Below, one piece after another: positions 1-64,000 of a stretch of DNA of 64,000 nt. Position numbers and translations under genes: made by a program. The notes beneath the pieces were generated by a model, which saw nothing but the letters and a program-made list of their open reading frames with translations, had not been told where the DNA came from and searched no databases. The stretch is from Burkholderiales bacterium (GTDB lineage: Bacteria; Pseudomonadota; Gammaproteobacteria; Burkholderiales; SG8-39), in the NCBI GenBank assembly GCA_050246035.1, contig JBFWWT010000003.1, positions 34,684 through 98,683 of the forward strand. The letters are read 5' to 3'. Position 1 is the first letter of the stretch; the number at the start of each line of letters is the position of its first letter.

Positions 1-655
1 TGGCGGCGATGAGCAGCGGCGCGGCGACCGGAGAGGCCTCGGGCTCGAAGGTCGCGGCGGGCGGCTCGGGCTCCGGCGCGGGCGCCGGCGCCGGAGCCGG
101 CGTTGCGGTGGCGGACACCCGCAGTGCGAACGTACGGTTGAGATCCACGCCGGGCAGCTCCGCGTGCACCTCGAGGCGCCAGTCGAGCTCGCCCCCGGCC
201 TGCGCGCCCGGCATGCGCATGCGGATCTCGGCGATGCCGGCGTGCACGGGAAAGACCATCCCGGACCGCACGCGCTCCACCTGGCGGCGCTGGCTCGCCT
301 TGCCGCCGGGGCTGCTCACCCATTCGTAGGCGACCACCGTCGCGCGCACGCGCGGCACGTCGTGCGCGTGCAGATCGAGCCTCGCCTTCAGCACGCCGCC
401 CGGCTCGAGCGTCTCCGCGCCGAGCTCGAGCTCGAGCGCGCCGAAGCGGCGATACTCCAGCGTGCGCTGCACGCTGCTCCACAGGCACGCTGCGCCGAAG
501 GCGACGAAGACGAGGGCGATGAGCGCCGGCACCCATTCCCTCGCCTGGAAGGCGAATACATAGAACACGCCGCCGCCGATGGCCGTGAACGCAATGCAGC
601 CGATCCAGCCCGCGCGCAGCGCGGCGGGCGACTCCACCGATCCGATGCGGCGCAC
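1..655 (-). CDS. hypothetical membrane protein, partial (3' end runs off the window; absent from the ORF track)
   Basis: Own minus-strand translation starts at GTG 655: RRIGSVESPAALRAGWIGCIAFTAIGGGVFYVFAF..EWVPALIALVFVAFGAACLW. This gives two TM helices, then a soluble region and an AP-rich tail. The frame is open to nt 1 and GC3 is high. Confidence 0.45.
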   Translation of the reverse strand, partial: MRRIGSVESPAALRAGWIGCIAFTAIGGGVFYVFAFQAREWVPALIALVFVAFGAACLWSSVQRTLEYRRFGALELELGAETLEPGGVLKARLDLHAHDVPRVRATVVAYEWVSSPGGKASQRRQVERVRSGMVFPVHAGIAEIRMRMPGAQAGGELDWRLEVHAELPGVDLNRTFALRVSATATPAPAPAPAPEPEPPAATFEPEASPVAAPLLIAA

Positions 656-669
656 CGGGCGCCCCCGCC

Positions 670-837
670 CTAGCGCCGCCGCGCGGCCAGGCGCTTGCGC
701 GCCGCCATGATCTTCGCGTAGCAGTCCGCGCACACCTCGCGGCGGCGCTCGCCCCCCGGCAGCGCGCGAAACTGCGAGCGCGGCTTGGCGTGCTGCCCGT
801 GCATGCAAAACTTCAGAGGCGGTCTGCTGGCGGTCAT
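670..837 (-). CDS. small Cys-containing hypothetical protein (55 aa)
   Basis: ATG at 837. Sequence MTASRPPLKFCMHGQHAKPRSQFRALPGGERRREVCADCYAKIMAARKRLAARRR has a C-x-H...C-x-x-C pattern. GC3 is high and it fills an otherwise empty gap. No clear SD. Confidence 0.3.
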   Translation of the reverse strand: MTASRPPLKFCMHGQHAKPRSQFRALPGGERRREVCADCYAKIMAARKRLAARRR

Positions 838-885
838 GGTCCAAACCGGCTCGCGCACGCCGCTATAATTCCCCCAGTACGCGCA

Positions 886-1842
886 ATGCCGGCGTGCCCA
901 CCGTACCACATGTGCCGACCTTCCCGCACGCCGCGCTGGCGCCTCCTGCTGACCCTCGCCGCGGCCCCCGTGCTGAGCGCGCAGGCCTTTGACCTGCAGG
1001 GGCACCGCGGCGCACGCGGCCTCGCGCCCGAGAACACGCTGCCCGGTTTCGCCGCGGCGCTCGCCGTCGGCGTGGACACGCTCGAGCTCGACGTGGGCGT
1101 GACGCGCGACGGCGTCGTGGTCATCCATCATGATCGCCGGCTCAACCCCGACGTGGCGCGCGACGCGGACGGACGCTGGATCGAGGCGCCGGGGCCGCTG
1201 CTGCGCGAGCTCGACTATCAGGCGCTGCAGCGCTACGACGTCGGGCGCCTGCGGCCCGGCAGCGCCTACGCCGCGCAGTTCCCCGGCCAGGAAGGGCGCG
1301 ACGGCGTGCGCGTGCCGCGCCTGGCCGACCTGTTCGCGCTCGTGCGCAAGTCCGGCAACGAGACCGTGCGCTTCAACATCGAAACCAAGCTCTCGCCCGC
1401 CGCGCCCGAGGAGACGCTGCCGCCGCGGGCCTTCGCGCGCGCGGTGGTCGCCGAGATCCGCAAGGCGGGCATGGGCGGGCGCGCGACCCTGCAGTCCTTC
1501 GACTGGCGCACGCTGCGCGTCGTCGAGGAAGAAGCGCCGGAGATCGCCACCGCCTACCTGACCGGGCGCCGGCGCGAGGCCGGCTCGCAGGCGCTCGCCG
1601 TGCACGAGGCGGGCGGCAAGCTCTGGTCGCCGAGCTACCACGAGCTCGACTCCGCCGCGCTCGTCGAGGCGCGCCGGCTCGGCCTCAAGGTCGTGCCCTG
1701 GACCGTGAACGATCCCGGATTCATCGCGCGCTTCCTCGACCTCGGCGTGGACGGTCTGATCACCGATTATCCGGACCGCGTGCGCGCGGAGCTCGCGCGC
1801 CGCGGCGTCACGCTGCCCGAACCCACGCCGGTGGAGCCCTGA
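886..1842 (+). CDS. glycerophosphodiester phosphodiesterase (GDPD family), secreted
   Basis: Signal peptide RWRLLLTLAAAPVLSAQA, then FDLQGHRGARGLAPENTLPGF..ELDV..TRDGVVVIHHD. The start could alternatively be ATG 910. A TATAAT hexamer lies at 864-869. Confidence 0.85.
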   Translation: MPACPPYHMCRPSRTPRWRLLLTLAAAPVLSAQAFDLQGHRGARGLAPENTLPGFAAALAVGVDTLELDVGVTRDGVVVIHHDRRLNPDVARDADGRWIEAPGPLLRELDYQALQRYDVGRLRPGSAYAAQFPGQEGRDGVRVPRLADLFALVRKSGNETVRFNIETKLSPAAPEETLPPRAFARAVVAEIRKAGMGGRATLQSFDWRTLRVVEEEAPEIATAYLTGRRREAGSQALAVHEAGGKLWSPSYHELDSAALVEARRLGLKVVPWTVNDPGFIARFLDLGVDGLITDYPDRVRAELARRGVTLPEPTPVEP

Positions 1843-2429
1843 TGCCGCCGGTGACCGGGGCGCTGCTCGCGGCGAACGTGCTCGTGTTCCTCCTGCAGGG
1901 GGTCTACGGCGAGGCCCTGTTCGGGCATTTCGCGCTCTGGCCGCCCGCGTCCGGCCCGAGCCTCGCGCCGGGCTTCGAGCTCTGGCAGCTCGTCACCTAC
2001 AGCTTCCTGCACGGCAGCCTGCTGCACATCGGCTTCAACATGCTGGCCCTCTATACCTTCGGCCGCGACGTCGAGCGCCTCTTCGGCTCGCGCTGGTACC
2101 TGCAGTACTACCTCGTCAGCGTGGTGGTCGCGGGCCTGAGCCACCTCGTGGTGACGGGATGGATGGGCGCCCCGCCCTATCCGACCGTGGGTGCCTCGGG
2201 CGGCGTATACGGCCTGCTGCTCGCTTTCGGCGTGTATTTCCCGCGGCGCACGGTGATCCTGCTGTTTCCGCCCATTCCGCTGCCGGCACGCGTGTTCGTG
2301 ATATTGTTCGGGGCTTTGGAGCTGTATTTCGGCGTCACCGGCACGGCCTCGGGCGTGGCGCACTTCGCGCACCTCGGCGGCATGCTGGGCGGGTGGCTCA
2401 TGATCCGCTCCCGACGGCGTAGACGTTGA
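1842..2429 (+). CDS. rhomboid family intramembrane serine protease
   Basis: Motifs WQLVTYSFLHGSLLHIGFNM, GASGGVYGLL and AHLGG in a multi-TM protein. TGATG overlap with the upstream gene. Confidence 0.85.
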   Translation: MPPVTGALLAANVLVFLLQGVYGEALFGHFALWPPASGPSLAPGFELWQLVTYSFLHGSLLHIGFNMLALYTFGRDVERLFGSRWYLQYYLVSVVVAGLSHLVVTGWMGAPPYPTVGASGGVYGLLLAFGVYFPRRTVILLFPPIPLPARVFVILFGALELYFGVTGTASGVAHFAHLGGMLGGWLMIRSRRRRR

Positions 2430-2498
2430 GAATCGGGGTCCGTCCACGGTTCTCGTTGTGGCTTTTGGGGTCTGACCCCGGTTTTCCTGAGGTCCCGC
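2428..2498. repeat. degenerate relics of the GGGGACGGACC palindromic repeat family
   Basis: GAGAATCGGGGTCCGTCCACGGTTCTC contains GGTCCGTCC, which matches the repeat's right arm. Also GGGGTCTGACCCC (compare the 24065-24084 arm) and CTGAGGTCCC. It begins at the rhomboid stop codon. Confidence 0.5.
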
Positions 2499-2846
2499 AT
2501 GCTGAGAGAAATCCCGGGCCGCCAGGAGCGCACGCGCTTCATGGTCGGCAAGTACGAAATCATCGCGCAACCCATTCCCGGCTCGGCGCACATGCTGCGC
2601 TACACCGTCTTCCTCAAGGGCACGCGCATCGGCGCCATGGCGAGCATGCCCACCGAGTCCGACTGCCGCTTCCTCGAGAATCCCCCGCCCGTGCCGCCCG
2701 TGAAGCCCTTCCAGGTCTTCTATCGTCCCGGCCGCCCGAAGAAGGGCAGCCAGCCGCCTGGCGCGGCCGACCGCGCCGCGGGGCCCGCGCACGAGGACCT
2801 CTCCGCGGAGATCCCGCTGCCGGCCCTCGACAAGGCCGCGGACTAG
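2499..2846 (+). CDS. hypothetical protein
   Basis: 115-aa ORF with coding-like GC3 and no recognised motif. The start is uncertain (ATG 2499 or 2540). Confidence 0.45.
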   Translation: MLREIPGRQERTRFMVGKYEIIAQPIPGSAHMLRYTVFLKGTRIGAMASMPTESDCRFLENPPPVPPVKPFQVFYRPGRPKKGSQPPGAADRAAGPAHEDLSAEIPLPALDKAAD

Positions 2847-2925
2847 CCGAAACATCCTGTTGCAATTCGCCTCAGAAATGAGGCGAATGCCGGCGGCGGC
2901 CGGCAGTACAAAGTGGGCGGAGGTG

Positions 2926-4047
2926 ATGCCCATGAAACGACTGCTCGCCGTGCTGACCGCCCTGCTTCTCGGCGCACCCGCGCTGGCCCAGGAGCGCTAC
3001 ACGCAGGCCGATCTGGACCGGATCCTCGCTCCGGTCGCGCTCTATCCCGACGCGCTGCTCTCGCAGGTGCTGATGGCCTCGACCTATCCGCTCGAGGTCG
3101 TCGCAGCCGCGCGCTGGTCGCGCGCGCATCCAGGCATCGCCGGCGACGAGGCCGTGCGGGCGGCGCAGGACGAGGACTGGGACCCGAGCGTGCAATCGCT
3201 GCTCGCCTTCCCGCACCTCCTGCAGCGCATGGACGAGAGGCTCGCGTGGACGCAGCAGCTCGGCGAGGCTTTCCTCGCGCAGGAAGCCGACGTGATGGAT
3301 ACGGTGCAGCAGTTGCGGCGCAGGGCCCGCGCCGCCGGCCACCTGCTCGCCGACGAGCGCCTTCGCGTGGTGGACGACGGCGCGGCCCTCGCCGTCGAGT
3401 ACGCGGATCCCGGCTACGTGTACGTCCCCTACTACGATCCGTGGGTGGTGTACGGGACCTGGTGGTGGCCCGCCCATCCGCCCGTGGCCTGGTCACCCTG
3501 GCACAGCTACGTCGCCGTGCGTCCCGGCGTCTGGTGGGGCACGCGCGTCTTCGTCTCGCCCGGATTCTTCTTCGGCGGGGTGGACTGGCATCGTCGCCAC
3601 GTAAGAGTGGTGCACGTGCACAACCACTATGTGCGCCGGCCGGTCGTGCGCCAGCATGCGGTCGTGCATCGCCCGATCGAGGTCGGCCGCTGGCGGCACG
3701 ACAAGACGCATCGGCGCGGCGCACTCAATCCCGAGCGCCGCGCGACCTCCATGCCGCCACCCGCTTTCCGTGCCAGCCCGCCGCAGCGCGCGCGGCCGCC
3801 GGCCGCACGTTCGCAGCCGGCCGCGCGCCCCGGGCGCACCCTGCCCTATGATCGCGCGCATGGACGCCCCGCCCGGCCTGTGGATCGCGCTGACCGTGTG
3901 GGCCGCGTTCGCGCAGACGCTGCGCAATACCGCGCAGCGCAGCCTCACCGCTTCGCTCGGGACCCTGGGCGCGACGCTCGTCCGGTTCCTGTACGGCCTG
4001 CCGTTCGCTTTGGCGTGGCTGGCGATCGTCCACGCATGGCGCGCTGA
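2926..4047 (+). CDS. DUF3300 domain-containing secreted protein
   Basis: Signal peptide MPMKRLLAVLTALLLGAPALA, then LDRILAPVALYPDALLSQVLMASTYPLEVV and a W/Y/P-rich middle region. The Arg/Pro-rich tail runs about 200 nt into the next gene. Confidence 0.7.
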   Translation: MPMKRLLAVLTALLLGAPALAQERYTQADLDRILAPVALYPDALLSQVLMASTYPLEVVAAARWSRAHPGIAGDEAVRAAQDEDWDPSVQSLLAFPHLLQRMDERLAWTQQLGEAFLAQEADVMDTVQQLRRRARAAGHLLADERLRVVDDGAALAVEYADPGYVYVPYYDPWVVYGTWWWPAHPPVAWSPWHSYVAVRPGVWWGTRVFVSPGFFFGGVDWHRRHVRVVHVHNHYVRRPVVRQHAVVHRPIEVGRWRHDKTHRRGALNPERRATSMPPPAFRASPPQRARPPAARSQPAARPGRTLPYDRAHGRPARPVDRADRVGRVRADAAQYRAAQPHRFARDPGRDARPVPVRPAVRFGVAGDRPRMAR

Positions 4048-4774
4048 GCCGCTCCCCGCGCCCGGCTGGGCTTTCCTCGGCTGGGTGACGCTGGGCGCGG
4101 TGGCGCAGATCGCCGCCACGGCCTTCCTGCTCGCGGCGATGGAAGCGCGCAGCTTCGCCCTCGGCGTCGCCTACTCGAAGACCGAGCTCCTGCAGATCGC
4201 GGTGTTCGGGCTGGCCTTCCTCGGCGACCCCCTCACGCTGCCCGCGATCGTCGCGGTGGCCTGCGGCACGCTCGGCGTGCTGCTCCTTTCGCCCGCGGAC
4301 CCGCAGCGCCCGTTTGCCGCCCTCGCCTCGGGTCTCACCACGCGCCCGGCGCTGCTCGGGCTCGCCTCGGGCGCGGGCTTCGCCTTCGCCGCCATCGGCT
4401 ACCGCGGCGCCGCGCTCGCGCTCGACGGCTCGTTCCTCATGAATGCCGCCACGGCGCTCGCCGCGGCGCAGCTCCTCCAGACCCTCGTCCTGGGCGGCTG
4501 GCTGCTGTGGAAGACACCCGCGGTGGTCGGCGCCACGCTGCGCCTCTGGCGGCCCTCGATGTTCGCGGGATTCATGGGCGCGGCGGCCTCGGCCGGCTGG
4601 TTCAGCGCCTTCGCGCTGCAGCCGGCGGCGCACGTGCGCACGCTCGGGCTCGTTGAACTCGTCTTCAGCTACGCGGTGTCGCGCAAGCTTTTCCGCGAGC
4701 GGCTGACGCGCCTGGAGCTCGCCGGCATGGCGCTCCTCGCGGCCGGCATCGCGGTGATCAGCCTGTCGGCTTAG
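3848..4774 (+). CDS. DMT/EamA family transporter
   Basis: About 10 TM helices, e.g. LWIALTVWAAFAQTLRNTAQR and GVAYSKTELLQIAVFGLAFLGD. Start is ATG 3848 or 3860. Confidence 0.75.
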   Translation: MIARMDAPPGLWIALTVWAAFAQTLRNTAQRSLTASLGTLGATLVRFLYGLPFALAWLAIVHAWRAEPLPAPGWAFLGWVTLGAVAQIAATAFLLAAMEARSFALGVAYSKTELLQIAVFGLAFLGDPLTLPAIVAVACGTLGVLLLSPADPQRPFAALASGLTTRPALLGLASGAGFAFAAIGYRGAALALDGSFLMNAATALAAAQLLQTLVLGGWLLWKTPAVVGATLRLWRPSMFAGFMGAAASAGWFSAFALQPAAHVRTLGLVELVFSYAVSRKLFRERLTRLELAGMALLAAGIAVISLSA

Positions 4775-5822
4775 CCCGCGCGGCGAGCAGCCGGTCGAAC
4801 TCCTCGGCCACCTTCGCGTCGTTGTCCAGCATCTCCTGGGCGTTGCGCTCGCCGTAGTGGATGACGCCCATGTCGGCGTAGGCGCGCTGCACCTTTTCGC
4901 TCCACAGCCCGATGTCCTTCACCGTCGGCACGATGCGGCTGAACAGGCGCTTCCTGAAGCGCACCTGGCCTTCGGAGGCGAAATGCGCGCCCATCGCATC
5001 CTTCGGATCGATGCCGATCGCCTCCCACATCTCCTCCGAGTTGAGGCGGTCGCGCAGGAAGTACGAGCCCTCGATCACGAACTCCTCGCGCTCGCGCCGC
5101 TCGGCGTCGGTGAGCTGCGGGTAGTACTCGCGCAGCGCGAGTCGCCCGAAGGCGACGTGGCGCGCCTCGTCCTGCATCACGTAGGCGTTCACCGCCTGGC
5201 AGAGCGCGTTCTTCGCGTAGTCGCGGATCCGCTGGAAGGCGGCGAGCGCGAGGCCCTCGATCAGCACCTGCATGCCGAGGTAGGTGAAGTCCCAGCGCCC
5301 GTCCGTCAACGCCTGCTCGATGAGGCGCCTGAGCGGCGGCGCGATCGGGTAGACGAAGCGGAACTTCTCCTTCAGCAGGCGCCGGTAAGCCTCGACGTGG
5401 CGCGCCTCGTCCATCACCTGCGTCGCGGCGTAGAACTTCGATTCCAGCATCGGCACGTCCTGCACGATGCGCGCCGCGCACACGAGCGCGCCCTGCTCGC
5501 CGTGCAGGAACTGCGACAGGTTGTGCACCTGGCTGTGGTAGCGCAGGTCGGACTTCTGGCGCGGCGAGAGCCGCGCGTAGAGGTCGGTGCCGTACAGCGG
5601 CATCATCTCCTCGGCGATCTGCATGGGATCGTCGGGATCCACGTCGATCGACCAGTCGATGCGCGTGTCCGCGTCCCACTGCTGCTGCTTGCCCTTGGCG
5701 TACAGGCGCAGCAGCTCCTCGCTCGGGGTGTCGTAATGCCAGGTGAAGGCGGCCTCGGACCCGCCTGGAACGTACCAGTGCGTCTCTTCAACCGGCAGGG
5801 CGTACTTGAAGACCGCGGCCAT
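4758..5822 (-). CDS. ferritin-like diiron-carboxylate protein (putative oxygenase)
   Basis: Two E...EXXH motifs: LHGEQGA / VMDEARHVEAY and LIEGLALA / MQDEARHVAFG. Confidence 0.8.
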   Translation of the reverse strand: MAAVFKYALPVEETHWYVPGGSEAAFTWHYDTPSEELLRLYAKGKQQQWDADTRIDWSIDVDPDDPMQIAEEMMPLYGTDLYARLSPRQKSDLRYHSQVHNLSQFLHGEQGALVCAARIVQDVPMLESKFYAATQVMDEARHVEAYRRLLKEKFRFVYPIAPPLRRLIEQALTDGRWDFTYLGMQVLIEGLALAAFQRIRDYAKNALCQAVNAYVMQDEARHVAFGRLALREYYPQLTDAERREREEFVIEGSYFLRDRLNSEEMWEAIGIDPKDAMGAHFASEGQVRFRKRLFSRIVPTVKDIGLWSEKVQRAYADMGVIHYGERNAQEMLDNDAKVAEEFDRLLAARAKPTG

Positions 5823-5838
5823 GGGCGGCCACTCTACC

Positions 5839-6636
5839 TCATTCGCCCTTCCAGGCGGGCTTGCGCTTGTCGAGAAAGGCCTGCATCCCCTCGCGAAAGT
5901 CCTTGCTCATGTAGCACATCAGGATCAGGTCGTCGCCCGCGCCGGGCGCGATCGACGGCCGCAGGCGAAGCAGCGCCTCCTTGGTCGCCTGTAGCGTGAG
6001 CGGCGCGTGGCTTGCGACCAGCCGGGTCACCTCCTGCGCGCGCGACAGCACCTGGGCGTCCTCGACCACCTCGGTCACCAGCCCGATGGCGAGCGCCTCC
6101 TCGGCCTCGACCAGGCGCGCGCGGAAGATCATGTCCTTGACGCGCGCCGGCCCGATGAGGGCCGCGAGGCGCGCGTAGTTGCCGCTCGAGAGGCAGTTGC
6201 CCAGGGTGCGCGCGACCGGGAAGCCCATCTTTAGCGTGCCCGAGGCGATCCGGAGGTCGCAGCAGACGGCGATCCCCGCCCCGCCGCCGGTGCACGCGCC
6301 GCGGATCGCGGCGACGGTCGGCACCCGGCAGCGCTCGAGTGCCCCCAGCACCCGGTCGATGCGGGACTCGTAGTCCAGCGCGTCCTGCGGCTTGTCGAAG
6401 GCCTTGAACTGCGAGATGTCGGTGCCGGCGGCGAACGCCTTTTCGCCCGCCCCGGTGAGAAGCAAGGCCTTGATCGAGCGGTCCTTGTCCGCGGCCTGGC
6501 AGATCTCGGCCAGCCGGTCGTACATGGCGAAGGTGAGCGCGTTGCGGGCCTGCGGCCGGTTGAAGGTGACGGTTCCGATGCCGTCGCGCACCTCGTACAG
6601 CAGGTCCTGCCCCGCGTCTGTTGCGGCCATGGTCAC
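5839..6636 (-). CDS. enoyl-CoA hydratase/isomerase (crotonase) family protein
   Basis: VTFNRPQARNAL, LTGAGEKAFAAGTDI and GACTGGGAGIAVCCDLRIA are a typical crotonase fold signature. Confidence 0.9.
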   Translation of the reverse strand: MTMAATDAGQDLLYEVRDGIGTVTFNRPQARNALTFAMYDRLAEICQAADKDRSIKALLLTGAGEKAFAAGTDISQFKAFDKPQDALDYESRIDRVLGALERCRVPTVAAIRGACTGGGAGIAVCCDLRIASGTLKMGFPVARTLGNCLSSGNYARLAALIGPARVKDMIFRARLVEAEEALAIGLVTEVVEDAQVLSRAQEVTRLVASHAPLTLQATKEALLRLRPSIAPGAGDDLILMCYMSKDFREGMQAFLDKRKPAWKGE

Positions 6637-6698
6637 TTCCGGTACCCCCTTTTTGTTTCGCGGATGTGGGAGACTATCTCAGAGGGAGGACGTTCACC

Positions 6699-7664
6699 AT
6701 GCTCGTGAAGCAATGCCTCGGGGCGCTCGCGGCGGCCGCCGTGCTCGTCCTGGCCACGGCGCCTGCGGCCGCGCAGGACCGCTACCCGTCCAAGCGGCTG
6801 GACTGGACCATCGCCTTCGGGCCCGGCGGCGGCAACGACATCATGTCGCGCACGCTGATCTCGATACTGGAGAAGTACAAGCTCTATCCCGAAGCCATCG
6901 TCGCCGACAACAAGCCCGGCGGCAGCGGCGCCAAGGGCTGGGGCTTCGTCTTCGCGCAGAAGGGCAACCCGTATCACATCACGAGCACGAGCGGCAGCTT
7001 CATCACCACGCCGCTGCAGGCCAACACGCCCTGGCAGCCCGGGAGCTTCACGCCGGTGGCGCTGCTCGCCTCGGACGACATGCTCCTCGTGGTCAACAAG
7101 GATTCGCCGGCGAAGACGCTGCAGGCCTTCATCGCGGGGGCGAAGGCGAAGCCCCCGGCCATCGGCGGCATCGGCGCGGTCAACATCGACTTCATCGTGC
7201 CGAAGCTCGTCTCGGAGAAGGCGGGATTCACCTTCAAGTACGTCTCCTTCAACAAGCAGGGCGAGCTGATCACCGCCCTGCTCTCGGGCGCGCTCGATGC
7301 GGCCATGTCCAATCCGGGCGAGGTGCTCGGTCTGCTGCAATCGGGCGACATGCGCGCGCTGGCCTACAGCGGCAAGTCCACCCCCAAAGCGCTCGGCAAC
7401 GTGCCGACCTTCGCCGCGCTGGGATACGACATCGGCATCTCGCTGCCGCGCGGGCTCGTGCTGCCGCCGGACGTGCCGAAGGAAGCTCAGCAGTGGTGGA
7501 TCGAGACCATGAAGAAGGTGGTCGCGACGCCGGAGTGGAAGGCCTACATCGAGAAGCAGATCCTCACCGAGAACGTCCTGTACGGCGAGGATTTCCGCCG
7601 CTTCCTGCAGACGACCCAGGGCACTTTCGCCGACATCCTCAGGAAGTCCGGCGCCATCAAGTAG
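6699..7664 (+). CDS. tctC: tripartite tricarboxylate transporter substrate-binding protein (Bug/TctC family)
   Basis: Signal peptide, then YPSKRLDWTIAFGPGGGNDIMSR and NKPGGSGAKG. SD GAGGGAGGA lies upstream. TctB and TctA follow. Confidence 0.85.
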   Translation: MLVKQCLGALAAAAVLVLATAPAAAQDRYPSKRLDWTIAFGPGGGNDIMSRTLISILEKYKLYPEAIVADNKPGGSGAKGWGFVFAQKGNPYHITSTSGSFITTPLQANTPWQPGSFTPVALLASDDMLLVVNKDSPAKTLQAFIAGAKAKPPAIGGIGAVNIDFIVPKLVSEKAGFTFKYVSFNKQGELITALLSGALDAAMSNPGEVLGLLQSGDMRALAYSGKSTPKALGNVPTFAALGYDIGISLPRGLVLPPDVPKEAQQWWIETMKKVVATPEWKAYIEKQILTENVLYGEDFRRFLQTTQGTFADILRKSGAIK

Positions 7665-8102
7665 ATGCGCGCCGGCTTTCTCGCCGCGGTGCTCGTCGCC
7701 GCCGGCGGCTACGCCTGGATCGCGTTCGCCGAGCTGGCCTGGCTGTCGTCGGCCGGACGGCTGGGCCCGGGATTCTTCCCGCGCGTCGTCGGCGTCGCGC
7801 TCGTCGCGCTGTGCGCGTGGAGCCTCGCCGCCGAGCTGCGCCGGCGCTCGCGTGAGCGCATCCCGCGCCACTGGCGCGTGACCGCGGCGCTCGCGCTGCT
7901 CTCGGCCCTCTTCGTCGCCGCGCTCGAGCCGCTCGGCGGGCTGCTCGCCATGGTCGCCTACCTCGCCGCGGCGCTCGTGCTGCTCAATCGCCGGCGCACG
8001 CTGCAGAACGTCCTGCTCGCGGCGCTCCTGCCGCTCGCGCTGTACCTCGTGTTCCGCGTCTGGCTGAACGCCGCGGTGCCGCGCGGGCCCTTCGGCTTCT
8101 GA
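7665..8102 (+). CDS. tctB: tripartite tricarboxylate transporter TctB family small membrane protein
   Basis: 145-aa protein with 4 TM helices, located between TctC and TctA. Confidence 0.75.
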   Translation: MRAGFLAAVLVAAGGYAWIAFAELAWLSSAGRLGPGFFPRVVGVALVALCAWSLAAELRRRSRERIPRHWRVTAALALLSALFVAALEPLGGLLAMVAYLAAALVLLNRRRTLQNVLLAALLPLALYLVFRVWLNAAVPRGPFGF

Positions 8103-9607
8103 TGGACCTGTTCGCCAACCTCTGGCTCGGCTTCGCGGTGGCGGTCTCGCCGCTCAACCTCGCGTACCTGTTCGCGGGCGTGATGCTGGGCATGGTGGTC
8201 GGCATCATCCCCGGCTTCGGGCCGGCGGCCGCCCTCGCGGTGCTGCTGCCCGTTACCTTCGGCATGGAACCCGCGGGCGCGGTGATCATGCTCGCCGCCA
8301 TCTACTACGGGTCGCAGTACGGCGGCACCATCACCTCGATCCTGCTCAATACGCCAGGCGAGTCCTCGTCGGTGGCGAGCACGTTCGACGGCTATCCGCT
8401 CGCGCAGCAGGGGCGCGCGGGCCCGGCGCTCGTCATGCAGGCGGTGGCCTCCTTCGCCGGCGGCACGCTCGGCGTGGTCCTCATCACGCTGCTCGCGCCT
8501 CCCTTCGCGCAGCTCGCGCGCAGCTTCGGTCCGCCGGAGTTCTTCCTGCTCGTCGTCATGGGCCTGTCCACCCTGATCGTCATGCTCGGCGGCGAGTGGC
8601 GCCTGGGGCTCATCTCGGCGCTCGTCGGGTTCGCGCTCGGCACGGTCGGCGTGGATCTGGAGACCGGGAACAGCCGCTACACCTTCGGCTCGGCCGAGCT
8701 GATCGGCGGCATCGACTTCATTCCGATCGCCATCGGACTGTTCGGCCTGGGCGAGCTGTACTACGCCTTCTGGAGCGGCCTGCACGTGACGGGCAGCGGC
8801 GGCATCGTGCGCCTGCAGGGCGAGAAGCGCTTCTGGCCGGGGCGGCGCGACTACGCGGAGTCGCGTGGCGCGCTCGCGCGCGGCTCGCTTCTCGGCTTCG
8901 TGGTCGGCGTGCTGCCCGGCGCGGGCGCGACCGTCGCCTCGCTCATGTCCTATTCGATCGAGAAGTCGGTCTCGCGCACGCCGGAGAAGTTCGGCAAGGG
9001 CGCGATGGCGGGACTCGTGGGGCCGGAAGCGGCGAACAACGCCGCCTCCTCGGGCGCGATGGTGCCGCTGCTCACGCTCGGCATCCCCGGCTCCGCCGCC
9101 ACCGCCGTGCTGCTCGCCGCCTTCGTGCTCTGGGGTCTCACGCCGGGGCCGCTGCTCATGGCGACGAAGCCCGATTTCGCCTGGGGGCTGATCGCCAGCA
9201 TGTACCTCGGCAACGTCGCGCTCCTCGCGCTCAACATCTTCGCCATCCCGCTGTTCGTGCAGATGATCCGCCTGCCCTACCGGCTGCTCGCGCCGTCGGT
9301 AGTCGTGATCTGCACGATCGGCACCTACAGCGTGAGCGGCAGCCTGATCGAGACCTGGTTCATGCTCGGCGCGGGCGTGGCGGGTTTCTTCATGCGCCTT
9401 GCGGGCTTCTCGCCCGCGGCGCTGGTGCTGGCGCTGGTGCTGGGACCCCTGGCGGAGCAGGCGCTGCGCCAGTCGCTCACCATCTCGGACGGCTCCTTCG
9501 CCATCTTCGTCGAGCGGCCGGTGTCGCTCGCCATCCTGTGCATCACGGCGGCGGTGCTCGCCTTCGGCATCTACGCGCGCGTGTCGCGCCGCCGAATGCC
9601 CGCGTAG
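8102..9607 (+). CDS. tctA: tripartite tricarboxylate transporter permease TctA
   Basis: GMVVGIIPGFGPAAALAVLLP, YYGSQYGGTITSILLNTPGE and VGVLPGAGATVAS. Confidence 0.9.
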   Translation: MDLFANLWLGFAVAVSPLNLAYLFAGVMLGMVVGIIPGFGPAAALAVLLPVTFGMEPAGAVIMLAAIYYGSQYGGTITSILLNTPGESSSVASTFDGYPLAQQGRAGPALVMQAVASFAGGTLGVVLITLLAPPFAQLARSFGPPEFFLLVVMGLSTLIVMLGGEWRLGLISALVGFALGTVGVDLETGNSRYTFGSAELIGGIDFIPIAIGLFGLGELYYAFWSGLHVTGSGGIVRLQGEKRFWPGRRDYAESRGALARGSLLGFVVGVLPGAGATVASLMSYSIEKSVSRTPEKFGKGAMAGLVGPEAANNAASSGAMVPLLTLGIPGSAATAVLLAAFVLWGLTPGPLLMATKPDFAWGLIASMYLGNVALLALNIFAIPLFVQMIRLPYRLLAPSVVVICTIGTYSVSGSLIETWFMLGAGVAGFFMRLAGFSPAALVLALVLGPLAEQALRQSLTISDGSFAIFVERPVSLAILCITAAVLAFGIYARVSRRRMPA

Positions 9608-10161
9608 TGCGCCTGCAGCCGCGCGAGGTCGGCCTGGTAGTCCCCGGTCGGCTCGAACAGCGGAAACAGGCGCAGCGCCTTCCCCGGGTAGTCGAAGGCC
9701 GCCGGCAGGATCGGCACCTGTGCCGCCACCGCGATGTTGTAGAACCCGCTGCGCCAGGGCTTGCCGGGCGTGCGCGTGCCCTCGGGGGCGATACCGAGGA
9801 GCACCTTGTCCTCGCGCGCGATCATCTCCGCGGCGTCCTGCACCGCGCCCTGCGGCGACTCGCGCACCACGGGCGTGCCGCCCAGCCAGCGCATCAGCCA
9901 GCCCAGCGGCGGGCGAAAGAGCGTGTGCTTGCCGAGATAGCGCACGCGCAGGCCGAGAGCGAACACCACGAGGATGCCGACCACGAAGTCCCAGTTGCTC
10001 GAGTGCGGCGCGACGACGGCCACCAGCTTCGGCCGGTCGGGAAGCTCGCCCGTCACGCGCCAGCCGAAGAGCGCCAGGAGCGCGCGCGCAAATGCCTTGG
10101 AGAACGCATTGCCGCGCCTCGGCAGGCTCGCGGGCAGCCCGGGGAAGCGGCCCGCGCTCAC
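9571..10161 (-). CDS. lysophospholipid (1-acyl-sn-glycerol-3-phosphate) acyltransferase family protein
   Basis: HSSNWD (HX4D) and IAPEGTR motifs. GTG start lies 1 nt after the ettA stop. Confidence 0.8.
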   Translation of the reverse strand: MSAGRFPGLPASLPRRGNAFSKAFARALLALFGWRVTGELPDRPKLVAVVAPHSSNWDFVVGILVVFALGLRVRYLGKHTLFRPPLGWLMRWLGGTPVVRESPQGAVQDAAEMIAREDKVLLGIAPEGTRTPGKPWRSGFYNIAVAAQVPILPAAFDYPGKALRLFPLFEPTGDYQADLARLQAHYAGIRRRDTRA

Positions 10162-10162
10162 G

Positions 10163-11821
<1,659 letters not shown>

Positions 11822-11822
11822 A

Positions 11823-14102
11823 TCAGCTCTCCTCTCGCAGCGCGCGCCACACGCGCTCGGGCGTGAGCGGCATATCGAGCGCTTTCCCGCCGAGTGCGTC
11901 GATCACCGCGTTGACGATCGCGGGCGTGGCGCCGTGGCAGCCCGCCTCGCCCGCGCCCTTCGCGCCGAGGGGGTTCTGCGCCGTGGGCACCGACTGGTCG
12001 AAGCGGCACTCCAGATGCGCGGGCATCTGGTCGGCGTGCGGCATCGCGTAGTCCATGAACGAGCCCGTGAGCAGCTGCCCGGTCTCGTCGTAGACCGACT
12101 GCTCGAAGAGCGCCTGGCCGAGCCCCTGCGCCACGCCCCCGTGGATCTGCGCTTCGGCGATGAGCGGGTTGATCACGCGCCCGATGTCGTCCACGGCCGT
12201 GTGCCGCGCGACGCTCACTTCGCCCGTCTCGGGATCGACCTCGACCTCGGCAATCTGGCAGCCGTTCGGCCAGGTCTGCCCTTTCACCGTCTCGGTGTGC
12301 TCGCACACGATGCGCCTTTCCGGCTGCCTGCCGGCCAGCTCGAACAGGCCGATGCCGCGGTCCGTGCCCACGATGCGAAAGCGCCCTTCGCCGTACTCGA
12401 GATCGGCGGCGGCCGCCTCCAGCACCTGCGCGGCGAGCGGCCGCGCCGCCTCGATGAGCGCGGCCGCGCCCGCGGCCGCGGCGCTGCCGCCCACCTGCAG
12501 GCCGCGCGAGCCGCCCGCGCCGCCGCCCGAGGCGACGAGGTCGCTGTCGCCCTGCACGACGCGAATGATCTGCGGGTCGATACCGAGGCCTTGCGCCACC
12601 ACCTGCGCGTAGGACGTCCACAACCCCTGGCCGATCGACTGCGTGCCGCAGTCCACCTCCAGCGTGCCGTCGGCGGCAGCGATCACGCGCACGGTCTCGT
12701 TCAGCCGCGCGCTGCCGGTGATCTCGACGTAGCAGGCAAGCCCGCGTCCGTAGCGCAGGCCGCGCGCCTCGGCCGCGCGCTTGCGCGCCGCGAAGCCCTT
12801 CCAGTCCGCGGCCTCGAGCGCGCCGCGCAGCATCTTCGCGAATTCGCCGCAGTCGTAGGTGTAGCCCGCGGGGTTGGCGTAGGGCATGCGCGCCGGCGGA
12901 ATGATGTTCTTCAGGCGCAGCTCGACTGCGTCCACGCCCAGCTCGCGCGCCGCCCGGTCCACGAGCCTCTCGAGGAGATAGCCCATCTCCGGGCGGCCCG
13001 CGCCGCGATAGGCGTCCACCGGCGTCGTGTTGGTGAACAGCATCTTCACCTCGTGATCGAGCACCGGGATGGCGTAGACGCCGGTCGGCGCGCGCACGCC
13101 CGACATGGCCGGCACCGCCGCGCCGAAGCTCGAGATGTATGCGCCGACGTTGGCGAGCGTGCGGATGCGCAGCGCCGTGAAGCGCTGCTCCGCGTCGAGC
13201 GCGAGCTCGGCCACCGTCAGGTTGTCGCGCCCGTGCACCTCGGCGAGGATGCTCTCCGAGCGGTCGGCGAGCCAGCGCAAGGGGCGCCCCAGCCTTTTTG
13301 CCGCCCAGAGCAGCGCCGCGTGCTCGGGATAGGCGTAGCCGCGCGTGCCGAAGCCGCCGCCGACGTCGGTGCTCAGGATGCGCAGCGCCTCCTCTTTCAC
13401 GCCGAGCACGGTCGCGAGGTGCGTGCGCACGGTGTGCACGTTCTGCGTGGGGCACCACAGCGTGTAGCGGCCGCTCGCGGCGTCGTAGCGCGCCGCGAGC
13501 GCGCGCGGCTCGAGCGGATTGGCGATTACGCGCTGGTTGACGACCTGCAGGCGCACGACGCGCGCGGCCGACGCGAACGCCGCCTCGCGCGCCGCCGCGT
13601 CGCCGGCGTGGTAGTACGCGGCAACCTGTCCCGCGCGCGCAGCGCCCGTCAGATCGGCGATCGCCTCGAGCGGCTCCCAGTCCACTTCGATCAGGTCGGC
13701 CGCGTCGCGCGCCTGGTACCGGGTGTGCGCGACCACCATCGCCACCGCGTCGCCCGCGAAGCGCGCCTCGTCCGCCGTGATCGGCAGGCGCGGCGGAGAG
13801 ACCACCGGCGAGCCGTCGGGGCGCTTGTGTAGCTGCGCGAAGGGCAGCGGCTTCAGGCCGTCGGCGACGACGTCGGCGCCCGTGAAGATCGCGATCACGC
13901 CCGGCGCGGCCCGCGCCGCGTCGAGGTCGACCGCCGCCATGCGCGCGTGCGCGTGCGGCGAGCGCAGGAACGCGACGTGCGCCGCGCCCTCGGGGGCCGC
14001 GTCGTCGGTGTAGCGCCCCTGCCCGGTGAGCAGGCGCGCGTCCTCGAGGCGGCGCAGGGGCCGGCCGATCCACTGGCTCGCGGAGAACGTGGCGTCGGAC
14101 AT
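11823..14102 (-). CDS. xanthine dehydrogenase/aldehyde oxidase family molybdopterin-binding subunit
   Basis: MSDATFSASQWIGRPLRRLEDARLLTGQGRYTDD and a 759-aa Mo-binding subunit architecture. The ORF-track extension to 14930 was rejected because it overlaps the opposite-strand gene. Confidence 0.9.
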   Translation of the reverse strand: MSDATFSASQWIGRPLRRLEDARLLTGQGRYTDDAAPEGAAHVAFLRSPHAHARMAAVDLDAARAAPGVIAIFTGADVVADGLKPLPFAQLHKRPDGSPVVSPPRLPITADEARFAGDAVAMVVAHTRYQARDAADLIEVDWEPLEAIADLTGAARAGQVAAYYHAGDAAAREAAFASAARVVRLQVVNQRVIANPLEPRALAARYDAASGRYTLWCPTQNVHTVRTHLATVLGVKEEALRILSTDVGGGFGTRGYAYPEHAALLWAAKRLGRPLRWLADRSESILAEVHGRDNLTVAELALDAEQRFTALRIRTLANVGAYISSFGAAVPAMSGVRAPTGVYAIPVLDHEVKMLFTNTTPVDAYRGAGRPEMGYLLERLVDRAARELGVDAVELRLKNIIPPARMPYANPAGYTYDCGEFAKMLRGALEAADWKGFAARKRAAEARGLRYGRGLACYVEITGSARLNETVRVIAAADGTLEVDCGTQSIGQGLWTSYAQVVAQGLGIDPQIIRVVQGDSDLVASGGGAGGSRGLQVGGSAAAAGAAALIEAARPLAAQVLEAAAADLEYGEGRFRIVGTDRGIGLFELAGRQPERRIVCEHTETVKGQTWPNGCQIAEVEVDPETGEVSVARHTAVDDIGRVINPLIAEAQIHGGVAQGLGQALFEQSVYDETGQLLTGSFMDYAMPHADQMPAHLECRFDQSVPTAQNPLGAKGAGEAGCHGATPAIVNAVIDALGGKALDMPLTPERVWRALREES

Positions 14103-14141
14103 CAAAGCGGCGGATTCTATACTGCACCCCCGGAGGACCTC

Positions 14142-15020
14142 ATGAGCGATGCGCAGACCCTCGGCTTCATCGGCACCGGCGTGATGGGCGAGCCCATGTG
14201 CCGCAACCTCGCGGCGAAGAGCGCGCGGCGCGTGCTCGCCTGGGACCCGCGGCGCGAACCGCTGGAGCGCCTTGAGGCGCAGGGTGTCGCGATCGCCGGC
14301 GCCGCCGACGAGGTCGCGCGCGCGGCCGCGATCGTCTTCGTCTGCCTGCCCGGGGGCGCGCAGCTCGAGTCGCTGTGCGAGACCGCGCTGCTGCCGGCGG
14401 CGCGCGCGGGACTCACGCTCGTGGACCTCGGCACCTCGGGCGTCGGCCGCACGAGGCGGCTCGCCGGGCGCTTCGCCGAGCGCGGCGCCGACTACGCCGA
14501 CGCGCCGATCGCGCGCACGCGCGAGGCCGCCCGGAAGGGCACGCTGGCGATCTCCGTGGGCGCGAGCCCCGAAGTGTTCGAGCGCATCAGGCCGCTGCTC
14601 GCATGCGTAGGCACCGACATCACGCACTGCGGCGGCGTGGGCACCGGCCAGGTGGTCAAGATCCTGAACAACATGGTGCTCTTCCAGACCGTGAATGCGC
14701 TCGCCGAGGCGCTCGCACTCGGGCGCCGCGCGGGCGTGGATCCGGAGCTGCTCTTCGACGCGCTCGCCAAGGGCTCGGCCGACAGCTTCGCGCTGCGCAA
14801 CCACGGCATGAAGGCCATGCTGCCGGGCGCGTACCCCGAGCGGGCCTTCTCGGTCGAGTACGCGGCGAAGGACAACGGCTACGCGCTCGAGCTCGGGCGC
14901 GAGACGGGCGTGCGCCTGCGCGGCGCGCACCTCCTCGCCGGACTGCTCGAGGAAGCGAAGACGGCGGGCCTCGGCGAGGACTACTGGCCGGTGATCGCGA
15001 GAATCGTGGATCGCGGCTAG
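14142..15020 (+). CDS. NAD(P)-dependent oxidoreductase (3-hydroxyisobutyrate dehydrogenase family)
   Basis: LGFIGTGVMGEPMCRNL Rossmann motif and GTGQVVKILNNM. SD GGAGGA lies upstream. Confidence 0.85.
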   Translation: MSDAQTLGFIGTGVMGEPMCRNLAAKSARRVLAWDPRREPLERLEAQGVAIAGAADEVARAAAIVFVCLPGGAQLESLCETALLPAARAGLTLVDLGTSGVGRTRRLAGRFAERGADYADAPIARTREAARKGTLAISVGASPEVFERIRPLLACVGTDITHCGGVGTGQVVKILNNMVLFQTVNALAEALALGRRAGVDPELLFDALAKGSADSFALRNHGMKAMLPGAYPERAFSVEYAAKDNGYALELGRETGVRLRGAHLLAGLLEEAKTAGLGEDYWPVIARIVDRG

Positions 15021-15027
15021 CGCCGCG

Positions 15028-15747
15028 CTACCAGCGCGTCGAGAGGCCGAGCAGGATCGCCTCGCGCAGCTCGGCGCTGCCGCTGCCCCATTTCACGCCC
15101 GCGTCGAGATCGAGGTCGCGCGTCACCGGCCAGATGACCCCGAACACGAGGTAGCGCTCGGCGCGCGACTGCGCCGGGTCGGGATTCGTATTGCGGGCGA
15201 AATCGACGACCAGGCGCGGCCCGGTCCCCGCGCGCAGCTCGACCGCGCCCGAGACGTGCCGCAGCGACTCGCGCTCGCCGATCGTGTTGCGGTGCCGACG
15301 GTAGCCGAGGTGCACGTGGAAGGTCGCCGGGCCATGCGCGTACGAGGTGACGAACTGCGAGCCCCACCCGGCCTTGCCCGCCCCGAGGCCTTCACGCTCG
15401 TCCCCGGTCGGCAGCGTGATACCGGGCTTGAGCGCGAGGCTCCACGCGCCGCGCTCGAGCAAGCGCCACTTGAGATCCAGCGTCGCGTCGCCCATGCCGC
15501 TGTGGCGCTCGCGGTGCCAGGGCAGACCCGCTTGCACGTCGAGGTTGCGCGAGAGCCCGTAGCTCAGCACCGCGTCTTCCTGGTCGAGCCTCGCGCGCGT
15601 AACGCGCGCCTCGCCCGCCTCGCCGAAGAGCTCGAGCTGCCAGCGCCCGGCGCCCACGGTGCCGGTGTCCTCGGTGATGAGCGGATGCGCGGCCTGCGCC
15701 CCGGCGGCGGCGAGGGCGAGACCGGCGAGAAGGACGCGGCGCAGCAC
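15028..15747 (-). CDS. outer-membrane beta-barrel protein (MetA-pathway 'transporter' family-like)
   Basis: Signal peptide LLAGLALAAAGAQA, alternating beta-strand pattern, C-terminal ..LGLSTRW. GTG start. Confidence 0.6.
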   Translation of the reverse strand: MLRRVLLAGLALAAAGAQAAHPLITEDTGTVGAGRWQLELFGEAGEARVTRARLDQEDAVLSYGLSRNLDVQAGLPWHRERHSGMGDATLDLKWRLLERGAWSLALKPGITLPTGDEREGLGAGKAGWGSQFVTSYAHGPATFHVHLGYRRHRNTIGERESLRHVSGAVELRAGTGPRLVVDFARNTNPDPAQSRAERYLVFGVIWPVTRDLDLDAGVKWGSGSAELREAILLGLSTRW

Positions 15748-15790
15748 GCGCGCAGTTTAGACTACGGCCGGACCTTTCCCGGAGACCCCC

Positions 15791-16087
15791 ATGCCCTACG
15801 CGATCATCACCACCGACCGCAAGGATGCCGGCGACCTGCGCGCGAAGACGCGGGCCGAGCACCTGAAGTACCTGGACGCCCACATGCACCGCCTGCTCGC
15901 CGCGGGGGCGCTCATCGGCGACGACGGCACGGGCGGCCACGGCGGCATCCTCATCGTGGACACCGACGACCGCAAGGAGGCCGAGGCCTTCATCGCGGGC
16001 GACCCCTTCACGAAGGCGGGGCTCTTCGAGAAGGTGACGGTCGCCCGCTGGCGCAAGGCCTACTTCGACGGCAGGAAGCTCATCTAG
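15791..16087 (+). CDS. YciI family protein
   Basis: MPYAIITTDR..RAEHLKYL..GGILIVDTDDRKEAEAFIAGDPFTKAGLFE. Confidence 0.85.
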   Translation: MPYAIITTDRKDAGDLRAKTRAEHLKYLDAHMHRLLAAGALIGDDGTGGHGGILIVDTDDRKEAEAFIAGDPFTKAGLFEKVTVARWRKAYFDGRKLI

Positions 16088-16590
16088 CCGAACATCATCC
16101 CGCCGCGCCCGCGCCCGCGGCGGCCGAAGCGCGCCGCGAGCGTCCGGCGCTGCTCGGGGCTGAGCACCTCGGCGACGTCGGCGAGCGCCTGCGTGAAGCG
16201 CTTCGAGGCGCCGTCGGCCGCCGCGATCTGCTCGGCGCGCAAGCGCTCGATCGCCGCGCGGTCGATGGTGTCGGCGGAGAAGAGCTTCATGCCCTCGCGC
16301 CGCGCCTCGCGCACCTTCGCGCGCAGCGGCTGCAGCTCCTTCGCCGCCTGCTTCACGATCGGCTCGAGCTTCTGCTTTTGCGTGTCGGTGGCGTCGATCT
16401 CGACGTACACGTGCTCGAGCATGCGATCGAGGCGCTCCTCCATCGCGGCCGGGTCCATGGGCCCGCGCCCGTGGCGGCGTCCGTGCGCGAGCGCCCCGAA
16501 GGCGAGCGTGCCGAGGCCGGCGGCGGCGGTGGACAGGCCGGCGAGCTTGAAGAATCGACGGCGCGAGGACTGGGGGGTGGCTTGCGTCAT
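16084..16590 (-). CDS. periplasmic Spy/CpxP-family protein
   Basis: Tat-like signal SRRRFFKLAGLSTAAAG, then a helical E/R/Q-rich body with LSPEQRRTL (LTXXQ-like). Only the C-terminal 168 aa of the track ORF 16084..17862 is used. Confidence 0.7.
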   Translation of the reverse strand: MTQATPQSSRRRFFKLAGLSTAAAGLGTLAFGALAHGRRHGRGPMDPAAMEERLDRMLEHVYVEIDATDTQKQKLEPIVKQAAKELQPLRAKVREARREGMKLFSADTIDRAAIERLRAEQIAAADGASKRFTQALADVAEVLSPEQRRTLAARFGRRGRGRGGMMFG

Positions 16591-16669
16591 GGTCTTTCCT
16601 TTCGCATCAGGGTAAGTGGGAAACGCAGCCCCAGTGTGCCGCGCGCGCGTAAGGCGCCGATGTCCACTC

Positions 16670-16684
16670 GTAACCAGATGTAAC
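16670..16684. promoter_or_regulatory. candidate CpxR-type direct repeat GTAAC-N5-GTAAC
   Basis: GTAACCAGATGTAAC lies about 80 nt upstream of the Spy/CpxP-like start. It resembles the GTAAA-N5-GTAAA CpxR box. Confidence 0.35.
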
Positions 16685-16685
16685 G

Positions 16686-17792
16686 TCACGACGCCGGCTC
16701 GAGCCTTGCGAGTACCGCGCGCGACTCGTCGGTGAGCAGGTAGAGGTAGCCATCGGGCCCCTGGCGCACGTCGCGGATGCGCCCGAGCTCGCGGCGCAGC
16801 AGGCGCTCTTCGCGCACCACCTTCTCGCCATCCAGCTCGAGGCGGACCAGAAGCTCCGCGCGCAGCGCGCCGACGAAGAGGCTGCCCTTCCAGCGCGGGA
16901 ACTTGTCGCCGGTGTAGAACGCCATGCCCGAGGGGGCGATCGAAGGCACCCACTTGTGCAGCGGCTGCTCCATGCCGGCCTTGGCCGTGCCCTCGCCGAT
17001 CTTGGTGCCGATGCCGTAGTTGACGCCGTAGGTGATCACCGGCCAGCCGTAGTTCGCGCCCGGCTTGATCACGTTCACCTCGTCGCCGCCCTGCGGGCCG
17101 TGCTCGTGCGTCCAGAGCTCGCCGCTCTGCGGATGCAGCGCCGCGCCCTGCTGGTTGCGGTTGCCGAGCGTGTATTTCTCCCAGCGCCAGCCCGGCTTGC
17201 CGACGAACGGGTTGTCCCCGGGCACGCCGCCGTCGTCGTGGATGCGGATCACCGAACCGGCGTGGTCGTCGGGCTTCTGCGCGCGCTCCATCTCGCCGCG
17301 GTCGCCGAGCGTGACGTAGAGGTGGCCCTCGCGGTCGAAGACGAGCCGCGAGCCGAAATGCCGGCCGGTGCTGCCCTTCGGCTGCTGGCGGAAGATCACC
17401 TGAACGTCCTCCAGCCGGTGGCCGGCGAGCCGGCCGCGCGCCACCGCGGTGCCCACGCCGCCCTCGCCGCGCTCGGCGTAGGACAGGAACACGAGCCCGT
17501 TCTGCGCGAAGCGCGGATGCAGCGCGACGTCCATGAGCCCGCCCTGCCCGTACACCTCGACGGCGGGCAGCCCCTCGACGGGGCGCGGGTCGAGCTTGCC
17601 GTCCTTCACGATGCGCAGGCGGCCCACCTTCTCGGTCACCAGCATGCGGCCGTCGGGCAGGAAGGCGAGCGCCCAGGGCTGCTCGAGGCCGCGCACCAGC
17701 TCGACGACGCGGAAGGCGTGCTTTTCCGACTGGAAGGTCTGGGCGAGGGCCGGCGCGGCGAAAAACGCGAGAACGATCGGCAGGAGTCTCAT
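16686..17792 (-). CDS. PQQ-dependent soluble sugar (aldose) dehydrogenase
   Basis: Signal peptide, then LEQPWALAFLPDGRMLVTEK, GGLMDVALHP and GNRNQQGAALHP..LWTHEHGPQGGDEVN. Confidence 0.9.
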   Translation of the reverse strand: MRLLPIVLAFFAAPALAQTFQSEKHAFRVVELVRGLEQPWALAFLPDGRMLVTEKVGRLRIVKDGKLDPRPVEGLPAVEVYGQGGLMDVALHPRFAQNGLVFLSYAERGEGGVGTAVARGRLAGHRLEDVQVIFRQQPKGSTGRHFGSRLVFDREGHLYVTLGDRGEMERAQKPDDHAGSVIRIHDDGGVPGDNPFVGKPGWRWEKYTLGNRNQQGAALHPQSGELWTHEHGPQGGDEVNVIKPGANYGWPVITYGVNYGIGTKIGEGTAKAGMEQPLHKWVPSIAPSGMAFYTGDKFPRWKGSLFVGALRAELLVRLELDGEKVVREERLLRRELGRIRDVRQGPDGYLYLLTDESRAVLARLEPAS

Positions 17793-17942
17793 GCGGATAG
17801 GATAAACGACAGGGCTGGCGCTCGGTTCCGCGTCCGCGCGAAGGCGGATGGTTCCATGACAATCATTGGGGCGATGGTCGCGGACGAGCCGTTGCCGCCC
17901 GGGTGGCCGCGGCATATGATGGCCGTCCGACCAGGAGGCAGC

Positions 17943-18113
17943 ATGCGCTATGTTCACAGCAAGCTAGGTGCAGTCCTCGCGGCAGTCTTGCTCGCGGCAG
18001 GCCTGGGCGCCCCGGCTCTTGCCGCGCAGCCGGGCGCAGACTCGCAGCAGCAGACGCCGAAAGACTGCAAGAAGCACCCCGATCAGAAGGGCTGCAAGGG
18101 AACCCAGTACTGA
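17943..18113 (+). CDS. small secreted peptide (56 aa)
   Basis: Strong SD AGGAGG lies 4 nt upstream. Signal peptide LGAVLAAVLLAAGLGAPALA, then a mature 29 aa containing DCKKHPDQKGC. Confidence 0.45.
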   Translation: MRYVHSKLGAVLAAVLLAAGLGAPALAAQPGADSQQQTPKDCKKHPDQKGCKGTQY

Positions 18114-18114
18114 C

Positions 18115-19317
18115 CTAAATCGCGCCCGCCGCGCGCAGCTCCGCCCGCGCCTCGGCCTGCAGGCCGAGCAGCGACTCGAGCACCTCGTCGGTATGCGCGC
18201 CGAGCGCCGGCCCCGGCGCGTCGGTGCGACCCGGCGTTTCGCCGAGGATCGGGGGGATCGCGGGGATCTTGAGCGGCTTGCCCGCCACCTCGACTTGCTC
18301 GAACATGCCGCGCGCGTTGAAGTGCGGGTCCGCCATCATGTCGGCGACGCTGTAGATCGGGCCATTCGGCACGCCCGCCTCGCGCAGCGCCGCGAGCGCA
18401 TCCGCCGAGCTGCGCGCCTTCGTCCAGGCGAGGATCGCCTCGTCGATCTCTTTTTCGTTCTCCACGCGCTTCGCATTGGTGGCGAAGCGCGGATCCTCGG
18501 CCATCTCCGGCCGGCCGATGGCGCGCATGAGGCGCTGGTAGATCGAGTCGCCGTTGCCGCCGATGATCACGTATTTGCCGTCGGCGCACAGGTACGTGTT
18601 CGTAGGGACGATGCCGGTGAGCGTGGAGCCGGAGGGCTCGCGGATCACGCCCGCGCCGTCGTACTCGGGCACCACCGACTCCATCAGGTTGAACACCGAC
18701 TCGTAGATGGCGACGTCCACCACCTGGCCCGCGGCGGCCTTGCCGCGCAGGCGCGCGGTGAGCGAAAGCAGGATGCCGAGCACCGCGTGCAGGCCGGCGA
18801 GCGTGTCGCCCATCGAGAGGTTCGGGCGCACGGGCGGGCGGTCGGGAAAGCCGTTCACGTGGCGAAAGCCCGCGAAGCCCTCGCACACCGAGGCGAAGCC
18901 CGGCTGCGAGGCGTACGGCCCCGTCTGGCCGTAGCCCGAGACGCGCGCGACGATGAGCTCGGGGTTGAGCTTCTTGAGCTCGGCGGGCCCCATCCCCCAC
19001 TTCTCCAGCGTCCCGGGACGGAAGTTCTCGATGAGGACGTCCGACTTCGCGGCGAGCGCCTTCGCGATCTCGCGGCCGCGCGGCGTGCCGAGGTCGAGCG
19101 TCACCGACTTCTTGTTGCGCGCGAGGCTCGCCCACCACAGCGACGTGCCGTCGCGCACGACGCGCCAGCCGCGGATCGGGTCGCCGCCCGGCGGCTCGAT
19201 CTTGATCACCTCGGCGCCGAAGTAGCCGAGCACGCAGCCCGCGAAGGGGCCGGCGAGGAGCTGTCCCATTTCCAGGACGCGAATGCCCTCGAGGGGGCGC
19301 GGTGCCGCCTTGCTCAT
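18115..19317 (-). CDS. family III CoA-transferase (CaiB/BaiF)
   Basis: [45 protein letters not shown] and ENFRPG. Confidence 0.9.
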
Positions 19318-20078
19318 CCGTCTCCTTTCAGCTTCTTCGCCGCGTCCATGATCGGGCCCACGACGTCCATCGGCAGCGGGAAGACGATGGTCGTGGTCTT
19401 GTCGCCGGCGATCTGCGTGAGCGTCTGCAGGTACCGCAGCTGCATCGCCTCGGCGCGCTGCGAGAGCATGTTCGCGGCCTCGAGCAGCTTTTCGGACGCC
19501 TGCAGCTCGCCCTCGGCGTGGATGATCTTCGCGCGCCGCGCGCGCTCGGCCTCGGCCTGCGCCGCGATCGCGCGCACCATGGACTCGTTCAGGTCCACGT
19601 GCTTGATCTCCACGTTGGCCACCTTGATGCCCCAGGCGTCGGTCTGCTGGTCGAGGATCGCCTGGATGTCGGAATTGAGCTTGTCGCGCTCGGCGAGCAT
19701 CTCGTCGAGCTCGTGCTTGCCGAGCACCGAGCGCAGCGTGGTCTGCGCGAGCTGGCTCGTGGCCTCCATGAAGTTCGCCACCTGGATGATGGCGAGCTGC
19801 GGGTCCACGACGCGGAAGTAGACCACCGCGTTCACCTTCACCGAGACGTTGTCGCGCGAGATCACGTCCTGGCTCGGCACGTCGAGCACGATGAGGCGCA
19901 GGTCCACGCGCACCATCTGCTGGATGCCGGGGACGACGATGATCAGGCCCGGGCCCATGACGCGCTGGAAGCGCCCGAGCAGGAACACCACGCCGCGCTC
20001 GTACTCGCGCAGGATGCGAATCGAGGCGACGACGACGACGATCAGCAGTACCAGGAATCCGAGCCCGAAGTTCAGCAT
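19314..20078 (-). CDS. SPFH/band-7 (stomatin-like) protein
   Basis: [18 protein letters not shown] and [15 protein letters not shown]. It lies directly downstream of nfeD. Confidence 0.9.
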
Positions 20079-20093
20079 GTGCCTTGCCTCCTC

Positions 20094-21431
20094 TTAGCGG
20101 TTCGTGCCCGCGCGCGCGGCGTCGAGCGTCAGCCCGTGGACAGCGGTGACGCGCAAATGTTCGCCCGCGCGCACCGGGGCGTTCACGCGCACGCGCCAGC
20201 GCTCGCCCTGCACCCGCGCCCAGCCCTCGCCCTCGATGTCCTCGAGCGCTACGCCTTCGGCGCCGACCAGGTACTCGCGGCCGCTCACCACCGGGCGGCG
20301 GCGCGTGCGCACCAGCATGCCGACGACGAGGAAGAAGAACGCCGCGGTGCCCACCGTGACGCCGGCGATCAGCGCGTAGGGGATCTCGAATTGCGGCACG
20401 TCGGTGTCGAGCAGCATGATCGAGCCGATGACGAAGGCGATCAGCCCGCCCACGGCGAGCGCGCCGCTCGAGGCGACCCATAGCTCGGCCGCCATGAAGG
20501 CGACGCCGAGCAGGAGCAGCGCCAGCCCCGCGTAGTTCACCGGCAGGAGCTGGAACGCGTACATGGCCACCAGAATGCAGATCGCGCCCACCACCCCGGG
20601 CAGGATGAGCCCGGGGTTGGAGAACTCGAAGATGAGCGCGTAGATGCCGATGAGGATCATCAGGTAGGCGACGCTCGGATTGGTGATCACCGCGAGCACG
20701 CTGGTGCGCCAGTCGCGCTCGATCTCCTCGGCCTGCGCGCCCTTGGTGGCGAGCTTGCGCTTCTCGCCGCCCGCCTCGACCGTGCGCCCGTCGATCGCCC
20801 CGAGCAGGGCCGGCACGTCTGCGGCGACCACGTCGATCACCTTGATCTTCCTCGCCTCGGCGGACGAAAGGCTCACCGCTTCGCGCACGGCGCGCTCGGC
20901 CCAATCGGCGTTGCGGCCGCGCAGCTCCGCGAGGCTGCGGATGTAGGCGGCGGCGTCGTTGGTCGCCTTGCGCATCATCGTGTCGCCCGCGGGCTGCGCG
21001 CCTTTCTTGCCGTCCTTGCCCGACGGATCCGGCTTGTCGCCGCCCGAGGGTGCGCCGATGGCCACCGGCGAGGCCGCGCCGAGGTTGGTCGCGGGTGCCA
21101 TCGCCGCGATGTGCGCGGCATACAGGATGAAGGTGCCCGCGCTCGCCGCGCGCGCGCCCGAGGGCCCGACCCAGGCCGCCACGGGCACCGGCGAGGCGAG
21201 GATGTCGCGAATGATGTCGCGCATCGAGGTGTCCAGCCCGCCGGGCGTATCCAGGCGCAGCACCACCAGCGGCGCGCCCTCCTTCGCCGCGCGCTCGAGG
21301 CCGCGGCTGACGAAATCCGCGGTCGCGGGCCCGATCGCGCCTTCGATCGCGATGACCGCGACCGGTGCGGCCTGCGCGAGCGCCGGCGCCAACGACAGGG
21401 CGGCTGCGATCAGATAGCGACGCAGGTCCAT
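20094..21431 (-). CDS. NfeD family membrane-bound ClpP-class serine protease
   Basis: Signal peptide, then VIAIEGAIGPATADFV, LDTPGGL, four TM helices and a C-terminal OB-like domain. Confidence 0.85.
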   Translation of the reverse strand: MDLRRYLIAAALSLAPALAQAAPVAVIAIEGAIGPATADFVSRGLERAAKEGAPLVVLRLDTPGGLDTSMRDIIRDILASPVPVAAWVGPSGARAASAGTFILYAAHIAAMAPATNLGAASPVAIGAPSGGDKPDPSGKDGKKGAQPAGDTMMRKATNDAAAYIRSLAELRGRNADWAERAVREAVSLSSAEARKIKVIDVVAADVPALLGAIDGRTVEAGGEKRKLATKGAQAEEIERDWRTSVLAVITNPSVAYLMILIGIYALIFEFSNPGLILPGVVGAICILVAMYAFQLLPVNYAGLALLLLGVAFMAAELWVASSGALAVGGLIAFVIGSIMLLDTDVPQFEIPYALIAGVTVGTAAFFFLVVGMLVRTRRRPVVSGREYLVGAEGVALEDIEGEGWARVQGERWRVRVNAPVRAGEHLRVTAVHGLTLDAARAGTNR

Positions 21432-21483
21432 GCGCGCACTATAAACCCCTTCCCGGTCGCTTAGAATCGCGGGTCCCGTCCCG

Positions 21484-27017
<5,534 letters not shown>

Positions 27018-27021
<4 letters not shown>

Positions 27022-27914
27022 AAGCCCTTCCACCTCCGCGGCGTCCAGTGGCGCTCGCGCTCATGATCGTCGCGCCGCTGCTGTGGAGCCTCGCGGGCGT
27101 GGTGACGCGCCACGTGGAGTCCGCCACGCCGCTCGAGATGGCTTTCTGGCGCTCGAGCTTCGCCGCGGTGTTCGTGTTCCTCGCGCTGCGCTTCGTAATG
27201 CGCAAGCCTCCCTGGGAGACCATGCGCAGCGCGGGCGGCGCGGGCATCGCCTCGGGCGCGATGTGGGCGATCATGTTCACCTGCTTCATCGTGGCGCTCA
27301 ACTTCACCAGCACCGCGAGCGTGCTCGTCGTGCAGAGCCTCGGCCCCTTCTTCACCGCGGTGCTCGCCTGGCTCGTGCTGCGCGAGCCGATCCCGGGTCG
27401 AAGCTGGCTCGCGATCGTCGCCGCGAGCCTCGGCATGGGCGCGATGTTCGGCGCCGGGCTCGCGGCCGACGAGCCCGCGCGGCTCATCGGGCTGCTCCTC
27501 GCGCTCGCCATCCCGGTCGCCGCGTCGGTGAACGTGATCCTGCTGCGCAAGACCGCCGCGCACCTCGACCTCATGCCCGCGGTGATGCTCGGCGCGCTCA
27601 TCTCCGCCCTCGTGACGCTGCCCTGGGCGCTGCCCTTCCAGGCGAGCGCGCGCGACGTGCTGCTCCTCGGCCTGCTGGGCGTCTTCCAGCTCGGCGTGCC
27701 GTGCCTGATGCTCGTGCTCGCGAGCCGCACGCTCACCGCGCCCGAGATCGCGCTGCTCGCGCTGCTCGAGGTGGTGCTCGGGCCGATCTGGGCGTGGCTC
27801 GGCGCGGGCGAGGTGCCGGCGATCACGACGGTGATCGGCGGGGCGATCGTGCTCGTCGCGCTGGCGGCGAACGAGGCCGCCGCGCTCGCGGAGCGGCGGC
27901 GTCAGGCGTCGTAG
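27018..27914 (+). CDS. DMT/EamA family transporter
   Basis: GTG start overlaps the UvrA-like stop (GTGA). 10-TM protein, e.g. [21 protein letters not shown]. Confidence 0.8.
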
Positions 27915-29002
27915 GCGAAGCGCCGCACCGCCTTTTCGTCCCATTCGATCCCGCAGCCGGGCCGCCGGGGAACGACAAGGCGGCTTTCGCTCAACTCGAA
28001 CGGCTCGGAGAGGATCGGATTCGCCCAGTCCTGCCACTCGAGCCAGTGCGCCGTCTCCGTGACGCGCATCAGATGCGCGCACACCTCGGGATAGAGGTGC
28101 GTGGAAACCGGAACGCCGCGCGCCGAGGCGATCGGCGCAGCACGCAGCCAGCCGGACACGCCGCCGATGCGCATGAGATCCGGCATGACGTAGTCGCAGG
28201 CCTTCGCCTGCAGTGCCACGGACAGGTCGCGCGGCCCGTAGAAGTTCTCGCCCAGTTGCACGGGCGTCCTCAGCTCCCGCGCGAGCTGCGCGCAGCCTTC
28301 GAGGTTGTCGTAGGCGATGGGCTCCTCCAGCCAGTAAAGGCCCTCGTCGTCGAGCGCGCGGCAGCGGTGCAGGGCTTCGCCGAGGCTAAGTCCCTGGTTG
28401 AAGTCGACCATGAGCTTCACCTCCTCGCCGACCGCGTCCCGCACGGCCGCGATCGCGGCGAGGTCCTCCTGCACGCGCTCGCGGCCGAGACGGAGCTTGA
28501 GGCCCTGGAACTGGCCCTCGGCGACCAGCTCCGCCGCCTCTTGCCCCATCGCGCCGAGCTCCGTTCCCAGCCACAGCCCGTTGCTGTTGTACGCCGGCAC
28601 CTCGCCGGTGCTGCCGCCGAGCAGAGCCGCGAGCGGCTTTCCGGCCGCCTTGGCCAGCGCGTCCCACGCCGCCATGTCCAGTCCCGCGACCGCGATCATC
28701 GCGATCCCCTCGTAGCCGAGCAGGTTGAGCGCCTTTCGCCCCTCCTGGAAGTCGTCGAGCGGCCGGACCGGCCGTCCCGCGCGCGCCGCAGCGAGATCGC
28801 GGATCGCCGGCACGACGTAGCGCGCGGCGTTTCGCAGGTAAGGCGCCAGATAGCTGCGTCCCACGATGCCCTCCTTCGTCCGCACATCGACGAGGATTAG
28901 CGGCCACTCGTCGTAGCGGCCGACCTTGGACACCACCGGCCGGCGCAGCGGCACGCAGACGGTGCGGACCTCGATGGACAGGTACGTCAGCGCAAACATC
29001 AT
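27902..29002 (-). CDS. mandelate racemase/muconate lactonizing enzyme family protein (enolase superfamily)
   Basis: IAVAGLDMAAWDALAKAAGKPLAALLGG, KLMVDFNQ, LYWLEEP and DYVMPDLMRIGGVSG. SD GGAGGA. Confidence 0.9.
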   Translation of the reverse strand: MMFALTYLSIEVRTVCVPLRRPVVSKVGRYDEWPLILVDVRTKEGIVGRSYLAPYLRNAARYVVPAIRDLAAARAGRPVRPLDDFQEGRKALNLLGYEGIAMIAVAGLDMAAWDALAKAAGKPLAALLGGSTGEVPAYNSNGLWLGTELGAMGQEAAELVAEGQFQGLKLRLGRERVQEDLAAIAAVRDAVGEEVKLMVDFNQGLSLGEALHRCRALDDEGLYWLEEPIAYDNLEGCAQLARELRTPVQLGENFYGPRDLSVALQAKACDYVMPDLMRIGGVSGWLRAAPIASARGVPVSTHLYPEVCAHLMRVTETAHWLEWQDWANPILSEPFELSESRLVVPRRPGCGIEWDEKAVRRFAYDA

Positions 29003-29018
29003 TCCTCCTTCTGGTTAT

Positions 29019-29030
29019 GTGTATATACCC
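29019..29030 (-). promoter_or_regulatory. GGGTATATAC motif (candidate -10 / MarR operator) upstream of the racemase-family gene
   Basis: Minus-strand reading is GGGTATATACACATAACCAGAAGGAGGA-ATG. The same GGTATATAC core recurs at 29465-29479. Confidence 0.4.
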
Positions 29031-29048
29031 TTATCGGGCCAAAAAAAA

Positions 29049-29462
29049 TCACGCCCCCTGCTCGATGCGCTCCAGCAGCGCGAAGAGCGCCGTCAGGCCG
29101 TCCTTGCCCAGCGTGCGCTCCACCTTCGCCTGCGCGCGCTCCCAGAGCGGGATCGCCTGCTCGAGCAGCTTCTGCGCCTTCGGCGCGAGCCGGATGGACC
29201 AAGCGCGCAGGTCCTCGTCATCTGCGAAGTGCACGAGCCCGCGGCGGCGAAGCAGCAGCAGGTTGCGCCCGAGCGTCGAGCGGTCCAGGGCCATCTCCTC
29301 GGCGAGTCGGGAAACGTTCACCGGCTGCAGGCGGCCGATGGTGCGCAGGGTCGAGAACTGGGTGATCTTCAGGCGCACGGGAGCGAGCGCCTCGTCGTAG
29401 AGCGCGGTGAGCGAGCGGCTCGCCCGCCTCGCGCGGACGCAGGCGCACTTCGTCTGGATCAT
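29049..29462 (-). CDS. MarR family transcriptional regulator
   Basis: LKITQFSTLRTIGRLQPVNVSRLAEEMALDRSTLGRNLLLLRRRGLV is a winged-HTH. Start taken at MIQTKC. Confidence 0.85.
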   Translation of the reverse strand: MIQTKCACVRARRASRSLTALYDEALAPVRLKITQFSTLRTIGRLQPVNVSRLAEEMALDRSTLGRNLLLLRRRGLVHFADDEDLRAWSIRLAPKAQKLLEQAIPLWERAQAKVERTLGKDGLTALFALLERIEQGA

Positions 29463-29464
29463 TC

Positions 29465-29479
29465 GTGGGTATATACCAC
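29465..29479 (-). promoter_or_regulatory. GGTATATACC palindrome (candidate -10 / autoregulatory MarR operator)
   Basis: Minus-strand reading is GGTGGTATATACCCACGA-ATG. The TATATA hexamer ends 7 nt before the marR ATG. The 10-bp palindrome is perfect. Confidence 0.45.
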
Positions 29480-29681
29480 CATTTCGGCGCCCGGGCACGC
29501 ACCCCGTGATTGCGCCGCCCACTCGTGTATACTGCGCGCCAGGTTTCTGTTGCGCGCATCCGGTTAGCGTCTCAGTCCGTTAGCACCGGCCCATCCCGGG
29601 CCGTCGAATAACAAGCCTAAGCTGCATCTGCCTGAACCGGTCGAAGGCGAAGCCTTCACAGGCCGATCTCAGGAGAGTGTC

Positions 29682-31013
29682 ATTACGTCTTTCGATTCCC
29701 TCGGGTTGAAGCCCGAGCTGCTCCGCGCCGTCGCCGAGCAGGGCTACACCGTGCCCACCCCCATCCAGGCGCAGGCCATCCCCGTGGTGCTCGCCGGCCG
29801 CGACCTGCTCGCCGCCGCGCAGACGGGCACCGGCAAGACCGCCGGCTTCACGCTGCCGATCCTGCAGCGCCTGGGCGCGCCGCAGCGGCACATCCGCGTG
29901 CTGGTGCTGGTGCCCACGCGCGAGCTCGCCGCGCAGGTGCAGGAAAGCGTGCGCACGTACGGCAAGTACACGAAGATCCGCTCGACCGTCGTCTACGGCG
30001 GCGTCGGCATCCATCCGCAGATCGCGGAGTTGAAGCGCGGCGTCGACATCCTCGTCGCCACGCCCGGGCGGCTGCTCGATCACGCGAACCAGCGCACCGT
30101 CGATCTGAGGTTCGTGGAAATCCTCGTCCTGGACGAGGCCGACCGCATGCTCGACATGGGCTTCATCCACGATATCCGCCGGATCATGAAGCTGCTGCCG
30201 CAGAAGCGGCAGAGCCTGCTCTACTCCGCCACGTTCTCCGAGGAGATCCGCTCGCTCGCGAGCACGTTCCTGCACGACCCTGCGACCGTGGAAGTCGCGC
30301 GGCGCAATACGCCCGCCGAGCTCGTGGACCAGGTCGCGCACCCCGTCGCGCAGGATCGCAAGCGCGAGCTGCTCTCGCATCTCGTGAAGGCCGGCGACTG
30401 GCAGCAGGTGCTCGTCTTCACCCGCACCAAGCACGGCGCGAACCGGCTCGCGCAGCAGCTCGAGCGCGACGGCATCGAGGCCGACGCCATCCACGGCAAC
30501 AAGAGCCAGAACGCGCGCACGCGGGCGCTCGCGCGCTTCAAGAGCCAGGAGCTGCGCGTGCTCGTCGCGACCGACATCGCCGCGCGCGGCATCGACATCG
30601 ACGCCCTGCCGCACGTCGTCAACTTCGACCTGCCGCACGTGGCCGAAGACTACGTGCACCGCATCGGCCGCACCGGCCGCGCGGGGGCCGAGGGCGCCGC
30701 CGTGTCGCTCGTGTCGCACGAGGAGCGTTCGCTGCTGTCCGCGATCGAGCGGCTGATGAACCGGAAGGTGGAGCTCCGGGTCGTGCCGGGCTTCGAGCCG
30801 GGCACCGCGTCGGCGCGGGCGCCGGAGCCGCAGCGTCCCGGCCGGCATTCGCGCCAGCAGCGTCGTCCGCAGGGGGCGCAGAACCGGCACGCGCGGCCGG
30901 GCGGTTCGCGCTCGCGCGTGCCGCATGGCGAGCGCCTGACCCGCGAGCAGGAAGCGCAGCTGCGCGAAACCGGCGCACGGCTCTCCGCCGGCGGCGGGCA
31001 ACGCCGGCGGTAG
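29682..31013 (+). CDS. rhlE: ATP-dependent DEAD-box RNA helicase RhlE
   Basis: (ATT)[44 protein letters not shown] and an Arg-rich tail. Homology starts upstream of the track's TTG 29706. SD AGGAGA lies 5 nt before ATT 29682. Confidence 0.85.
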
Positions 31014-31098
31014 GTCTCACGAAGGCGCTCGCCTGAACCGATCCGACCTCATCGGCCGTTGGCGCCTCCTGTCCTATACGACAGGCGGCGACCACCCG

Positions 31099-31398
31099 AT
31101 GGGGCCGGACGCCCGCGGCGTACTGCACTATTCCGCGGATGGGAAAGTGTCCGTCCACATCATGGGCGAGGGCTACTTCGCCTACTACGGGGACTACACC
31201 GTGGACGAGGCGGGCTCTTCCGTCACCCACCACCTCGAGATGTGCTCCGACCGGATGCTCGCCGGCGTCTCCAACCTGCGCCACGCGCGGATCGAAGGCG
31301 CGCGCCTGACCCTGACCGGCTCGATGCGCTTCGGCGAGCAGACCCGCGAGATCCGCGTCGTGTGGGCACGCGACGCCGAGCCGCCCGTGCCTGCTTGA
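31099..31398 (+). CDS. lipocalin-like domain protein (true start probably CTG 31033)
   Basis: The in-frame upstream sequence LNRSDLIGRWRLLSY.. looks like the conserved family N-terminus. No ATG, GTG or TTG is available there. Confidence 0.6.
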   Translation: MGPDARGVLHYSADGKVSVHIMGEGYFAYYGDYTVDEAGSSVTHHLEMCSDRMLAGVSNLRHARIEGARLTLTGSMRFGEQTREIRVVWARDAEPPVPA

Positions 31399-32210
31399 TC
31401 TACTACCTCGTCACCCGCCCGCACGCCTACACCGTCGCCACGTTCGTCCAGGGCTGGGGCAAGGCGCTCGCCGGGCATGTCCTCGTCGCCCCCTACGACG
31501 GGCTGTTCGCCGGCAATCCGCTCCCGCAAGGCGGGACGTACATCTTCTCGGACCTCGACCGCCTCACGCCCGGGGAACGCGCACGCCTCGTGCCGCTTCG
31601 CGACGGCCTGCGGGGGCGCGTACTGAACGACCCGCAACGCTCGCTCCTGCGCTATGAGCTCCTGTCCGCACTGCACGCGCGCGGCATCAATGCGTTTCGC
31701 GCCTGGCGCAATGGCGAGGCGCCCGAGCGCCAGCCCGTGTTCCTGCGACCCGAGGCCGGATTCCTCACGGCGGCGCCGCAGCTGCATGCGATGGCGCCGC
31801 CCATCCCCGAGGGCCAGCTCGCGGTGGAGTTCTGCGACACGGCCGGCGCGGACGGTCTCTACCGCAAGTATGGCGCCTACGTGGTCGGCGAGCGCATCGT
31901 GCCGCGCCACCTCTTCTTCAGCAGGAACTGGCTGGTGAAGGGCGCGGACCTGCGCCAACCCGAGCACCTGGCCGAAGAGCTCGACTATCTGCGCGGCAAC
32001 CCGCATGCGGCGCCCCTGCTCGAAGTCAGCCGCCTGGCGCGCATCGAGTGGGGACGCATCGACTACTCGCTGCTCGACGGGCGCATCCAGGTGTGGGAGA
32101 TCAATACCAATCCGCTGTTCGTCCTGCCGGGAATCGAGGATGGCCGGGAAGCGGCACACCGCCTCTCGGCACAGGGCATCGTCGAGGCGCTGCTCGCGCT
32201 CGAGCGCTAG
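31395..32210 (+). CDS. uncharacterised ATP-grasp-like protein
   Basis: TTG start in a TTGA overlap with the upstream stop. The C-terminal ..IQVWEINTNP.. is reminiscent of ATP-grasp. The rest is unassigned. Confidence 0.5.
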   Translation: MIYYLVTRPHAYTVATFVQGWGKALAGHVLVAPYDGLFAGNPLPQGGTYIFSDLDRLTPGERARLVPLRDGLRGRVLNDPQRSLLRYELLSALHARGINAFRAWRNGEAPERQPVFLRPEAGFLTAAPQLHAMAPPIPEGQLAVEFCDTAGADGLYRKYGAYVVGERIVPRHLFFSRNWLVKGADLRQPEHLAEELDYLRGNPHAAPLLEVSRLARIEWGRIDYSLLDGRIQVWEINTNPLFVLPGIEDGREAAHRLSAQGIVEALLALER

Positions 32211-33550
32211 GGCCACTGCGCCGCATGGTGGCCGAGCGGCACCGGCGGCCGCTCCCAGCGGGGCGGCGTCTCCGACATTTCCACGACCGGTTTCAGGTGG
32301 GCAATGACGCCCGCCGGTGAAGGCGTTTCCATCGTCGCGCCTGGCGCCTCCACCGCCCGGGCAGGATCCACCATCCCCCGATCCACGATCCACTGCCCCA
32401 CGCGCGCGAGGGCAACCCGCACGCGCCAGCTGCCGCCCTCCTTCGCGCGCCGCGCCAGAGCGGCCATCGCGCCGAAGGCCATCAGGTAGCCGCTCACGTA
32501 GTCGATCGCGGAGCACGGCAACAGCTTCGGGTCGCCTGAACCGCCCTGTGTGCTCGCCATGCCGCTCACGCACTGCACGATGCTGTCGAACCCGCGCCGG
32601 TCCTTCCATGGACCCGCAGGCCCCCAGGCGGACAAGGACACGTAGACGATCCCCGGGCGCGACTTCGCGAGCGCCTCCGGAGTGAACCCGCGCGCAGCGA
32701 GCGCGCCGGGACGATAGGACTGCGAAAAGACGTCCGCCTCGGAAACAAGCCTGCGCAGCGTCTCCACGTCGGACTTCTCGCGCAGGTCGAGCTGTGCCGA
32801 GAGCTTTCCGATGCCCGTATCGAAATCCACGTCACCCGAATCCGGCAGGTGGGCGGCGGTGATCTTCAGGACGTCCGCGCCGTGCTCGGCCAGCGTCTTC
32901 GCCGCCGTCGGCCCGGCGAGCACGCGCGTGAGGTCCAGCACCCGAATTCCCGACAGCGGCCGGCCGGCCTTCGGCAACGGCGTGGGCGGCGCATCGCCGA
33001 TGCGCTCGATCTCGAGCAGCGGTTGCCCTGCCACTGCATGCGCATGCGCATGCCCAGCCCACTCATCGGCAGAGCGCACCAGCGCCGCGCAACCGCCCGC
33101 CGCGTGGATAGCGTCCTCCAGCTCGAGCCCGTCCCACGAGCCTGCGGCCTTCTTCGCCGCCTCGACGTCCTCCTCGACCCCGAGCACACCGAGCGCCGCC
33201 GCCCGGTGGTGCGGATAGTTTGTGTGGAAGCGCACCCAGCGCCCGTCGCGAACCGGATAGAAAAGGCTGAAGGGGTCCCAGATGGCCTTGGGCGGATTGC
33301 CGTCTATGCGCAGGTAAGTCGCGCTCTTCAGCGAAGCCGCCGCGGCGCGCAGATCCACGCCGACCCGCTGGGGCCGGCCGCCGCGCAATGCCCACAACTG
33401 CGACGCGGCAACGCCGGTCGCCGCGAGCGCCGCCGCTCCCGCGGTCCCTACGCGATAGGGGGTTTTCAGCGCCGGGTCCGCGCCGCGAATCTCCGCCTCG
33501 CCATCGATTCCCGCGATGCCCAGAAGCTCGCGCAGCGCCGCCTGCGGCAT
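32207..33550 (-). CDS. family III CoA-transferase-like protein with atypical domain order
   Basis: The LSGIRVLDLTRVLAGPTAAKTLAEHGADVLKI motif lies at about aa 200 rather than at the N-terminus. The first 190 aa resemble the usual C-terminal/small-domain segment. Confidence 0.8.
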   Translation of the reverse strand: MPQAALRELLGIAGIDGEAEIRGADPALKTPYRVGTAGAAALAATGVAASQLWALRGGRPQRVGVDLRAAAASLKSATYLRIDGNPPKAIWDPFSLFYPVRDGRWVRFHTNYPHHRAAALGVLGVEEDVEAAKKAAGSWDGLELEDAIHAAGGCAALVRSADEWAGHAHAHAVAGQPLLEIERIGDAPPTPLPKAGRPLSGIRVLDLTRVLAGPTAAKTLAEHGADVLKITAAHLPDSGDVDFDTGIGKLSAQLDLREKSDVETLRRLVSEADVFSQSYRPGALAARGFTPEALAKSRPGIVYVSLSAWGPAGPWKDRRGFDSIVQCVSGMASTQGGSGDPKLLPCSAIDYVSGYLMAFGAMAALARRAKEGGSWRVRVALARVGQWIVDRGMVDPARAVEAPGATMETPSPAGVIAHLKPVVEMSETPPRWERPPVPLGHHAAQWP

Positions 33551-33589
33551 GCCTTAACTTAGCACGCGCTCGGTTAAACTCGCCCGACC

Positions 33590-36082
33590 ATGCGCGAGCC
33601 CACCCCGAAGACCATACACCTCAAGGATTACACCCCGCCCGCCTTCCTCATCCCGCACGTCGAGCTGGACGTGGACATCGGCGAGGACCACGCGCTCGTG
33701 AAGGCGAAGCTGCAGGTGAAGCGCAATCGCGGCGACGGCCCGCTGGTGCTGGACGGCGACGAGCTCGAGCTGGTGTCGGTGGCGCTGGACGGCAAGACCC
33801 CGCGCCACGACGTCGGCGCCGACAAGCTCACGATCCACGACGTGCCCGACGCCTTCACGCTCGAGACCGTCACGCGCATCGTGCCGCAGAAGAACACCAA
33901 GCTCGAGGGCCTCTACGCGACGCGGCACGGCTTCGTCACGCAGTGCGAGGCGGAAGGCTTCCGGCGCATCACCTGGTTCGTCGACCGACCCGACAACATG
34001 GCGCGCTTCCTCGTCACGGTGCGCGCCGACAAGGCGAAGTACCCGGTGCTGCTTTCCAACGGCAACCGCGTCGACGGCGGCGCGGACGGCGCGCGCCACT
34101 GGGCGACATTCGACGACCCCTTCCTCAAGCCTTCCTACCTCTTCGCGCTCGTCGCCGCGAGCCTTGAAGAGCTGAAGGACGAGTTCGTCACGCGCTCCGG
34201 GAAGAAGGCGCAGCTTTCGGTGTACGTGGAGCCCGGCAAGCTCGACCAGGCGGGCTGGGCGATGGACTGCCTCAAGCGCGCCATGAAGTGGGACGAGGAG
34301 CGCTTCGGCCTCGAGCTCGACCTCGAGCAGTACAAGATCGTGGCGGTCGGCGACTTCAACTCCGGCGCGATGGAGAACAAGGGCCTCAACATCTTCAACA
34401 CGCGCTACGTGCTCGCGCGCCCCGACACGGCGACCGACGCCGACTATCAGGCGATCGACTCGGTGGTGGCGCACGAGTACTTCCACAACTGGACGGGCGA
34501 TCGCGTCACCTGCCGCGACTGGTTCCAGCTCTCGCTCAAGGAAGGCCTCACCGTCTTTCGCGATCAGGAATACACCTCCGACCTCTACTCGCGCGCGGTG
34601 GAGCGCATCCAGAGCGTGAGGATGCTGCGCGCGGGCCAGTTCCCCGAGGACGCGGGGCCGATGAACCACCCGGTGCGCCCGCAGTCCTACATGGAAATCC
34701 GCAACTTCTACACGATGACCGTGTACGAGAAGGGCGCGGAGGTGGTGCGCATGCAGCACACGCTGCTGGGCGAGGAGAAGTTCCAGGCCGGCATGCGCCT
34801 GTACTTCGAGCGCCACGACGGCCGGGCCGTGACCTGCGACGACTTCGTGCAGGCGATGCAGGATGCCTCCGGCATCGACCTCTCGCAGTTCAGGCGCTGG
34901 TACGACGTCGCAGGCACGCCGGTGCTCGATTGCTCGGGCGAGTACGAGGGAGGGCGCTTCACGCTCACGGTGAAGCAGTCCATGCAGCCGCCCTTCCACA
35001 TCCCCCTCGCGGTGAAAATCGGCCCGCACGAGCGCGTGCTCTCGGTGAAGCGGGCCGAGGAGACGTTCGAGTTCGAAGTCCCCGAAAAGCCCGTTCCCTC
35101 GCTGCTGCGCGGCTTCTCGGCGCCGGTGATCCTCAACTATCCCTACAGCGAGGCCGACCTCGTGCACCTGATGGCGCACGACGACGACCCCTTCAGCCGC
35201 TGGGAGGCGGGTCAGCGCCTTGCCGCCGACACGATCCTGAGGAAGAGGGGCGAGCCCTCCAGGGCCTACCTCGAGGCGGCCCTCAGGCTGCTCGCGGATG
35301 AGGATCACGCCTTCGTCGCGGAAGCGCTCGCGCTCCCGTCGGAGGCCTTCCTCGCCGAACAGATGCCGGTCGTCGACCCTGACGCACTGCACGAGTCGCG
35401 GAACGCCCTGCGCCGCAATCTCGCCAAGGCGCTGCAGCCCGAGCTCACCGCGAGCTACCGCGCGCTCGAGGCCGCCGGCCCCTACTCGCCCGACCCCGCC
35501 TCGATCGGCAGGCGCGCGCTGCAGAACCTGTGCCTCGGCTACCTCGTCGAGCTCGGCCTCACGCCGCTCGCCGACGCGCAGTTCCGGCGCGCCGACAACA
35601 TGACCGACGCGATGGCGGCGCTCGCCTGTCTCGCCAACGCCGACTGCCCCGAGCGCGAGCCGGCGCTGCAGGCCTTCTACGACAGGTGGCAGGCCGAGCC
35701 CCTGGTGGTGGACAAGTGGCTCGCGGTGCAGGCGTCCTCGCGCCTGCCGGGAACGCTCGCGCGCGTCATCGAGCTTCTGAAGCACTCGGCGTTCGATATC
35801 AAGGTGCCGAACAAGGTGTACGCGCTTATCCGCGCCTTCTCGGCCAACCACGTGCGCTTTCACGCCGCCGACGGCTCGGGCTACGCCTTCCTCGCCGACC
35901 AGGTGATCGCGCTGAACGCGCTCAACCCGCAGGTGGCCGCGCGCATGGCGCGCGGCTTCGACCGCTGGAGGAAGTTCGACGCCGGGCGCCAGGCGCATGC
36001 GCGCCGGGCGCTCGAGCGCATCCGCGACGCCGAGGGTCTCTCGCGCGACGTCGCCGAGATCGTCACCAAGTCGCTCGCCTAG
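33590..36082 (+). CDS. pepN: aminopeptidase N
   Basis: GAMENKGLNIFN, HEYFHNWTGDRVTCRDWFQLSLKEGLTVFRDQE; 830 aa. Confidence 0.95.
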   Translation: MREPTPKTIHLKDYTPPAFLIPHVELDVDIGEDHALVKAKLQVKRNRGDGPLVLDGDELELVSVALDGKTPRHDVGADKLTIHDVPDAFTLETVTRIVPQKNTKLEGLYATRHGFVTQCEAEGFRRITWFVDRPDNMARFLVTVRADKAKYPVLLSNGNRVDGGADGARHWATFDDPFLKPSYLFALVAASLEELKDEFVTRSGKKAQLSVYVEPGKLDQAGWAMDCLKRAMKWDEERFGLELDLEQYKIVAVGDFNSGAMENKGLNIFNTRYVLARPDTATDADYQAIDSVVAHEYFHNWTGDRVTCRDWFQLSLKEGLTVFRDQEYTSDLYSRAVERIQSVRMLRAGQFPEDAGPMNHPVRPQSYMEIRNFYTMTVYEKGAEVVRMQHTLLGEEKFQAGMRLYFERHDGRAVTCDDFVQAMQDASGIDLSQFRRWYDVAGTPVLDCSGEYEGGRFTLTVKQSMQPPFHIPLAVKIGPHERVLSVKRAEETFEFEVPEKPVPSLLRGFSAPVILNYPYSEADLVHLMAHDDDPFSRWEAGQRLAADTILRKRGEPSRAYLEAALRLLADEDHAFVAEALALPSEAFLAEQMPVVDPDALHESRNALRRNLAKALQPELTASYRALEAAGPYSPDPASIGRRALQNLCLGYLVELGLTPLADAQFRRADNMTDAMAALACLANADCPEREPALQAFYDRWQAEPLVVDKWLAVQASSRLPGTLARVIELLKHSAFDIKVPNKVYALIRAFSANHVRFHAADGSGYAFLADQVIALNALNPQVAARMARGFDRWRKFDAGRQAHARRALERIRDAEGLSRDVAEIVTKSLA

Positions 36083-36088
36083 GCGACC

Positions 36089-37312
36089 GTGGCGACGGCC
36101 GTCCTCGTCATCTTCGGCCTCGTCTACCTCGGCATGGTGCTGGGCGGGCTGCCCTTCCTGCAGCTCGACCGCACGGGCGTGGCGCTGCTCGGCGCCATCG
36201 CGCTCGTGGCGATCGGCGCGCTCACGCCCGAGCAGGCGGCGCTCTCCATCCACCTGCCGACGCTGCTGCTCCTGTTCTCCTTCATGGTGATCTCGGCGCA
36301 GATGCGGCTCGGGGGCTTCTACACGCGCGTCACGCTCGAGATGGCCGAGCTGCGCGTCTCGCCGCCCGCGCTCCTCGCGCTCGTGATCGGCGTGGTCGCC
36401 GCGCTCTCCGCGGTGTTCAGCAACGACGTCATCTGCCTCGCCATGGCGCCGGTGCTGGCCGACGCCTGCCTCGCGCGGCGGCTGGATCCCGTGCCCTACC
36501 TCGTCGGCCTCGCGTGCGCGGCGAACATCGGCTCGGCGGCCACGCTCATCGGCAACCCGCAGAACATGCTGATCGGCCAGGTCCTCGAGCTCGACTTCGG
36601 CGGCTACTTCCTGGAGGCGATCGTCCCGGTCGCGCTCGCGCTCGCGGCGGCCTGGGGCGTGATCGCGTGGCAGCAGCGCGGGCGCTGGCTCACGGTGCTC
36701 GAGGACCCCCCGCCGGAGCGCCGGCACGAGTACGCCGTCTACGACCGCTGGCAGACCTCGAAGGGCCTCGGCGTCGCCGCGGCGCTCGTCGCCGCGTTCC
36801 TGCTCACCGACATCCCCCGGGAGGTGCTCGCGCTCGGCGGCGCGGGGCTGCTGCTCATGAGCCGCAAGCTCCACTCGCACAAGATGCTCGGCCTCGTGGA
36901 CTGGGAGCTGCTGATCCTGTTCATCGGCCTGTTCGTGGTCAACCACGCGCTCGCCGAGACGGGGCTGACCGCTCTGGCCATGGAGTCGCTCGCCGCCGCG
37001 GGCCTGGCGCCCGCCGAGCCCTGGACGCTCTTCGGCGCGACTTTCGTGCTCTCGAACATCGTGTCCAACGTGCCGGCGGTGATGCTGCTCCTCCCCGCGG
37101 CCACCGAGCCCTGGTCGGGCCCGATGCTCGCGCTGGTGAGCACGCTCGCGGGCAATCTCTTCATCGTCGGCTCGATCGCCAACATCATCGTGGTCGAGGC
37201 CGCGCGCCGGCGCGGCATTGCCATCGACTGGCGCACGCATGCCCGGGCGGGCGTGCCCGTGACTTTCGCCTCGCTCGTCTTTACCGCGGCCTGGTTCGCA
37301 TTCGGGGGCTGA
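36089..37312 (+). CDS. ArsB/NhaD superfamily anion permease
   Basis: GTG start and about 11 TM helices, e.g. GANIGSAATLIGNPQNMLIG and LAGNLFIVGSIANIIV. Confidence 0.8.
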   Translation: MATAVLVIFGLVYLGMVLGGLPFLQLDRTGVALLGAIALVAIGALTPEQAALSIHLPTLLLLFSFMVISAQMRLGGFYTRVTLEMAELRVSPPALLALVIGVVAALSAVFSNDVICLAMAPVLADACLARRLDPVPYLVGLACAANIGSAATLIGNPQNMLIGQVLELDFGGYFLEAIVPVALALAAAWGVIAWQQRGRWLTVLEDPPPERRHEYAVYDRWQTSKGLGVAAALVAAFLLTDIPREVLALGGAGLLLMSRKLHSHKMLGLVDWELLILFIGLFVVNHALAETGLTALAMESLAAAGLAPAEPWTLFGATFVLSNIVSNVPAVMLLLPAATEPWSGPMLALVSTLAGNLFIVGSIANIIVVEAARRRGIAIDWRTHARAGVPVTFASLVFTAAWFAFGG

Positions 37313-37367
37313 AAAGTGCGGAATTTGCACTTGAGCGGCGCGCCCGCTCTGGCAAATTCTGACCATC

Positions 37368-38084
37368 TTGGCCCTCCCCGACCTCACCACCCGGCTGTCG
37401 ACCACCGACCAGCTCCTCGTGCGCTCGGGCATCGAGATCGCGCGGCTGCTCGGCGCCATCGCCCACGACGGCGACACCGTCTCCGGAAACCTCGCGCCGC
37501 GCCTGCTCTTCCTGTCGCGCGTGCTTTCCGTGGACCCGCCGCGGGGCGTCTTTCGCCTTGCGTACACGGACAACAAGCCGTCCAACTCGGCGGTGCTCCA
37601 GGCCCGCTCCGTCACTCTGCGCTGCAATCACCGCGGCGCGCTGTTCGCCTTCGCCGCCGCCGCGCCGCGCCACGCAGCGCACAAGGACGTGCCCTGCATC
37701 GAGTGCACCATGCCCTCGGCGATCCTCGGCATGCAGCAGCGCCGGGGGAACGGGCGGGTGCTGGTGCCGGCGCAGGCCCCCGTGCAGTGCGAGCTGCGCA
37801 TGGACATGCTCTCGTTCGCCGCGCGCGTCGTCGACGTGAGCCTCGACGGCCTGGGCGTGCTGCTCACCGATCCTTCCATTCCCCTGTGCGCGGGCACGCG
37901 CCTGCAGAACGCGCGCATCCGCCACCCGCAGACCACCCCCTTCCTCATCGACCTCGAGGTGCGCCATGTGTCGCGCGTGCAGCTGCCGAACGGGCAGCGC
38001 GCGAGCCGCGTCGGCTGCCGCGTGCTCGGTGAGCGACCGGTGCTGGAGAGCCTGATCCGGCTCTTCGTCATCGACCTCGCTTGA
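37368..38084 (+). CDS. ycgR: flagellar brake protein YcgR-like (YcgR N-domain + PilZ)
   Basis: The QRRGNGRV (RxxxR) ... DVSLDGLGV (D/NxSxxG) pair is typical of PilZ. TTG start. Confidence 0.7.
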   Translation: MALPDLTTRLSTTDQLLVRSGIEIARLLGAIAHDGDTVSGNLAPRLLFLSRVLSVDPPRGVFRLAYTDNKPSNSAVLQARSVTLRCNHRGALFAFAAAAPRHAAHKDVPCIECTMPSAILGMQQRRGNGRVLVPAQAPVQCELRMDMLSFAARVVDVSLDGLGVLLTDPSIPLCAGTRLQNARIRHPQTTPFLIDLEVRHVSRVQLPNGQRASRVGCRVLGERPVLESLIRLFVIDLA

Positions 38085-38117
38085 CAACGCCGCGCGGGCG
38101 GCAGAGCCTGCGGTCCG

Positions 38118-38792
38118 GTGGATACGACGCTTTTCCTGCTCCTCGCCACTTTGGCCTTCCTCGGCATCCACGTGCTGCCGAGCACGCCGCTGCGCGGCGC
38201 AGCCGTGCGCGCCATGGGCGAGAAGGCCTGGCAGGGCCTGTACTCGATCGCCTCCCTCGCGCTCCTCGCCTGGATGGCCTGGGAGTACAAGCGAGCGCCC
38301 TTCGAGGGACTCTGGCCCGGACTGCGGCTGATCCCGATCGCCATCGTGCCGCTCGCTTTCGTGCTGATCGCCTGCGGCGTGCTCGCGCGCAACCCGACCG
38401 CAGCCGGGCAGGCCGGCGCGCTCAAGGCCGAGGACGCGGCGCGCGGCATCATCCGCGTCACGCGCCACCCGGTCATGTGGGCGATCATGCTGTGGTCGGC
38501 ATCGCACCTGCTCGCCGTCGGCTCGCTGCAGGCGGTGATTTTCTTCGGCGGGCTGCTGCTCCTCGCGGCGGCGGGCACGACGCTGCAGGATGCGCGCAAG
38601 GCGAAAGCGCTCGGCGAGGACTGGCGGCGCTTCGCGGCGCGCACCTCCAACATCCCCTTCCTCGCTATCGCGCAGGGGCGCAACCGATTCGTATGGCGCG
38701 AAATCGGCCTGTGGCGCCCAGCCGCCGGCCTCGCCCTCTTCGGCCTGGTCCTCTACTTCCACGGCTGGCTCTTCGGCGTCCGGCCGTACTAA
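38118..38792 (+). CDS. NnrU family membrane protein
   Basis: GIIRVTRHPVMWAIMLWSASHLL and 5-6 TM helices. GTG start. Confidence 0.8.
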   Translation: MDTTLFLLLATLAFLGIHVLPSTPLRGAAVRAMGEKAWQGLYSIASLALLAWMAWEYKRAPFEGLWPGLRLIPIAIVPLAFVLIACGVLARNPTAAGQAGALKAEDAARGIIRVTRHPVMWAIMLWSASHLLAVGSLQAVIFFGGLLLLAAAGTTLQDARKAKALGEDWRRFAARTSNIPFLAIAQGRNRFVWREIGLWRPAAGLALFGLVLYFHGWLFGVRPY

Positions 38793-38795
38793 TGG

Positions 38796-38840
38796 GGGAC
38801 GGACCTCAGTTTTCGCATAGCGAAAACTGAGGTCCGTCCC
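38796..38840. repeat. palindromic repeat element E between convergent genes
   Basis: Perfect 20-bp arms GGGACGGACCTCAGTTTTCG / CGAAAACTGAGGTCCGTCCC with a 5-nt loop. It sits between the nnrU TAA (38790-92) and the thioesterase TAG (38840-42). Confidence 0.9.
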
Positions 38841-39235
38841 TAATTAAGCTTGCGCTGCACGCGCTGGTCGAACTTGGCGACGTTGACCACGACGCGCTCG
38901 TGGGTGCCGTCGCCGATGAGCTCCTTTTCGTCGCGCGCTTCGACGCGGAAGCGGACGATGCGGCCCTCAATCCCAGTCACTTCCACCCGCGCGGTGACGC
39001 GCATGCCGACCGGCGTCGCGGCGATGTGCCGCACGTTGAGTAGCGTTCCCAGGCTCTGATGCCCGGGCGGCAAGAGGCGCTCCACCGCCTCGAGCGCCGC
39101 GGCCTCGATGAGGTTGATCATCACGGGGGTGGCGAGCACGCGCACGCGGCCGCTGCCCACGCGCGGGGCGGTGTGCTCGTCGCCCACCACGAGCTCGGCC
39201 GTGCCTGAAAGTCCCGGACGCAGTGCGTTCTCCAT
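38840..39235 (-). CDS. hotdog-fold thioesterase family protein
   Basis: 131-aa protein with ..VLATPVMINLIEAAALEAV..GTLLNVRHIAATPVGMRV... Only the C-terminal part of track ORF 38840..40933 is used. Confidence 0.7.
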   Translation of the reverse strand: MENALRPGLSGTAELVVGDEHTAPRVGSGRVRVLATPVMINLIEAAALEAVERLLPPGHQSLGTLLNVRHIAATPVGMRVTARVEVTGIEGRIVRFRVEARDEKELIGDGTHERVVVNVAKFDQRVQRKLN

Positions 39236-39253
39236 TTCTCCTATCATAGCCTC

Positions 39254-40507
39254 GTGACGGTGCGCGTCGTGATCGTGGGCTGCGGCTTCGGCGGCCTGTT
39301 CGCCGCCCGGGCGCTGAAGAGGGCGCCGGTGGAGATCACCGTCATCGACCGCACGAACCACCACCTCTTCCAGCCGCTCCTCTACCAGGTGGCCACCGCG
39401 GGACTCGCGGCGCCCGCGATCGCGGAGCCCATCCGGCGCGCGCTCGCGAAGCAGAAGAACGTCACCGTGCTCTACGGCGAAGTCCAACGCGTGGACGTGC
39501 CGGCGCGCCAAGTGATCCTCGAGAACGGCGACGCCATACCCTACGACCGCCTGATCCTCGCCACGGGCGCGACCGACAGCTACTTCGGGCACGACGAATG
39601 GCGCGCGCACGCGCCGGGCCTGAAGACGCTCGAGGACGCGTTCGCGATCCGCGAGCGCGTCCTGCTCGCCTTCGAGCGCGCCGAGCGCGAGCCCGATCCC
39701 GCCATGCGCGCCGCCTGGCTCACCTTCGTGGTGATCGGCGCGGGCGCGACCGGCGTGGAGATGGCGGGCACGCTCGCCGAGATCGCCCGCCACACCCTGA
39801 AAGGCGAGTTCCGCCGCTTCGACCCGCGCAACGCGCGCGTGGTGCTGGTGGAGGGCATGGACCGCGTGCTGCCGCCCTACCCGCCCGACCTGTCGGAGAG
39901 AGCGCGCCTGCAGCTCGAGCGGCTCGGCGTCACGGTTTGGCTCGGGCGGCGCGTCACCGGCATCGATGCGCATGGCGTGCAGCTCGGCGGCGACCGGCTC
40001 GAGGCGCGCACCGTCGTCTGGTGCGCGGGCGTCGCCGCGAGCCCGCTCGGCGCCACCCTCGGCGTGCCGCTCGAGCGCGGCGGGCGCGTGATCGTCGAGC
40101 CGGACCTTTCGGTGCCGGGCCATGCGGAGATCCAGGTCGTGGGCGACCTCGCGCACATCCCCGGGCACCGCCCGCCGGTGCCGGGCGTCGCGCCCGCGGC
40201 GAAGCAGATGGGCCGGCACGCCGCGAGGAACCTCAGGGCCTCGCTCGCCGGCGCGCCCACGAGGCCGTTCCGCTACCGCGACTACGGGCAACTGGCCACC
40301 ATCGGGCGCAGCAAGGCGGTGGCAATGTTCGGGCGCGTGCACGTCTGGGGCTGGCTCGCCTGGATCGCCTGGCTCACCGCGCACATCTACTTCCTGATCG
40401 GCTTTCGCAACCGCCTCGTCGTGCTGATCGACTGGGCGTGGGCCTACTGGACCTTCGAGCGCTCGGCGCGCATCGTCACCGGGGCGGCGAAGCGGCCGGA
40501 GGACTAG
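39254..40507 (+). CDS. ndh: type II NADH dehydrogenase (NDH-2)
   Basis: RVVIVGCGFGGLFAA, HLFQPLLYQVATAGL and VVIGAGATGVEMAG. GTG start. Confidence 0.9.
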   Translation: MTVRVVIVGCGFGGLFAARALKRAPVEITVIDRTNHHLFQPLLYQVATAGLAAPAIAEPIRRALAKQKNVTVLYGEVQRVDVPARQVILENGDAIPYDRLILATGATDSYFGHDEWRAHAPGLKTLEDAFAIRERVLLAFERAEREPDPAMRAAWLTFVVIGAGATGVEMAGTLAEIARHTLKGEFRRFDPRNARVVLVEGMDRVLPPYPPDLSERARLQLERLGVTVWLGRRVTGIDAHGVQLGGDRLEARTVVWCAGVAASPLGATLGVPLERGGRVIVEPDLSVPGHAEIQVVGDLAHIPGHRPPVPGVAPAAKQMGRHAARNLRASLAGAPTRPFRYRDYGQLATIGRSKAVAMFGRVHVWGWLAWIAWLTAHIYFLIGFRNRLVVLIDWAWAYWTFERSARIVTGAAKRPED

Positions 40508-41382
40508 CCCCGCGGCGGCCCGCCCCAGAGCCAGGCCGCGCCGCGCACGCCGCTCGCATCGCCGTGCTTCGCGCGCGCGAGCCTCGTGTCCACGCGGTCG
40601 GAGAAGATGTAGCGCCCCCAGATGTTCGGCACATTGTCGTAGAGGCGCTCCACGTTCGACATGCCGCCGCCGAGCACCACGACATCCGGGTCGATGAGGT
40701 TGATCACCGTGCCGAGCGCGCGCGCGAGGCGCTCCTCGTAGCGCGCGAGCGTCGGCTCGAGGTTGCGCGCCACGATCTCCTCCGGCGCGAGCTTCTCGCC
40801 GGTCGCGAGCTCGTGGTCGCGCGCGAGCGACGGCCCGGACAGGTACGCCTCCGTGCAGCCCGCGCGCCCGCAGTAGCACACGCGCAGCGGCAGGTCCTGC
40901 GCCGTGGGCAGCGGCAGCGGATTGTGCCCCCACTCGCCCGCGATCGCGTTCACGCCCGTGAGCACCTCGCCGCGCACCACGACGCCGCCGCCCACGCCGG
41001 TGCCGAGGATCACGCCGAACACCACCTCGGCACCCGCGCCCGCGCCGTCCACCGCCTCCGAGAGCGCGAAGCAGTTGGCGTCGTTCATGATGCGCACCTC
41101 GCGCCCGAGCGCGAGCGCGAGGTCCTCCCTCAGCGGGTGACCGATGAGCCGCGTCGAGTTCGCGTTCTTGACGAGACCCGTCGCGCGCGACAGCGCGCCG
41201 GGAATGCCGACGCCTACGGTGCCCTCGCCCGCCTCGCGCACGAGACCCGCGATGGCCGCCACGGTGGACTCGTAGCTGTCCCGCGGCGTGGGGATGCGCT
41301 TGCGGAAGACCTCGCGGCCCTGCTCGTCGAGGACGAGGGCCTCGATCTTGGTGCCGCCGAGGTCGATGCCGATGCGCCGCAT
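40504..41382 (-). CDS. ROK family sugar kinase (N-acetylglucosamine kinase/fructokinase-like)
   Basis: IGIDLGGTKIE, NDANCFALSE, GVGGGVV and the Zn motif GHNPL..CYCGRAGC. Confidence 0.85.
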   Translation of the reverse strand: MRRIGIDLGGTKIEALVLDEQGREVFRKRIPTPRDSYESTVAAIAGLVREAGEGTVGVGIPGALSRATGLVKNANSTRLIGHPLREDLALALGREVRIMNDANCFALSEAVDGAGAGAEVVFGVILGTGVGGGVVVRGEVLTGVNAIAGEWGHNPLPLPTAQDLPLRVCYCGRAGCTEAYLSGPSLARDHELATGEKLAPEEIVARNLEPTLARYEERLARALGTVINLIDPDVVVLGGGMSNVERLYDNVPNIWGRYIFSDRVDTRLARAKHGDASGVRGAAWLWGGPPRG

Positions 41383-41402
41383 GCGCGCGGTATTCTACGC
41401 AG

Positions 41403-42983
41403 ATGGACTTCGACTACGTGATCGTCGGCGCCGGCAGCGCGGGTTGCCTGCTCGCCAACCGACTCTCGCGCGACCCCGCCACGAAGGTCCTGCTGCTGGA
41501 AGCCGGCGGCCGGGACGACTGGTACTGGATCGACATCCCGGTCGGCTATCTCTATACGATCGCCAACCCGCGCACCGACTGGTGCTACAAGACCGAGCCC
41601 GACGAGCACCTCGCGGGCCGCTCCATCCACTACGCGCGCGGCCGCGTCCTGGGCGGCTGCTCCTCCATCAACGCGATGATCTACATGCGCGGACAGAAGG
41701 AGGACTGGGACCACTGGGCTTCGCTCGGCAACACCGGCTGGTCCTGGGACGACGTGCTGCCGATCTTCCGTTCCCTGGAAGACTACGAGCACGGCGCAGC
41801 GGACGGCTACGGCGCGGGCGGCGAGCTGCGCGTCGAGGACCCGCGCGTACGCTGGGAGATCCTCGATGCCTGGCGGCGAGCGGCGGAGGAATGCGGCATC
41901 CGGCCGATCCGCACGTTCAATACGGGGGACAACACGGGCTGCGCGTATTTCCAGATGAATCAGAAGCGCGGCGTGCGCTGGAGCGCCACCAAAGCTTTTC
42001 TTCGCCCTGTCCTCCACCGGAAGAATCTTTCCGTAATGACCGGCGCCCATGTGTCTCGATTGCTGTTCGAGGGCCGAAGCTGCACCGGCGTCGAGTTTCG
42101 CACCGGCGGCGAGGGGCGGCGCGCAACGGCGGCGCGCGAGGTGATCCTCGCCGCCGGCGCGATCGGATCACCCCAAATACTGCAACTGTCGGGCGTGGGC
42201 CCCGGTAATCTGCTTCAGCCGCTCGGCATTCCCGTCGTGCACGACTCGCCCGGCGTCGGCGAGAACCTCCACGACCACCTCCAGATCCGCCTGCAATACA
42301 AGGTGAGCGGCGTGAAGACGCTGAACCAGCAGGCGAACAGCCTCCTCGGCAAGGCGGCGATGGGGCTGGAGTACCTGCTGTTCCGGACCGGCCCGCTCAC
42401 CATGCCGCCCTCGCAGCTCGGCGCGTTCTCGAAGAGCGACCCGCAGCAGCCCACCGCCAATATCGAGTGGCACGTGCAGCCGCTCTCCTTGGACAAGTTC
42501 GGCGATCCCCTGCACCCCTTCCCCGCGATCACGCCGAGCGTGTGCAACCTGCGCCCGGCCGCGCGCGGCTGGGTGCGCCTCAAGTCCACGGACCCCTCCC
42601 ATTACCCGGAAATCAGGCTGAACTACCTTTCGGCGCCCGAGGATCGCAAGGTGGCTGTGGACGCGATGCGCTTCACGCGCCGCATCATGCAGGCCAGGGC
42701 GCTGGAGAAGTACCGGCCCGAGGAGTACCGGCCGGGGCCGGCGGTGCAGGACGACGAGGCGCTGGCCCGGGCGGCGGGCGAGCTCGGCACGACGATCTTC
42801 CACCCGGTGGGCACCTGCGCCATGGGCAGGGTGGTGGACGAGCGGCTGCGCGTGAAGGGGTTGGAGCGCCTGCGCGTGATCGACGCCTCCGTCATGCCGC
42901 GCATCACCTCCGGCAACACCAACGCGCCCACGACGGTGATCGCCGAGAAGGGGGCGCGCATGGTGCTCGAGGACGCGCGCTAG
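41403..42983 (+). CDS. GMC family oxidoreductase (choline dehydrogenase-like)
   Basis: FDYVIVGAGSAGCLLANRLS, GRVLGGCSSINAMIYMRG and HPVGTCAMG. Confidence 0.9.
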   Translation: MDFDYVIVGAGSAGCLLANRLSRDPATKVLLLEAGGRDDWYWIDIPVGYLYTIANPRTDWCYKTEPDEHLAGRSIHYARGRVLGGCSSINAMIYMRGQKEDWDHWASLGNTGWSWDDVLPIFRSLEDYEHGAADGYGAGGELRVEDPRVRWEILDAWRRAAEECGIRPIRTFNTGDNTGCAYFQMNQKRGVRWSATKAFLRPVLHRKNLSVMTGAHVSRLLFEGRSCTGVEFRTGGEGRRATAAREVILAAGAIGSPQILQLSGVGPGNLLQPLGIPVVHDSPGVGENLHDHLQIRLQYKVSGVKTLNQQANSLLGKAAMGLEYLLFRTGPLTMPPSQLGAFSKSDPQQPTANIEWHVQPLSLDKFGDPLHPFPAITPSVCNLRPAARGWVRLKSTDPSHYPEIRLNYLSAPEDRKVAVDAMRFTRRIMQARALEKYRPEEYRPGPAVQDDEALARAAGELGTTIFHPVGTCAMGRVVDERLRVKGLERLRVIDASVMPRITSGNTNAPTTVIAEKGARMVLEDAR

Positions 42984-43570
42984 CGAAAGGCCTCGTCCGG
43001 CTCGGGCTCGGCCGGCGGCTCGGCCTGGGCCTCCGACAGGGAGCGCAGGCGGAAGCGCCCCTCGTAGTCGAAGAGCCAGGTCTCGGTGAACACGACGCTG
43101 CCGGCGCCGTTCAGGAGCTTCATCGAAGGCCTGGGGAACGGTTCTGCCTGCCGCACTGTCTGAGCAGCGAGCGTTTCCAGCCACGGCGCATGACCCGGAC
43201 CCCGAAACATCTCCAGCCGCCGCATCTCGCCGAGCGGGTCGATCTCGGCGCGCATGACGACCACCCCGCGCAGCGGGTTGGGCGGCGGGCCATCGAACAC
43301 CATGCCGCGGTTGGCCGCGTGCAGCAGGCGCGCGACCTCGCGCTGGTATTCGCCCACCGTATCCGCCGCGGACGCCCGCTGCAGGGGCAAGGGGGCCGCC
43401 GGCATGCTGTGGTAGTGCTTGGCCACCCGCCCGGGGTCGTCGGTGCGCACGGCGGGGCCCGGCGCGCTGCAGCCTCCGGCGAGCAGCGCCGCCGCGACGG
43501 CGAGGGCTTGAAATCGTCCGGTGCGGGCCCCAACTTCCGCGGACGCTGCGCACCCATTTCCCAGCGACAT
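42980..43570 (-). CDS. putative lipoprotein with TonB-C-like domain
   Basis: Lipobox-like LLAGGCS. The C-terminal VVVMRAEIDPLGEMRRLEMF is reminiscent of the TonB C-terminal fold. Confidence 0.5.
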   Translation of the reverse strand: MSLGNGCAASAEVGARTGRFQALAVAAALLAGGCSAPGPAVRTDDPGRVAKHYHSMPAAPLPLQRASAADTVGEYQREVARLLHAANRGMVFDGPPPNPLRGVVVMRAEIDPLGEMRRLEMFRGPGHAPWLETLAAQTVRQAEPFPRPSMKLLNGAGSVVFTETWLFDYEGRFRLRSLSEAQAEPPAEPEPDEAFR

Positions 43571-43585
43571 GAGGAGTCATCTTAA

Positions 43586-44470
43586 ATGAAACGCGTCGTC
43601 CTGTTCCTGGCCACCAACATCGCGGTGCTGCTGGTGCTGTCCGTGGTCATCCACCTGCTCGGGCTCGACCGCTGGCTCTCGGCCGAGGGCATCGACTACC
43701 GCGGGCTGCTCGGCTTCTCGGCGGTGCTCGGCTTCGGCGGCGCGATCGTCTCGCTGCTCATTTCCAAGCCCATGGCCAAGTGGTCCACGCGGGCGCACGT
43801 GATCGACGGCACCGAGGGCAGCACGGAGTACTGGCTGGTGCAGACCGTGAAGCGGCTTTCCGAGAAGGCGGGCATCGGCATGCCGGAAGTCGCGGTCTAC
43901 GAAGGCGCGCCCAATGCCTTCGCCACCGGCGCGTTCAAGAACGCCTCGCTCGTCGCCGTCTCCACGGGGCTCCTGCAGTCCATGAGCAAGGAGGAGGTCG
44001 AGGCGGTCCTGGGCCACGAAGTGGCGCACGTCGCCAACGGCGACATGGTGACGCTCACGCTCATCCAGGGCGTGGTGAACACCTTCGTCGTCTTCCTGTC
44101 GCGCGTGATCGGCTTCTTCGTGGACAAGGCGATCTTCCGCACCGAGCGCGGCGTCGGCCCGGGCTTCTTCATCGCCTCGCTGGTCGCCCAGATCGTGCTC
44201 GGCATCCTCGCCTCGATGATCGTGGCCTGGTTCTCGCGCCGGCGCGAGTTCCGCGCCGACCGGGGCTCCGCGGAGCTGCTCGGCTCGCCGCGGCCGATGA
44301 TGGCCGCGCTCGCGACGCTGGGCGGCGTGCCCGCGGGCGAGCTGCCGCAATCGTTCGAGGCGCACGGCATCAACCAGAGCCAGTCGAAGTTCCTCGGCCT
44401 GTTCGCGAGCCACCCGCCGGTCGAGGAGCGCATCGCCGCGCTGCGGGGATACGCACCCGGCGCGGCGTAA
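43586..44470 (+). CDS. htpX: membrane zinc metalloprotease HtpX
   Basis: [11 protein letters not shown] (HEXXH), the N-terminus [18 protein letters not shown] and SD GAGGAG. Confidence 0.95.
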
Positions 44471-44487
44471 GCCCGCGATTTGCTACG

Positions 44488-45489
44488 ATGCCGGTCATGA
44501 AGATCGGCATCGTCGGCGTGAGCGGCTACGGCGGCAGCGAGCTGCTGCGCCTTTGCGCCGGGCACCCGGCCTTCGAGATCGCCTATGTCGGCGGCGAATC
44601 CACCGCCGGCCAGTCGCTCGCGCAGCGCTTCCCCGCCCTCGCCGGCCATCCGGCGGGCAGCCTCGTCATCCAGCCTTTCGAGCCCGCGAAGGTCGCGGGC
44701 ATCGAATTGCTCTTCGCCTCGCTGCCCACGGGCAAGTCGAAAGAGCCTCTGGCGAGTATCTCGAAGGACATCCGCATCGTGGACGTCGGGGGCGACCACC
44801 GCTTCGTCGAGGGATGGACCTACGGCCTCACCGAGCTGCCCGGCCAGCGCGAGAGAATCCGCGGCGCCCGGCGCCTGGCCAACCCCGGCTGCTACCCGGC
44901 GGCCTCGCTGCTCGCCCTCGCCCCTCTGCTCAAGGAGGGCCTGATCGAGCCCGAGGGCATCGTCATCGACGCGAAGAGCGGCGTCACCGGCACCGGGCGC
45001 GGCGGCGCGAGCGACTTCGGCTACGCCGAGACGAACGAGGACCTCTTCGCCTACGGACTGGAAGCGCATCCGCACGTGCCCGAGATGGAAGCCGCGCTCG
45101 CGCAGGTGGGCGGGAAGAAGGCCACCGTGGCCTTCACGCCGCACCTCGTACCGATGACGCGCGGCATCCTCGCCACCTGCTACGCGCGCCCGCGCGGCGC
45201 GGCGGACGCGAAGCGCCTGTACGAAGCCGCCGCGGCGTGCTACCGGGACGAGCCGTTCGTGAAGCTGCAGCCGCTGGAGAAGGGCCGCAGCGCGCACACC
45301 GGCTGGACCACCGGCTCGAACCTCGTCTTCCTGTCCTACGCCGTGAATTCGCGCACCGGGCTGGTCGTCGCGATCGGCGCGATCGACAACCTCGGCAAGG
45401 GTGCTTCCGCCCAGGCCGTGCAGAACGCGAACCTGATGACCGGCCAGCCCGAGACCGCGGGCCTCGCCGGCCTGCCGCTCTGGCCCTAG
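44488..45489 (+). CDS. argC: N-acetyl-gamma-glutamyl-phosphate reductase
   Basis: KIGIVGVSGYGGSELLRL, ANPGCYP and GAIDNLGKGASAQAVQNANLM. The start could alternatively be ATG 44497. Confidence 0.9.
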   Translation: MPVMKIGIVGVSGYGGSELLRLCAGHPAFEIAYVGGESTAGQSLAQRFPALAGHPAGSLVIQPFEPAKVAGIELLFASLPTGKSKEPLASISKDIRIVDVGGDHRFVEGWTYGLTELPGQRERIRGARRLANPGCYPAASLLALAPLLKEGLIEPEGIVIDAKSGVTGTGRGGASDFGYAETNEDLFAYGLEAHPHVPEMEAALAQVGGKKATVAFTPHLVPMTRGILATCYARPRGAADAKRLYEAAAACYRDEPFVKLQPLEKGRSAHTGWTTGSNLVFLSYAVNSRTGLVVAIGAIDNLGKGASAQAVQNANLMTGQPETAGLAGLPLWP

Positions 45490-45527
45490 GCGTCCCGGCC
45501 GCGCGCGGCTGGGCCGACACCCTGCTC

Positions 45528-46376
45528 GCGTGGTACTTCGTCGCCGTCTGGGGCTCGGGCTACATCGCCACCAAGATCGGCATCCAGTACGCGGCGCCGT
45601 TCACGTTCCTGTCGCTGCGCTACGCCTTCGGGCTCGCCTGCCTCGTGCCGGTGCTGGTGCTCATGCGCCCCGCCTGGCCGCGTACGCCGCGCGAGCTCGG
45701 CCACGTGGTCGCCGCGGGGCTGCTCATGCACGGCATCCAGCTCTCGGGCACGCATTACGCGCAGTACCTGGGCCTCTCGGCCGGCATCGTGGCGGTGATC
45801 CTCGCCGCGCAGCCGCTGCTCACCGCGCTCTTCGCGAGGCACTGGATGCACGAGCGGCTGGCGCCGCGTCAGTGGACGGGCGTCGCCCTCGGCCTCGCCG
45901 GCGTGCTGCTCGTCGTCTGGCACAAGATCGACGTGCGCGAGATGTCGCTCGGGGCGCTCGTCGCCGTGACGGTGGGCCTGCTCGGCGTGACCGCCGGCAC
46001 GCTCTACCAGCGCGTGTTCTGTCCCACCGTGAACCTGTACAGCGCCGCCTGGGTGCAGTTCGCCGCCTCGCTCGCCGTGCTCGCGCCCCTGGCGTTCGCC
46101 GTCGAGGGGGCGCGCGTGGACTGGCGCTGGCCGCTCTTCGGCGCGATCGCCTTCCTGGTGATCTTCGCTTCGATCTTCGCGGTCAACGCGCTGCACACGC
46201 TGATGCGGCGCGGGCACGCGACCAAGGTGACGAGCATCATCTACCTGACGCCGATCTTCGCCGTGGTGCCCGAGTACCTGCTCTTCGGCGTCGTGCCGAG
46301 TACCCTGTCGGTCGCGGGCATCGTCGTCACCTGCGCCGGCGTGGCCCTGGTCACCGTCCCGCAGCGCGCCGGTTAG
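45528..46376 (+). CDS. DMT/EamA family transporter (start codon unresolved)
   Basis: [20 protein letters not shown] and 10 TM helices. No in-frame ATG, GTG or TTG lies between the argC stop and TM1. The only candidates are CTG 45480 and 45528. Confidence 0.65.
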
Positions 46377-46389
46377 AATGGCGCCCACC

Positions 46390-47391
46390 ATGCGCCGCGC
46401 TCCCCTGTCTCAATACCTCATCCAGTGCCAGCGCGACGGTCGGATCAACGCCGACCTCAGGCTCCTGCTCGAGACCATCGCACGCGCCTGCAAGGCGATC
46501 AGCACGCGCGTGAACAAGGGCGCGCTCGCCGACGCGCACGGCGCGGCGGGCACCACCAACGTGCAGGGCGAGACCGTGCAGAAGCTCGACGTCATGTCCA
46601 ACGAGATCCTGCTCGAGGCGAACGAATGGGGCGGCAACCTCGCCGCGCTCGCCTCCGAGGAGATGGAGCTGCCGCACCCGATTCCCACGCACTACCCGAA
46701 GGGCGAGTACCTGCTGCTCTTCGACCCGCTCGACGGTTCCTCCAACATCGACGTCAACATCTCGGTGGGCACCATTTTCTCGGTGCTGCGCTGCCCGAAG
46801 ACCGCCGACGGGCGCCTGTGCGAGCCCGAGGAAGCGGCGTTCCTGCAGCCCGGGCGCAACCAGGTGGCGGCCGGCTTCGCCGTCTACGGCCCGACCACCG
46901 TGCTCGTGCTCACGGCGGGCGACGGCGCCCACGGCTTCACGCTCGATCGCGAGACCTACACCTTCGTCCTCACGCACCCGAACATCCGCATCCCCGCGGA
47001 CACCGCCGAGTTCGCGATCAACATGTCGAACCAGCGGCGCTGGGAGCCGCCGGTGAAGCGCTACATCGACGAGTGCCTCGCGGGCAAGGACGGGCCGCGC
47101 GGCAAGGACTTCAACATGCGCTGGGTCGCGTCCATGGTGGCGGACGTCTTCCGCGTGCTCTCGCGCGGCGGCATCTTCATGTACCCGCGCGACGCCAAGC
47201 ATAAGGAAGGGCGACTGCGCCTCATGTACGAGGCCAATCCCATGTCCTTCATCGTCGAGCAGGCCGGCGGCGCCGCCACCGACGGCGCGACGCGCATCCT
47301 CGACGTCCAGCCGAAGGGCCTGCACCAGCGCGTCGCGGTGATCCTCGGCTCGAAGAACGAGGTCGACCGGGTAACCTCGTACCACAAGTAA
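46390..47391 (+). CDS. fbp: class 1 fructose-1,6-bisphosphatase
   Basis: [12 protein letters not shown].., [23 protein letters not shown] and GGIFMYP. ATG 46378 is an alternative start. Confidence 0.9.
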
Positions 47392-47583
47392 TTGGGGACG
47401 GACCTCAATTGAGCGGTGCGATGGCAAAGGCACCGCGCGATCCGCCGTTTATACGTCTCCCCTTTTTCTGGCCGGGTGAATCTTCCGGCCAGAAAAAGGG
47501 GAGATGAATTGAAGACCCCATGACCGCGGTGCCTCCGCTATCGCACCGCTCTGCCGCCGCTTAATCGAGGTCCGTCCCCAATT
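47390..47583. mobile_element. 194-bp nested composite palindromic element (MITE-like) of the GGGGACGGACC family
   Basis: Terminal inverted repeats AATTGGGGACGGACCTCAATTGAGCGGTGCGAT.. / ..ATCGCACCGCTC..TTAATCGAGGTCCGTCCCCAATT. The central perfect 19-bp hairpin is CTCCCCTTTTTCTGGCCGG / CCGGCCAGAAAAAGGGGAG. No ORF. Confidence 0.8.
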
Positions 47584-47595
47584 TCCAACGAAAAA

Positions 47596-47620
47596 GGCCG
47601 GGGGCTCCCGCCGCCCGGCC
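47596..47620 (-). terminator. rho-independent terminator of the SWIB gene
   Basis: The minus strand reads GGCCGGG..CCCGGCC stem followed by TTTTT (complement of 47591-47595), 24 nt after the stop. Confidence 0.65.
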
Positions 47621-47643
47621 TTCTTCTGCTCCCTTGAAACCGT

Positions 47644-47931
47644 TTACTTCAGGTGCTTGTTGACCAGCTTGGTCATCTCGAACATCGACACCTGCGACTT
47701 GCCTCCGAACACCGGCTTGAGCTTCTCGTCGGCGTTGATCATGCGGCGGTTCTTCTTGTCCTGCAGCCCGTTGCGCTTGATGTAGGCCCAGATCTTCTTG
47801 GTGACCTCGGTGCGCGGCATGGCGCTGGAGCCCACGACCGCGGCGAGCGTCGCGTCCGGGTTCATCGCCTTCATGAATGCCGCATTCGGCTTGCGCTTCT
47901 TGCCCGCCTTCTTCGCCTTCTTTTTCGCCAT
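47644..47931 (-). CDS. SWIB/MDM2 domain-containing protein
   Basis: Lys-rich N-terminus, then PRTEVTKKIWAYIKRNGLQD and SMFEMTKLVNKHL. SD GAGGAGA. Confidence 0.85.
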   Translation of the reverse strand: MAKKKAKKAGKKRKPNAAFMKAMNPDATLAAVVGSSAMPRTEVTKKIWAYIKRNGLQDKKNRRMINADEKLKPVFGGKSQVSMFEMTKLVNKHLK

Positions 47932-48122
47932 CGTGTTTCTCCTCTGATCGGAACGGAACTCTAGAGATCCGGATTCTTCCGCCGCGAAGCGGCGGTGGCC
48001 GAAAGATGCCGAATCCGGCGGTGCATGTCAATCGCCCAGAGGGAAAATCGGCAACTATTTTCCGCGCGCCGCGCCGCGCGGCGCGCGCGGCGGCGCGCTC
48101 ATAGTCTTATAGAATCCCCGGC

Positions 48123-48761
48123 ATGAACATCGCCGACCTGCGCCGGGAATACATGCGCGCCGGTCTGGCGGAAGCCGACGCGCACGCCGACCCGCTCGCC
48201 CAGTTCGAGCGCTGGTTCCGCGAGGCCGAAGCAGCGCAGGTCCCGCTGCCCAATGCCATGACACTTGCCACGGTCGACGCCGGCGGCGCGCCCTCGGCGC
48301 GCATCGTGCTGCTCAAAGCCATCGAGCACGGCAGCTTCACTTTCTACTCCAACTACCTGAGCCGTAAGGGCCGGGAGCTTGCGGTGCGCCCGCGCGCCTG
48401 CCTGGTGTTCCTGTGGGCGGAGCTCGAGCGGCAGGTGCGCGTCGAGGGCACCGTCGTGCGCGTGACGGCGAAGGAATCGGATGCCTATTTCGCCAGTCGT
48501 CCCCTGGGCGCGCGACTCTCGGCCTGGGCGTCTTCGCAGAGCGACACCGTGGCCGACCGGGCGGCGCTGGAGCGCGCGCTGCAGGGCATGCGCGCCAAGC
48601 ACGGCGAGACCCCCCCGCGTCCGCCGCACTGGGGTGGCTACCGCCTCGCGCCGGAAGCGATCGAGTTCTGGCAAGGTCGCGCCGACCGCCTGCACGACCG
48701 CCTGCTCTACCGGCGCGCCCCGGCGGCCGCGGACTGGACGATTGAGCGCCTCGCTCCCTGA
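48123..48761 (+). CDS. pdxH: pyridoxamine 5'-phosphate oxidase
   Basis: [33 protein letters not shown] and [14 protein letters not shown]. Confidence 0.9.
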
Positions 48762-48765
48762 GACC

Positions 48766-49728
48766 GTGCTCGCCTTCCTGCATCGCGCGGGCCTGGCCGC
48801 CGCGGGCGAGTCGCCGGCGGCCGCGCCGCTCGCCGGCGGAGTGTCCTCCGACATCTGGAAGGTCGAGCTGCGCGCGGGCCCGGTCTGCGTGAAGCGTGCG
48901 CTCGCGCGTCTGCGCGTGGCGCAGCTCTGGGAGGCGCCGGTCGAGCGCAACCGCTTCGAGTGGCGCTGGATGAAGGCCGCGGCGCGCATCGTGCCGGGCT
49001 GCGCGCCGCGCGTGCTCGCGCACGATGACGCGGGCTGTTTCGCCATGGAGTTCTTGGACGCGGCGCACCACCCGCTGTGGAAAGACGAGCTGCGCGCGGG
49101 CCGCGCCGACGCCGTTTTCGCCGCGCGCGTCGGCGAGCGCCTCGCGCGCATCCACGCGGCGACCGCGGACGACGCCGCGCTCGCGGCCGAGTTCGCCACC
49201 GACGCGGGCTTCCACGCCATCCGGCTCGAGCCTTACCTGCTCGCCACCGCGCGGCGCCACCCGGACCTCGCCGGCGTGCTCGAGGCACTCGTCGCGCGCA
49301 CGGCGGCAACGCGCGCCGCTCTCGTGCACGGCGACGTCAGCCCCAAGAACATCCTCGTCGGGCCGCAGGGCCCGGTATTTCTCGATGCGGAGTGCGCCTG
49401 GTACGGCGACCCGGCGTTCGACCTCGCCTTCTGCCTGAACCACCTGCTGCTCAAGTGCCTGTGGGTGCCTGCGGCGCAGGCGCGCTTCCTCGAGTGCTAC
49501 GAAGCGCTCGCCACCGCGTACCTCGCCGCTTGCGCCGCGCCGGGCGTCGAGGCGCGCGCGGCGAGCCTGCTTCCGGGGCTGCTGCTCGCGCGCGTGGACG
49601 GCAAGTCGCCGGTGGAGTACGTGACCGAAGAGACGCAGAAGGAGCGGGTGCGGCGCGTTGCGCGCGCGCTGCTGCTCGCGCCGCCCCTCACCCTGGATCA
49701 GGTCCGCGACGCATGGCGCGCATCGTAG
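48766..49728 (+). CDS. phosphotransferase (APH/MtnK-like kinase family)
   Basis: GTG start. LVHGDVSPKNILV (HGDxxxxN) and FLDAECAWYGDPAFDLAFCLNHLLLK. Confidence 0.75.
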   Translation: MLAFLHRAGLAAAGESPAAAPLAGGVSSDIWKVELRAGPVCVKRALARLRVAQLWEAPVERNRFEWRWMKAAARIVPGCAPRVLAHDDAGCFAMEFLDAAHHPLWKDELRAGRADAVFAARVGERLARIHAATADDAALAAEFATDAGFHAIRLEPYLLATARRHPDLAGVLEALVARTAATRAALVHGDVSPKNILVGPQGPVFLDAECAWYGDPAFDLAFCLNHLLLKCLWVPAAQARFLECYEALATAYLAACAAPGVEARAASLLPGLLLARVDGKSPVEYVTEETQKERVRRVARALLLAPPLTLDQVRDAWRAS

Positions 49729-50942
49729 ACGTGCGCGCGCGGCGCGTTTGGGACTCGCGCGGCCGCGCTACGGTCGAGGCCGAGGTGACCCTGAAGGGCG
49801 CGCGCGGGCGCGCCATCGCGCCGGCCGGCGCTTCCACCGGCGCGGGCGAGGCGACCGCGCTGCCCGCGGACGCGGCCGTGCGCAACGTGAACGGCCCGAT
49901 TCGCGACGCGCTGCTCGGCGTGGACGCGCGCTTCCAGGAGGCGGTGGACGCGAAGCTCGTCGCCCTCGACGGCACGCCCGACAAGTCGCGCTTCGGCGCG
50001 AACGCGATTGTCGCGGTTTCGCTCGCCTGCCTGCACGCTTCCGCCGCCGCGGCCCGGCGCCCGCTGTGGCGCCACCTCGCCGGCGAGCGCCGCGTGGCGA
50101 TGCCGGTGCCGCAGGTGCAGATCTACGGCGGCGGCGCGCATGCGCGCGGCAGCGTGGACATCCAGGACTACCTGGTCGTGTGCCCGGGCGCAGGGAGCTT
50201 CGCCGAGAGCCTCGAGTGGATCGCGGAGGTGTATCGGGCCGCCGGCGCGCGCCTCGCGAAGCGCGGCGCGCTCGCGGGCGTCGCCGACGAAGGCGGCTGG
50301 TGGCCGTCGTTCAAGTCGAACGAGGAAGGCCTTGCCGAGCTCGTGGGCGCGATCAGCGACGCGGGGTTCGAGCCGGGCGTGGACGTCGCCATCGCCCTCG
50401 ACGTCGCGGCGTCGCAGTTCCATCGCGGCGGGCGCTACCACCTCGCGCTGGAGAACCGATCGCTCAGCGCCGAGCAGCTGCACGCGATGCTGCTGCGCTG
50501 GCTGGAGGCCTATCCGATCGTCTCGCTGGAGGATCCGTTCGCCGAGCAGGACCACGAGGCGATGCGCGCGTTCACCAGGGCGGCAGGGGCGCGCGTGCAG
50601 ATCGTGGGCGACGATCTCTTCGTCACGGATGCGCGCCGCCTCGATCCCGCGCTCGCCAACGCGGTGCTGCTCAAGCCAAACCAGGTGGGCACCGTGAGCG
50701 AGACGCTCGCCTGCTGGCACGCGGCGCAGGAGAAAGGCATGCGCGCCATCGTCTCGGCGCGCTCCGGCGAGACCGAAGACGTCTCCATCGTGCACCTCGC
50801 CGTGGGCTGGGGCGTGCCACAGCTCAAGGTGGGCAGCTTCGCCCGCTCCGAGCGCATGGCGAAGTGGAACGAGGGCCTGCGCATCGAGGAGGAGCTCGGC
50901 GCGAAGGCGCTGCTCTACCCCGCACGCAGACTGTTCAAATAG
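49713..50942 (+). CDS. divergent enolase-family protein (enolase paralogue)
   Basis: DSRGRATVEAEV, PAGASTG, ADEGGW, ALDVAAS, SLEDPF, VGDDLFVT, LLKPNQVGT and SARSGETED. It overlaps the kinase gene by 16 nt. Confidence 0.85.
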   Translation: MARIVDVRARRVWDSRGRATVEAEVTLKGARGRAIAPAGASTGAGEATALPADAAVRNVNGPIRDALLGVDARFQEAVDAKLVALDGTPDKSRFGANAIVAVSLACLHASAAAARRPLWRHLAGERRVAMPVPQVQIYGGGAHARGSVDIQDYLVVCPGAGSFAESLEWIAEVYRAAGARLAKRGALAGVADEGGWWPSFKSNEEGLAELVGAISDAGFEPGVDVAIALDVAASQFHRGGRYHLALENRSLSAEQLHAMLLRWLEAYPIVSLEDPFAEQDHEAMRAFTRAAGARVQIVGDDLFVTDARRLDPALANAVLLKPNQVGTVSETLACWHAAQEKGMRAIVSARSGETEDVSIVHLAVGWGVPQLKVGSFARSERMAKWNEGLRIEEELGAKALLYPARRLFK

Positions 50943-50988
50943 GGACGGACCTCAATTTCTCGCTGCGCGAGAAATTGAGGTCCGTCCC
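50942..50988. repeat. palindromic repeat element G between convergent genes
   Basis: Perfect 22-bp arms GGGACGGACCTCAATTTCTCGC / GCGAGAAATTGAGGTCCGTCCC with a 3-nt loop. The enolase-like TAG (50940-42) overlaps its left flank. Confidence 0.9.
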
Positions 50989-50992
50989 CCAT

Positions 50993-51649
50993 TTACAGCG
51001 CCTGCAGGCCTGCCGCATCCAGGCGGTAGCGCCGGTCGCAGGTGGCGGCGGCGGCCTCGGAGTGCGTGACGAGGATGCTCGCCGCGCCATGGCGCTTTAC
51101 CTGCCCGCGCAGCACCTCGAGCACCTGGCGCGCGTTGTCGGGGTCGAGGTTTCCCGTCGGCTCGTCGGCGAGCACGAGCCGCGGCTCGCCCACCAGCGCG
51201 CGCGCGATGGCCACCCGCTGCAGCTCGCCGCCCGAGAGCTCGCGCGGCATCGCCGGCCCGCGATCGCCGAGGCCCACGGCGCCGAGGAGCGCGCGCGCGC
51301 GGCTGCGGATCTCGGCTGCCGGCGCGCCGCGCAACAGCAGCGGCAACCCCACGTTCTGCTCGGCCGTGAGGTGCGGCAGGAGGTGAAACGCCTGGAACAC
51401 GAAGCCGAAGTGCTCGCGGCGCAGGCGCGTGGCGGCGTCGTCGGAAAGCGCCGCGACCTCGAAGCCATCGAAGGCGATCGAGCCCGCGTCCACCGGCTCG
51501 AGGCCCGCGATCACGTTGAGCAATGTCGACTTGCCGATGCCGGACTCGCCGAGCACGGCGACGTGCTCGCCAGCCGATACTTCGAGCGACACCGCGTTGA
51601 GCACCGTGCGCCCGCCGAAGCGCTTGGTGACGCCCGAGAGCCTTAACAT
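50993..51649 (-). CDS. ABC transporter ATP-binding protein (LolD/MacB-type), no adjacent permease
   Basis: GESGIGKSTLL, LSGGELQRVAIARAL and LADEPTGNLD. Confidence 0.85.
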   Translation of the reverse strand: MLRLSGVTKRFGGRTVLNAVSLEVSAGEHVAVLGESGIGKSTLLNVIAGLEPVDAGSIAFDGFEVAALSDDAATRLRREHFGFVFQAFHLLPHLTAEQNVGLPLLLRGAPAAEIRSRARALLGAVGLGDRGPAMPRELSGGELQRVAIARALVGEPRLVLADEPTGNLDPDNARQVLEVLRGQVKRHGAASILVTHSEAAAATCDRRYRLDAAGLQAL

Positions 51650-51738
51650 GCCTCAAGTCTAGCGGCTGGCCGCGGCCTAGACACCTCGCGGGGCCCCTTG
51701 CTAGACTGGACGCGCACATAAATCGGAGGAGACCCACC

Positions 51739-52920
51739 GTGCGCACCCCCATCCGCATGCTGGCGGCCGCGGCCGCCGCCGCGTCGCTCGCGTTCGCGCC
51801 GCTCGCGTCCGCGCAGCAGAAGATCAAGATCGGCTTCATCACCACGCTCACCGGCCCTGCCGGCATCATCGGCAAGCACATGAAGGACTCGGTCGAGCTC
51901 GCCATGGACCACCTGGGCGGCAAGATGGGCGGCGTGCCCGTCGAGGTGATCTTCGGCGACGACCAGTTCAAGCCCGACATCGGCGTGCAGGTCGCCGAGG
52001 AGATGCTGAAGAAGCACCAGGTCGACATCGTCTCCGGCATCATCTGGTCGCACGTGATGATGGCCGTCGTGCCGGTGGTCACCGGGGCCGGCAAGGTGAT
52101 GGTCGGCACCAACGCCGGCGCGAGCCCGCTCGCCGGCAAGGCCTGCCACCCGCAGTACTTCTCCACCTCCTGGAACAACGACCAGACGCCCGAGGCGATG
52201 GGCAAGTTCATGCAGGAGCAGGGCATCAACGACGTCTACGTGCTCGCGCCCAATTACCAGGCCGGCAAGGACATGGTCGCGGGCTTCAAGCGCTACTACA
52301 AGGGCCGCATCGTCGAGGAGATCTTCACCAAGCCGGGCCAGCAGGACTATCAGGCCGAGATCACGCAGCTGCGCGCCAAGAACCCCAAGGCCGCGTTCGT
52401 GTTCTATCCGGGCGGCATGGGCGTGCAGTTCGTGCGCCAGTACTTCCAGGCCGGCCTGCGCGACCGCATCCCGCTCTACTCCGTGTTCACGGTGGACGAG
52501 ACGACGCTCCCGGCGCTCAAGGAGTCGGCGATCGGCCAGTGGGAGACCAAGTTCTGGAACCCCGACCTCGACGTGCCGGCGAGCAAGCGCTACGTCGCCG
52601 ACTTCCGCAAGAAGTTCGGCTACACGCCCTCGTTCTACGGCGCGCAGAGCTACGACGGGATCATGCTGATCGACTCCGCGGTGCGCGCCAACAAGGGCAG
52701 CCTGGCCGACACCAAGGCGGTGGTCGCCGCCATGCGCAAGGCGGACTACGACTCGATTCGCGGCAAGTTCCAGTGGAACGTCAACCAGCACCCGATCCAG
52801 GACTTCTACCTCATCCAGACGGTGAAAGGCGGGCCGGACGGCGTGACCACCGAGATCAAGCGCAAGGTGTTCGACGATCACAAGGACTCGTACTACCAGG
52901 ACTGCAAGATGCCCTGGTGA
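51739..52920 (+). CDS. branched-chain amino acid-type ABC transporter substrate-binding protein (LivK/LivJ family)
   Basis: GTG start, SD GGAGGAG, signal peptide, then KIKIGFITTLTGPAGIIG. Confidence 0.85.
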   Translation: MRTPIRMLAAAAAAASLAFAPLASAQQKIKIGFITTLTGPAGIIGKHMKDSVELAMDHLGGKMGGVPVEVIFGDDQFKPDIGVQVAEEMLKKHQVDIVSGIIWSHVMMAVVPVVTGAGKVMVGTNAGASPLAGKACHPQYFSTSWNNDQTPEAMGKFMQEQGINDVYVLAPNYQAGKDMVAGFKRYYKGRIVEEIFTKPGQQDYQAEITQLRAKNPKAAFVFYPGGMGVQFVRQYFQAGLRDRIPLYSVFTVDETTLPALKESAIGQWETKFWNPDLDVPASKRYVADFRKKFGYTPSFYGAQSYDGIMLIDSAVRANKGSLADTKAVVAAMRKADYDSIRGKFQWNVNQHPIQDFYLIQTVKGGPDGVTTEIKRKVFDDHKDSYYQDCKMPW

Positions 52921-52943
52921 GCGCCGCCGCCCGACGCTAGCCG

Positions 52944-52977
52944 AGGGGCGCGGCCGACTGCCGCGCCCCTCTTTTTT
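52944..52977 (+). terminator. intra-operon terminator/attenuator hairpin after the SBP gene
   Basis: AGGGGCGCGG-N7-CCGCGCCCCT followed by CTTTTTT. It directly abuts the GTG start of the first permease gene. Confidence 0.55.
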
Positions 52978-53901
52978 GTGACCGCGATCCTCGTCTTCGA
53001 GCAGGCGCTGAACGGACTGCAGTTCGGCGTGATGCTCTTCCTGATGGCCGCCGGGCTGACGCTCGTGTTCGGCATCATGAACCTGGTGAACCTGGCGCAC
53101 GGCTCGCTCTACATGGTGGGCGCCTATCTCACGGTGGCGGCCGTGCAGTGGACCGGTTCCTATCCGCTCGGCGTGCTGCTCGGCCTCCTCGGCACGCTGG
53201 TGGTCGGCATGCTCGTCGAGGTGATCGCGCTGCGCACGCTCTACGAGCGCGACCACCTCGACCAGGTGCTCGCCACCTTCGGGCTGATCCTGTTCTTCAA
53301 CGAGCTGATCGCCATCCTGTGGGGCCGCGCGGCGCTGTACACCAGCCTGCCGCAGTACCTGCAGGGATTCGTCGAGATCATCCCGGGCTCCATCTACCCC
53401 GTGTACCGCGCGCTGGTCATTGTCGTCGGCCTCGCGGTGGCCGCGATCCTCTGGTACGTGGTCACGAAGACGCGTCTCGGCATGCTGGTGCGGGCGGGCG
53501 CCTCCAACCGCACCATGGTGGCGGCCCTCGGCGTCAACATCCGCCTGCTCTACACGCTGGTCTTCGGCTTCGGCGCGGCGCTCGCCGGGCTCGCCGGCCT
53601 GATGGCGGGTCCGATTTACGCGGTGCAGCCCGGCATGGGCGAGCTGATCCTCATCCAGGTGTTCGTGGTGATCGTCATCGGCGGCATCGGCTCGATCCGC
53701 GGCGCCTTCGTCGGCGCCCTCATCGTCGGCATGGTGGACACCATGGGGCGCGCGTTCCTGAAGCCGCTGCTCGGCCACTTCATCTCGCCGCCTGCGGCCG
53801 AGGCCGCGGGCCCCGCGCTCGCCTCGATGCTCATCTACCTCCTCATGGCCGTGGTGCTCGCCGTGCGCCCCGAGGGCCTCTTCCCGGCGCGCGGGCACTG
53901 A
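52978..53901 (+). CDS. livH: branched-chain amino acid ABC transporter permease (LivH family)
   Basis: NGLQFGVMLFLMAAGLTLVFGIMNLVNLAHG and 8 TM helices. Confidence 0.85.
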   Translation: MTAILVFEQALNGLQFGVMLFLMAAGLTLVFGIMNLVNLAHGSLYMVGAYLTVAAVQWTGSYPLGVLLGLLGTLVVGMLVEVIALRTLYERDHLDQVLATFGLILFFNELIAILWGRAALYTSLPQYLQGFVEIIPGSIYPVYRALVIVVGLAVAAILWYVVTKTRLGMLVRAGASNRTMVAALGVNIRLLYTLVFGFGAALAGLAGLMAGPIYAVQPGMGELILIQVFVVIVIGGIGSIRGAFVGALIVGMVDTMGRAFLKPLLGHFISPPAAEAAGPALASMLIYLLMAVVLAVRPEGLFPARGH

Positions 53902-53902
53902 C

Positions 53903-54841
53903 ATGCGCGCGCGCACGCTCATCCTCGGACTCTGCGTGCTGCTGCTCGCGGCCGTGCCGCCGCTCGCGGCGCTCGCCGGGCAGCCCTACTACGTCGAGCT
54001 CCTGCGCCGCGTGATGATCTTCGCCATCGCCGCGACCAGCCTCAACCTGATCCTCGGCTACGGGGGACTCGTGTCCTTCGGCCACGCGGCCTATCTCGGC
54101 GTCGGCGGCTACGCGGTCGGCATCTTCGCCTTCTACGGCGTGCACAGCGGCTGGCTGCAGTGGACGGTGGCGATCGGCGCCTCGGCGCTCGTCGCGCTCG
54201 CCATCGGCGCCATCTCGGTGCGCACGCGCGGCATCTACTTCATCATGATCACGCTCGCCTTCACGCAGATGCTCTACTACCTCGGCATCTCGGTGGAGGA
54301 GTACGGCGGGGACGACGGCCTGCGCCTCAAGGTGAAGAGCCAGTTCTGGGGCCTCGTGGACCTGAACGACCCCGTGGCCTTCTACTACGTCGTGCTCGCG
54401 CTGCTGCTCGCGGTGATCTACCTCGTGCACCGGCTGGTCAACTCGCGCTTCGGCCTGGTGCTGCGCGCGGCCAAGTCGAACGAGGCGCGCACGCGCGCCA
54501 TCGGCTTCTCGCCCTACCCGTACCAGCTCGCGGCGTTCGTCATCGCCGGCGCGATCTGCGGGCTGGCGGGCGCGCTGCTCGCCAACCAGACCGCTTACAT
54601 CGCCCCGGCCTTCATGGACTGGACGCGCTCGGGCGAGATCATGTTCATGGTGATCCTCGGCGGCATGGGCACGACGCCCGGCCCCGCGCTCGGCGCCTTC
54701 GCCCTGCTCATCGTCGAGGACCTGCTCGCGGGCTGGACCGAGCACTGGCAGGTGTTCCTCGGGCCGCTGCTCGTGCTCTCGGTGCTCTTCTTCAAGCGCG
54801 GGCTCGCGGGACTGCTGCCGGGAGGCCGCAAGGATGGCTGA
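53903..54841 (+). CDS. livM: branched-chain amino acid ABC transporter permease (LivM family)
   Basis: SLNLILGYGGLVSFGHAAYLGVGGY. Confidence 0.85.
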   Translation: MRARTLILGLCVLLLAAVPPLAALAGQPYYVELLRRVMIFAIAATSLNLILGYGGLVSFGHAAYLGVGGYAVGIFAFYGVHSGWLQWTVAIGASALVALAIGAISVRTRGIYFIMITLAFTQMLYYLGISVEEYGGDDGLRLKVKSQFWGLVDLNDPVAFYYVVLALLLAVIYLVHRLVNSRFGLVLRAAKSNEARTRAIGFSPYPYQLAAFVIAGAICGLAGALLANQTAYIAPAFMDWTRSGEIMFMVILGGMGTTPGPALGAFALLIVEDLLAGWTEHWQVFLGPLLVLSVLFFKRGLAGLLPGGRKDG

Positions 54842-55583
54842 GGCGATCCTCGCCGTGCAGGGCCTGCGCAAGGCCTTCGGCGCGCTCGCCGCCACCGACG
54901 GCGTGAGCCTCGAGGTGCGCGAGGGGGAAACCCACGCCATCATCGGGCCGAACGGCGCGGGCAAGACCACGCTCATCGGCCAGCTCGCGGGCAACCTGCG
55001 CCCCGACGCCGGCAGCATCCGCTTCGCCGGCGAGGACGTGACGCGCCTCGGCGCGCCGCAGCGCGCGAAGCGGGGCTTCGCGCGCTCCTTCCAGATCACG
55101 AGCATCTATCGCGACTTCACGGCCCTGGACAACGTGGCGCTCGCGGTGCAGGCGCATGCCGGGCACAGCTTCCGCTTCTGGCGCCCCGCGCGCGAAGAGC
55201 GCGCGCTGCGCGAGCCGGCGCGGCGCGTGCTGGAGGAAGTGGGCCTGGGCGCGCGCGCCGACGTGCTGGCGGCGAACCTCTCGCACGGCGAGCAGCGGCA
55301 GCTCGAGGTGGCGATGGCGCTCGCCACGCGCCCGCGCCTGCTGCTCCTCGACGAGCCGGTCGCGGGCATGGGTCTGGAGGAGTCCCAGCGCATGGTGCAG
55401 TTCCTCGCCGGCCTCAAGGGCCGGCAAACCATGATCCTCGTCGAGCACGACATGGACGCCGTCTTCACGCTCGCCGACCGCATCTCGGTGCTGGTCTACG
55501 GCCGCATCATCGCGAGCGGCGCCCCCGACGAGGTGCGCGGCAACCCCGAAGTGCGCCGCGCCTATCTCGGGGAGGAGTCGTGA
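54834..55583 (+). CDS. livG: branched-chain amino acid ABC transporter ATP-binding protein (LivG family)
   Basis: GPNGAGKTT, LSHGEQRQLEVAMAL and LLLLDEP. Confidence 0.9.
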   Translation: MAEAILAVQGLRKAFGALAATDGVSLEVREGETHAIIGPNGAGKTTLIGQLAGNLRPDAGSIRFAGEDVTRLGAPQRAKRGFARSFQITSIYRDFTALDNVALAVQAHAGHSFRFWRPAREERALREPARRVLEEVGLGARADVLAANLSHGEQRQLEVAMALATRPRLLLLDEPVAGMGLEESQRMVQFLAGLKGRQTMILVEHDMDAVFTLADRISVLVYGRIIASGAPDEVRGNPEVRRAYLGEES

Positions 55584-56284
55584 TGCTGAAGGTCGAAGGC
55601 CTCGAGACCGCCTACGGCCTGTCGCAGGTGCTCTTCGGCGTGTCGCTCGAGATCGCCGAGGGCGAGGTGGTGACGCTGCTCGGCCGCAACGGCATGGGCA
55701 AGACCACCACGGTGCTCTCCATCATGGGCGTCGTGCGCCCGCGGGGCGGCCGCGTCGAGATGGGCGGCGCGCCGATCGCGGGACTGCCTTCGTTCCGCGT
55801 GGCGAAGGCGGGACTCGGTCTGGTGCCCGAGGGCCGCCAGATTTTCCCCAATCTCACGGTGCGCGAGAACCTCGTCGCCACCGCCGCCAACCGCCGCGGC
55901 GCGGCCGCGCCCTGGACGCTGGAGCGGGTGTTCCGGCTTTTCCCGAGCCTGGAAGAGCGCCAGCGCCACTTCGGCAACCAGCTCTCGGGCGGCGAGCAGC
56001 AGATGCTCGCCATCGGCCGGGCGCTGATGACCAACCCGCGCCTGCTCATCCTCGACGAGGCGACCGAGGGCCTCGCGCCGCTCGTGCGCGGCGACATCTA
56101 CCGCTCGATCGAGCAGCTGAAGGGCGAAGGGCTCTCGATCCTCGTCATCGACAAGGACGTGCGCGCGCTCACGCGCATCGCCGACCGGCACTACGTGCTG
56201 GAGAAGGGCCGCGTGGTGTGGAGCGGCGGCTCGGGCGAGCTCGCCGCCGCCGCGGACGTGCAGCACCGCCATCTCGGAGTATAG
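55580..56284 (+). CDS. livF: branched-chain amino acid ABC transporter ATP-binding protein (LivF family)
   Basis: GRNGMGKTT, LSGGEQQMLAIGRAL and LLILDEAT. Confidence 0.9.
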   Translation: MMLKVEGLETAYGLSQVLFGVSLEIAEGEVVTLLGRNGMGKTTTVLSIMGVVRPRGGRVEMGGAPIAGLPSFRVAKAGLGLVPEGRQIFPNLTVRENLVATAANRRGAAAPWTLERVFRLFPSLEERQRHFGNQLSGGEQQMLAIGRALMTNPRLLILDEATEGLAPLVRGDIYRSIEQLKGEGLSILVIDKDVRALTRIADRHYVLEKGRVVWSGGSGELAAAADVQHRHLGV

Positions 56285-56291
56285 GAAGCGC

Positions 56292-57608
56292 ATGATCAGC
56301 ACCGAGCAGAACGAACGCATGACGCGCGTCGGCCCCGGCACGCCCGCCGGGACGCTGCTGCGCAACTACTGGCAGCCGGTCGCGCTCGCCGACGAGTTCG
56401 ACGGCAAGCGCGACGTGAAGCCAGTGACGCTGCTCGGCGAGCATTTCGTCCTCTTTCGCGACGAGCGCGGCCGCTACGGGCTGCTCGGCCGGCACTGCCC
56501 GCACCGGCAAGCCGACCTCGCCTACGGTCGCCTGGAGGACGGGGGCCTGCGCTGCGCGTTCCACGGCTGGCTGTTCGACGTCGAGGGCAGGTGCCTGGAG
56601 ACGCCGGCCGAGCCCGCCGGCAGCCGCCTGTGCGAGCACATCCGGCAGCGCTCCCACCCCGTCGTCGAGAAGAGCGGGATCCTCTTCGCCTGGCTCGGGG
56701 CGGGCGCGCCCTCGGCCTTTCCGCATTTCGACTGCTTCACGGCGCCCGACTCGCACACCTTCGCCTTCAAGGGCTACTGGGACTGCAACTGGCTGCAGGC
56801 GCTCGAAGTGGGCATCGACCCGGCGCACGCCTCGTTCCTGCACCGCTACTTCGAGGACGAGGATCCCGCGGCGAGCTACGGCAAGCAGTTCCGCGGCCGG
56901 CCCTCGGACTCCGACCTGCCGATCACCAAGGTGCTGCGCGAGTACGACCGTCCCGAGATCACGGTCGCGCGCACCGACTACGGCATCCGCCTCGTCACCT
57001 TGCGGAAGATCGACGAGCAGAAGACGCACGGGCGCGCGACGCACATCCTCTTCCCGCAAGCCTTCGTCATCCCGATGAACGCCGAGATGACGATCACGCA
57101 GTGGCACGTGCCGACCGACGACCGGGGCTGCTACTGGTACTCGATCTTCACCAGCTTCACCGCGCCGGTGGACAAGAAGACCATGCGCGAGCAGCGCCTG
57201 AAGACCTACCCCGCCCCCGAGTACCGCCCGATCCACGGCCGCCACGACGGCTGGGGCTTCGACGCCGACGAGCAGCGCACGAAGACCTACACGGGCATGG
57301 GCTTCGACATCAACATCCACGACCAGTGGGCCTGTGAGTCGCCGGGGCCGATCGCCGACCGCACGAAGGAAAGTCTCGGCACGACCGACAAGGGCATCGT
57401 GCTCTACCGGCGGCTCCTCGTGGACGCGATCCAGAAGGCGGCGAAAGGCGAGCGCACGCTCATGATGCTCGATGCCACGCAAGCCGCGGCGCTCACGGGG
57501 CCGCCCGCCGTGGACGGCATCGGCCCGACCGGGCGCTGGGACGAGTACTACCGCGAGGCCGACTCGGCGCGCCGCGACCACGCCCCCTGGGCGGCGAAGG
57601 CGGCATGA
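56292..57608 (+). CDS. Rieske [2Fe-2S] non-haem-iron oxygenase alpha subunit (alpha-only, phthalate-family-like)
   Basis: CPHRQADL..CAFHGWLF Rieske motif and a C-terminal catalytic domain with DPAHASFLH. Confidence 0.85.
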   Translation: MISTEQNERMTRVGPGTPAGTLLRNYWQPVALADEFDGKRDVKPVTLLGEHFVLFRDERGRYGLLGRHCPHRQADLAYGRLEDGGLRCAFHGWLFDVEGRCLETPAEPAGSRLCEHIRQRSHPVVEKSGILFAWLGAGAPSAFPHFDCFTAPDSHTFAFKGYWDCNWLQALEVGIDPAHASFLHRYFEDEDPAASYGKQFRGRPSDSDLPITKVLREYDRPEITVARTDYGIRLVTLRKIDEQKTHGRATHILFPQAFVIPMNAEMTITQWHVPTDDRGCYWYSIFTSFTAPVDKKTMREQRLKTYPAPEYRPIHGRHDGWGFDADEQRTKTYTGMGFDINIHDQWACESPGPIADRTKESLGTTDKGIVLYRRLLVDAIQKAAKGERTLMMLDATQAAALTGPPAVDGIGPTGRWDEYYREADSARRDHAPWAAKAA

Positions 57609-58981
57609 CGGACCTGGTGAAGGAAGTCGCCGCCTGCGGCGTCGAGGCGGTGCGCTTCGCGTTCGCCGACCAGCACGGGCTGCTGCGCGCCAAGACCATC
57701 GCGGTCCCCGAGCTCCCGGGGGCACTGGCGAACGGCCTCGGCTTCCCGAGCTCGCTGCTCGCCAAGGACACCTCCAACAAGACCGTCTTCCCGGTGTTCA
57801 CGGCGGGCGCGGGCTTCGGCATGCCCGAGCTCGAGGGCGCTGCGGACGCCGTCATGGTGCCCGACCCGACCACGTTCCGCGTGCTTCCCTGGGTGCCGAG
57901 GACCGGCTGGGTGCTGTGCGACCTGAAGTTCGCAAACGGCAAGCCCGTGCCCTTCGACACGCGCGCGCTGCTGAAGAAGGCGCTCGCCGATCTCGCCGCC
58001 GCGGGCTACGGCTACCGCGCGGGCCTGGAGATCGAGTTCCACGTGTTCCGCCTGCTGGATGCGAAGCTGCGCCCGGAGGACGCGGGCCAGCCGGGCTCTC
58101 CGCCCGAGGTCGGGTTGCTCACCTCGGGCTACCAGCTCCTGTCGGAGACGCGCCACGACCAGCTCGAGCCCGCGCTCGACGCGCTGCGCCGCGGGCTGGA
58201 AGGATTGCGGCTGCCGCTGCGCAGCTTCGAGTGCGAGTTCGGGCCGAGCCAGGCCGAGGTGACCCTCGGCGTGCAGGACGGGCTCGAGGCGGCGGACGCC
58301 ATGGTGCTGTTCAGGAGCGCGGCGAAGCAGATCCTGCGCCGCCACGGCTACCACGCCACGTTCATGTGCCGGCCGAAGCTGCCCAACGTCATGTCCTCCG
58401 GCTGGCACCTGCACCAGTCGCTCGTCGACCGGCGCGGGGCGAACGCCTTCGTGTCGGAGAAGGCTTTCCTCTCCGATCTCGGCAAGCACTTCCTTGCCGG
58501 CCTGCTGGCGCACGCGAGCGCGTCCGCCGCCTTTGCGACGCCGACCCTGAACGGCTACAAGCGCTACCGGCCCTACTCTCTCGCCCCCGAGCGGGCGATC
58601 TGGGGCCGCGACAACCGCGGGGCCATGCTGCGCGTGCTGGGCGGCCCCGGCGACCCCGCCACGCGCATCGAGAACCGCATCGGCGAGCCGGCGGCCAACC
58701 CCTACCTCTATTTCGCTTCGCAGATCCATTGCGGCCTGGACGGCGTGCGGCGCAAGCTCGATCCGGGCGAGCCCGAGCAGCGGCCCTACGAGTCGAAGGC
58801 GCCCGCGCTGCCCCGCTCGCTGGAGGAGGCGATCGCGGCCCTCAGAGCGAACGAGACCCTGAAGTCCGGCCTCGGCCCGGCGTTCGTGGACTACTATTGC
58901 AGGATCAAGGAGGCCGAGATCGCGCGCTTCAACCTCGAGGTCACCGACTGGGAGCACCGCGAGTACTTCGATCTTTATTAG
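57605..58981 (+). CDS. glutamine synthetase family protein (gamma-glutamyl-amine ligase-like)
   Basis: ATGA overlap with the Rieske gene. GLEIEFHVF, ECEFGPSQAEV, SSGWHLHQSL, NGYKRY and RIENRIGEPAANPYL. Confidence 0.85.
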   Translation: MTDLVKEVAACGVEAVRFAFADQHGLLRAKTIAVPELPGALANGLGFPSSLLAKDTSNKTVFPVFTAGAGFGMPELEGAADAVMVPDPTTFRVLPWVPRTGWVLCDLKFANGKPVPFDTRALLKKALADLAAAGYGYRAGLEIEFHVFRLLDAKLRPEDAGQPGSPPEVGLLTSGYQLLSETRHDQLEPALDALRRGLEGLRLPLRSFECEFGPSQAEVTLGVQDGLEAADAMVLFRSAAKQILRRHGYHATFMCRPKLPNVMSSGWHLHQSLVDRRGANAFVSEKAFLSDLGKHFLAGLLAHASASAAFATPTLNGYKRYRPYSLAPERAIWGRDNRGAMLRVLGGPGDPATRIENRIGEPAANPYLYFASQIHCGLDGVRRKLDPGEPEQRPYESKAPALPRSLEEAIAALRANETLKSGLGPAFVDYYCRIKEAEIARFNLEVTDWEHREYFDLY

Positions 58982-58997
58982 GGACTGTCCCCAATAA
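58975..58997. repeat. minimal 'ends-only' copy of the repeat family
   Basis: TTATTAGGGACTGTCCCCAATAA consists of the two outer repeat termini joined back to back. The GS-like TAG stop (58979-81) lies inside it. Confidence 0.5.
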
Positions 58998-59000
58998 GCC

Positions 59001-59708
59001 ATGCAAGACCTCACCCCCACCGGCAAGCTGCGCGTCGGCGTCAACTGCAGCAATTTCCTCCTCGTGCAGCGCAATCCGGACGGCACGGCGCGCGGCATCG
59101 TCCCCGACCTCGCCCACGAGATCGGCCAGCGCATCGCCGCGCCAGTCGAGCTCGTGCTCTACGAGAAGGTCGGCGACGTCGCCGACGGCGGCAAGGCGGG
59201 CGCCTGGGACGTCGCCTTCATCGGCGCCGAGCCTCAGCGCGCGCAGGACATCGACTTCACCGAGCCCTACGTGGAGATCGAGGCCACCTACCTCGTGCCG
59301 CCGGGCTCCGCCATCCGCACGATCGACGAAGTCGACCGAAAGGGCGTGCGCATCGCGGTGGCGGACCGCAGCGCCTACGACCTCTGGCTCACGCGCAACA
59401 TCAAGCACGCCGAGCTGCGGCGCGTGGAGGGCCTGAACGCCTCGTTCGAGCTCTTCGTGCGCGAGAAGCTCGAGGTCCTCGCCGGCCTCAAGCCCAAGCT
59501 CCTCGAGGACGCGGCGAAACTCCCCGGCGCGCGCATCCTGGAGGGCCGCTTCACCGCCGTGCAGCAGGCGATCGGCACGCCCAAGGGCCGGCCCGAGGGC
59601 TACGCCTTCCTGCGCGGCTTCGCCGCCGACATCAAGGCGAGCGGGCTGGTGGCGCGGCTGATCGAGCGCCACGGCATCAAGGGCCTTTCGGTGGCAGGGC
59701 CCGCCTAG
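59001..59708 (+). CDS. type-3 periplasmic-binding-protein-fold protein lacking a signal peptide
   Basis: KLRVGVN.., ARGIVPDLAHEIG, IDFTEPY and AVQQAIGTPKG. The N-terminus MQDLTPTG has no hydrophobic leader. Confidence 0.7.
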   Translation: MQDLTPTGKLRVGVNCSNFLLVQRNPDGTARGIVPDLAHEIGQRIAAPVELVLYEKVGDVADGGKAGAWDVAFIGAEPQRAQDIDFTEPYVEIEATYLVPPGSAIRTIDEVDRKGVRIAVADRSAYDLWLTRNIKHAELRRVEGLNASFELFVREKLEVLAGLKPKLLEDAAKLPGARILEGRFTAVQQAIGTPKGRPEGYAFLRGFAADIKASGLVARLIERHGIKGLSVAGPA

Positions 59709-59721
59709 GCTGCACGGCGCC

Positions 59722-60411
59722 ATGGGCCGGCTCGTCTATCGGTTCGAGTTTCCCGACGGACGCACGGAGTCGCTCGACGCCGCGGCCCCGCCGCCGCAGC
59801 AATCGCTACCCGAATGGACGGCGCTGGGCTTCCACCAGTGCGCCAACTGCCCGCTCACCCCCGCGCGGGCCGAGCGCTGTCCGATGGCGGTGCGGCTCGT
59901 GCCCCTGGTCACGCTGTTCGAGAAGGTGCGCTCCTACGACGACGTCACCGCGCAGGTGGAGTCCGAGGAGCGCACGGTCACCAAGCGCACCAGCGTGCAG
60001 AAAGTGCTGCGCTCGCTCATGGGGCTGCTCTCGGCGAGCAGCGACTGCCCGCGCATCGAGTTTCTCAAGCCCATGGCGCACTACCACCTGCCCTTCTCGA
60101 GCAGCGAGGAGACCATCTATCGCGTCGTCTCGACCTACCTCCTCGCGCAGCACTTCCTGCGCCAGCAGGGCAAGGCGGCCGATGCGGGCCTGGATGGGCT
60201 GAAGGCCTATTACCACGAGCTGCAGCAGGTGAACCAGGGGATGGCCGCGCGCCTGGGCGCCATCCGCGACACGCAGGGCGACAGCAGCGTGAACGCGCTC
60301 GTGCTGCTCGATCTTTTCGCGCAGTCGCTGCCGGACTCGATCGACGCGCAGCTGGAGGAGCTCAGGCCCGCTTTCCAGGAATTCCTGGCCAAGCACTACG
60401 GCGACACCTAG
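59722..60411 (+). CDS. hypothetical Cys-containing protein
   Basis: 229 aa with HQCANCPLTPARAERCP and SSDCP. No family recognised. GC3 is coding-like. Confidence 0.6.
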   Translation: MGRLVYRFEFPDGRTESLDAAAPPPQQSLPEWTALGFHQCANCPLTPARAERCPMAVRLVPLVTLFEKVRSYDDVTAQVESEERTVTKRTSVQKVLRSLMGLLSASSDCPRIEFLKPMAHYHLPFSSSEETIYRVVSTYLLAQHFLRQQGKAADAGLDGLKAYYHELQQVNQGMAARLGAIRDTQGDSSVNALVLLDLFAQSLPDSIDAQLEELRPAFQEFLAKHYGDT

Positions 60412-61019
60412 CCCTCGACGGGCAGCACCTCGATCGCGTATTCGTGGCGCAGCTTGCGCCCGAGCACCGGGTCCTCGAGCTCCATGGCGAACCGCTTCGC
60501 CGGGCGGATGCCGCCCTTGGCCGCGAGCGTGCCGCAGAACATCGCCATGCCGGGCCTGAGGCTTCCATACCGGTGCATCAGGTCCTCGGGCGAGCGCATC
60601 GCCGTGACCGGCCCTTCCTGGTAGAGCGCGCCGTCGGCCCAGGCGCGCAGCACCAGGCGCTCCCAGTGCGGCTTCACCTCGTCGTGGCGCCAGGATTCCG
60701 CCGACACGGGCTTCGCGCACAGCTGCTTGGAGAGGCTCACGCCGATCGTCTCGGCCTTGCGGTCGGTATGGTCCGAGCCCACCGCGACGCGCAGGCCGTC
60801 GGGCGCGGCGATGAGCACGAACTCCACCTCCCCGCTCGTGTCGGGCCCGGACACCTGGATGGCGTCGGCGTGCGTGAACAGGCTCGCCGCGACGCGGTAG
60901 AAGATCGGCGTCGTCTTCGGCGGCTTGACCCCGATGTCCTCCAGTTCCCGGATGTGGCGGCGCAGCGCCACCTCGTCGCGCCCGGTCCAGCCCGCGATCA
61001 CCAGCTCGCGCACCGCCAT
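60408..61019 (-). CDS. DUF2848-like protein
   Basis: MAVRELVIAGWTGRDEVALRRHIRELEDIGVKPP and GSDHTDRK. TGATG coupling to the upstream HpaB-family gene. Confidence 0.65.
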   Translation of the reverse strand: MAVRELVIAGWTGRDEVALRRHIRELEDIGVKPPKTTPIFYRVAASLFTHADAIQVSGPDTSGEVEFVLIAAPDGLRVAVGSDHTDRKAETIGVSLSKQLCAKPVSAESWRHDEVKPHWERLVLRAWADGALYQEGPVTAMRSPEDLMHRYGSLRPGMAMFCGTLAAKGGIRPAKRFAMELEDPVLGRKLRHEYAIEVLPVEG

Positions 61020-62476
61020 CAGGCGACCTTGCGCGCGCCAGAGGCCTCGGGCACGCCGTAGCCGGCCATCAGGTCGTCCACGACCTTGTGATAGCCCTCC
61101 CAGGGCGCCTCGCGGAAATTGTGGTTGCGCACGATGAACGAAGCCCCCGCGTAGAACTTCTCGTACTGCAGGTGCCGCCCCGCGAACTCCGAGCCGATGA
61201 GGTCCCAGGCGAGCTTGTAGAGCTTCATGCGCTCGAGCGCGGGCATCTGCGGCGTCTGCCAGTAGGTCTCGAACTGGGCCTTGAGCTTCTCGTCGTGCAT
61301 CACGGTGACGTCGGCGGGCATCTGGAAGATGCCGCCGCCGCAGAGCTCCCGCAGCGTCTCGATGATCGCCGAGTGGTTCTCGGTGCACCAGTTGAGCGCC
61401 GCGTACATGTAGCGCCGGTTGAAGGTTCTGAAGCCGGCCGGCCAGTCCTCGGCGTCCTGGATCTGCCCGGCGATCATGCCGCCGAGCGTCGCCTCGAGCG
61501 CGCACAGGCGCCCGAGCACCTCGCGCACCGCCGGAATCTCGTTCGCGCCCGAGGCCTGCGCGATGCGGCTCGCGAGGCCGACGATGAGCTGCATCTTCGA
61601 GTGGAAGCGCACGTTCGACTGGTGGTTGCCGTAGCAGTGCGCGGGCGTCTTGATGTAGATGTCGCGCGCCAGCACCGCGTCCATGTGCACGAACACCCGC
61701 TCCCAGGGCACCTTGACGTTCTCGCACATCACCATCGAGTCCGACTCGTCGAAGCGCCAGGCGAGCGGGTTGTCGAACTCGTTCGGCGCGTGCAGCTCGA
61801 AGGGCTTGCGCGACCACAGCGTCAGTCCCGGCGCGTTCACCGGCACGGCGCAGGTGATCGACTCGGGCAGCTGGTTGGGCGCGAGCGGGATCAGGTTGCC
61901 GATCCAGATCTCGTTGGCGAAGACGGCCCCGGTGGCGAGCATCTTCATGCCCGAGATCACCACGCCGTCGTCGTCCTCGCGCACCACGCGCAGCGTCGGG
62001 ATCGGCAGGTTCTGCTTCACGTAGAACTCGGGATTGCGCGCGGCCTGCGGCGGGATCACCGCGTACACGCCGTAGACGTCCTCCTTCCTCATGTGCTCGT
62101 AGTAGCGCACGAGGTTGTCGGCGAACTTGCCGAACACGCCCGGATTGGTCGCCATGCCGGTGACGAAGCTCGAGACGTGGTCGGGCGAGCGGCCGAGCAG
62201 GCCGTGGCTCAGGTCGGCGATCGCGCGGTGCAGGCGGGTGCGCTGCTCGAGGTCCGCCTTCGTCTTCGCGCGCAGGAAGTACGCGCTGTAGCGCTCGCCG
62301 CCCTCTTCGAAGCTGAAGTCCGGATCTGCCGCCTTGAGATCGTAGATCGCCGCCATCGAGCGCGCACCGTTGCGAAACGCCGGGTGCGTGGTGACGTCGT
62401 CCACCCGCTCGCCGCCGACGTACACGACGCGCCCGTCGCGCAGGGACTTCAGGTGCTCGGCTCCCGTCTTCAGCAT
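61019..62476 (-). CDS. 4-hydroxyphenylacetate 3-hydroxylase (HpaB) family flavin-dependent oxygenase component
   Basis: MLKTGAEHLKSLRDGRVVYVGGERVDDVTTHPAF and 485 aa. The track ORF start was trimmed to ATG 62476. Confidence 0.85.
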   Translation of the reverse strand: MLKTGAEHLKSLRDGRVVYVGGERVDDVTTHPAFRNGARSMAAIYDLKAADPDFSFEEGGERYSAYFLRAKTKADLEQRTRLHRAIADLSHGLLGRSPDHVSSFVTGMATNPGVFGKFADNLVRYYEHMRKEDVYGVYAVIPPQAARNPEFYVKQNLPIPTLRVVREDDDGVVISGMKMLATGAVFANEIWIGNLIPLAPNQLPESITCAVPVNAPGLTLWSRKPFELHAPNEFDNPLAWRFDESDSMVMCENVKVPWERVFVHMDAVLARDIYIKTPAHCYGNHQSNVRFHSKMQLIVGLASRIAQASGANEIPAVREVLGRLCALEATLGGMIAGQIQDAEDWPAGFRTFNRRYMYAALNWCTENHSAIIETLRELCGGGIFQMPADVTVMHDEKLKAQFETYWQTPQMPALERMKLYKLAWDLIGSEFAGRHLQYEKFYAGASFIVRNHNFREAPWEGYHKVVDDLMAGYGVPEASGARKVA

Positions 62477-62486
62477 GACGCCCTCC

Positions 62487-62879
62487 TCACCTCGGCCTGC
62501 CGCTGGTTTCGTAGTAGTGGATCTCGTACAGCAGGCAGCCGTCCTTGCTCGAGAAGGGCCCGTGGTGCACGCCGGGCGGGCGGCAGGCATAGGTGAAGGC
62601 CTGCGAGGACTGCCCCCCGCGACCCTGCGCGTCGTTGCCGACGACCAGGTCGCCCTGCACGAGGAACACCTCCTCCCAGTGGTCGTGCACGAACGGCGCC
62701 GTGGAGTAAGCCCCGGGCGCGATCTTCAGCAGGCGCGTGCGGCTGCCGCGCTTGGCGCTCTCGTCGATGTCGGAGGCGAGGATCTTCTGCGTGAAGCCCG
62801 GAGGATAGCCGGGCGGAGTTTCCCAGCCCTTCTCCAGGTCTACGCCGACGAACTCCAGGTGGGGCTTCGGGCTGCTCAT
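62487..62879 (-). CDS. cupin domain-containing protein
   Basis: 130 aa with FVHDHWEEVFLVQGDLV and PPGVHHGPF. SD GAGGAAAG. Confidence 0.75.
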   Translation of the reverse strand: MSSPKPHLEFVGVDLEKGWETPPGYPPGFTQKILASDIDESAKRGSRTRLLKIAPGAYSTAPFVHDHWEEVFLVQGDLVVGNDAQGRGGQSSQAFTYACRPPGVHHGPFSSKDGCLLYEIHYYETSGRPR

Positions 62880-62950
62880 GCACTTTCCTCGAACGCGCGT
62901 TGACTCGGGGGAGTCTCCCTTCGCAAAATGCCTTTGTCAATCAATCCGCC

Positions 62951-63379
62951 ATGACGCCCATCCGGCTCCGCGGCATCGACCACCTCGTCCTGCGCGTGCG
63001 CGACATCGAGGCGATGCGCCGCTTCTACTGCGACGTGCTCGGCGCCGAGCATGTCGCCTGGCGGCCCGAGTACGGCATGTCGCACCTGAGGGCCGGGCGC
63101 TCGATGATCGATCTCATCACGGTGGACGGAAAGCTCGGGCAGGCTGGCGGCGCAGCGCCCGGCAAGGAAGGCCGCAACCTGGATCACCTGTGCCTGCGCG
63201 TGGAGCCGTTCGATCAGGAGGCGATCATCGCGCACCTGAAGGCGCACGGCGTCGCGGTCGGCGAGATCCGCACGCGTTACGGCGCGGAAGGCAACGGCGT
63301 CTCCATCTACCTCGCGGACCCGGAAGGCAACACCGTGGAGCTCAAGGGCCCCTCGGACGGGAAGGCGCCGCCGGCATGA
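62951..63379 (+). CDS. VOC (glyoxalase/bleomycin resistance/dioxygenase) family protein
   Basis: IDHLVLRVRDIEAMRRFY, LDHLCLRV and IYLADPEGNTVEL. Confidence 0.8.
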   Translation: MTPIRLRGIDHLVLRVRDIEAMRRFYCDVLGAEHVAWRPEYGMSHLRAGRSMIDLITVDGKLGQAGGAAPGKEGRNLDHLCLRVEPFDQEAIIAHLKAHGVAVGEIRTRYGAEGNGVSIYLADPEGNTVELKGPSDGKAPPA

Positions 63380-63624
63380 GCCAGGAGGAGCTGCAGAAGG
63401 CCCTGGCGCTCCTGCGCGCGGGCGACTGGCAGACGGCGCACGCCATGGTGCAGAAGGACGAGGACTCGCCCCTCGCCTGCTGGGCGCACGGCATCGTGCA
63501 TCTGATGGAAGGCGATACTTCGAACGCGCGCTATTGGTACCGGGAGGCGAAGCGCGAATTTCCGCGGGCGCCCTCGATCGCGCAGGAGCTCGACGCCCTC
63601 CAGGCCGCGCTGCGGATGACTTGA
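63376..63624 (+). CDS. hypothetical small helical protein
   Basis: ATGA overlap with the VOC gene. 82 aa with no motif recognised. Confidence 0.5.
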   Translation: MSQEELQKALALLRAGDWQTAHAMVQKDEDSPLACWAHGIVHLMEGDTSNARYWYREAKREFPRAPSIAQELDALQAALRMT

Positions 63625-63663
63625 GGTAGCATCGCCCGCTTCGAGACGCAAGGAGAGCATCGC

Positions 63664-64000
63664 ATGGCACAGAACAAGGTCGCAATCGTCACCGGCGCTT
63701 CCGCCGGCATCGGGGAGGCCGCGGGCGTCGCGCTGGTGAAGGCCGGCTGGAAGGTGACGTTCGCCGCGCGGCGCGCGGACCTGCTGGACAGGATCGTCGC
63801 CGACTGCGGCGGCGCCCACGCGCTCGCCGTAGCCACCGACGTATCCAAGCCGGAATCGGTGAAGAACCTGTTCGCGAAGACGCTGGAGAAGTTCGGGCGC
63901 CTGGACCTGCTCTTCAACAACGCGGGCATGGGCGCGCCCGCCGTGCCGATGGACGAGCTGCCCTACGAGAAATGGCTGGAAGTGGTGAACGTCAACCTGA
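63664..64000 (+). CDS. SDR family oxidoreductase, partial (runs off the window)
   Basis: KVAIVTGASAGIGEA Rossmann motif and NNAG. Confidence 0.8.
   Translation, partial: MAQNKVAIVTGASAGIGEAAGVALVKAGWKVTFAARRADLLDRIVADCGGAHALAVATDVSKPESVKNLFAKTLEKFGRLDLLFNNAGMGAPAVPMDELPYEKWLEVVNVNL

Follow-up and report, generated by a model that had tools for sequence, protein, structure and literature searches.

Organization of the locus

The window considered here, meaning the whole 64-kb stretch of DNA that was analyzed, belongs to an uncultured sub-clade of Burkholderiales; its host has been described as a soil bacterium. Nine genes run on the plus strand from position 51739. The first encodes a substrate-binding protein (SBP) with a signal peptide (51739-52920; Pfam Peripla_BP_6, E = 4e-78), and the next four encode the other parts of a LIV-type ABC importer: LivH-like and LivM-like permeases (52978-53901 and 53903-54841, both BPD_transp_2) and LivG-like and LivF-like ATPases (54834-55583 and 55580-56284). 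There follow an alpha-only Rieske non-heme-iron oxygenase of the phthalate family (56292-57608; Pfam Rieske and LigXa_C), a ligase resembling glutamine synthetase (hereafter GS-like; 57605-58981; Gln-synt_C), a protein of the SBP_bac_3 fold that lacks a signal peptide (59001-59708; Pfam E = 1e-12), and a DUF6901 protein (59722-60411; Pfam E = 2e-63). The successive junctions, read from the sequence, are 57, 1, -8, -4, 7, -4, 19, and 13 nt, the Rieske/ligase junction being an ATGA overlap. The Rieske and ligase genes are both intact, with high third-position GC and a ribosome binding site (for the Rieske gene GGAAG, 7 nt past the LivF stop), while no clear ribosome binding site was found for the SBP_bac_3-fold gene or that encoding DUF6901.

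Two signals on the same strand may bear on expression. A sigma-70-like promoter, a consensus match only, precedes the SBP gene (51678-51707), and a scan of 13 kb found two such sites where 0.4 were expected. An attenuator-like element lies between the SBP and permease genes (52943-52971), consisting of a GC-rich hairpin (a 12-bp stem with 11 G-C pairs) and then TTTTTT.

Convergent with these genes, on the minus strand, is an operon whose first gene encodes a small cupin of 130 aa (62487-62879; Cupin_7, E = 2e-6), followed by the oxygenase component only of an HpaB-family flavin-dependent aromatic hydroxylase (61019-62476; Pfam HpaB_N and HpaB) and last by a DUF2848 protein resembling the FAH superfamily (60408-61019; Pfam E = 4.5e-73, with a weak match to FAA_hydrolase). 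Divergent from the cupin gene, on the plus strand, is a gene for a VOC/glyoxalase-fold protein (62951-63379; Pfam Glyoxalase, E = 1.6e-14), and it overlaps by 4 nt (63376-63379) a gene for a TPR-like mini-protein of 82 aa and two repeats (63376-63624, plus strand) with homologues in relatives. A preliminary description of this DNA had taken these last two for a single VOC gene spanning 62951-63624. Its coordinates, strands, and domain assignments otherwise agree with our re-analysis of open reading frames and Pfam matches. It had also called the region a catabolic island, but GC content is level across the window, and the genes on the left flank (pdxH, APH, and an enolase-like gene) are syntenic in relatives; the cluster is chromosomal and no compositional island.

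Conservation of the oxygenase and ligase genes

The gene layout is real, but the cluster is not one unit. What is conserved is the pair of Rieske and GS-like genes, which keep that order in 70 of the 73 metagenome loci that are informative and in 8 of 8 MAG loci. Of 50 sub-clade loci, 49 have the GS-like gene directly 3' of the Rieske gene, as do 21 of 23 outgroup metagenome loci. Plasmid records with a Rieske protein at least 47% identical to that of the window have a GS-like gene within 7 kb in every case (17/17), directly adjacent in 14, and none of the plasmid records listed with a Rieske protein below 37% identity appears among the GS matches listed. Within the sub-clade, the Rieske proteins are 74-85% identical and the GS-like proteins 66-72%.

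One relative, at locus L013, provides a natural deletion that removes exactly the Rieske protein from residue 78 to its end and the entire GS-like gene, leaving the SBP_bac_3-fold gene and DUF6901 in place. The loss of the pair only, together with the presence of DUF6901 in 0 of 80 Rieske-centered metagenome loci and of an SBP_bac_3-fold homologue in just one of them, a borderline case, speaks against taking the nine co-directional genes as one co-conserved unit.

Relationships of the ligase, oxygenase, and importer

The closest solved relative of the ligase is NpaA1 (8wwu), a 1-naphthylamine gamma-glutamyl ligase (454 bits, E = 8e-135), and the protein is about 48-50% identical to NpaA1 and to a Delftia TdnQ-type protein. 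By comparison, the structure of GmaS scores 162 bits, and models for GlnA, PuuA, and type III GS score 235-239 bits, with cut-offs of 429-650. The ligase is thus placed with the arylamine gamma-glutamyl ligases and not with GlnA, PuuA, or type III GS. Glu209 and Glu211 align with E232 and E234 of NpaA1, and the acidic residues of the amine pocket are kept. The substrate loop of NpaA1 is hydrophobic, with a ring-stacking Phe (PMC11335346), but in its place the window ligase has a polar, clade-specific loop, KDTS(H/N)(K/R), with an invariant Lys where NpaA1 has the Phe. We propose, judging from these similarities, that the protein may be an ATP-dependent gamma-glutamyl-arylamide synthetase.

Among solved structures, the Rieske protein comes closest to the phthalate-dioxygenase-like 7fjl and 7fhr (E about 1e-58). 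With the GS-linked oxygenases of cultured bacteria it shares 62-68% identity, but only 26%, over 129 aa, with the large subunit of an alpha/beta aniline-type enzyme. It is the putative oxygenase of the gamma-glutamyl-arylamide. The kinship of the ligase and the tight co-conservation of the pair both favor the earlier suggestion that the two follow the logic of gamma-glutamylation-dependent arylamine oxidation.

The SBP scores far under the cut-offs of the LivJ/K and UrtA models, and among solved structures it is closest to 4evq, 4ey3, 4zpj, 4evs, and 4f06. Binding proteins at the equivalent position in relatives are 72-77% identical to it, in contrast to 25% for the one in a Polaromonas cluster. 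Of the 22 clade loci that extend far enough upstream, 15 have a LivF homologue on the same strand as the Rieske gene and upstream of it.

Redox partners and cultured relatives

The preliminary description had noted that the usual partners are missing, and indeed no ferredoxin, reductase, amidotransferase, oxygenase beta subunit, or HpaC was found anywhere in the window by phmmer searches with the partner proteins of a complete relative, a scan for the Fer2 motif, and Pfam analysis of the other open reading frames. Ferredoxin, reductase, and gamma-glutamyl hydrolase are likewise absent from all 22 informative sub-clade loci, so activity would depend on unlinked partners. The lack does not extend to cultured bacteria, however, whose versions also include a 2Fe-2S ferredoxin and an FAD reductase, along with a class-I amidotransferase or gamma-glutamyl hydrolase. 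The clusters of Burkholderia sp. YI23, C. pinatubonensis HN-2, and Polaromonas JS666, which show 58-66% identity with the pair of the window, have GntR, Rieske, GS-like, ferredoxin, reductase, and gamma-glutamyl hydrolase genes, and that of Polaromonas JS666 runs Rieske-GS-ferredoxin-reductase-LIV importer-amidotransferase. In the sulfanilate degrader N. resinovorum SA1, the two proteins of the pair share 62% and 59% identity with those of the window, and ferredoxin, reductase, and glutaminase A genes are nearby. The naphthylamine system can do without its amidotransferase (PMC11335346). Other neighbors of the pair in relatives include PcaK-like transporters of the 4-hydroxybenzoate type (in two clusters of cultured relatives), pcaB and pcaD (adjoining the GS-like gene in Palleronia), and nitroreductases.

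Other genes of the cluster

The cupin-HpaB-DUF2848 trio is a separately conserved module, though one whose linkage to the pair recurs in this sub-clade. Among sub-clade loci with 6 kb or more of downstream sequence, 7 of 14 carry it, as against 0 of 13 in the outgroup, and about half of the sub-clade loci have no trio within 10 kb. Pair and trio co-localize in the window and in L087, L089, L102, L117, L124, L127, L129, L131, L147, L150, and L156, and in L151 the order GntR-Rieske-GS-cupin-HpaB is co-directional with gaps of 20-81 nt. The HpaB protein itself scores 285 bits with TIGR02309 (cut-off 480) and about 209 bits with solved relatives.

Of 37 sub-clade loci, 24 have upstream of the Rieske gene a GDO-like gene, the product of which has gentisate 1,2-dioxygenase 3bu7 as its best solved relative (E = 4.5e-117); the window has no such gene. 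The TPR mini-protein is a recurrent neighbor of the system in this clade. Its gene directly follows the GS-like gene in L099, L101, L109, L111, and L114 and directly precedes the Rieske gene in L107; in L150 it comes after DUF2848, in L154 after the GDO-like gene, and in L124 and L131 it adjoins the cupin gene. The family has 30 invariant columns, and the AF2 model shows a TPR fold (pLDDT 81).

Three genes are lineage-specific passengers outside the conserved system, namely those for the SBP_bac_3-fold, DUF6901, and VOC proteins. The first encodes a protein that weakly matches cyclohexadienyl dehydratase (E = 1e-10), and its homologues at 42-48% identity sit in unrelated gene contexts. DUF6901, described earlier as a Cys-rich unknown, has only four cysteines (C40, C43, C53, and C109), though all are invariant in the family, as are two His. 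It occurs in more than 70 genomes that lack the pair, anaerobic Desulfobacterales included, and has no conserved neighbor gene. Only the closest relatives, L001 and L007, have the VOC gene; in relatives its position is taken by a GST gene, which in L087 and L089 adjoins the trio.

Proposed function and alternatives

The locus probably serves to take up an amino-substituted aromatic compound, most likely one bearing a carboxylate, and to carry out the first step of its catabolism. The substrate would be imported by the periplasmic SBP and the LivHMGF-type transporter and joined by the ligase, with ATP and L-glutamate, into a gamma-glutamyl-arylamide. The Rieske enzyme would then oxygenate the ring at the nitrogen-bearing carbon and the adjacent carbon, drawing electrons from a ferredoxin and reductase encoded beyond the window, and the amide would depart as glutamine to leave a dihydroxy-aromatic acid. 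The cupin-HpaB-DUF2848 module, the TPR protein, and the GDO-like gene probably serve further hydroxylation, ring cleavage, and hydrolysis of the same class of compounds. An aminobenzoate-type acid is the most likely substrate. The PcaK-like transporters, the pcaB and pcaD genes by the GS-like gene, glutaminase A, and the invariant Lys in place of the NpaA1 Phe are all hints of an aromatic acid, but the hints conflict as to which. The clusters of the cultured type suggest conversion of 4-aminobenzoate to protocatechuate, while the GDO-like enzyme of the sub-clade would not cleave protocatechuate, which argues against protocatechuate as a universal product.

Perhaps the genes from 51739 to 63624 go further and together constitute a single integrated pathway, not described before, for an aminated benzoate of natural origin. 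In it, HpaB would hydroxylate the ring, the ligase and Rieske enzyme would exchange amine for oxygen, the cupin (or the GDO-like enzyme in relatives) would cleave the ring in the fashion of gentisate, and DUF2848 would hydrolyze the product. The co-localization of the modules, their union in the single string of L151, the movement of the TPR gene among all of them, the frequent GDO-like gene, and the GST gene beside the trio would all fit. Still, this extension seems rather doubtful: about half of the sub-clade loci do without the trio, which elsewhere occurs independently, beside a flavin reductase, an amidase, MarR, and a LIV transporter of its own; gentisate is not directly obtainable by vicinal dioxygenation of an aminobenzoate; and the window has no GDO-like gene. 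A different reading, that the nine genes are one operon and the SBP_bac_3-fold protein and DUF6901 are partners of the oxygenase, the latter perhaps substituting for ferredoxin as a Cys-ligated metal protein or an electron-transfer protein, would make use of the short same-strand spacers after the ligase gene, the invariant Cys and His, and the missing ferredoxin. It is very improbable in light of the distribution of the two genes, their persistence in L013, and their lack of clear ribosome binding sites.

The nature of the amine must also be considered. Amino acids and small amides are the usual cargo of LIV-type importers, the substrate loop of the ligase is polar, and in isopropylamine catabolism a GS-like ligase is coupled to a hydroxylase. 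One might therefore imagine that the ligase glutamylates an aliphatic amine or polyamine, as do PuuA, GmaS, and IpuC, and that the Rieske enzyme is a monooxygenase or demethylase acting on the gamma-glutamyl-alkylamide or on something unrelated. The low scores with PuuA, type III GS, and GmaS, the aromatic-acid transporters, pca genes, nitroreductases, and GDO-like gene near the pair in relatives, and the membership of the oxygenase in the phthalate/LigXa aromatic-acid group make this very unlikely. Equally unlikely is that the pair is a functionless remnant, left after the loss of dedicated redox partners. No ferredoxin or reductase is linked to it anywhere in the sub-clade, and L013 has deleted it, but unlinked reductases are common for alpha-only Rieske oxygenases, and both genes are intact, preceded by ribosome binding sites, well conserved in sequence, and retained in all but one of 50 loci.

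Comparison with known systems

The core logic of arylamide formation and oxygenation proposed here has been described already, making the locus a variant of a known bacterial strategy and no new kind of system. The 4-aminobenzoate cluster of Paraburkholderia terrae KU-15 reportedly consists of pabA (GS-like), pabB1-B3 (oxygenase, ferredoxin, and reductase), and pabC (hydrolase), and is said to convert 4-aminobenzoate through gamma-glutamyl-4-carboxyanilide to protocatechuate. Presumably, the clusters of YI23, HN-2, and JS666 are the same gene set; the window differs from it in having no ferredoxin, reductase, or hydrolase gene.

The systems for aniline, chloroaniline, and 1-naphthylamine (AtdA1-A5, TdnQTA1A2B, and NpaA1-A5) share with the window the ATP-dependent gamma-glutamylation by a GS-like enzyme and the Rieske dioxygenation that follows. 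Their ligases are 48-50% identical to that of the window but have the hydrophobic substrate loop (PMC11335346), and their alpha/beta oxygenases are of a different Rieske family. The trio has its own counterparts in uncharacterized modules of Thioclava sp. and Caballeronia sp. NK8 (flavin reductase-HpaB-cupin-amidase-DUF2848, with MarR and a LIV transporter), comparable in gene order and 56-59% (cupin), 53-55% (DUF2848), and 37-40% (HpaB) identical. In the window, the trio lacks the flavin reductase and amidase and is paired with the Rieske and GS-like genes instead.

The preliminary description could not match the combination of genes to any pathway on record, but a published one fits: in SadA/SadB, a Group I Rieske oxygenase of the alpha-only type requires the GS-like protein encoded next to it. 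With a ferredoxin and a reductase, these two constitute the 4-aminobenzenesulfonate 3,4-dioxygenase of Hydrogenophaga sp. PBC (Gan et al. 2012, via PMC5632844 and PMC3704786). In these accounts, the GS-like gene lies beside the Rieske gene and is needed for the deaminating dioxygenation of a para-substituted aniline with an anionic group, and the authors suspected that the true substrate is a natural analogue of 4-aminobenzenesulfonate (PMC5632844, PMC3704786). As far as the published description goes, the two-gene architecture is that of the window; orthology of the window proteins to SadA and SadB is indirect. The window differs in that it has no linked ferredoxin or reductase and a LIV-type importer is joined upstream, and its sub-clade differs in associating the pair with the GDO-like gene, HpaB, cupin, DUF2848, and the TPR mini-protein.

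Organization of the locus

The window comes from a MAG of an uncultured member of the Burkholderiales, and a re-reading of the sequence agrees with the ORFs, strands, and junctions of the preliminary description. Pfam and NCBIfam profiles find, on the forward strand, a Peripla_BP_6 binding protein with a signal peptide, two permeases, and two ATPases (together the LIV-type importer, 51739-56284), then a protein with Rieske and LigXa_C domains (56292-57608), a Gln-synt_C protein (57605-58981), a signal-less SBP_bac_3 protein (59001-59708), and a DUF6901 protein (59722-60411). Genes encoding Cupin_7, HpaB, and DUF2848 proteins lie on the opposite strand (62879-60408). What had been taken for a single VOC gene does begin with one (62951-63379), but it is overlapped by a second gene (63376-63624) encoding an 82-aa TPR-like protein.

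A promoter-like site lies 5' of the binding-protein gene, and 3' of it, before the first permease gene, stands a strong terminator-like hairpin (52943-52971, +; 12-bp stem with 11 G-C pairs, followed by a T-run). The position of the hairpin fits expression of the binding protein above that of the membrane components.

The region had been called an island. However, its GC content is flat and its left flank is syntenic in relatives, so it is a chromosomal cluster rather than a compositional island; tRNA and Rfam matches, which might have provided an island signature, are also absent.

Two genes elsewhere in the window deserve mention. One (21445-27021, +) encodes a UvrA-like ABC ATPase of 1858 aa, double the usual length, with UvrA_inter and UvrA_DNA-bind domains; a uvrA of comparable length is annotated on a plasmid of B. 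pyrrocinia (locus L104). The other (4761-5906, -) encodes an AurF-family diiron oxygenase (Pfam E-value 1.4e-23), resembling p-aminobenzoate N-oxygenase, and adjoins genes for an enoyl-CoA hydratase and a TctC/TctA transporter, 46 kb from the cluster. Since the AurF family is broad, no link to the cluster is claimed.

Co-inheritance of oxygenase and ligase

The oxygenase is an alpha-only Rieske protein of the phthalate family (Group I), and its best solved relatives are phthalate dioxygenases. No ORF for a small (beta) subunit lies beside its gene, the neighbors being livF and the glutamine synthetase-like (GS-like) gene, with which it shares an ATGA overlap. The pair travels together. According to aligned coordinates in 80 metagenome loci, a GS homolog adjoins the Rieske gene in 70 of the 73 informative cases. 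It lies directly downstream in 49 of 50 loci from the sub-clade of uncultured Burkholderiales with a window-type Rieske protein (defined by a Rieske score above 715 bits; n = 55) and in 21 of 23 loci from an outgroup. The same order is kept in all eight MAG loci. Plasmid records with a Rieske protein at least 47% identical carry a GS homolog within 7 kb in 17 cases out of 17, directly adjacent in 14 of them, and none of the plasmid records below 37% Rieske identity appears also in the GS matches, among the matches listed. One MAG (locus L013; JAQBXT010000001.1, 8364-8603) has suffered a clean 2.48-kb deletion, equivalent to 56522-59000 of the window, which removes the Rieske protein from residue 78 to its end plus the entire GS-like gene but leaves intact the importer and the genes encoding the SBP-fold and DUF6901 proteins.

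Affinities of the ligase

The solved protein closest to the GS-like protein is NpaA1 (454 bits, E-value 8e-135), a ligase that gamma-glutamylates 1-naphthylamine and anilines (PMC11335346), while true glutamine synthetases score no higher than 186 bits. The preliminary description had allowed that the protein might group with GlnA or PuuA. No such grouping is seen: it falls below the NCBIfam equivalog cut-offs for both PuuA (238.9 vs 650) and GlnA (235.3 vs 429), as well as that for the GmaS-like type III GS (237.2 vs 469.6), and all three identities were rejected. To judge from these similarities, the protein belongs to the branch of organic-amine (arylamine) gamma-glutamyl ligases rather than to the ammonia-assimilating glutamine synthetases.

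Glu209 and Glu211 of the ligase align with the amine-pocket residues E232 and E234 of NpaA1. Wherever a GS-like gene is linked to one for an alpha-only Rieske protein, the loop of its product that corresponds to V68'-M81' of NpaA1 reads xxLLAKDTS(H/N)(K/R)TVFP, with an invariant Lys at the site of the ring-contacting Phe75'; in the ligases for aniline and naphthylamine, the sequence here is PFFFD. The replacement of Phe75' by an invariant Lys suggests that the loop may recognize an anionic substituent on the substrate, which would fit both the PcaK-like transporters found near related pairs and the oxygenase's membership in the phthalate family.

The importer

The binding protein has the fold of the Peripla_BP_6 family, but with 56 bits against an NCBIfam cut-off of 477, it could not be retained as a LivJ/LivK branched-chain amino-acid binding protein. 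An importer of the window type lies upstream of the pair in 15 of 22 informative sub-clade loci. Whether compared with Rieske-linked or with HpaB-linked binding proteins, that of the window shows 25-28% identity, so similarity assigns the importer to neither module. The proteins 4evq, 4ey3, 4evs, and 4f06 are presumably binders of benzoate derivatives.

Redox partners

The preliminary description was right in finding no ferredoxin, ferredoxin reductase, or HpaC-type flavin reductase in the 64-kb window. The only flavoprotein candidate there, a Pyr_redox_2 protein (39209-40504), was set aside, as it scores only 18 bits to the reductase of Polaromonas. Nor is there a dedicated ferredoxin or reductase in any of 22 informative sub-clade loci, and two class I amidotransferase-like gamma-glutamylanilide hydrolases used as queries found no counterpart in the window.

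Relatives of the cultured type do carry the pair with ferredoxin and reductase. Polaromonas sp. JS666 has GntR followed by genes for Rieske protein, GS, 2Fe-2S ferredoxin, FAD reductase, LIV importer, and class I amidotransferase, and Burkholderia sp. YI23 has GntR followed by Rieske, GS, ferredoxin, reductase, and a peptidase resembling gamma-glutamyl hydrolase, with a PcaK-like transporter nearby. C. pinatubonensis HN-2 has in addition a nitroreductase, a PcaK-like transporter, and a gamma-glutamyl hydrolase. In the sulfanilate degrader N. resinovorum SA1, the pair is accompanied by ferredoxin, reductase, and glutaminase A, and in Palleronia sp., pcaB and pcaD adjoin the GS gene. The naphthylamine system can do without its amidotransferase-like component (PMC11335346).

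Gene content of the sub-clade

A gene encoding a bicupin like gentisate-1,2-dioxygenase (GDO-like; best PDB match 3bu7, E-value 4.5e-117) lies upstream of the pair in 24 of 37 informative sub-clade loci and is missing from the other 13 and from the window. HpaB or DUF2848 occurs in 7 of the 14 loci with at least 6 kb of downstream sequence. The outgroup loci show none of these features, nor the importer; they have GntR (11/22) and ferredoxin (8/16). The bicupin implies a ring-cleavage substrate of the salicylate or gentisate type. In most relatives, it is encoded directly 5' of the Rieske gene (e.g., L099 8942-9931, L089 9027-10004, L100 9011-9994, and L101 8997-10004), sometimes alongside a PaaA/PaaC-like diiron protein.

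The HpaB protein (284.6 against the TIGR02309 equivalog cut-off of 480) was rejected as the 4-hydroxyphenylacetate 3-hydroxylase of HpaBC, given that shortfall and a window devoid of flavin reductase. The genes for cupin, HpaB, and DUF2848 form an independent module: in Thioclava sp. (L096 5454-9993) and Caballeronia sp. NK8 (L097 5439-11224), the string flavin reductase-HpaB-cupin-amidase-DUF2848 is encoded together with a MarR regulator and a LIV-type ABC transporter. It makes up a conserved and apparently uncharacterized catabolic module, of which 60408-62879 in the window is a reduced copy, without reductase or amidase.

Within the sub-clade, the link between the module and the pair is more than synteny. 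At L151 (8018-13445), genes for GntR, Rieske, GS, cupin, and HpaB run in one direction with gaps of 20-81 nt. A window-type LIV transporter lies convergently downstream, an independent rearrangement that has kept the same gene set together. The gene for the TPR mini-protein (63376-63624, +, in the window) varies in its place among relatives: five loci have it immediately after GS (L099 12677-12919, L101 12731-12982, L109 2712-2930, L111 3938-4156, and L114 7594-7806), one has it immediately before Rieske (L107 6385-6612), one after DUF2848 (L150 15242-15478), one after the GDO-like gene (L154 8558-8791), and others beside the cupin. From these placements and the gene string of L151, the pair, the HpaB module, and the TPR protein probably act on one class of compound, a conclusion we hold with modest confidence.

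The mini-protein itself is unannotated. It has two repeats and 30 invariant columns, including GDW, CWAHGIVH, and NARYWY, and belongs to a wider family of 955 representatives at 50% clustering, whose distant members occur in other contexts (e.g., after a TPP enzyme in Roseomonas). A fold search with it returned generic TPR matches only.

Passenger genes

Nine co-directional genes had been read as one unit. That cannot stand, as DUF6901 is found in none of the 80 Rieske-centered loci and the SBP-fold gene in one, a borderline case. The VOC gene is present only in the closest relatives. DUF6901, the SBP-fold gene, and the VOC gene are passengers.

The DUF6901 protein had been described as a Cys-rich unknown; it does have cysteines, but just four, and all are invariant in the family, as are His120 and His122 (loci L007-L086). 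It is a stand-alone family, found in more than 300 genomes (337 genomic hits) of many phyla, where it is accompanied by neither the pair nor any conserved neighbor, and on this distribution it was rejected as the missing electron carrier. Its hosts include Burkholderiales, Gallionellaceae, Desulfobacterales, Bacteroidota, Acidobacteria, and Elusimicrobia, with tandem duplicates at four Desulfobacterales loci (L057, L065, L070, and L073). The AlphaFold (AF2) model is poor (pLDDT 52), and a search of the literature for DUF6901 and DUF2848 found nothing.

The SBP-fold protein represents an orphan family of unrelated and variable genomic contexts, resembling cyclohexadienyl dehydratase 5jos with an E-value of only 1e-10. 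A total of 221 records of plasmids or chromids, 118 from Ralstonia, contain homologs 42-48% identical (including those at L103 and L104). The homologs are not adjacent to ABC permeases; in Variovorax, they follow genes for a membrane dipeptidase and an alpha/beta hydrolase.

Significance

Glutamylation-dependent oxidation of arylamines is known mostly from plasmid-borne degraders of xenobiotics. The window and hundreds of relatives present a chromosomal, importer-linked version, common in uncultured Burkholderiales of soil and sediment, and this suggests that the ancestral substrate was a natural aminated aromatic acid. The route turns aryl-nitrogen straight into glutamine. Four elements stand out: the binding protein, the ligase's substrate loop with its Lys, the GDO-like partner that relatives carry, and the conserved putative accessory protein of 82 aa.

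Perhaps the sub-clade runs an undescribed pathway for natural aminated or hydroxylated benzoates, in which nitrogen is salvaged as glutamine, the ring is opened by fission of the gentisate type, not by way of protocatechuate, and the TPR protein serves as a specific accessory of the pair; we consider this a tentative proposal, rather doubtful as a whole. The gene set concerned is LIV importer, GDO-like bicupin, alpha-only Rieske oxygenase, GS-like ligase, and TPR mini-protein, with the cupin-HpaB-DUF2848 module nearby and dedicated redox partners absent.

Comparison with known systems

The preliminary description correctly sensed the logic of glutamylation-dependent oxidation in the Rieske/GS pair, but it erred in judging that the combination could be assigned to no described pathway. 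The precedent is the sad operon of Hydrogenophaga sp. PBC, as Gan et al. 2012 is recounted in PMC5632844 and PMC3704786: SadA, an alpha-only Group I oxygenase, and the adjoining GS-like SadB constitute, with a ferredoxin and a reductase, 4-aminobenzenesulfonate 3,4-dioxygenase. By the same accounts, the natural substrate of SadAB is probably an analog of 4-aminobenzenesulfonate, and the ancestral natural substrate is a question those authors left open. A statement in PMC3704786 places GS-linked Group I oxygenases in one clade, monophyletic with SadA.

The core principle is thus not new. The window's oxygenase is likewise alpha-only, of Group I, and without a beta subunit, and its GS-like gene is likewise adjacent and co-inherited; it differs in having no linked ferredoxin and reductase. 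The comparison with SadA (WP_009515254.1) and SadB (WP_009515256.1) is indirect, made through the pair on pSA3 of N. resinovorum SA1 and the published clade statement. Used as a protein query, the ligase of Polaromonas matched sequences from other Comamonadaceae only. The 4-aminobenzoate pathway of P. terrae KU-15 reportedly proceeds through gamma-glutamyl-4-carboxyanilide, with a gene set like that of sad-type clusters.

The resemblance to the aniline dioxygenases AtdA, TdnQ, and NpaA is more distant. Those enzymes have two subunits (alpha and beta), whereas the window's Rieske protein has no beta partner and is 26% identical to the large subunit of the aniline/naphthalene type from Delftia over 129 aa only. 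The class I amidotransferase-like hydrolase of their clusters is also absent from the window. The locus is a new variant of the SadAB type of arylamine activation and oxygenation system, its function being predicted; the substrate is most likely an acid of the aminobenzoate type, and in the window's sub-clade, the product may be something other than protocatechuate.
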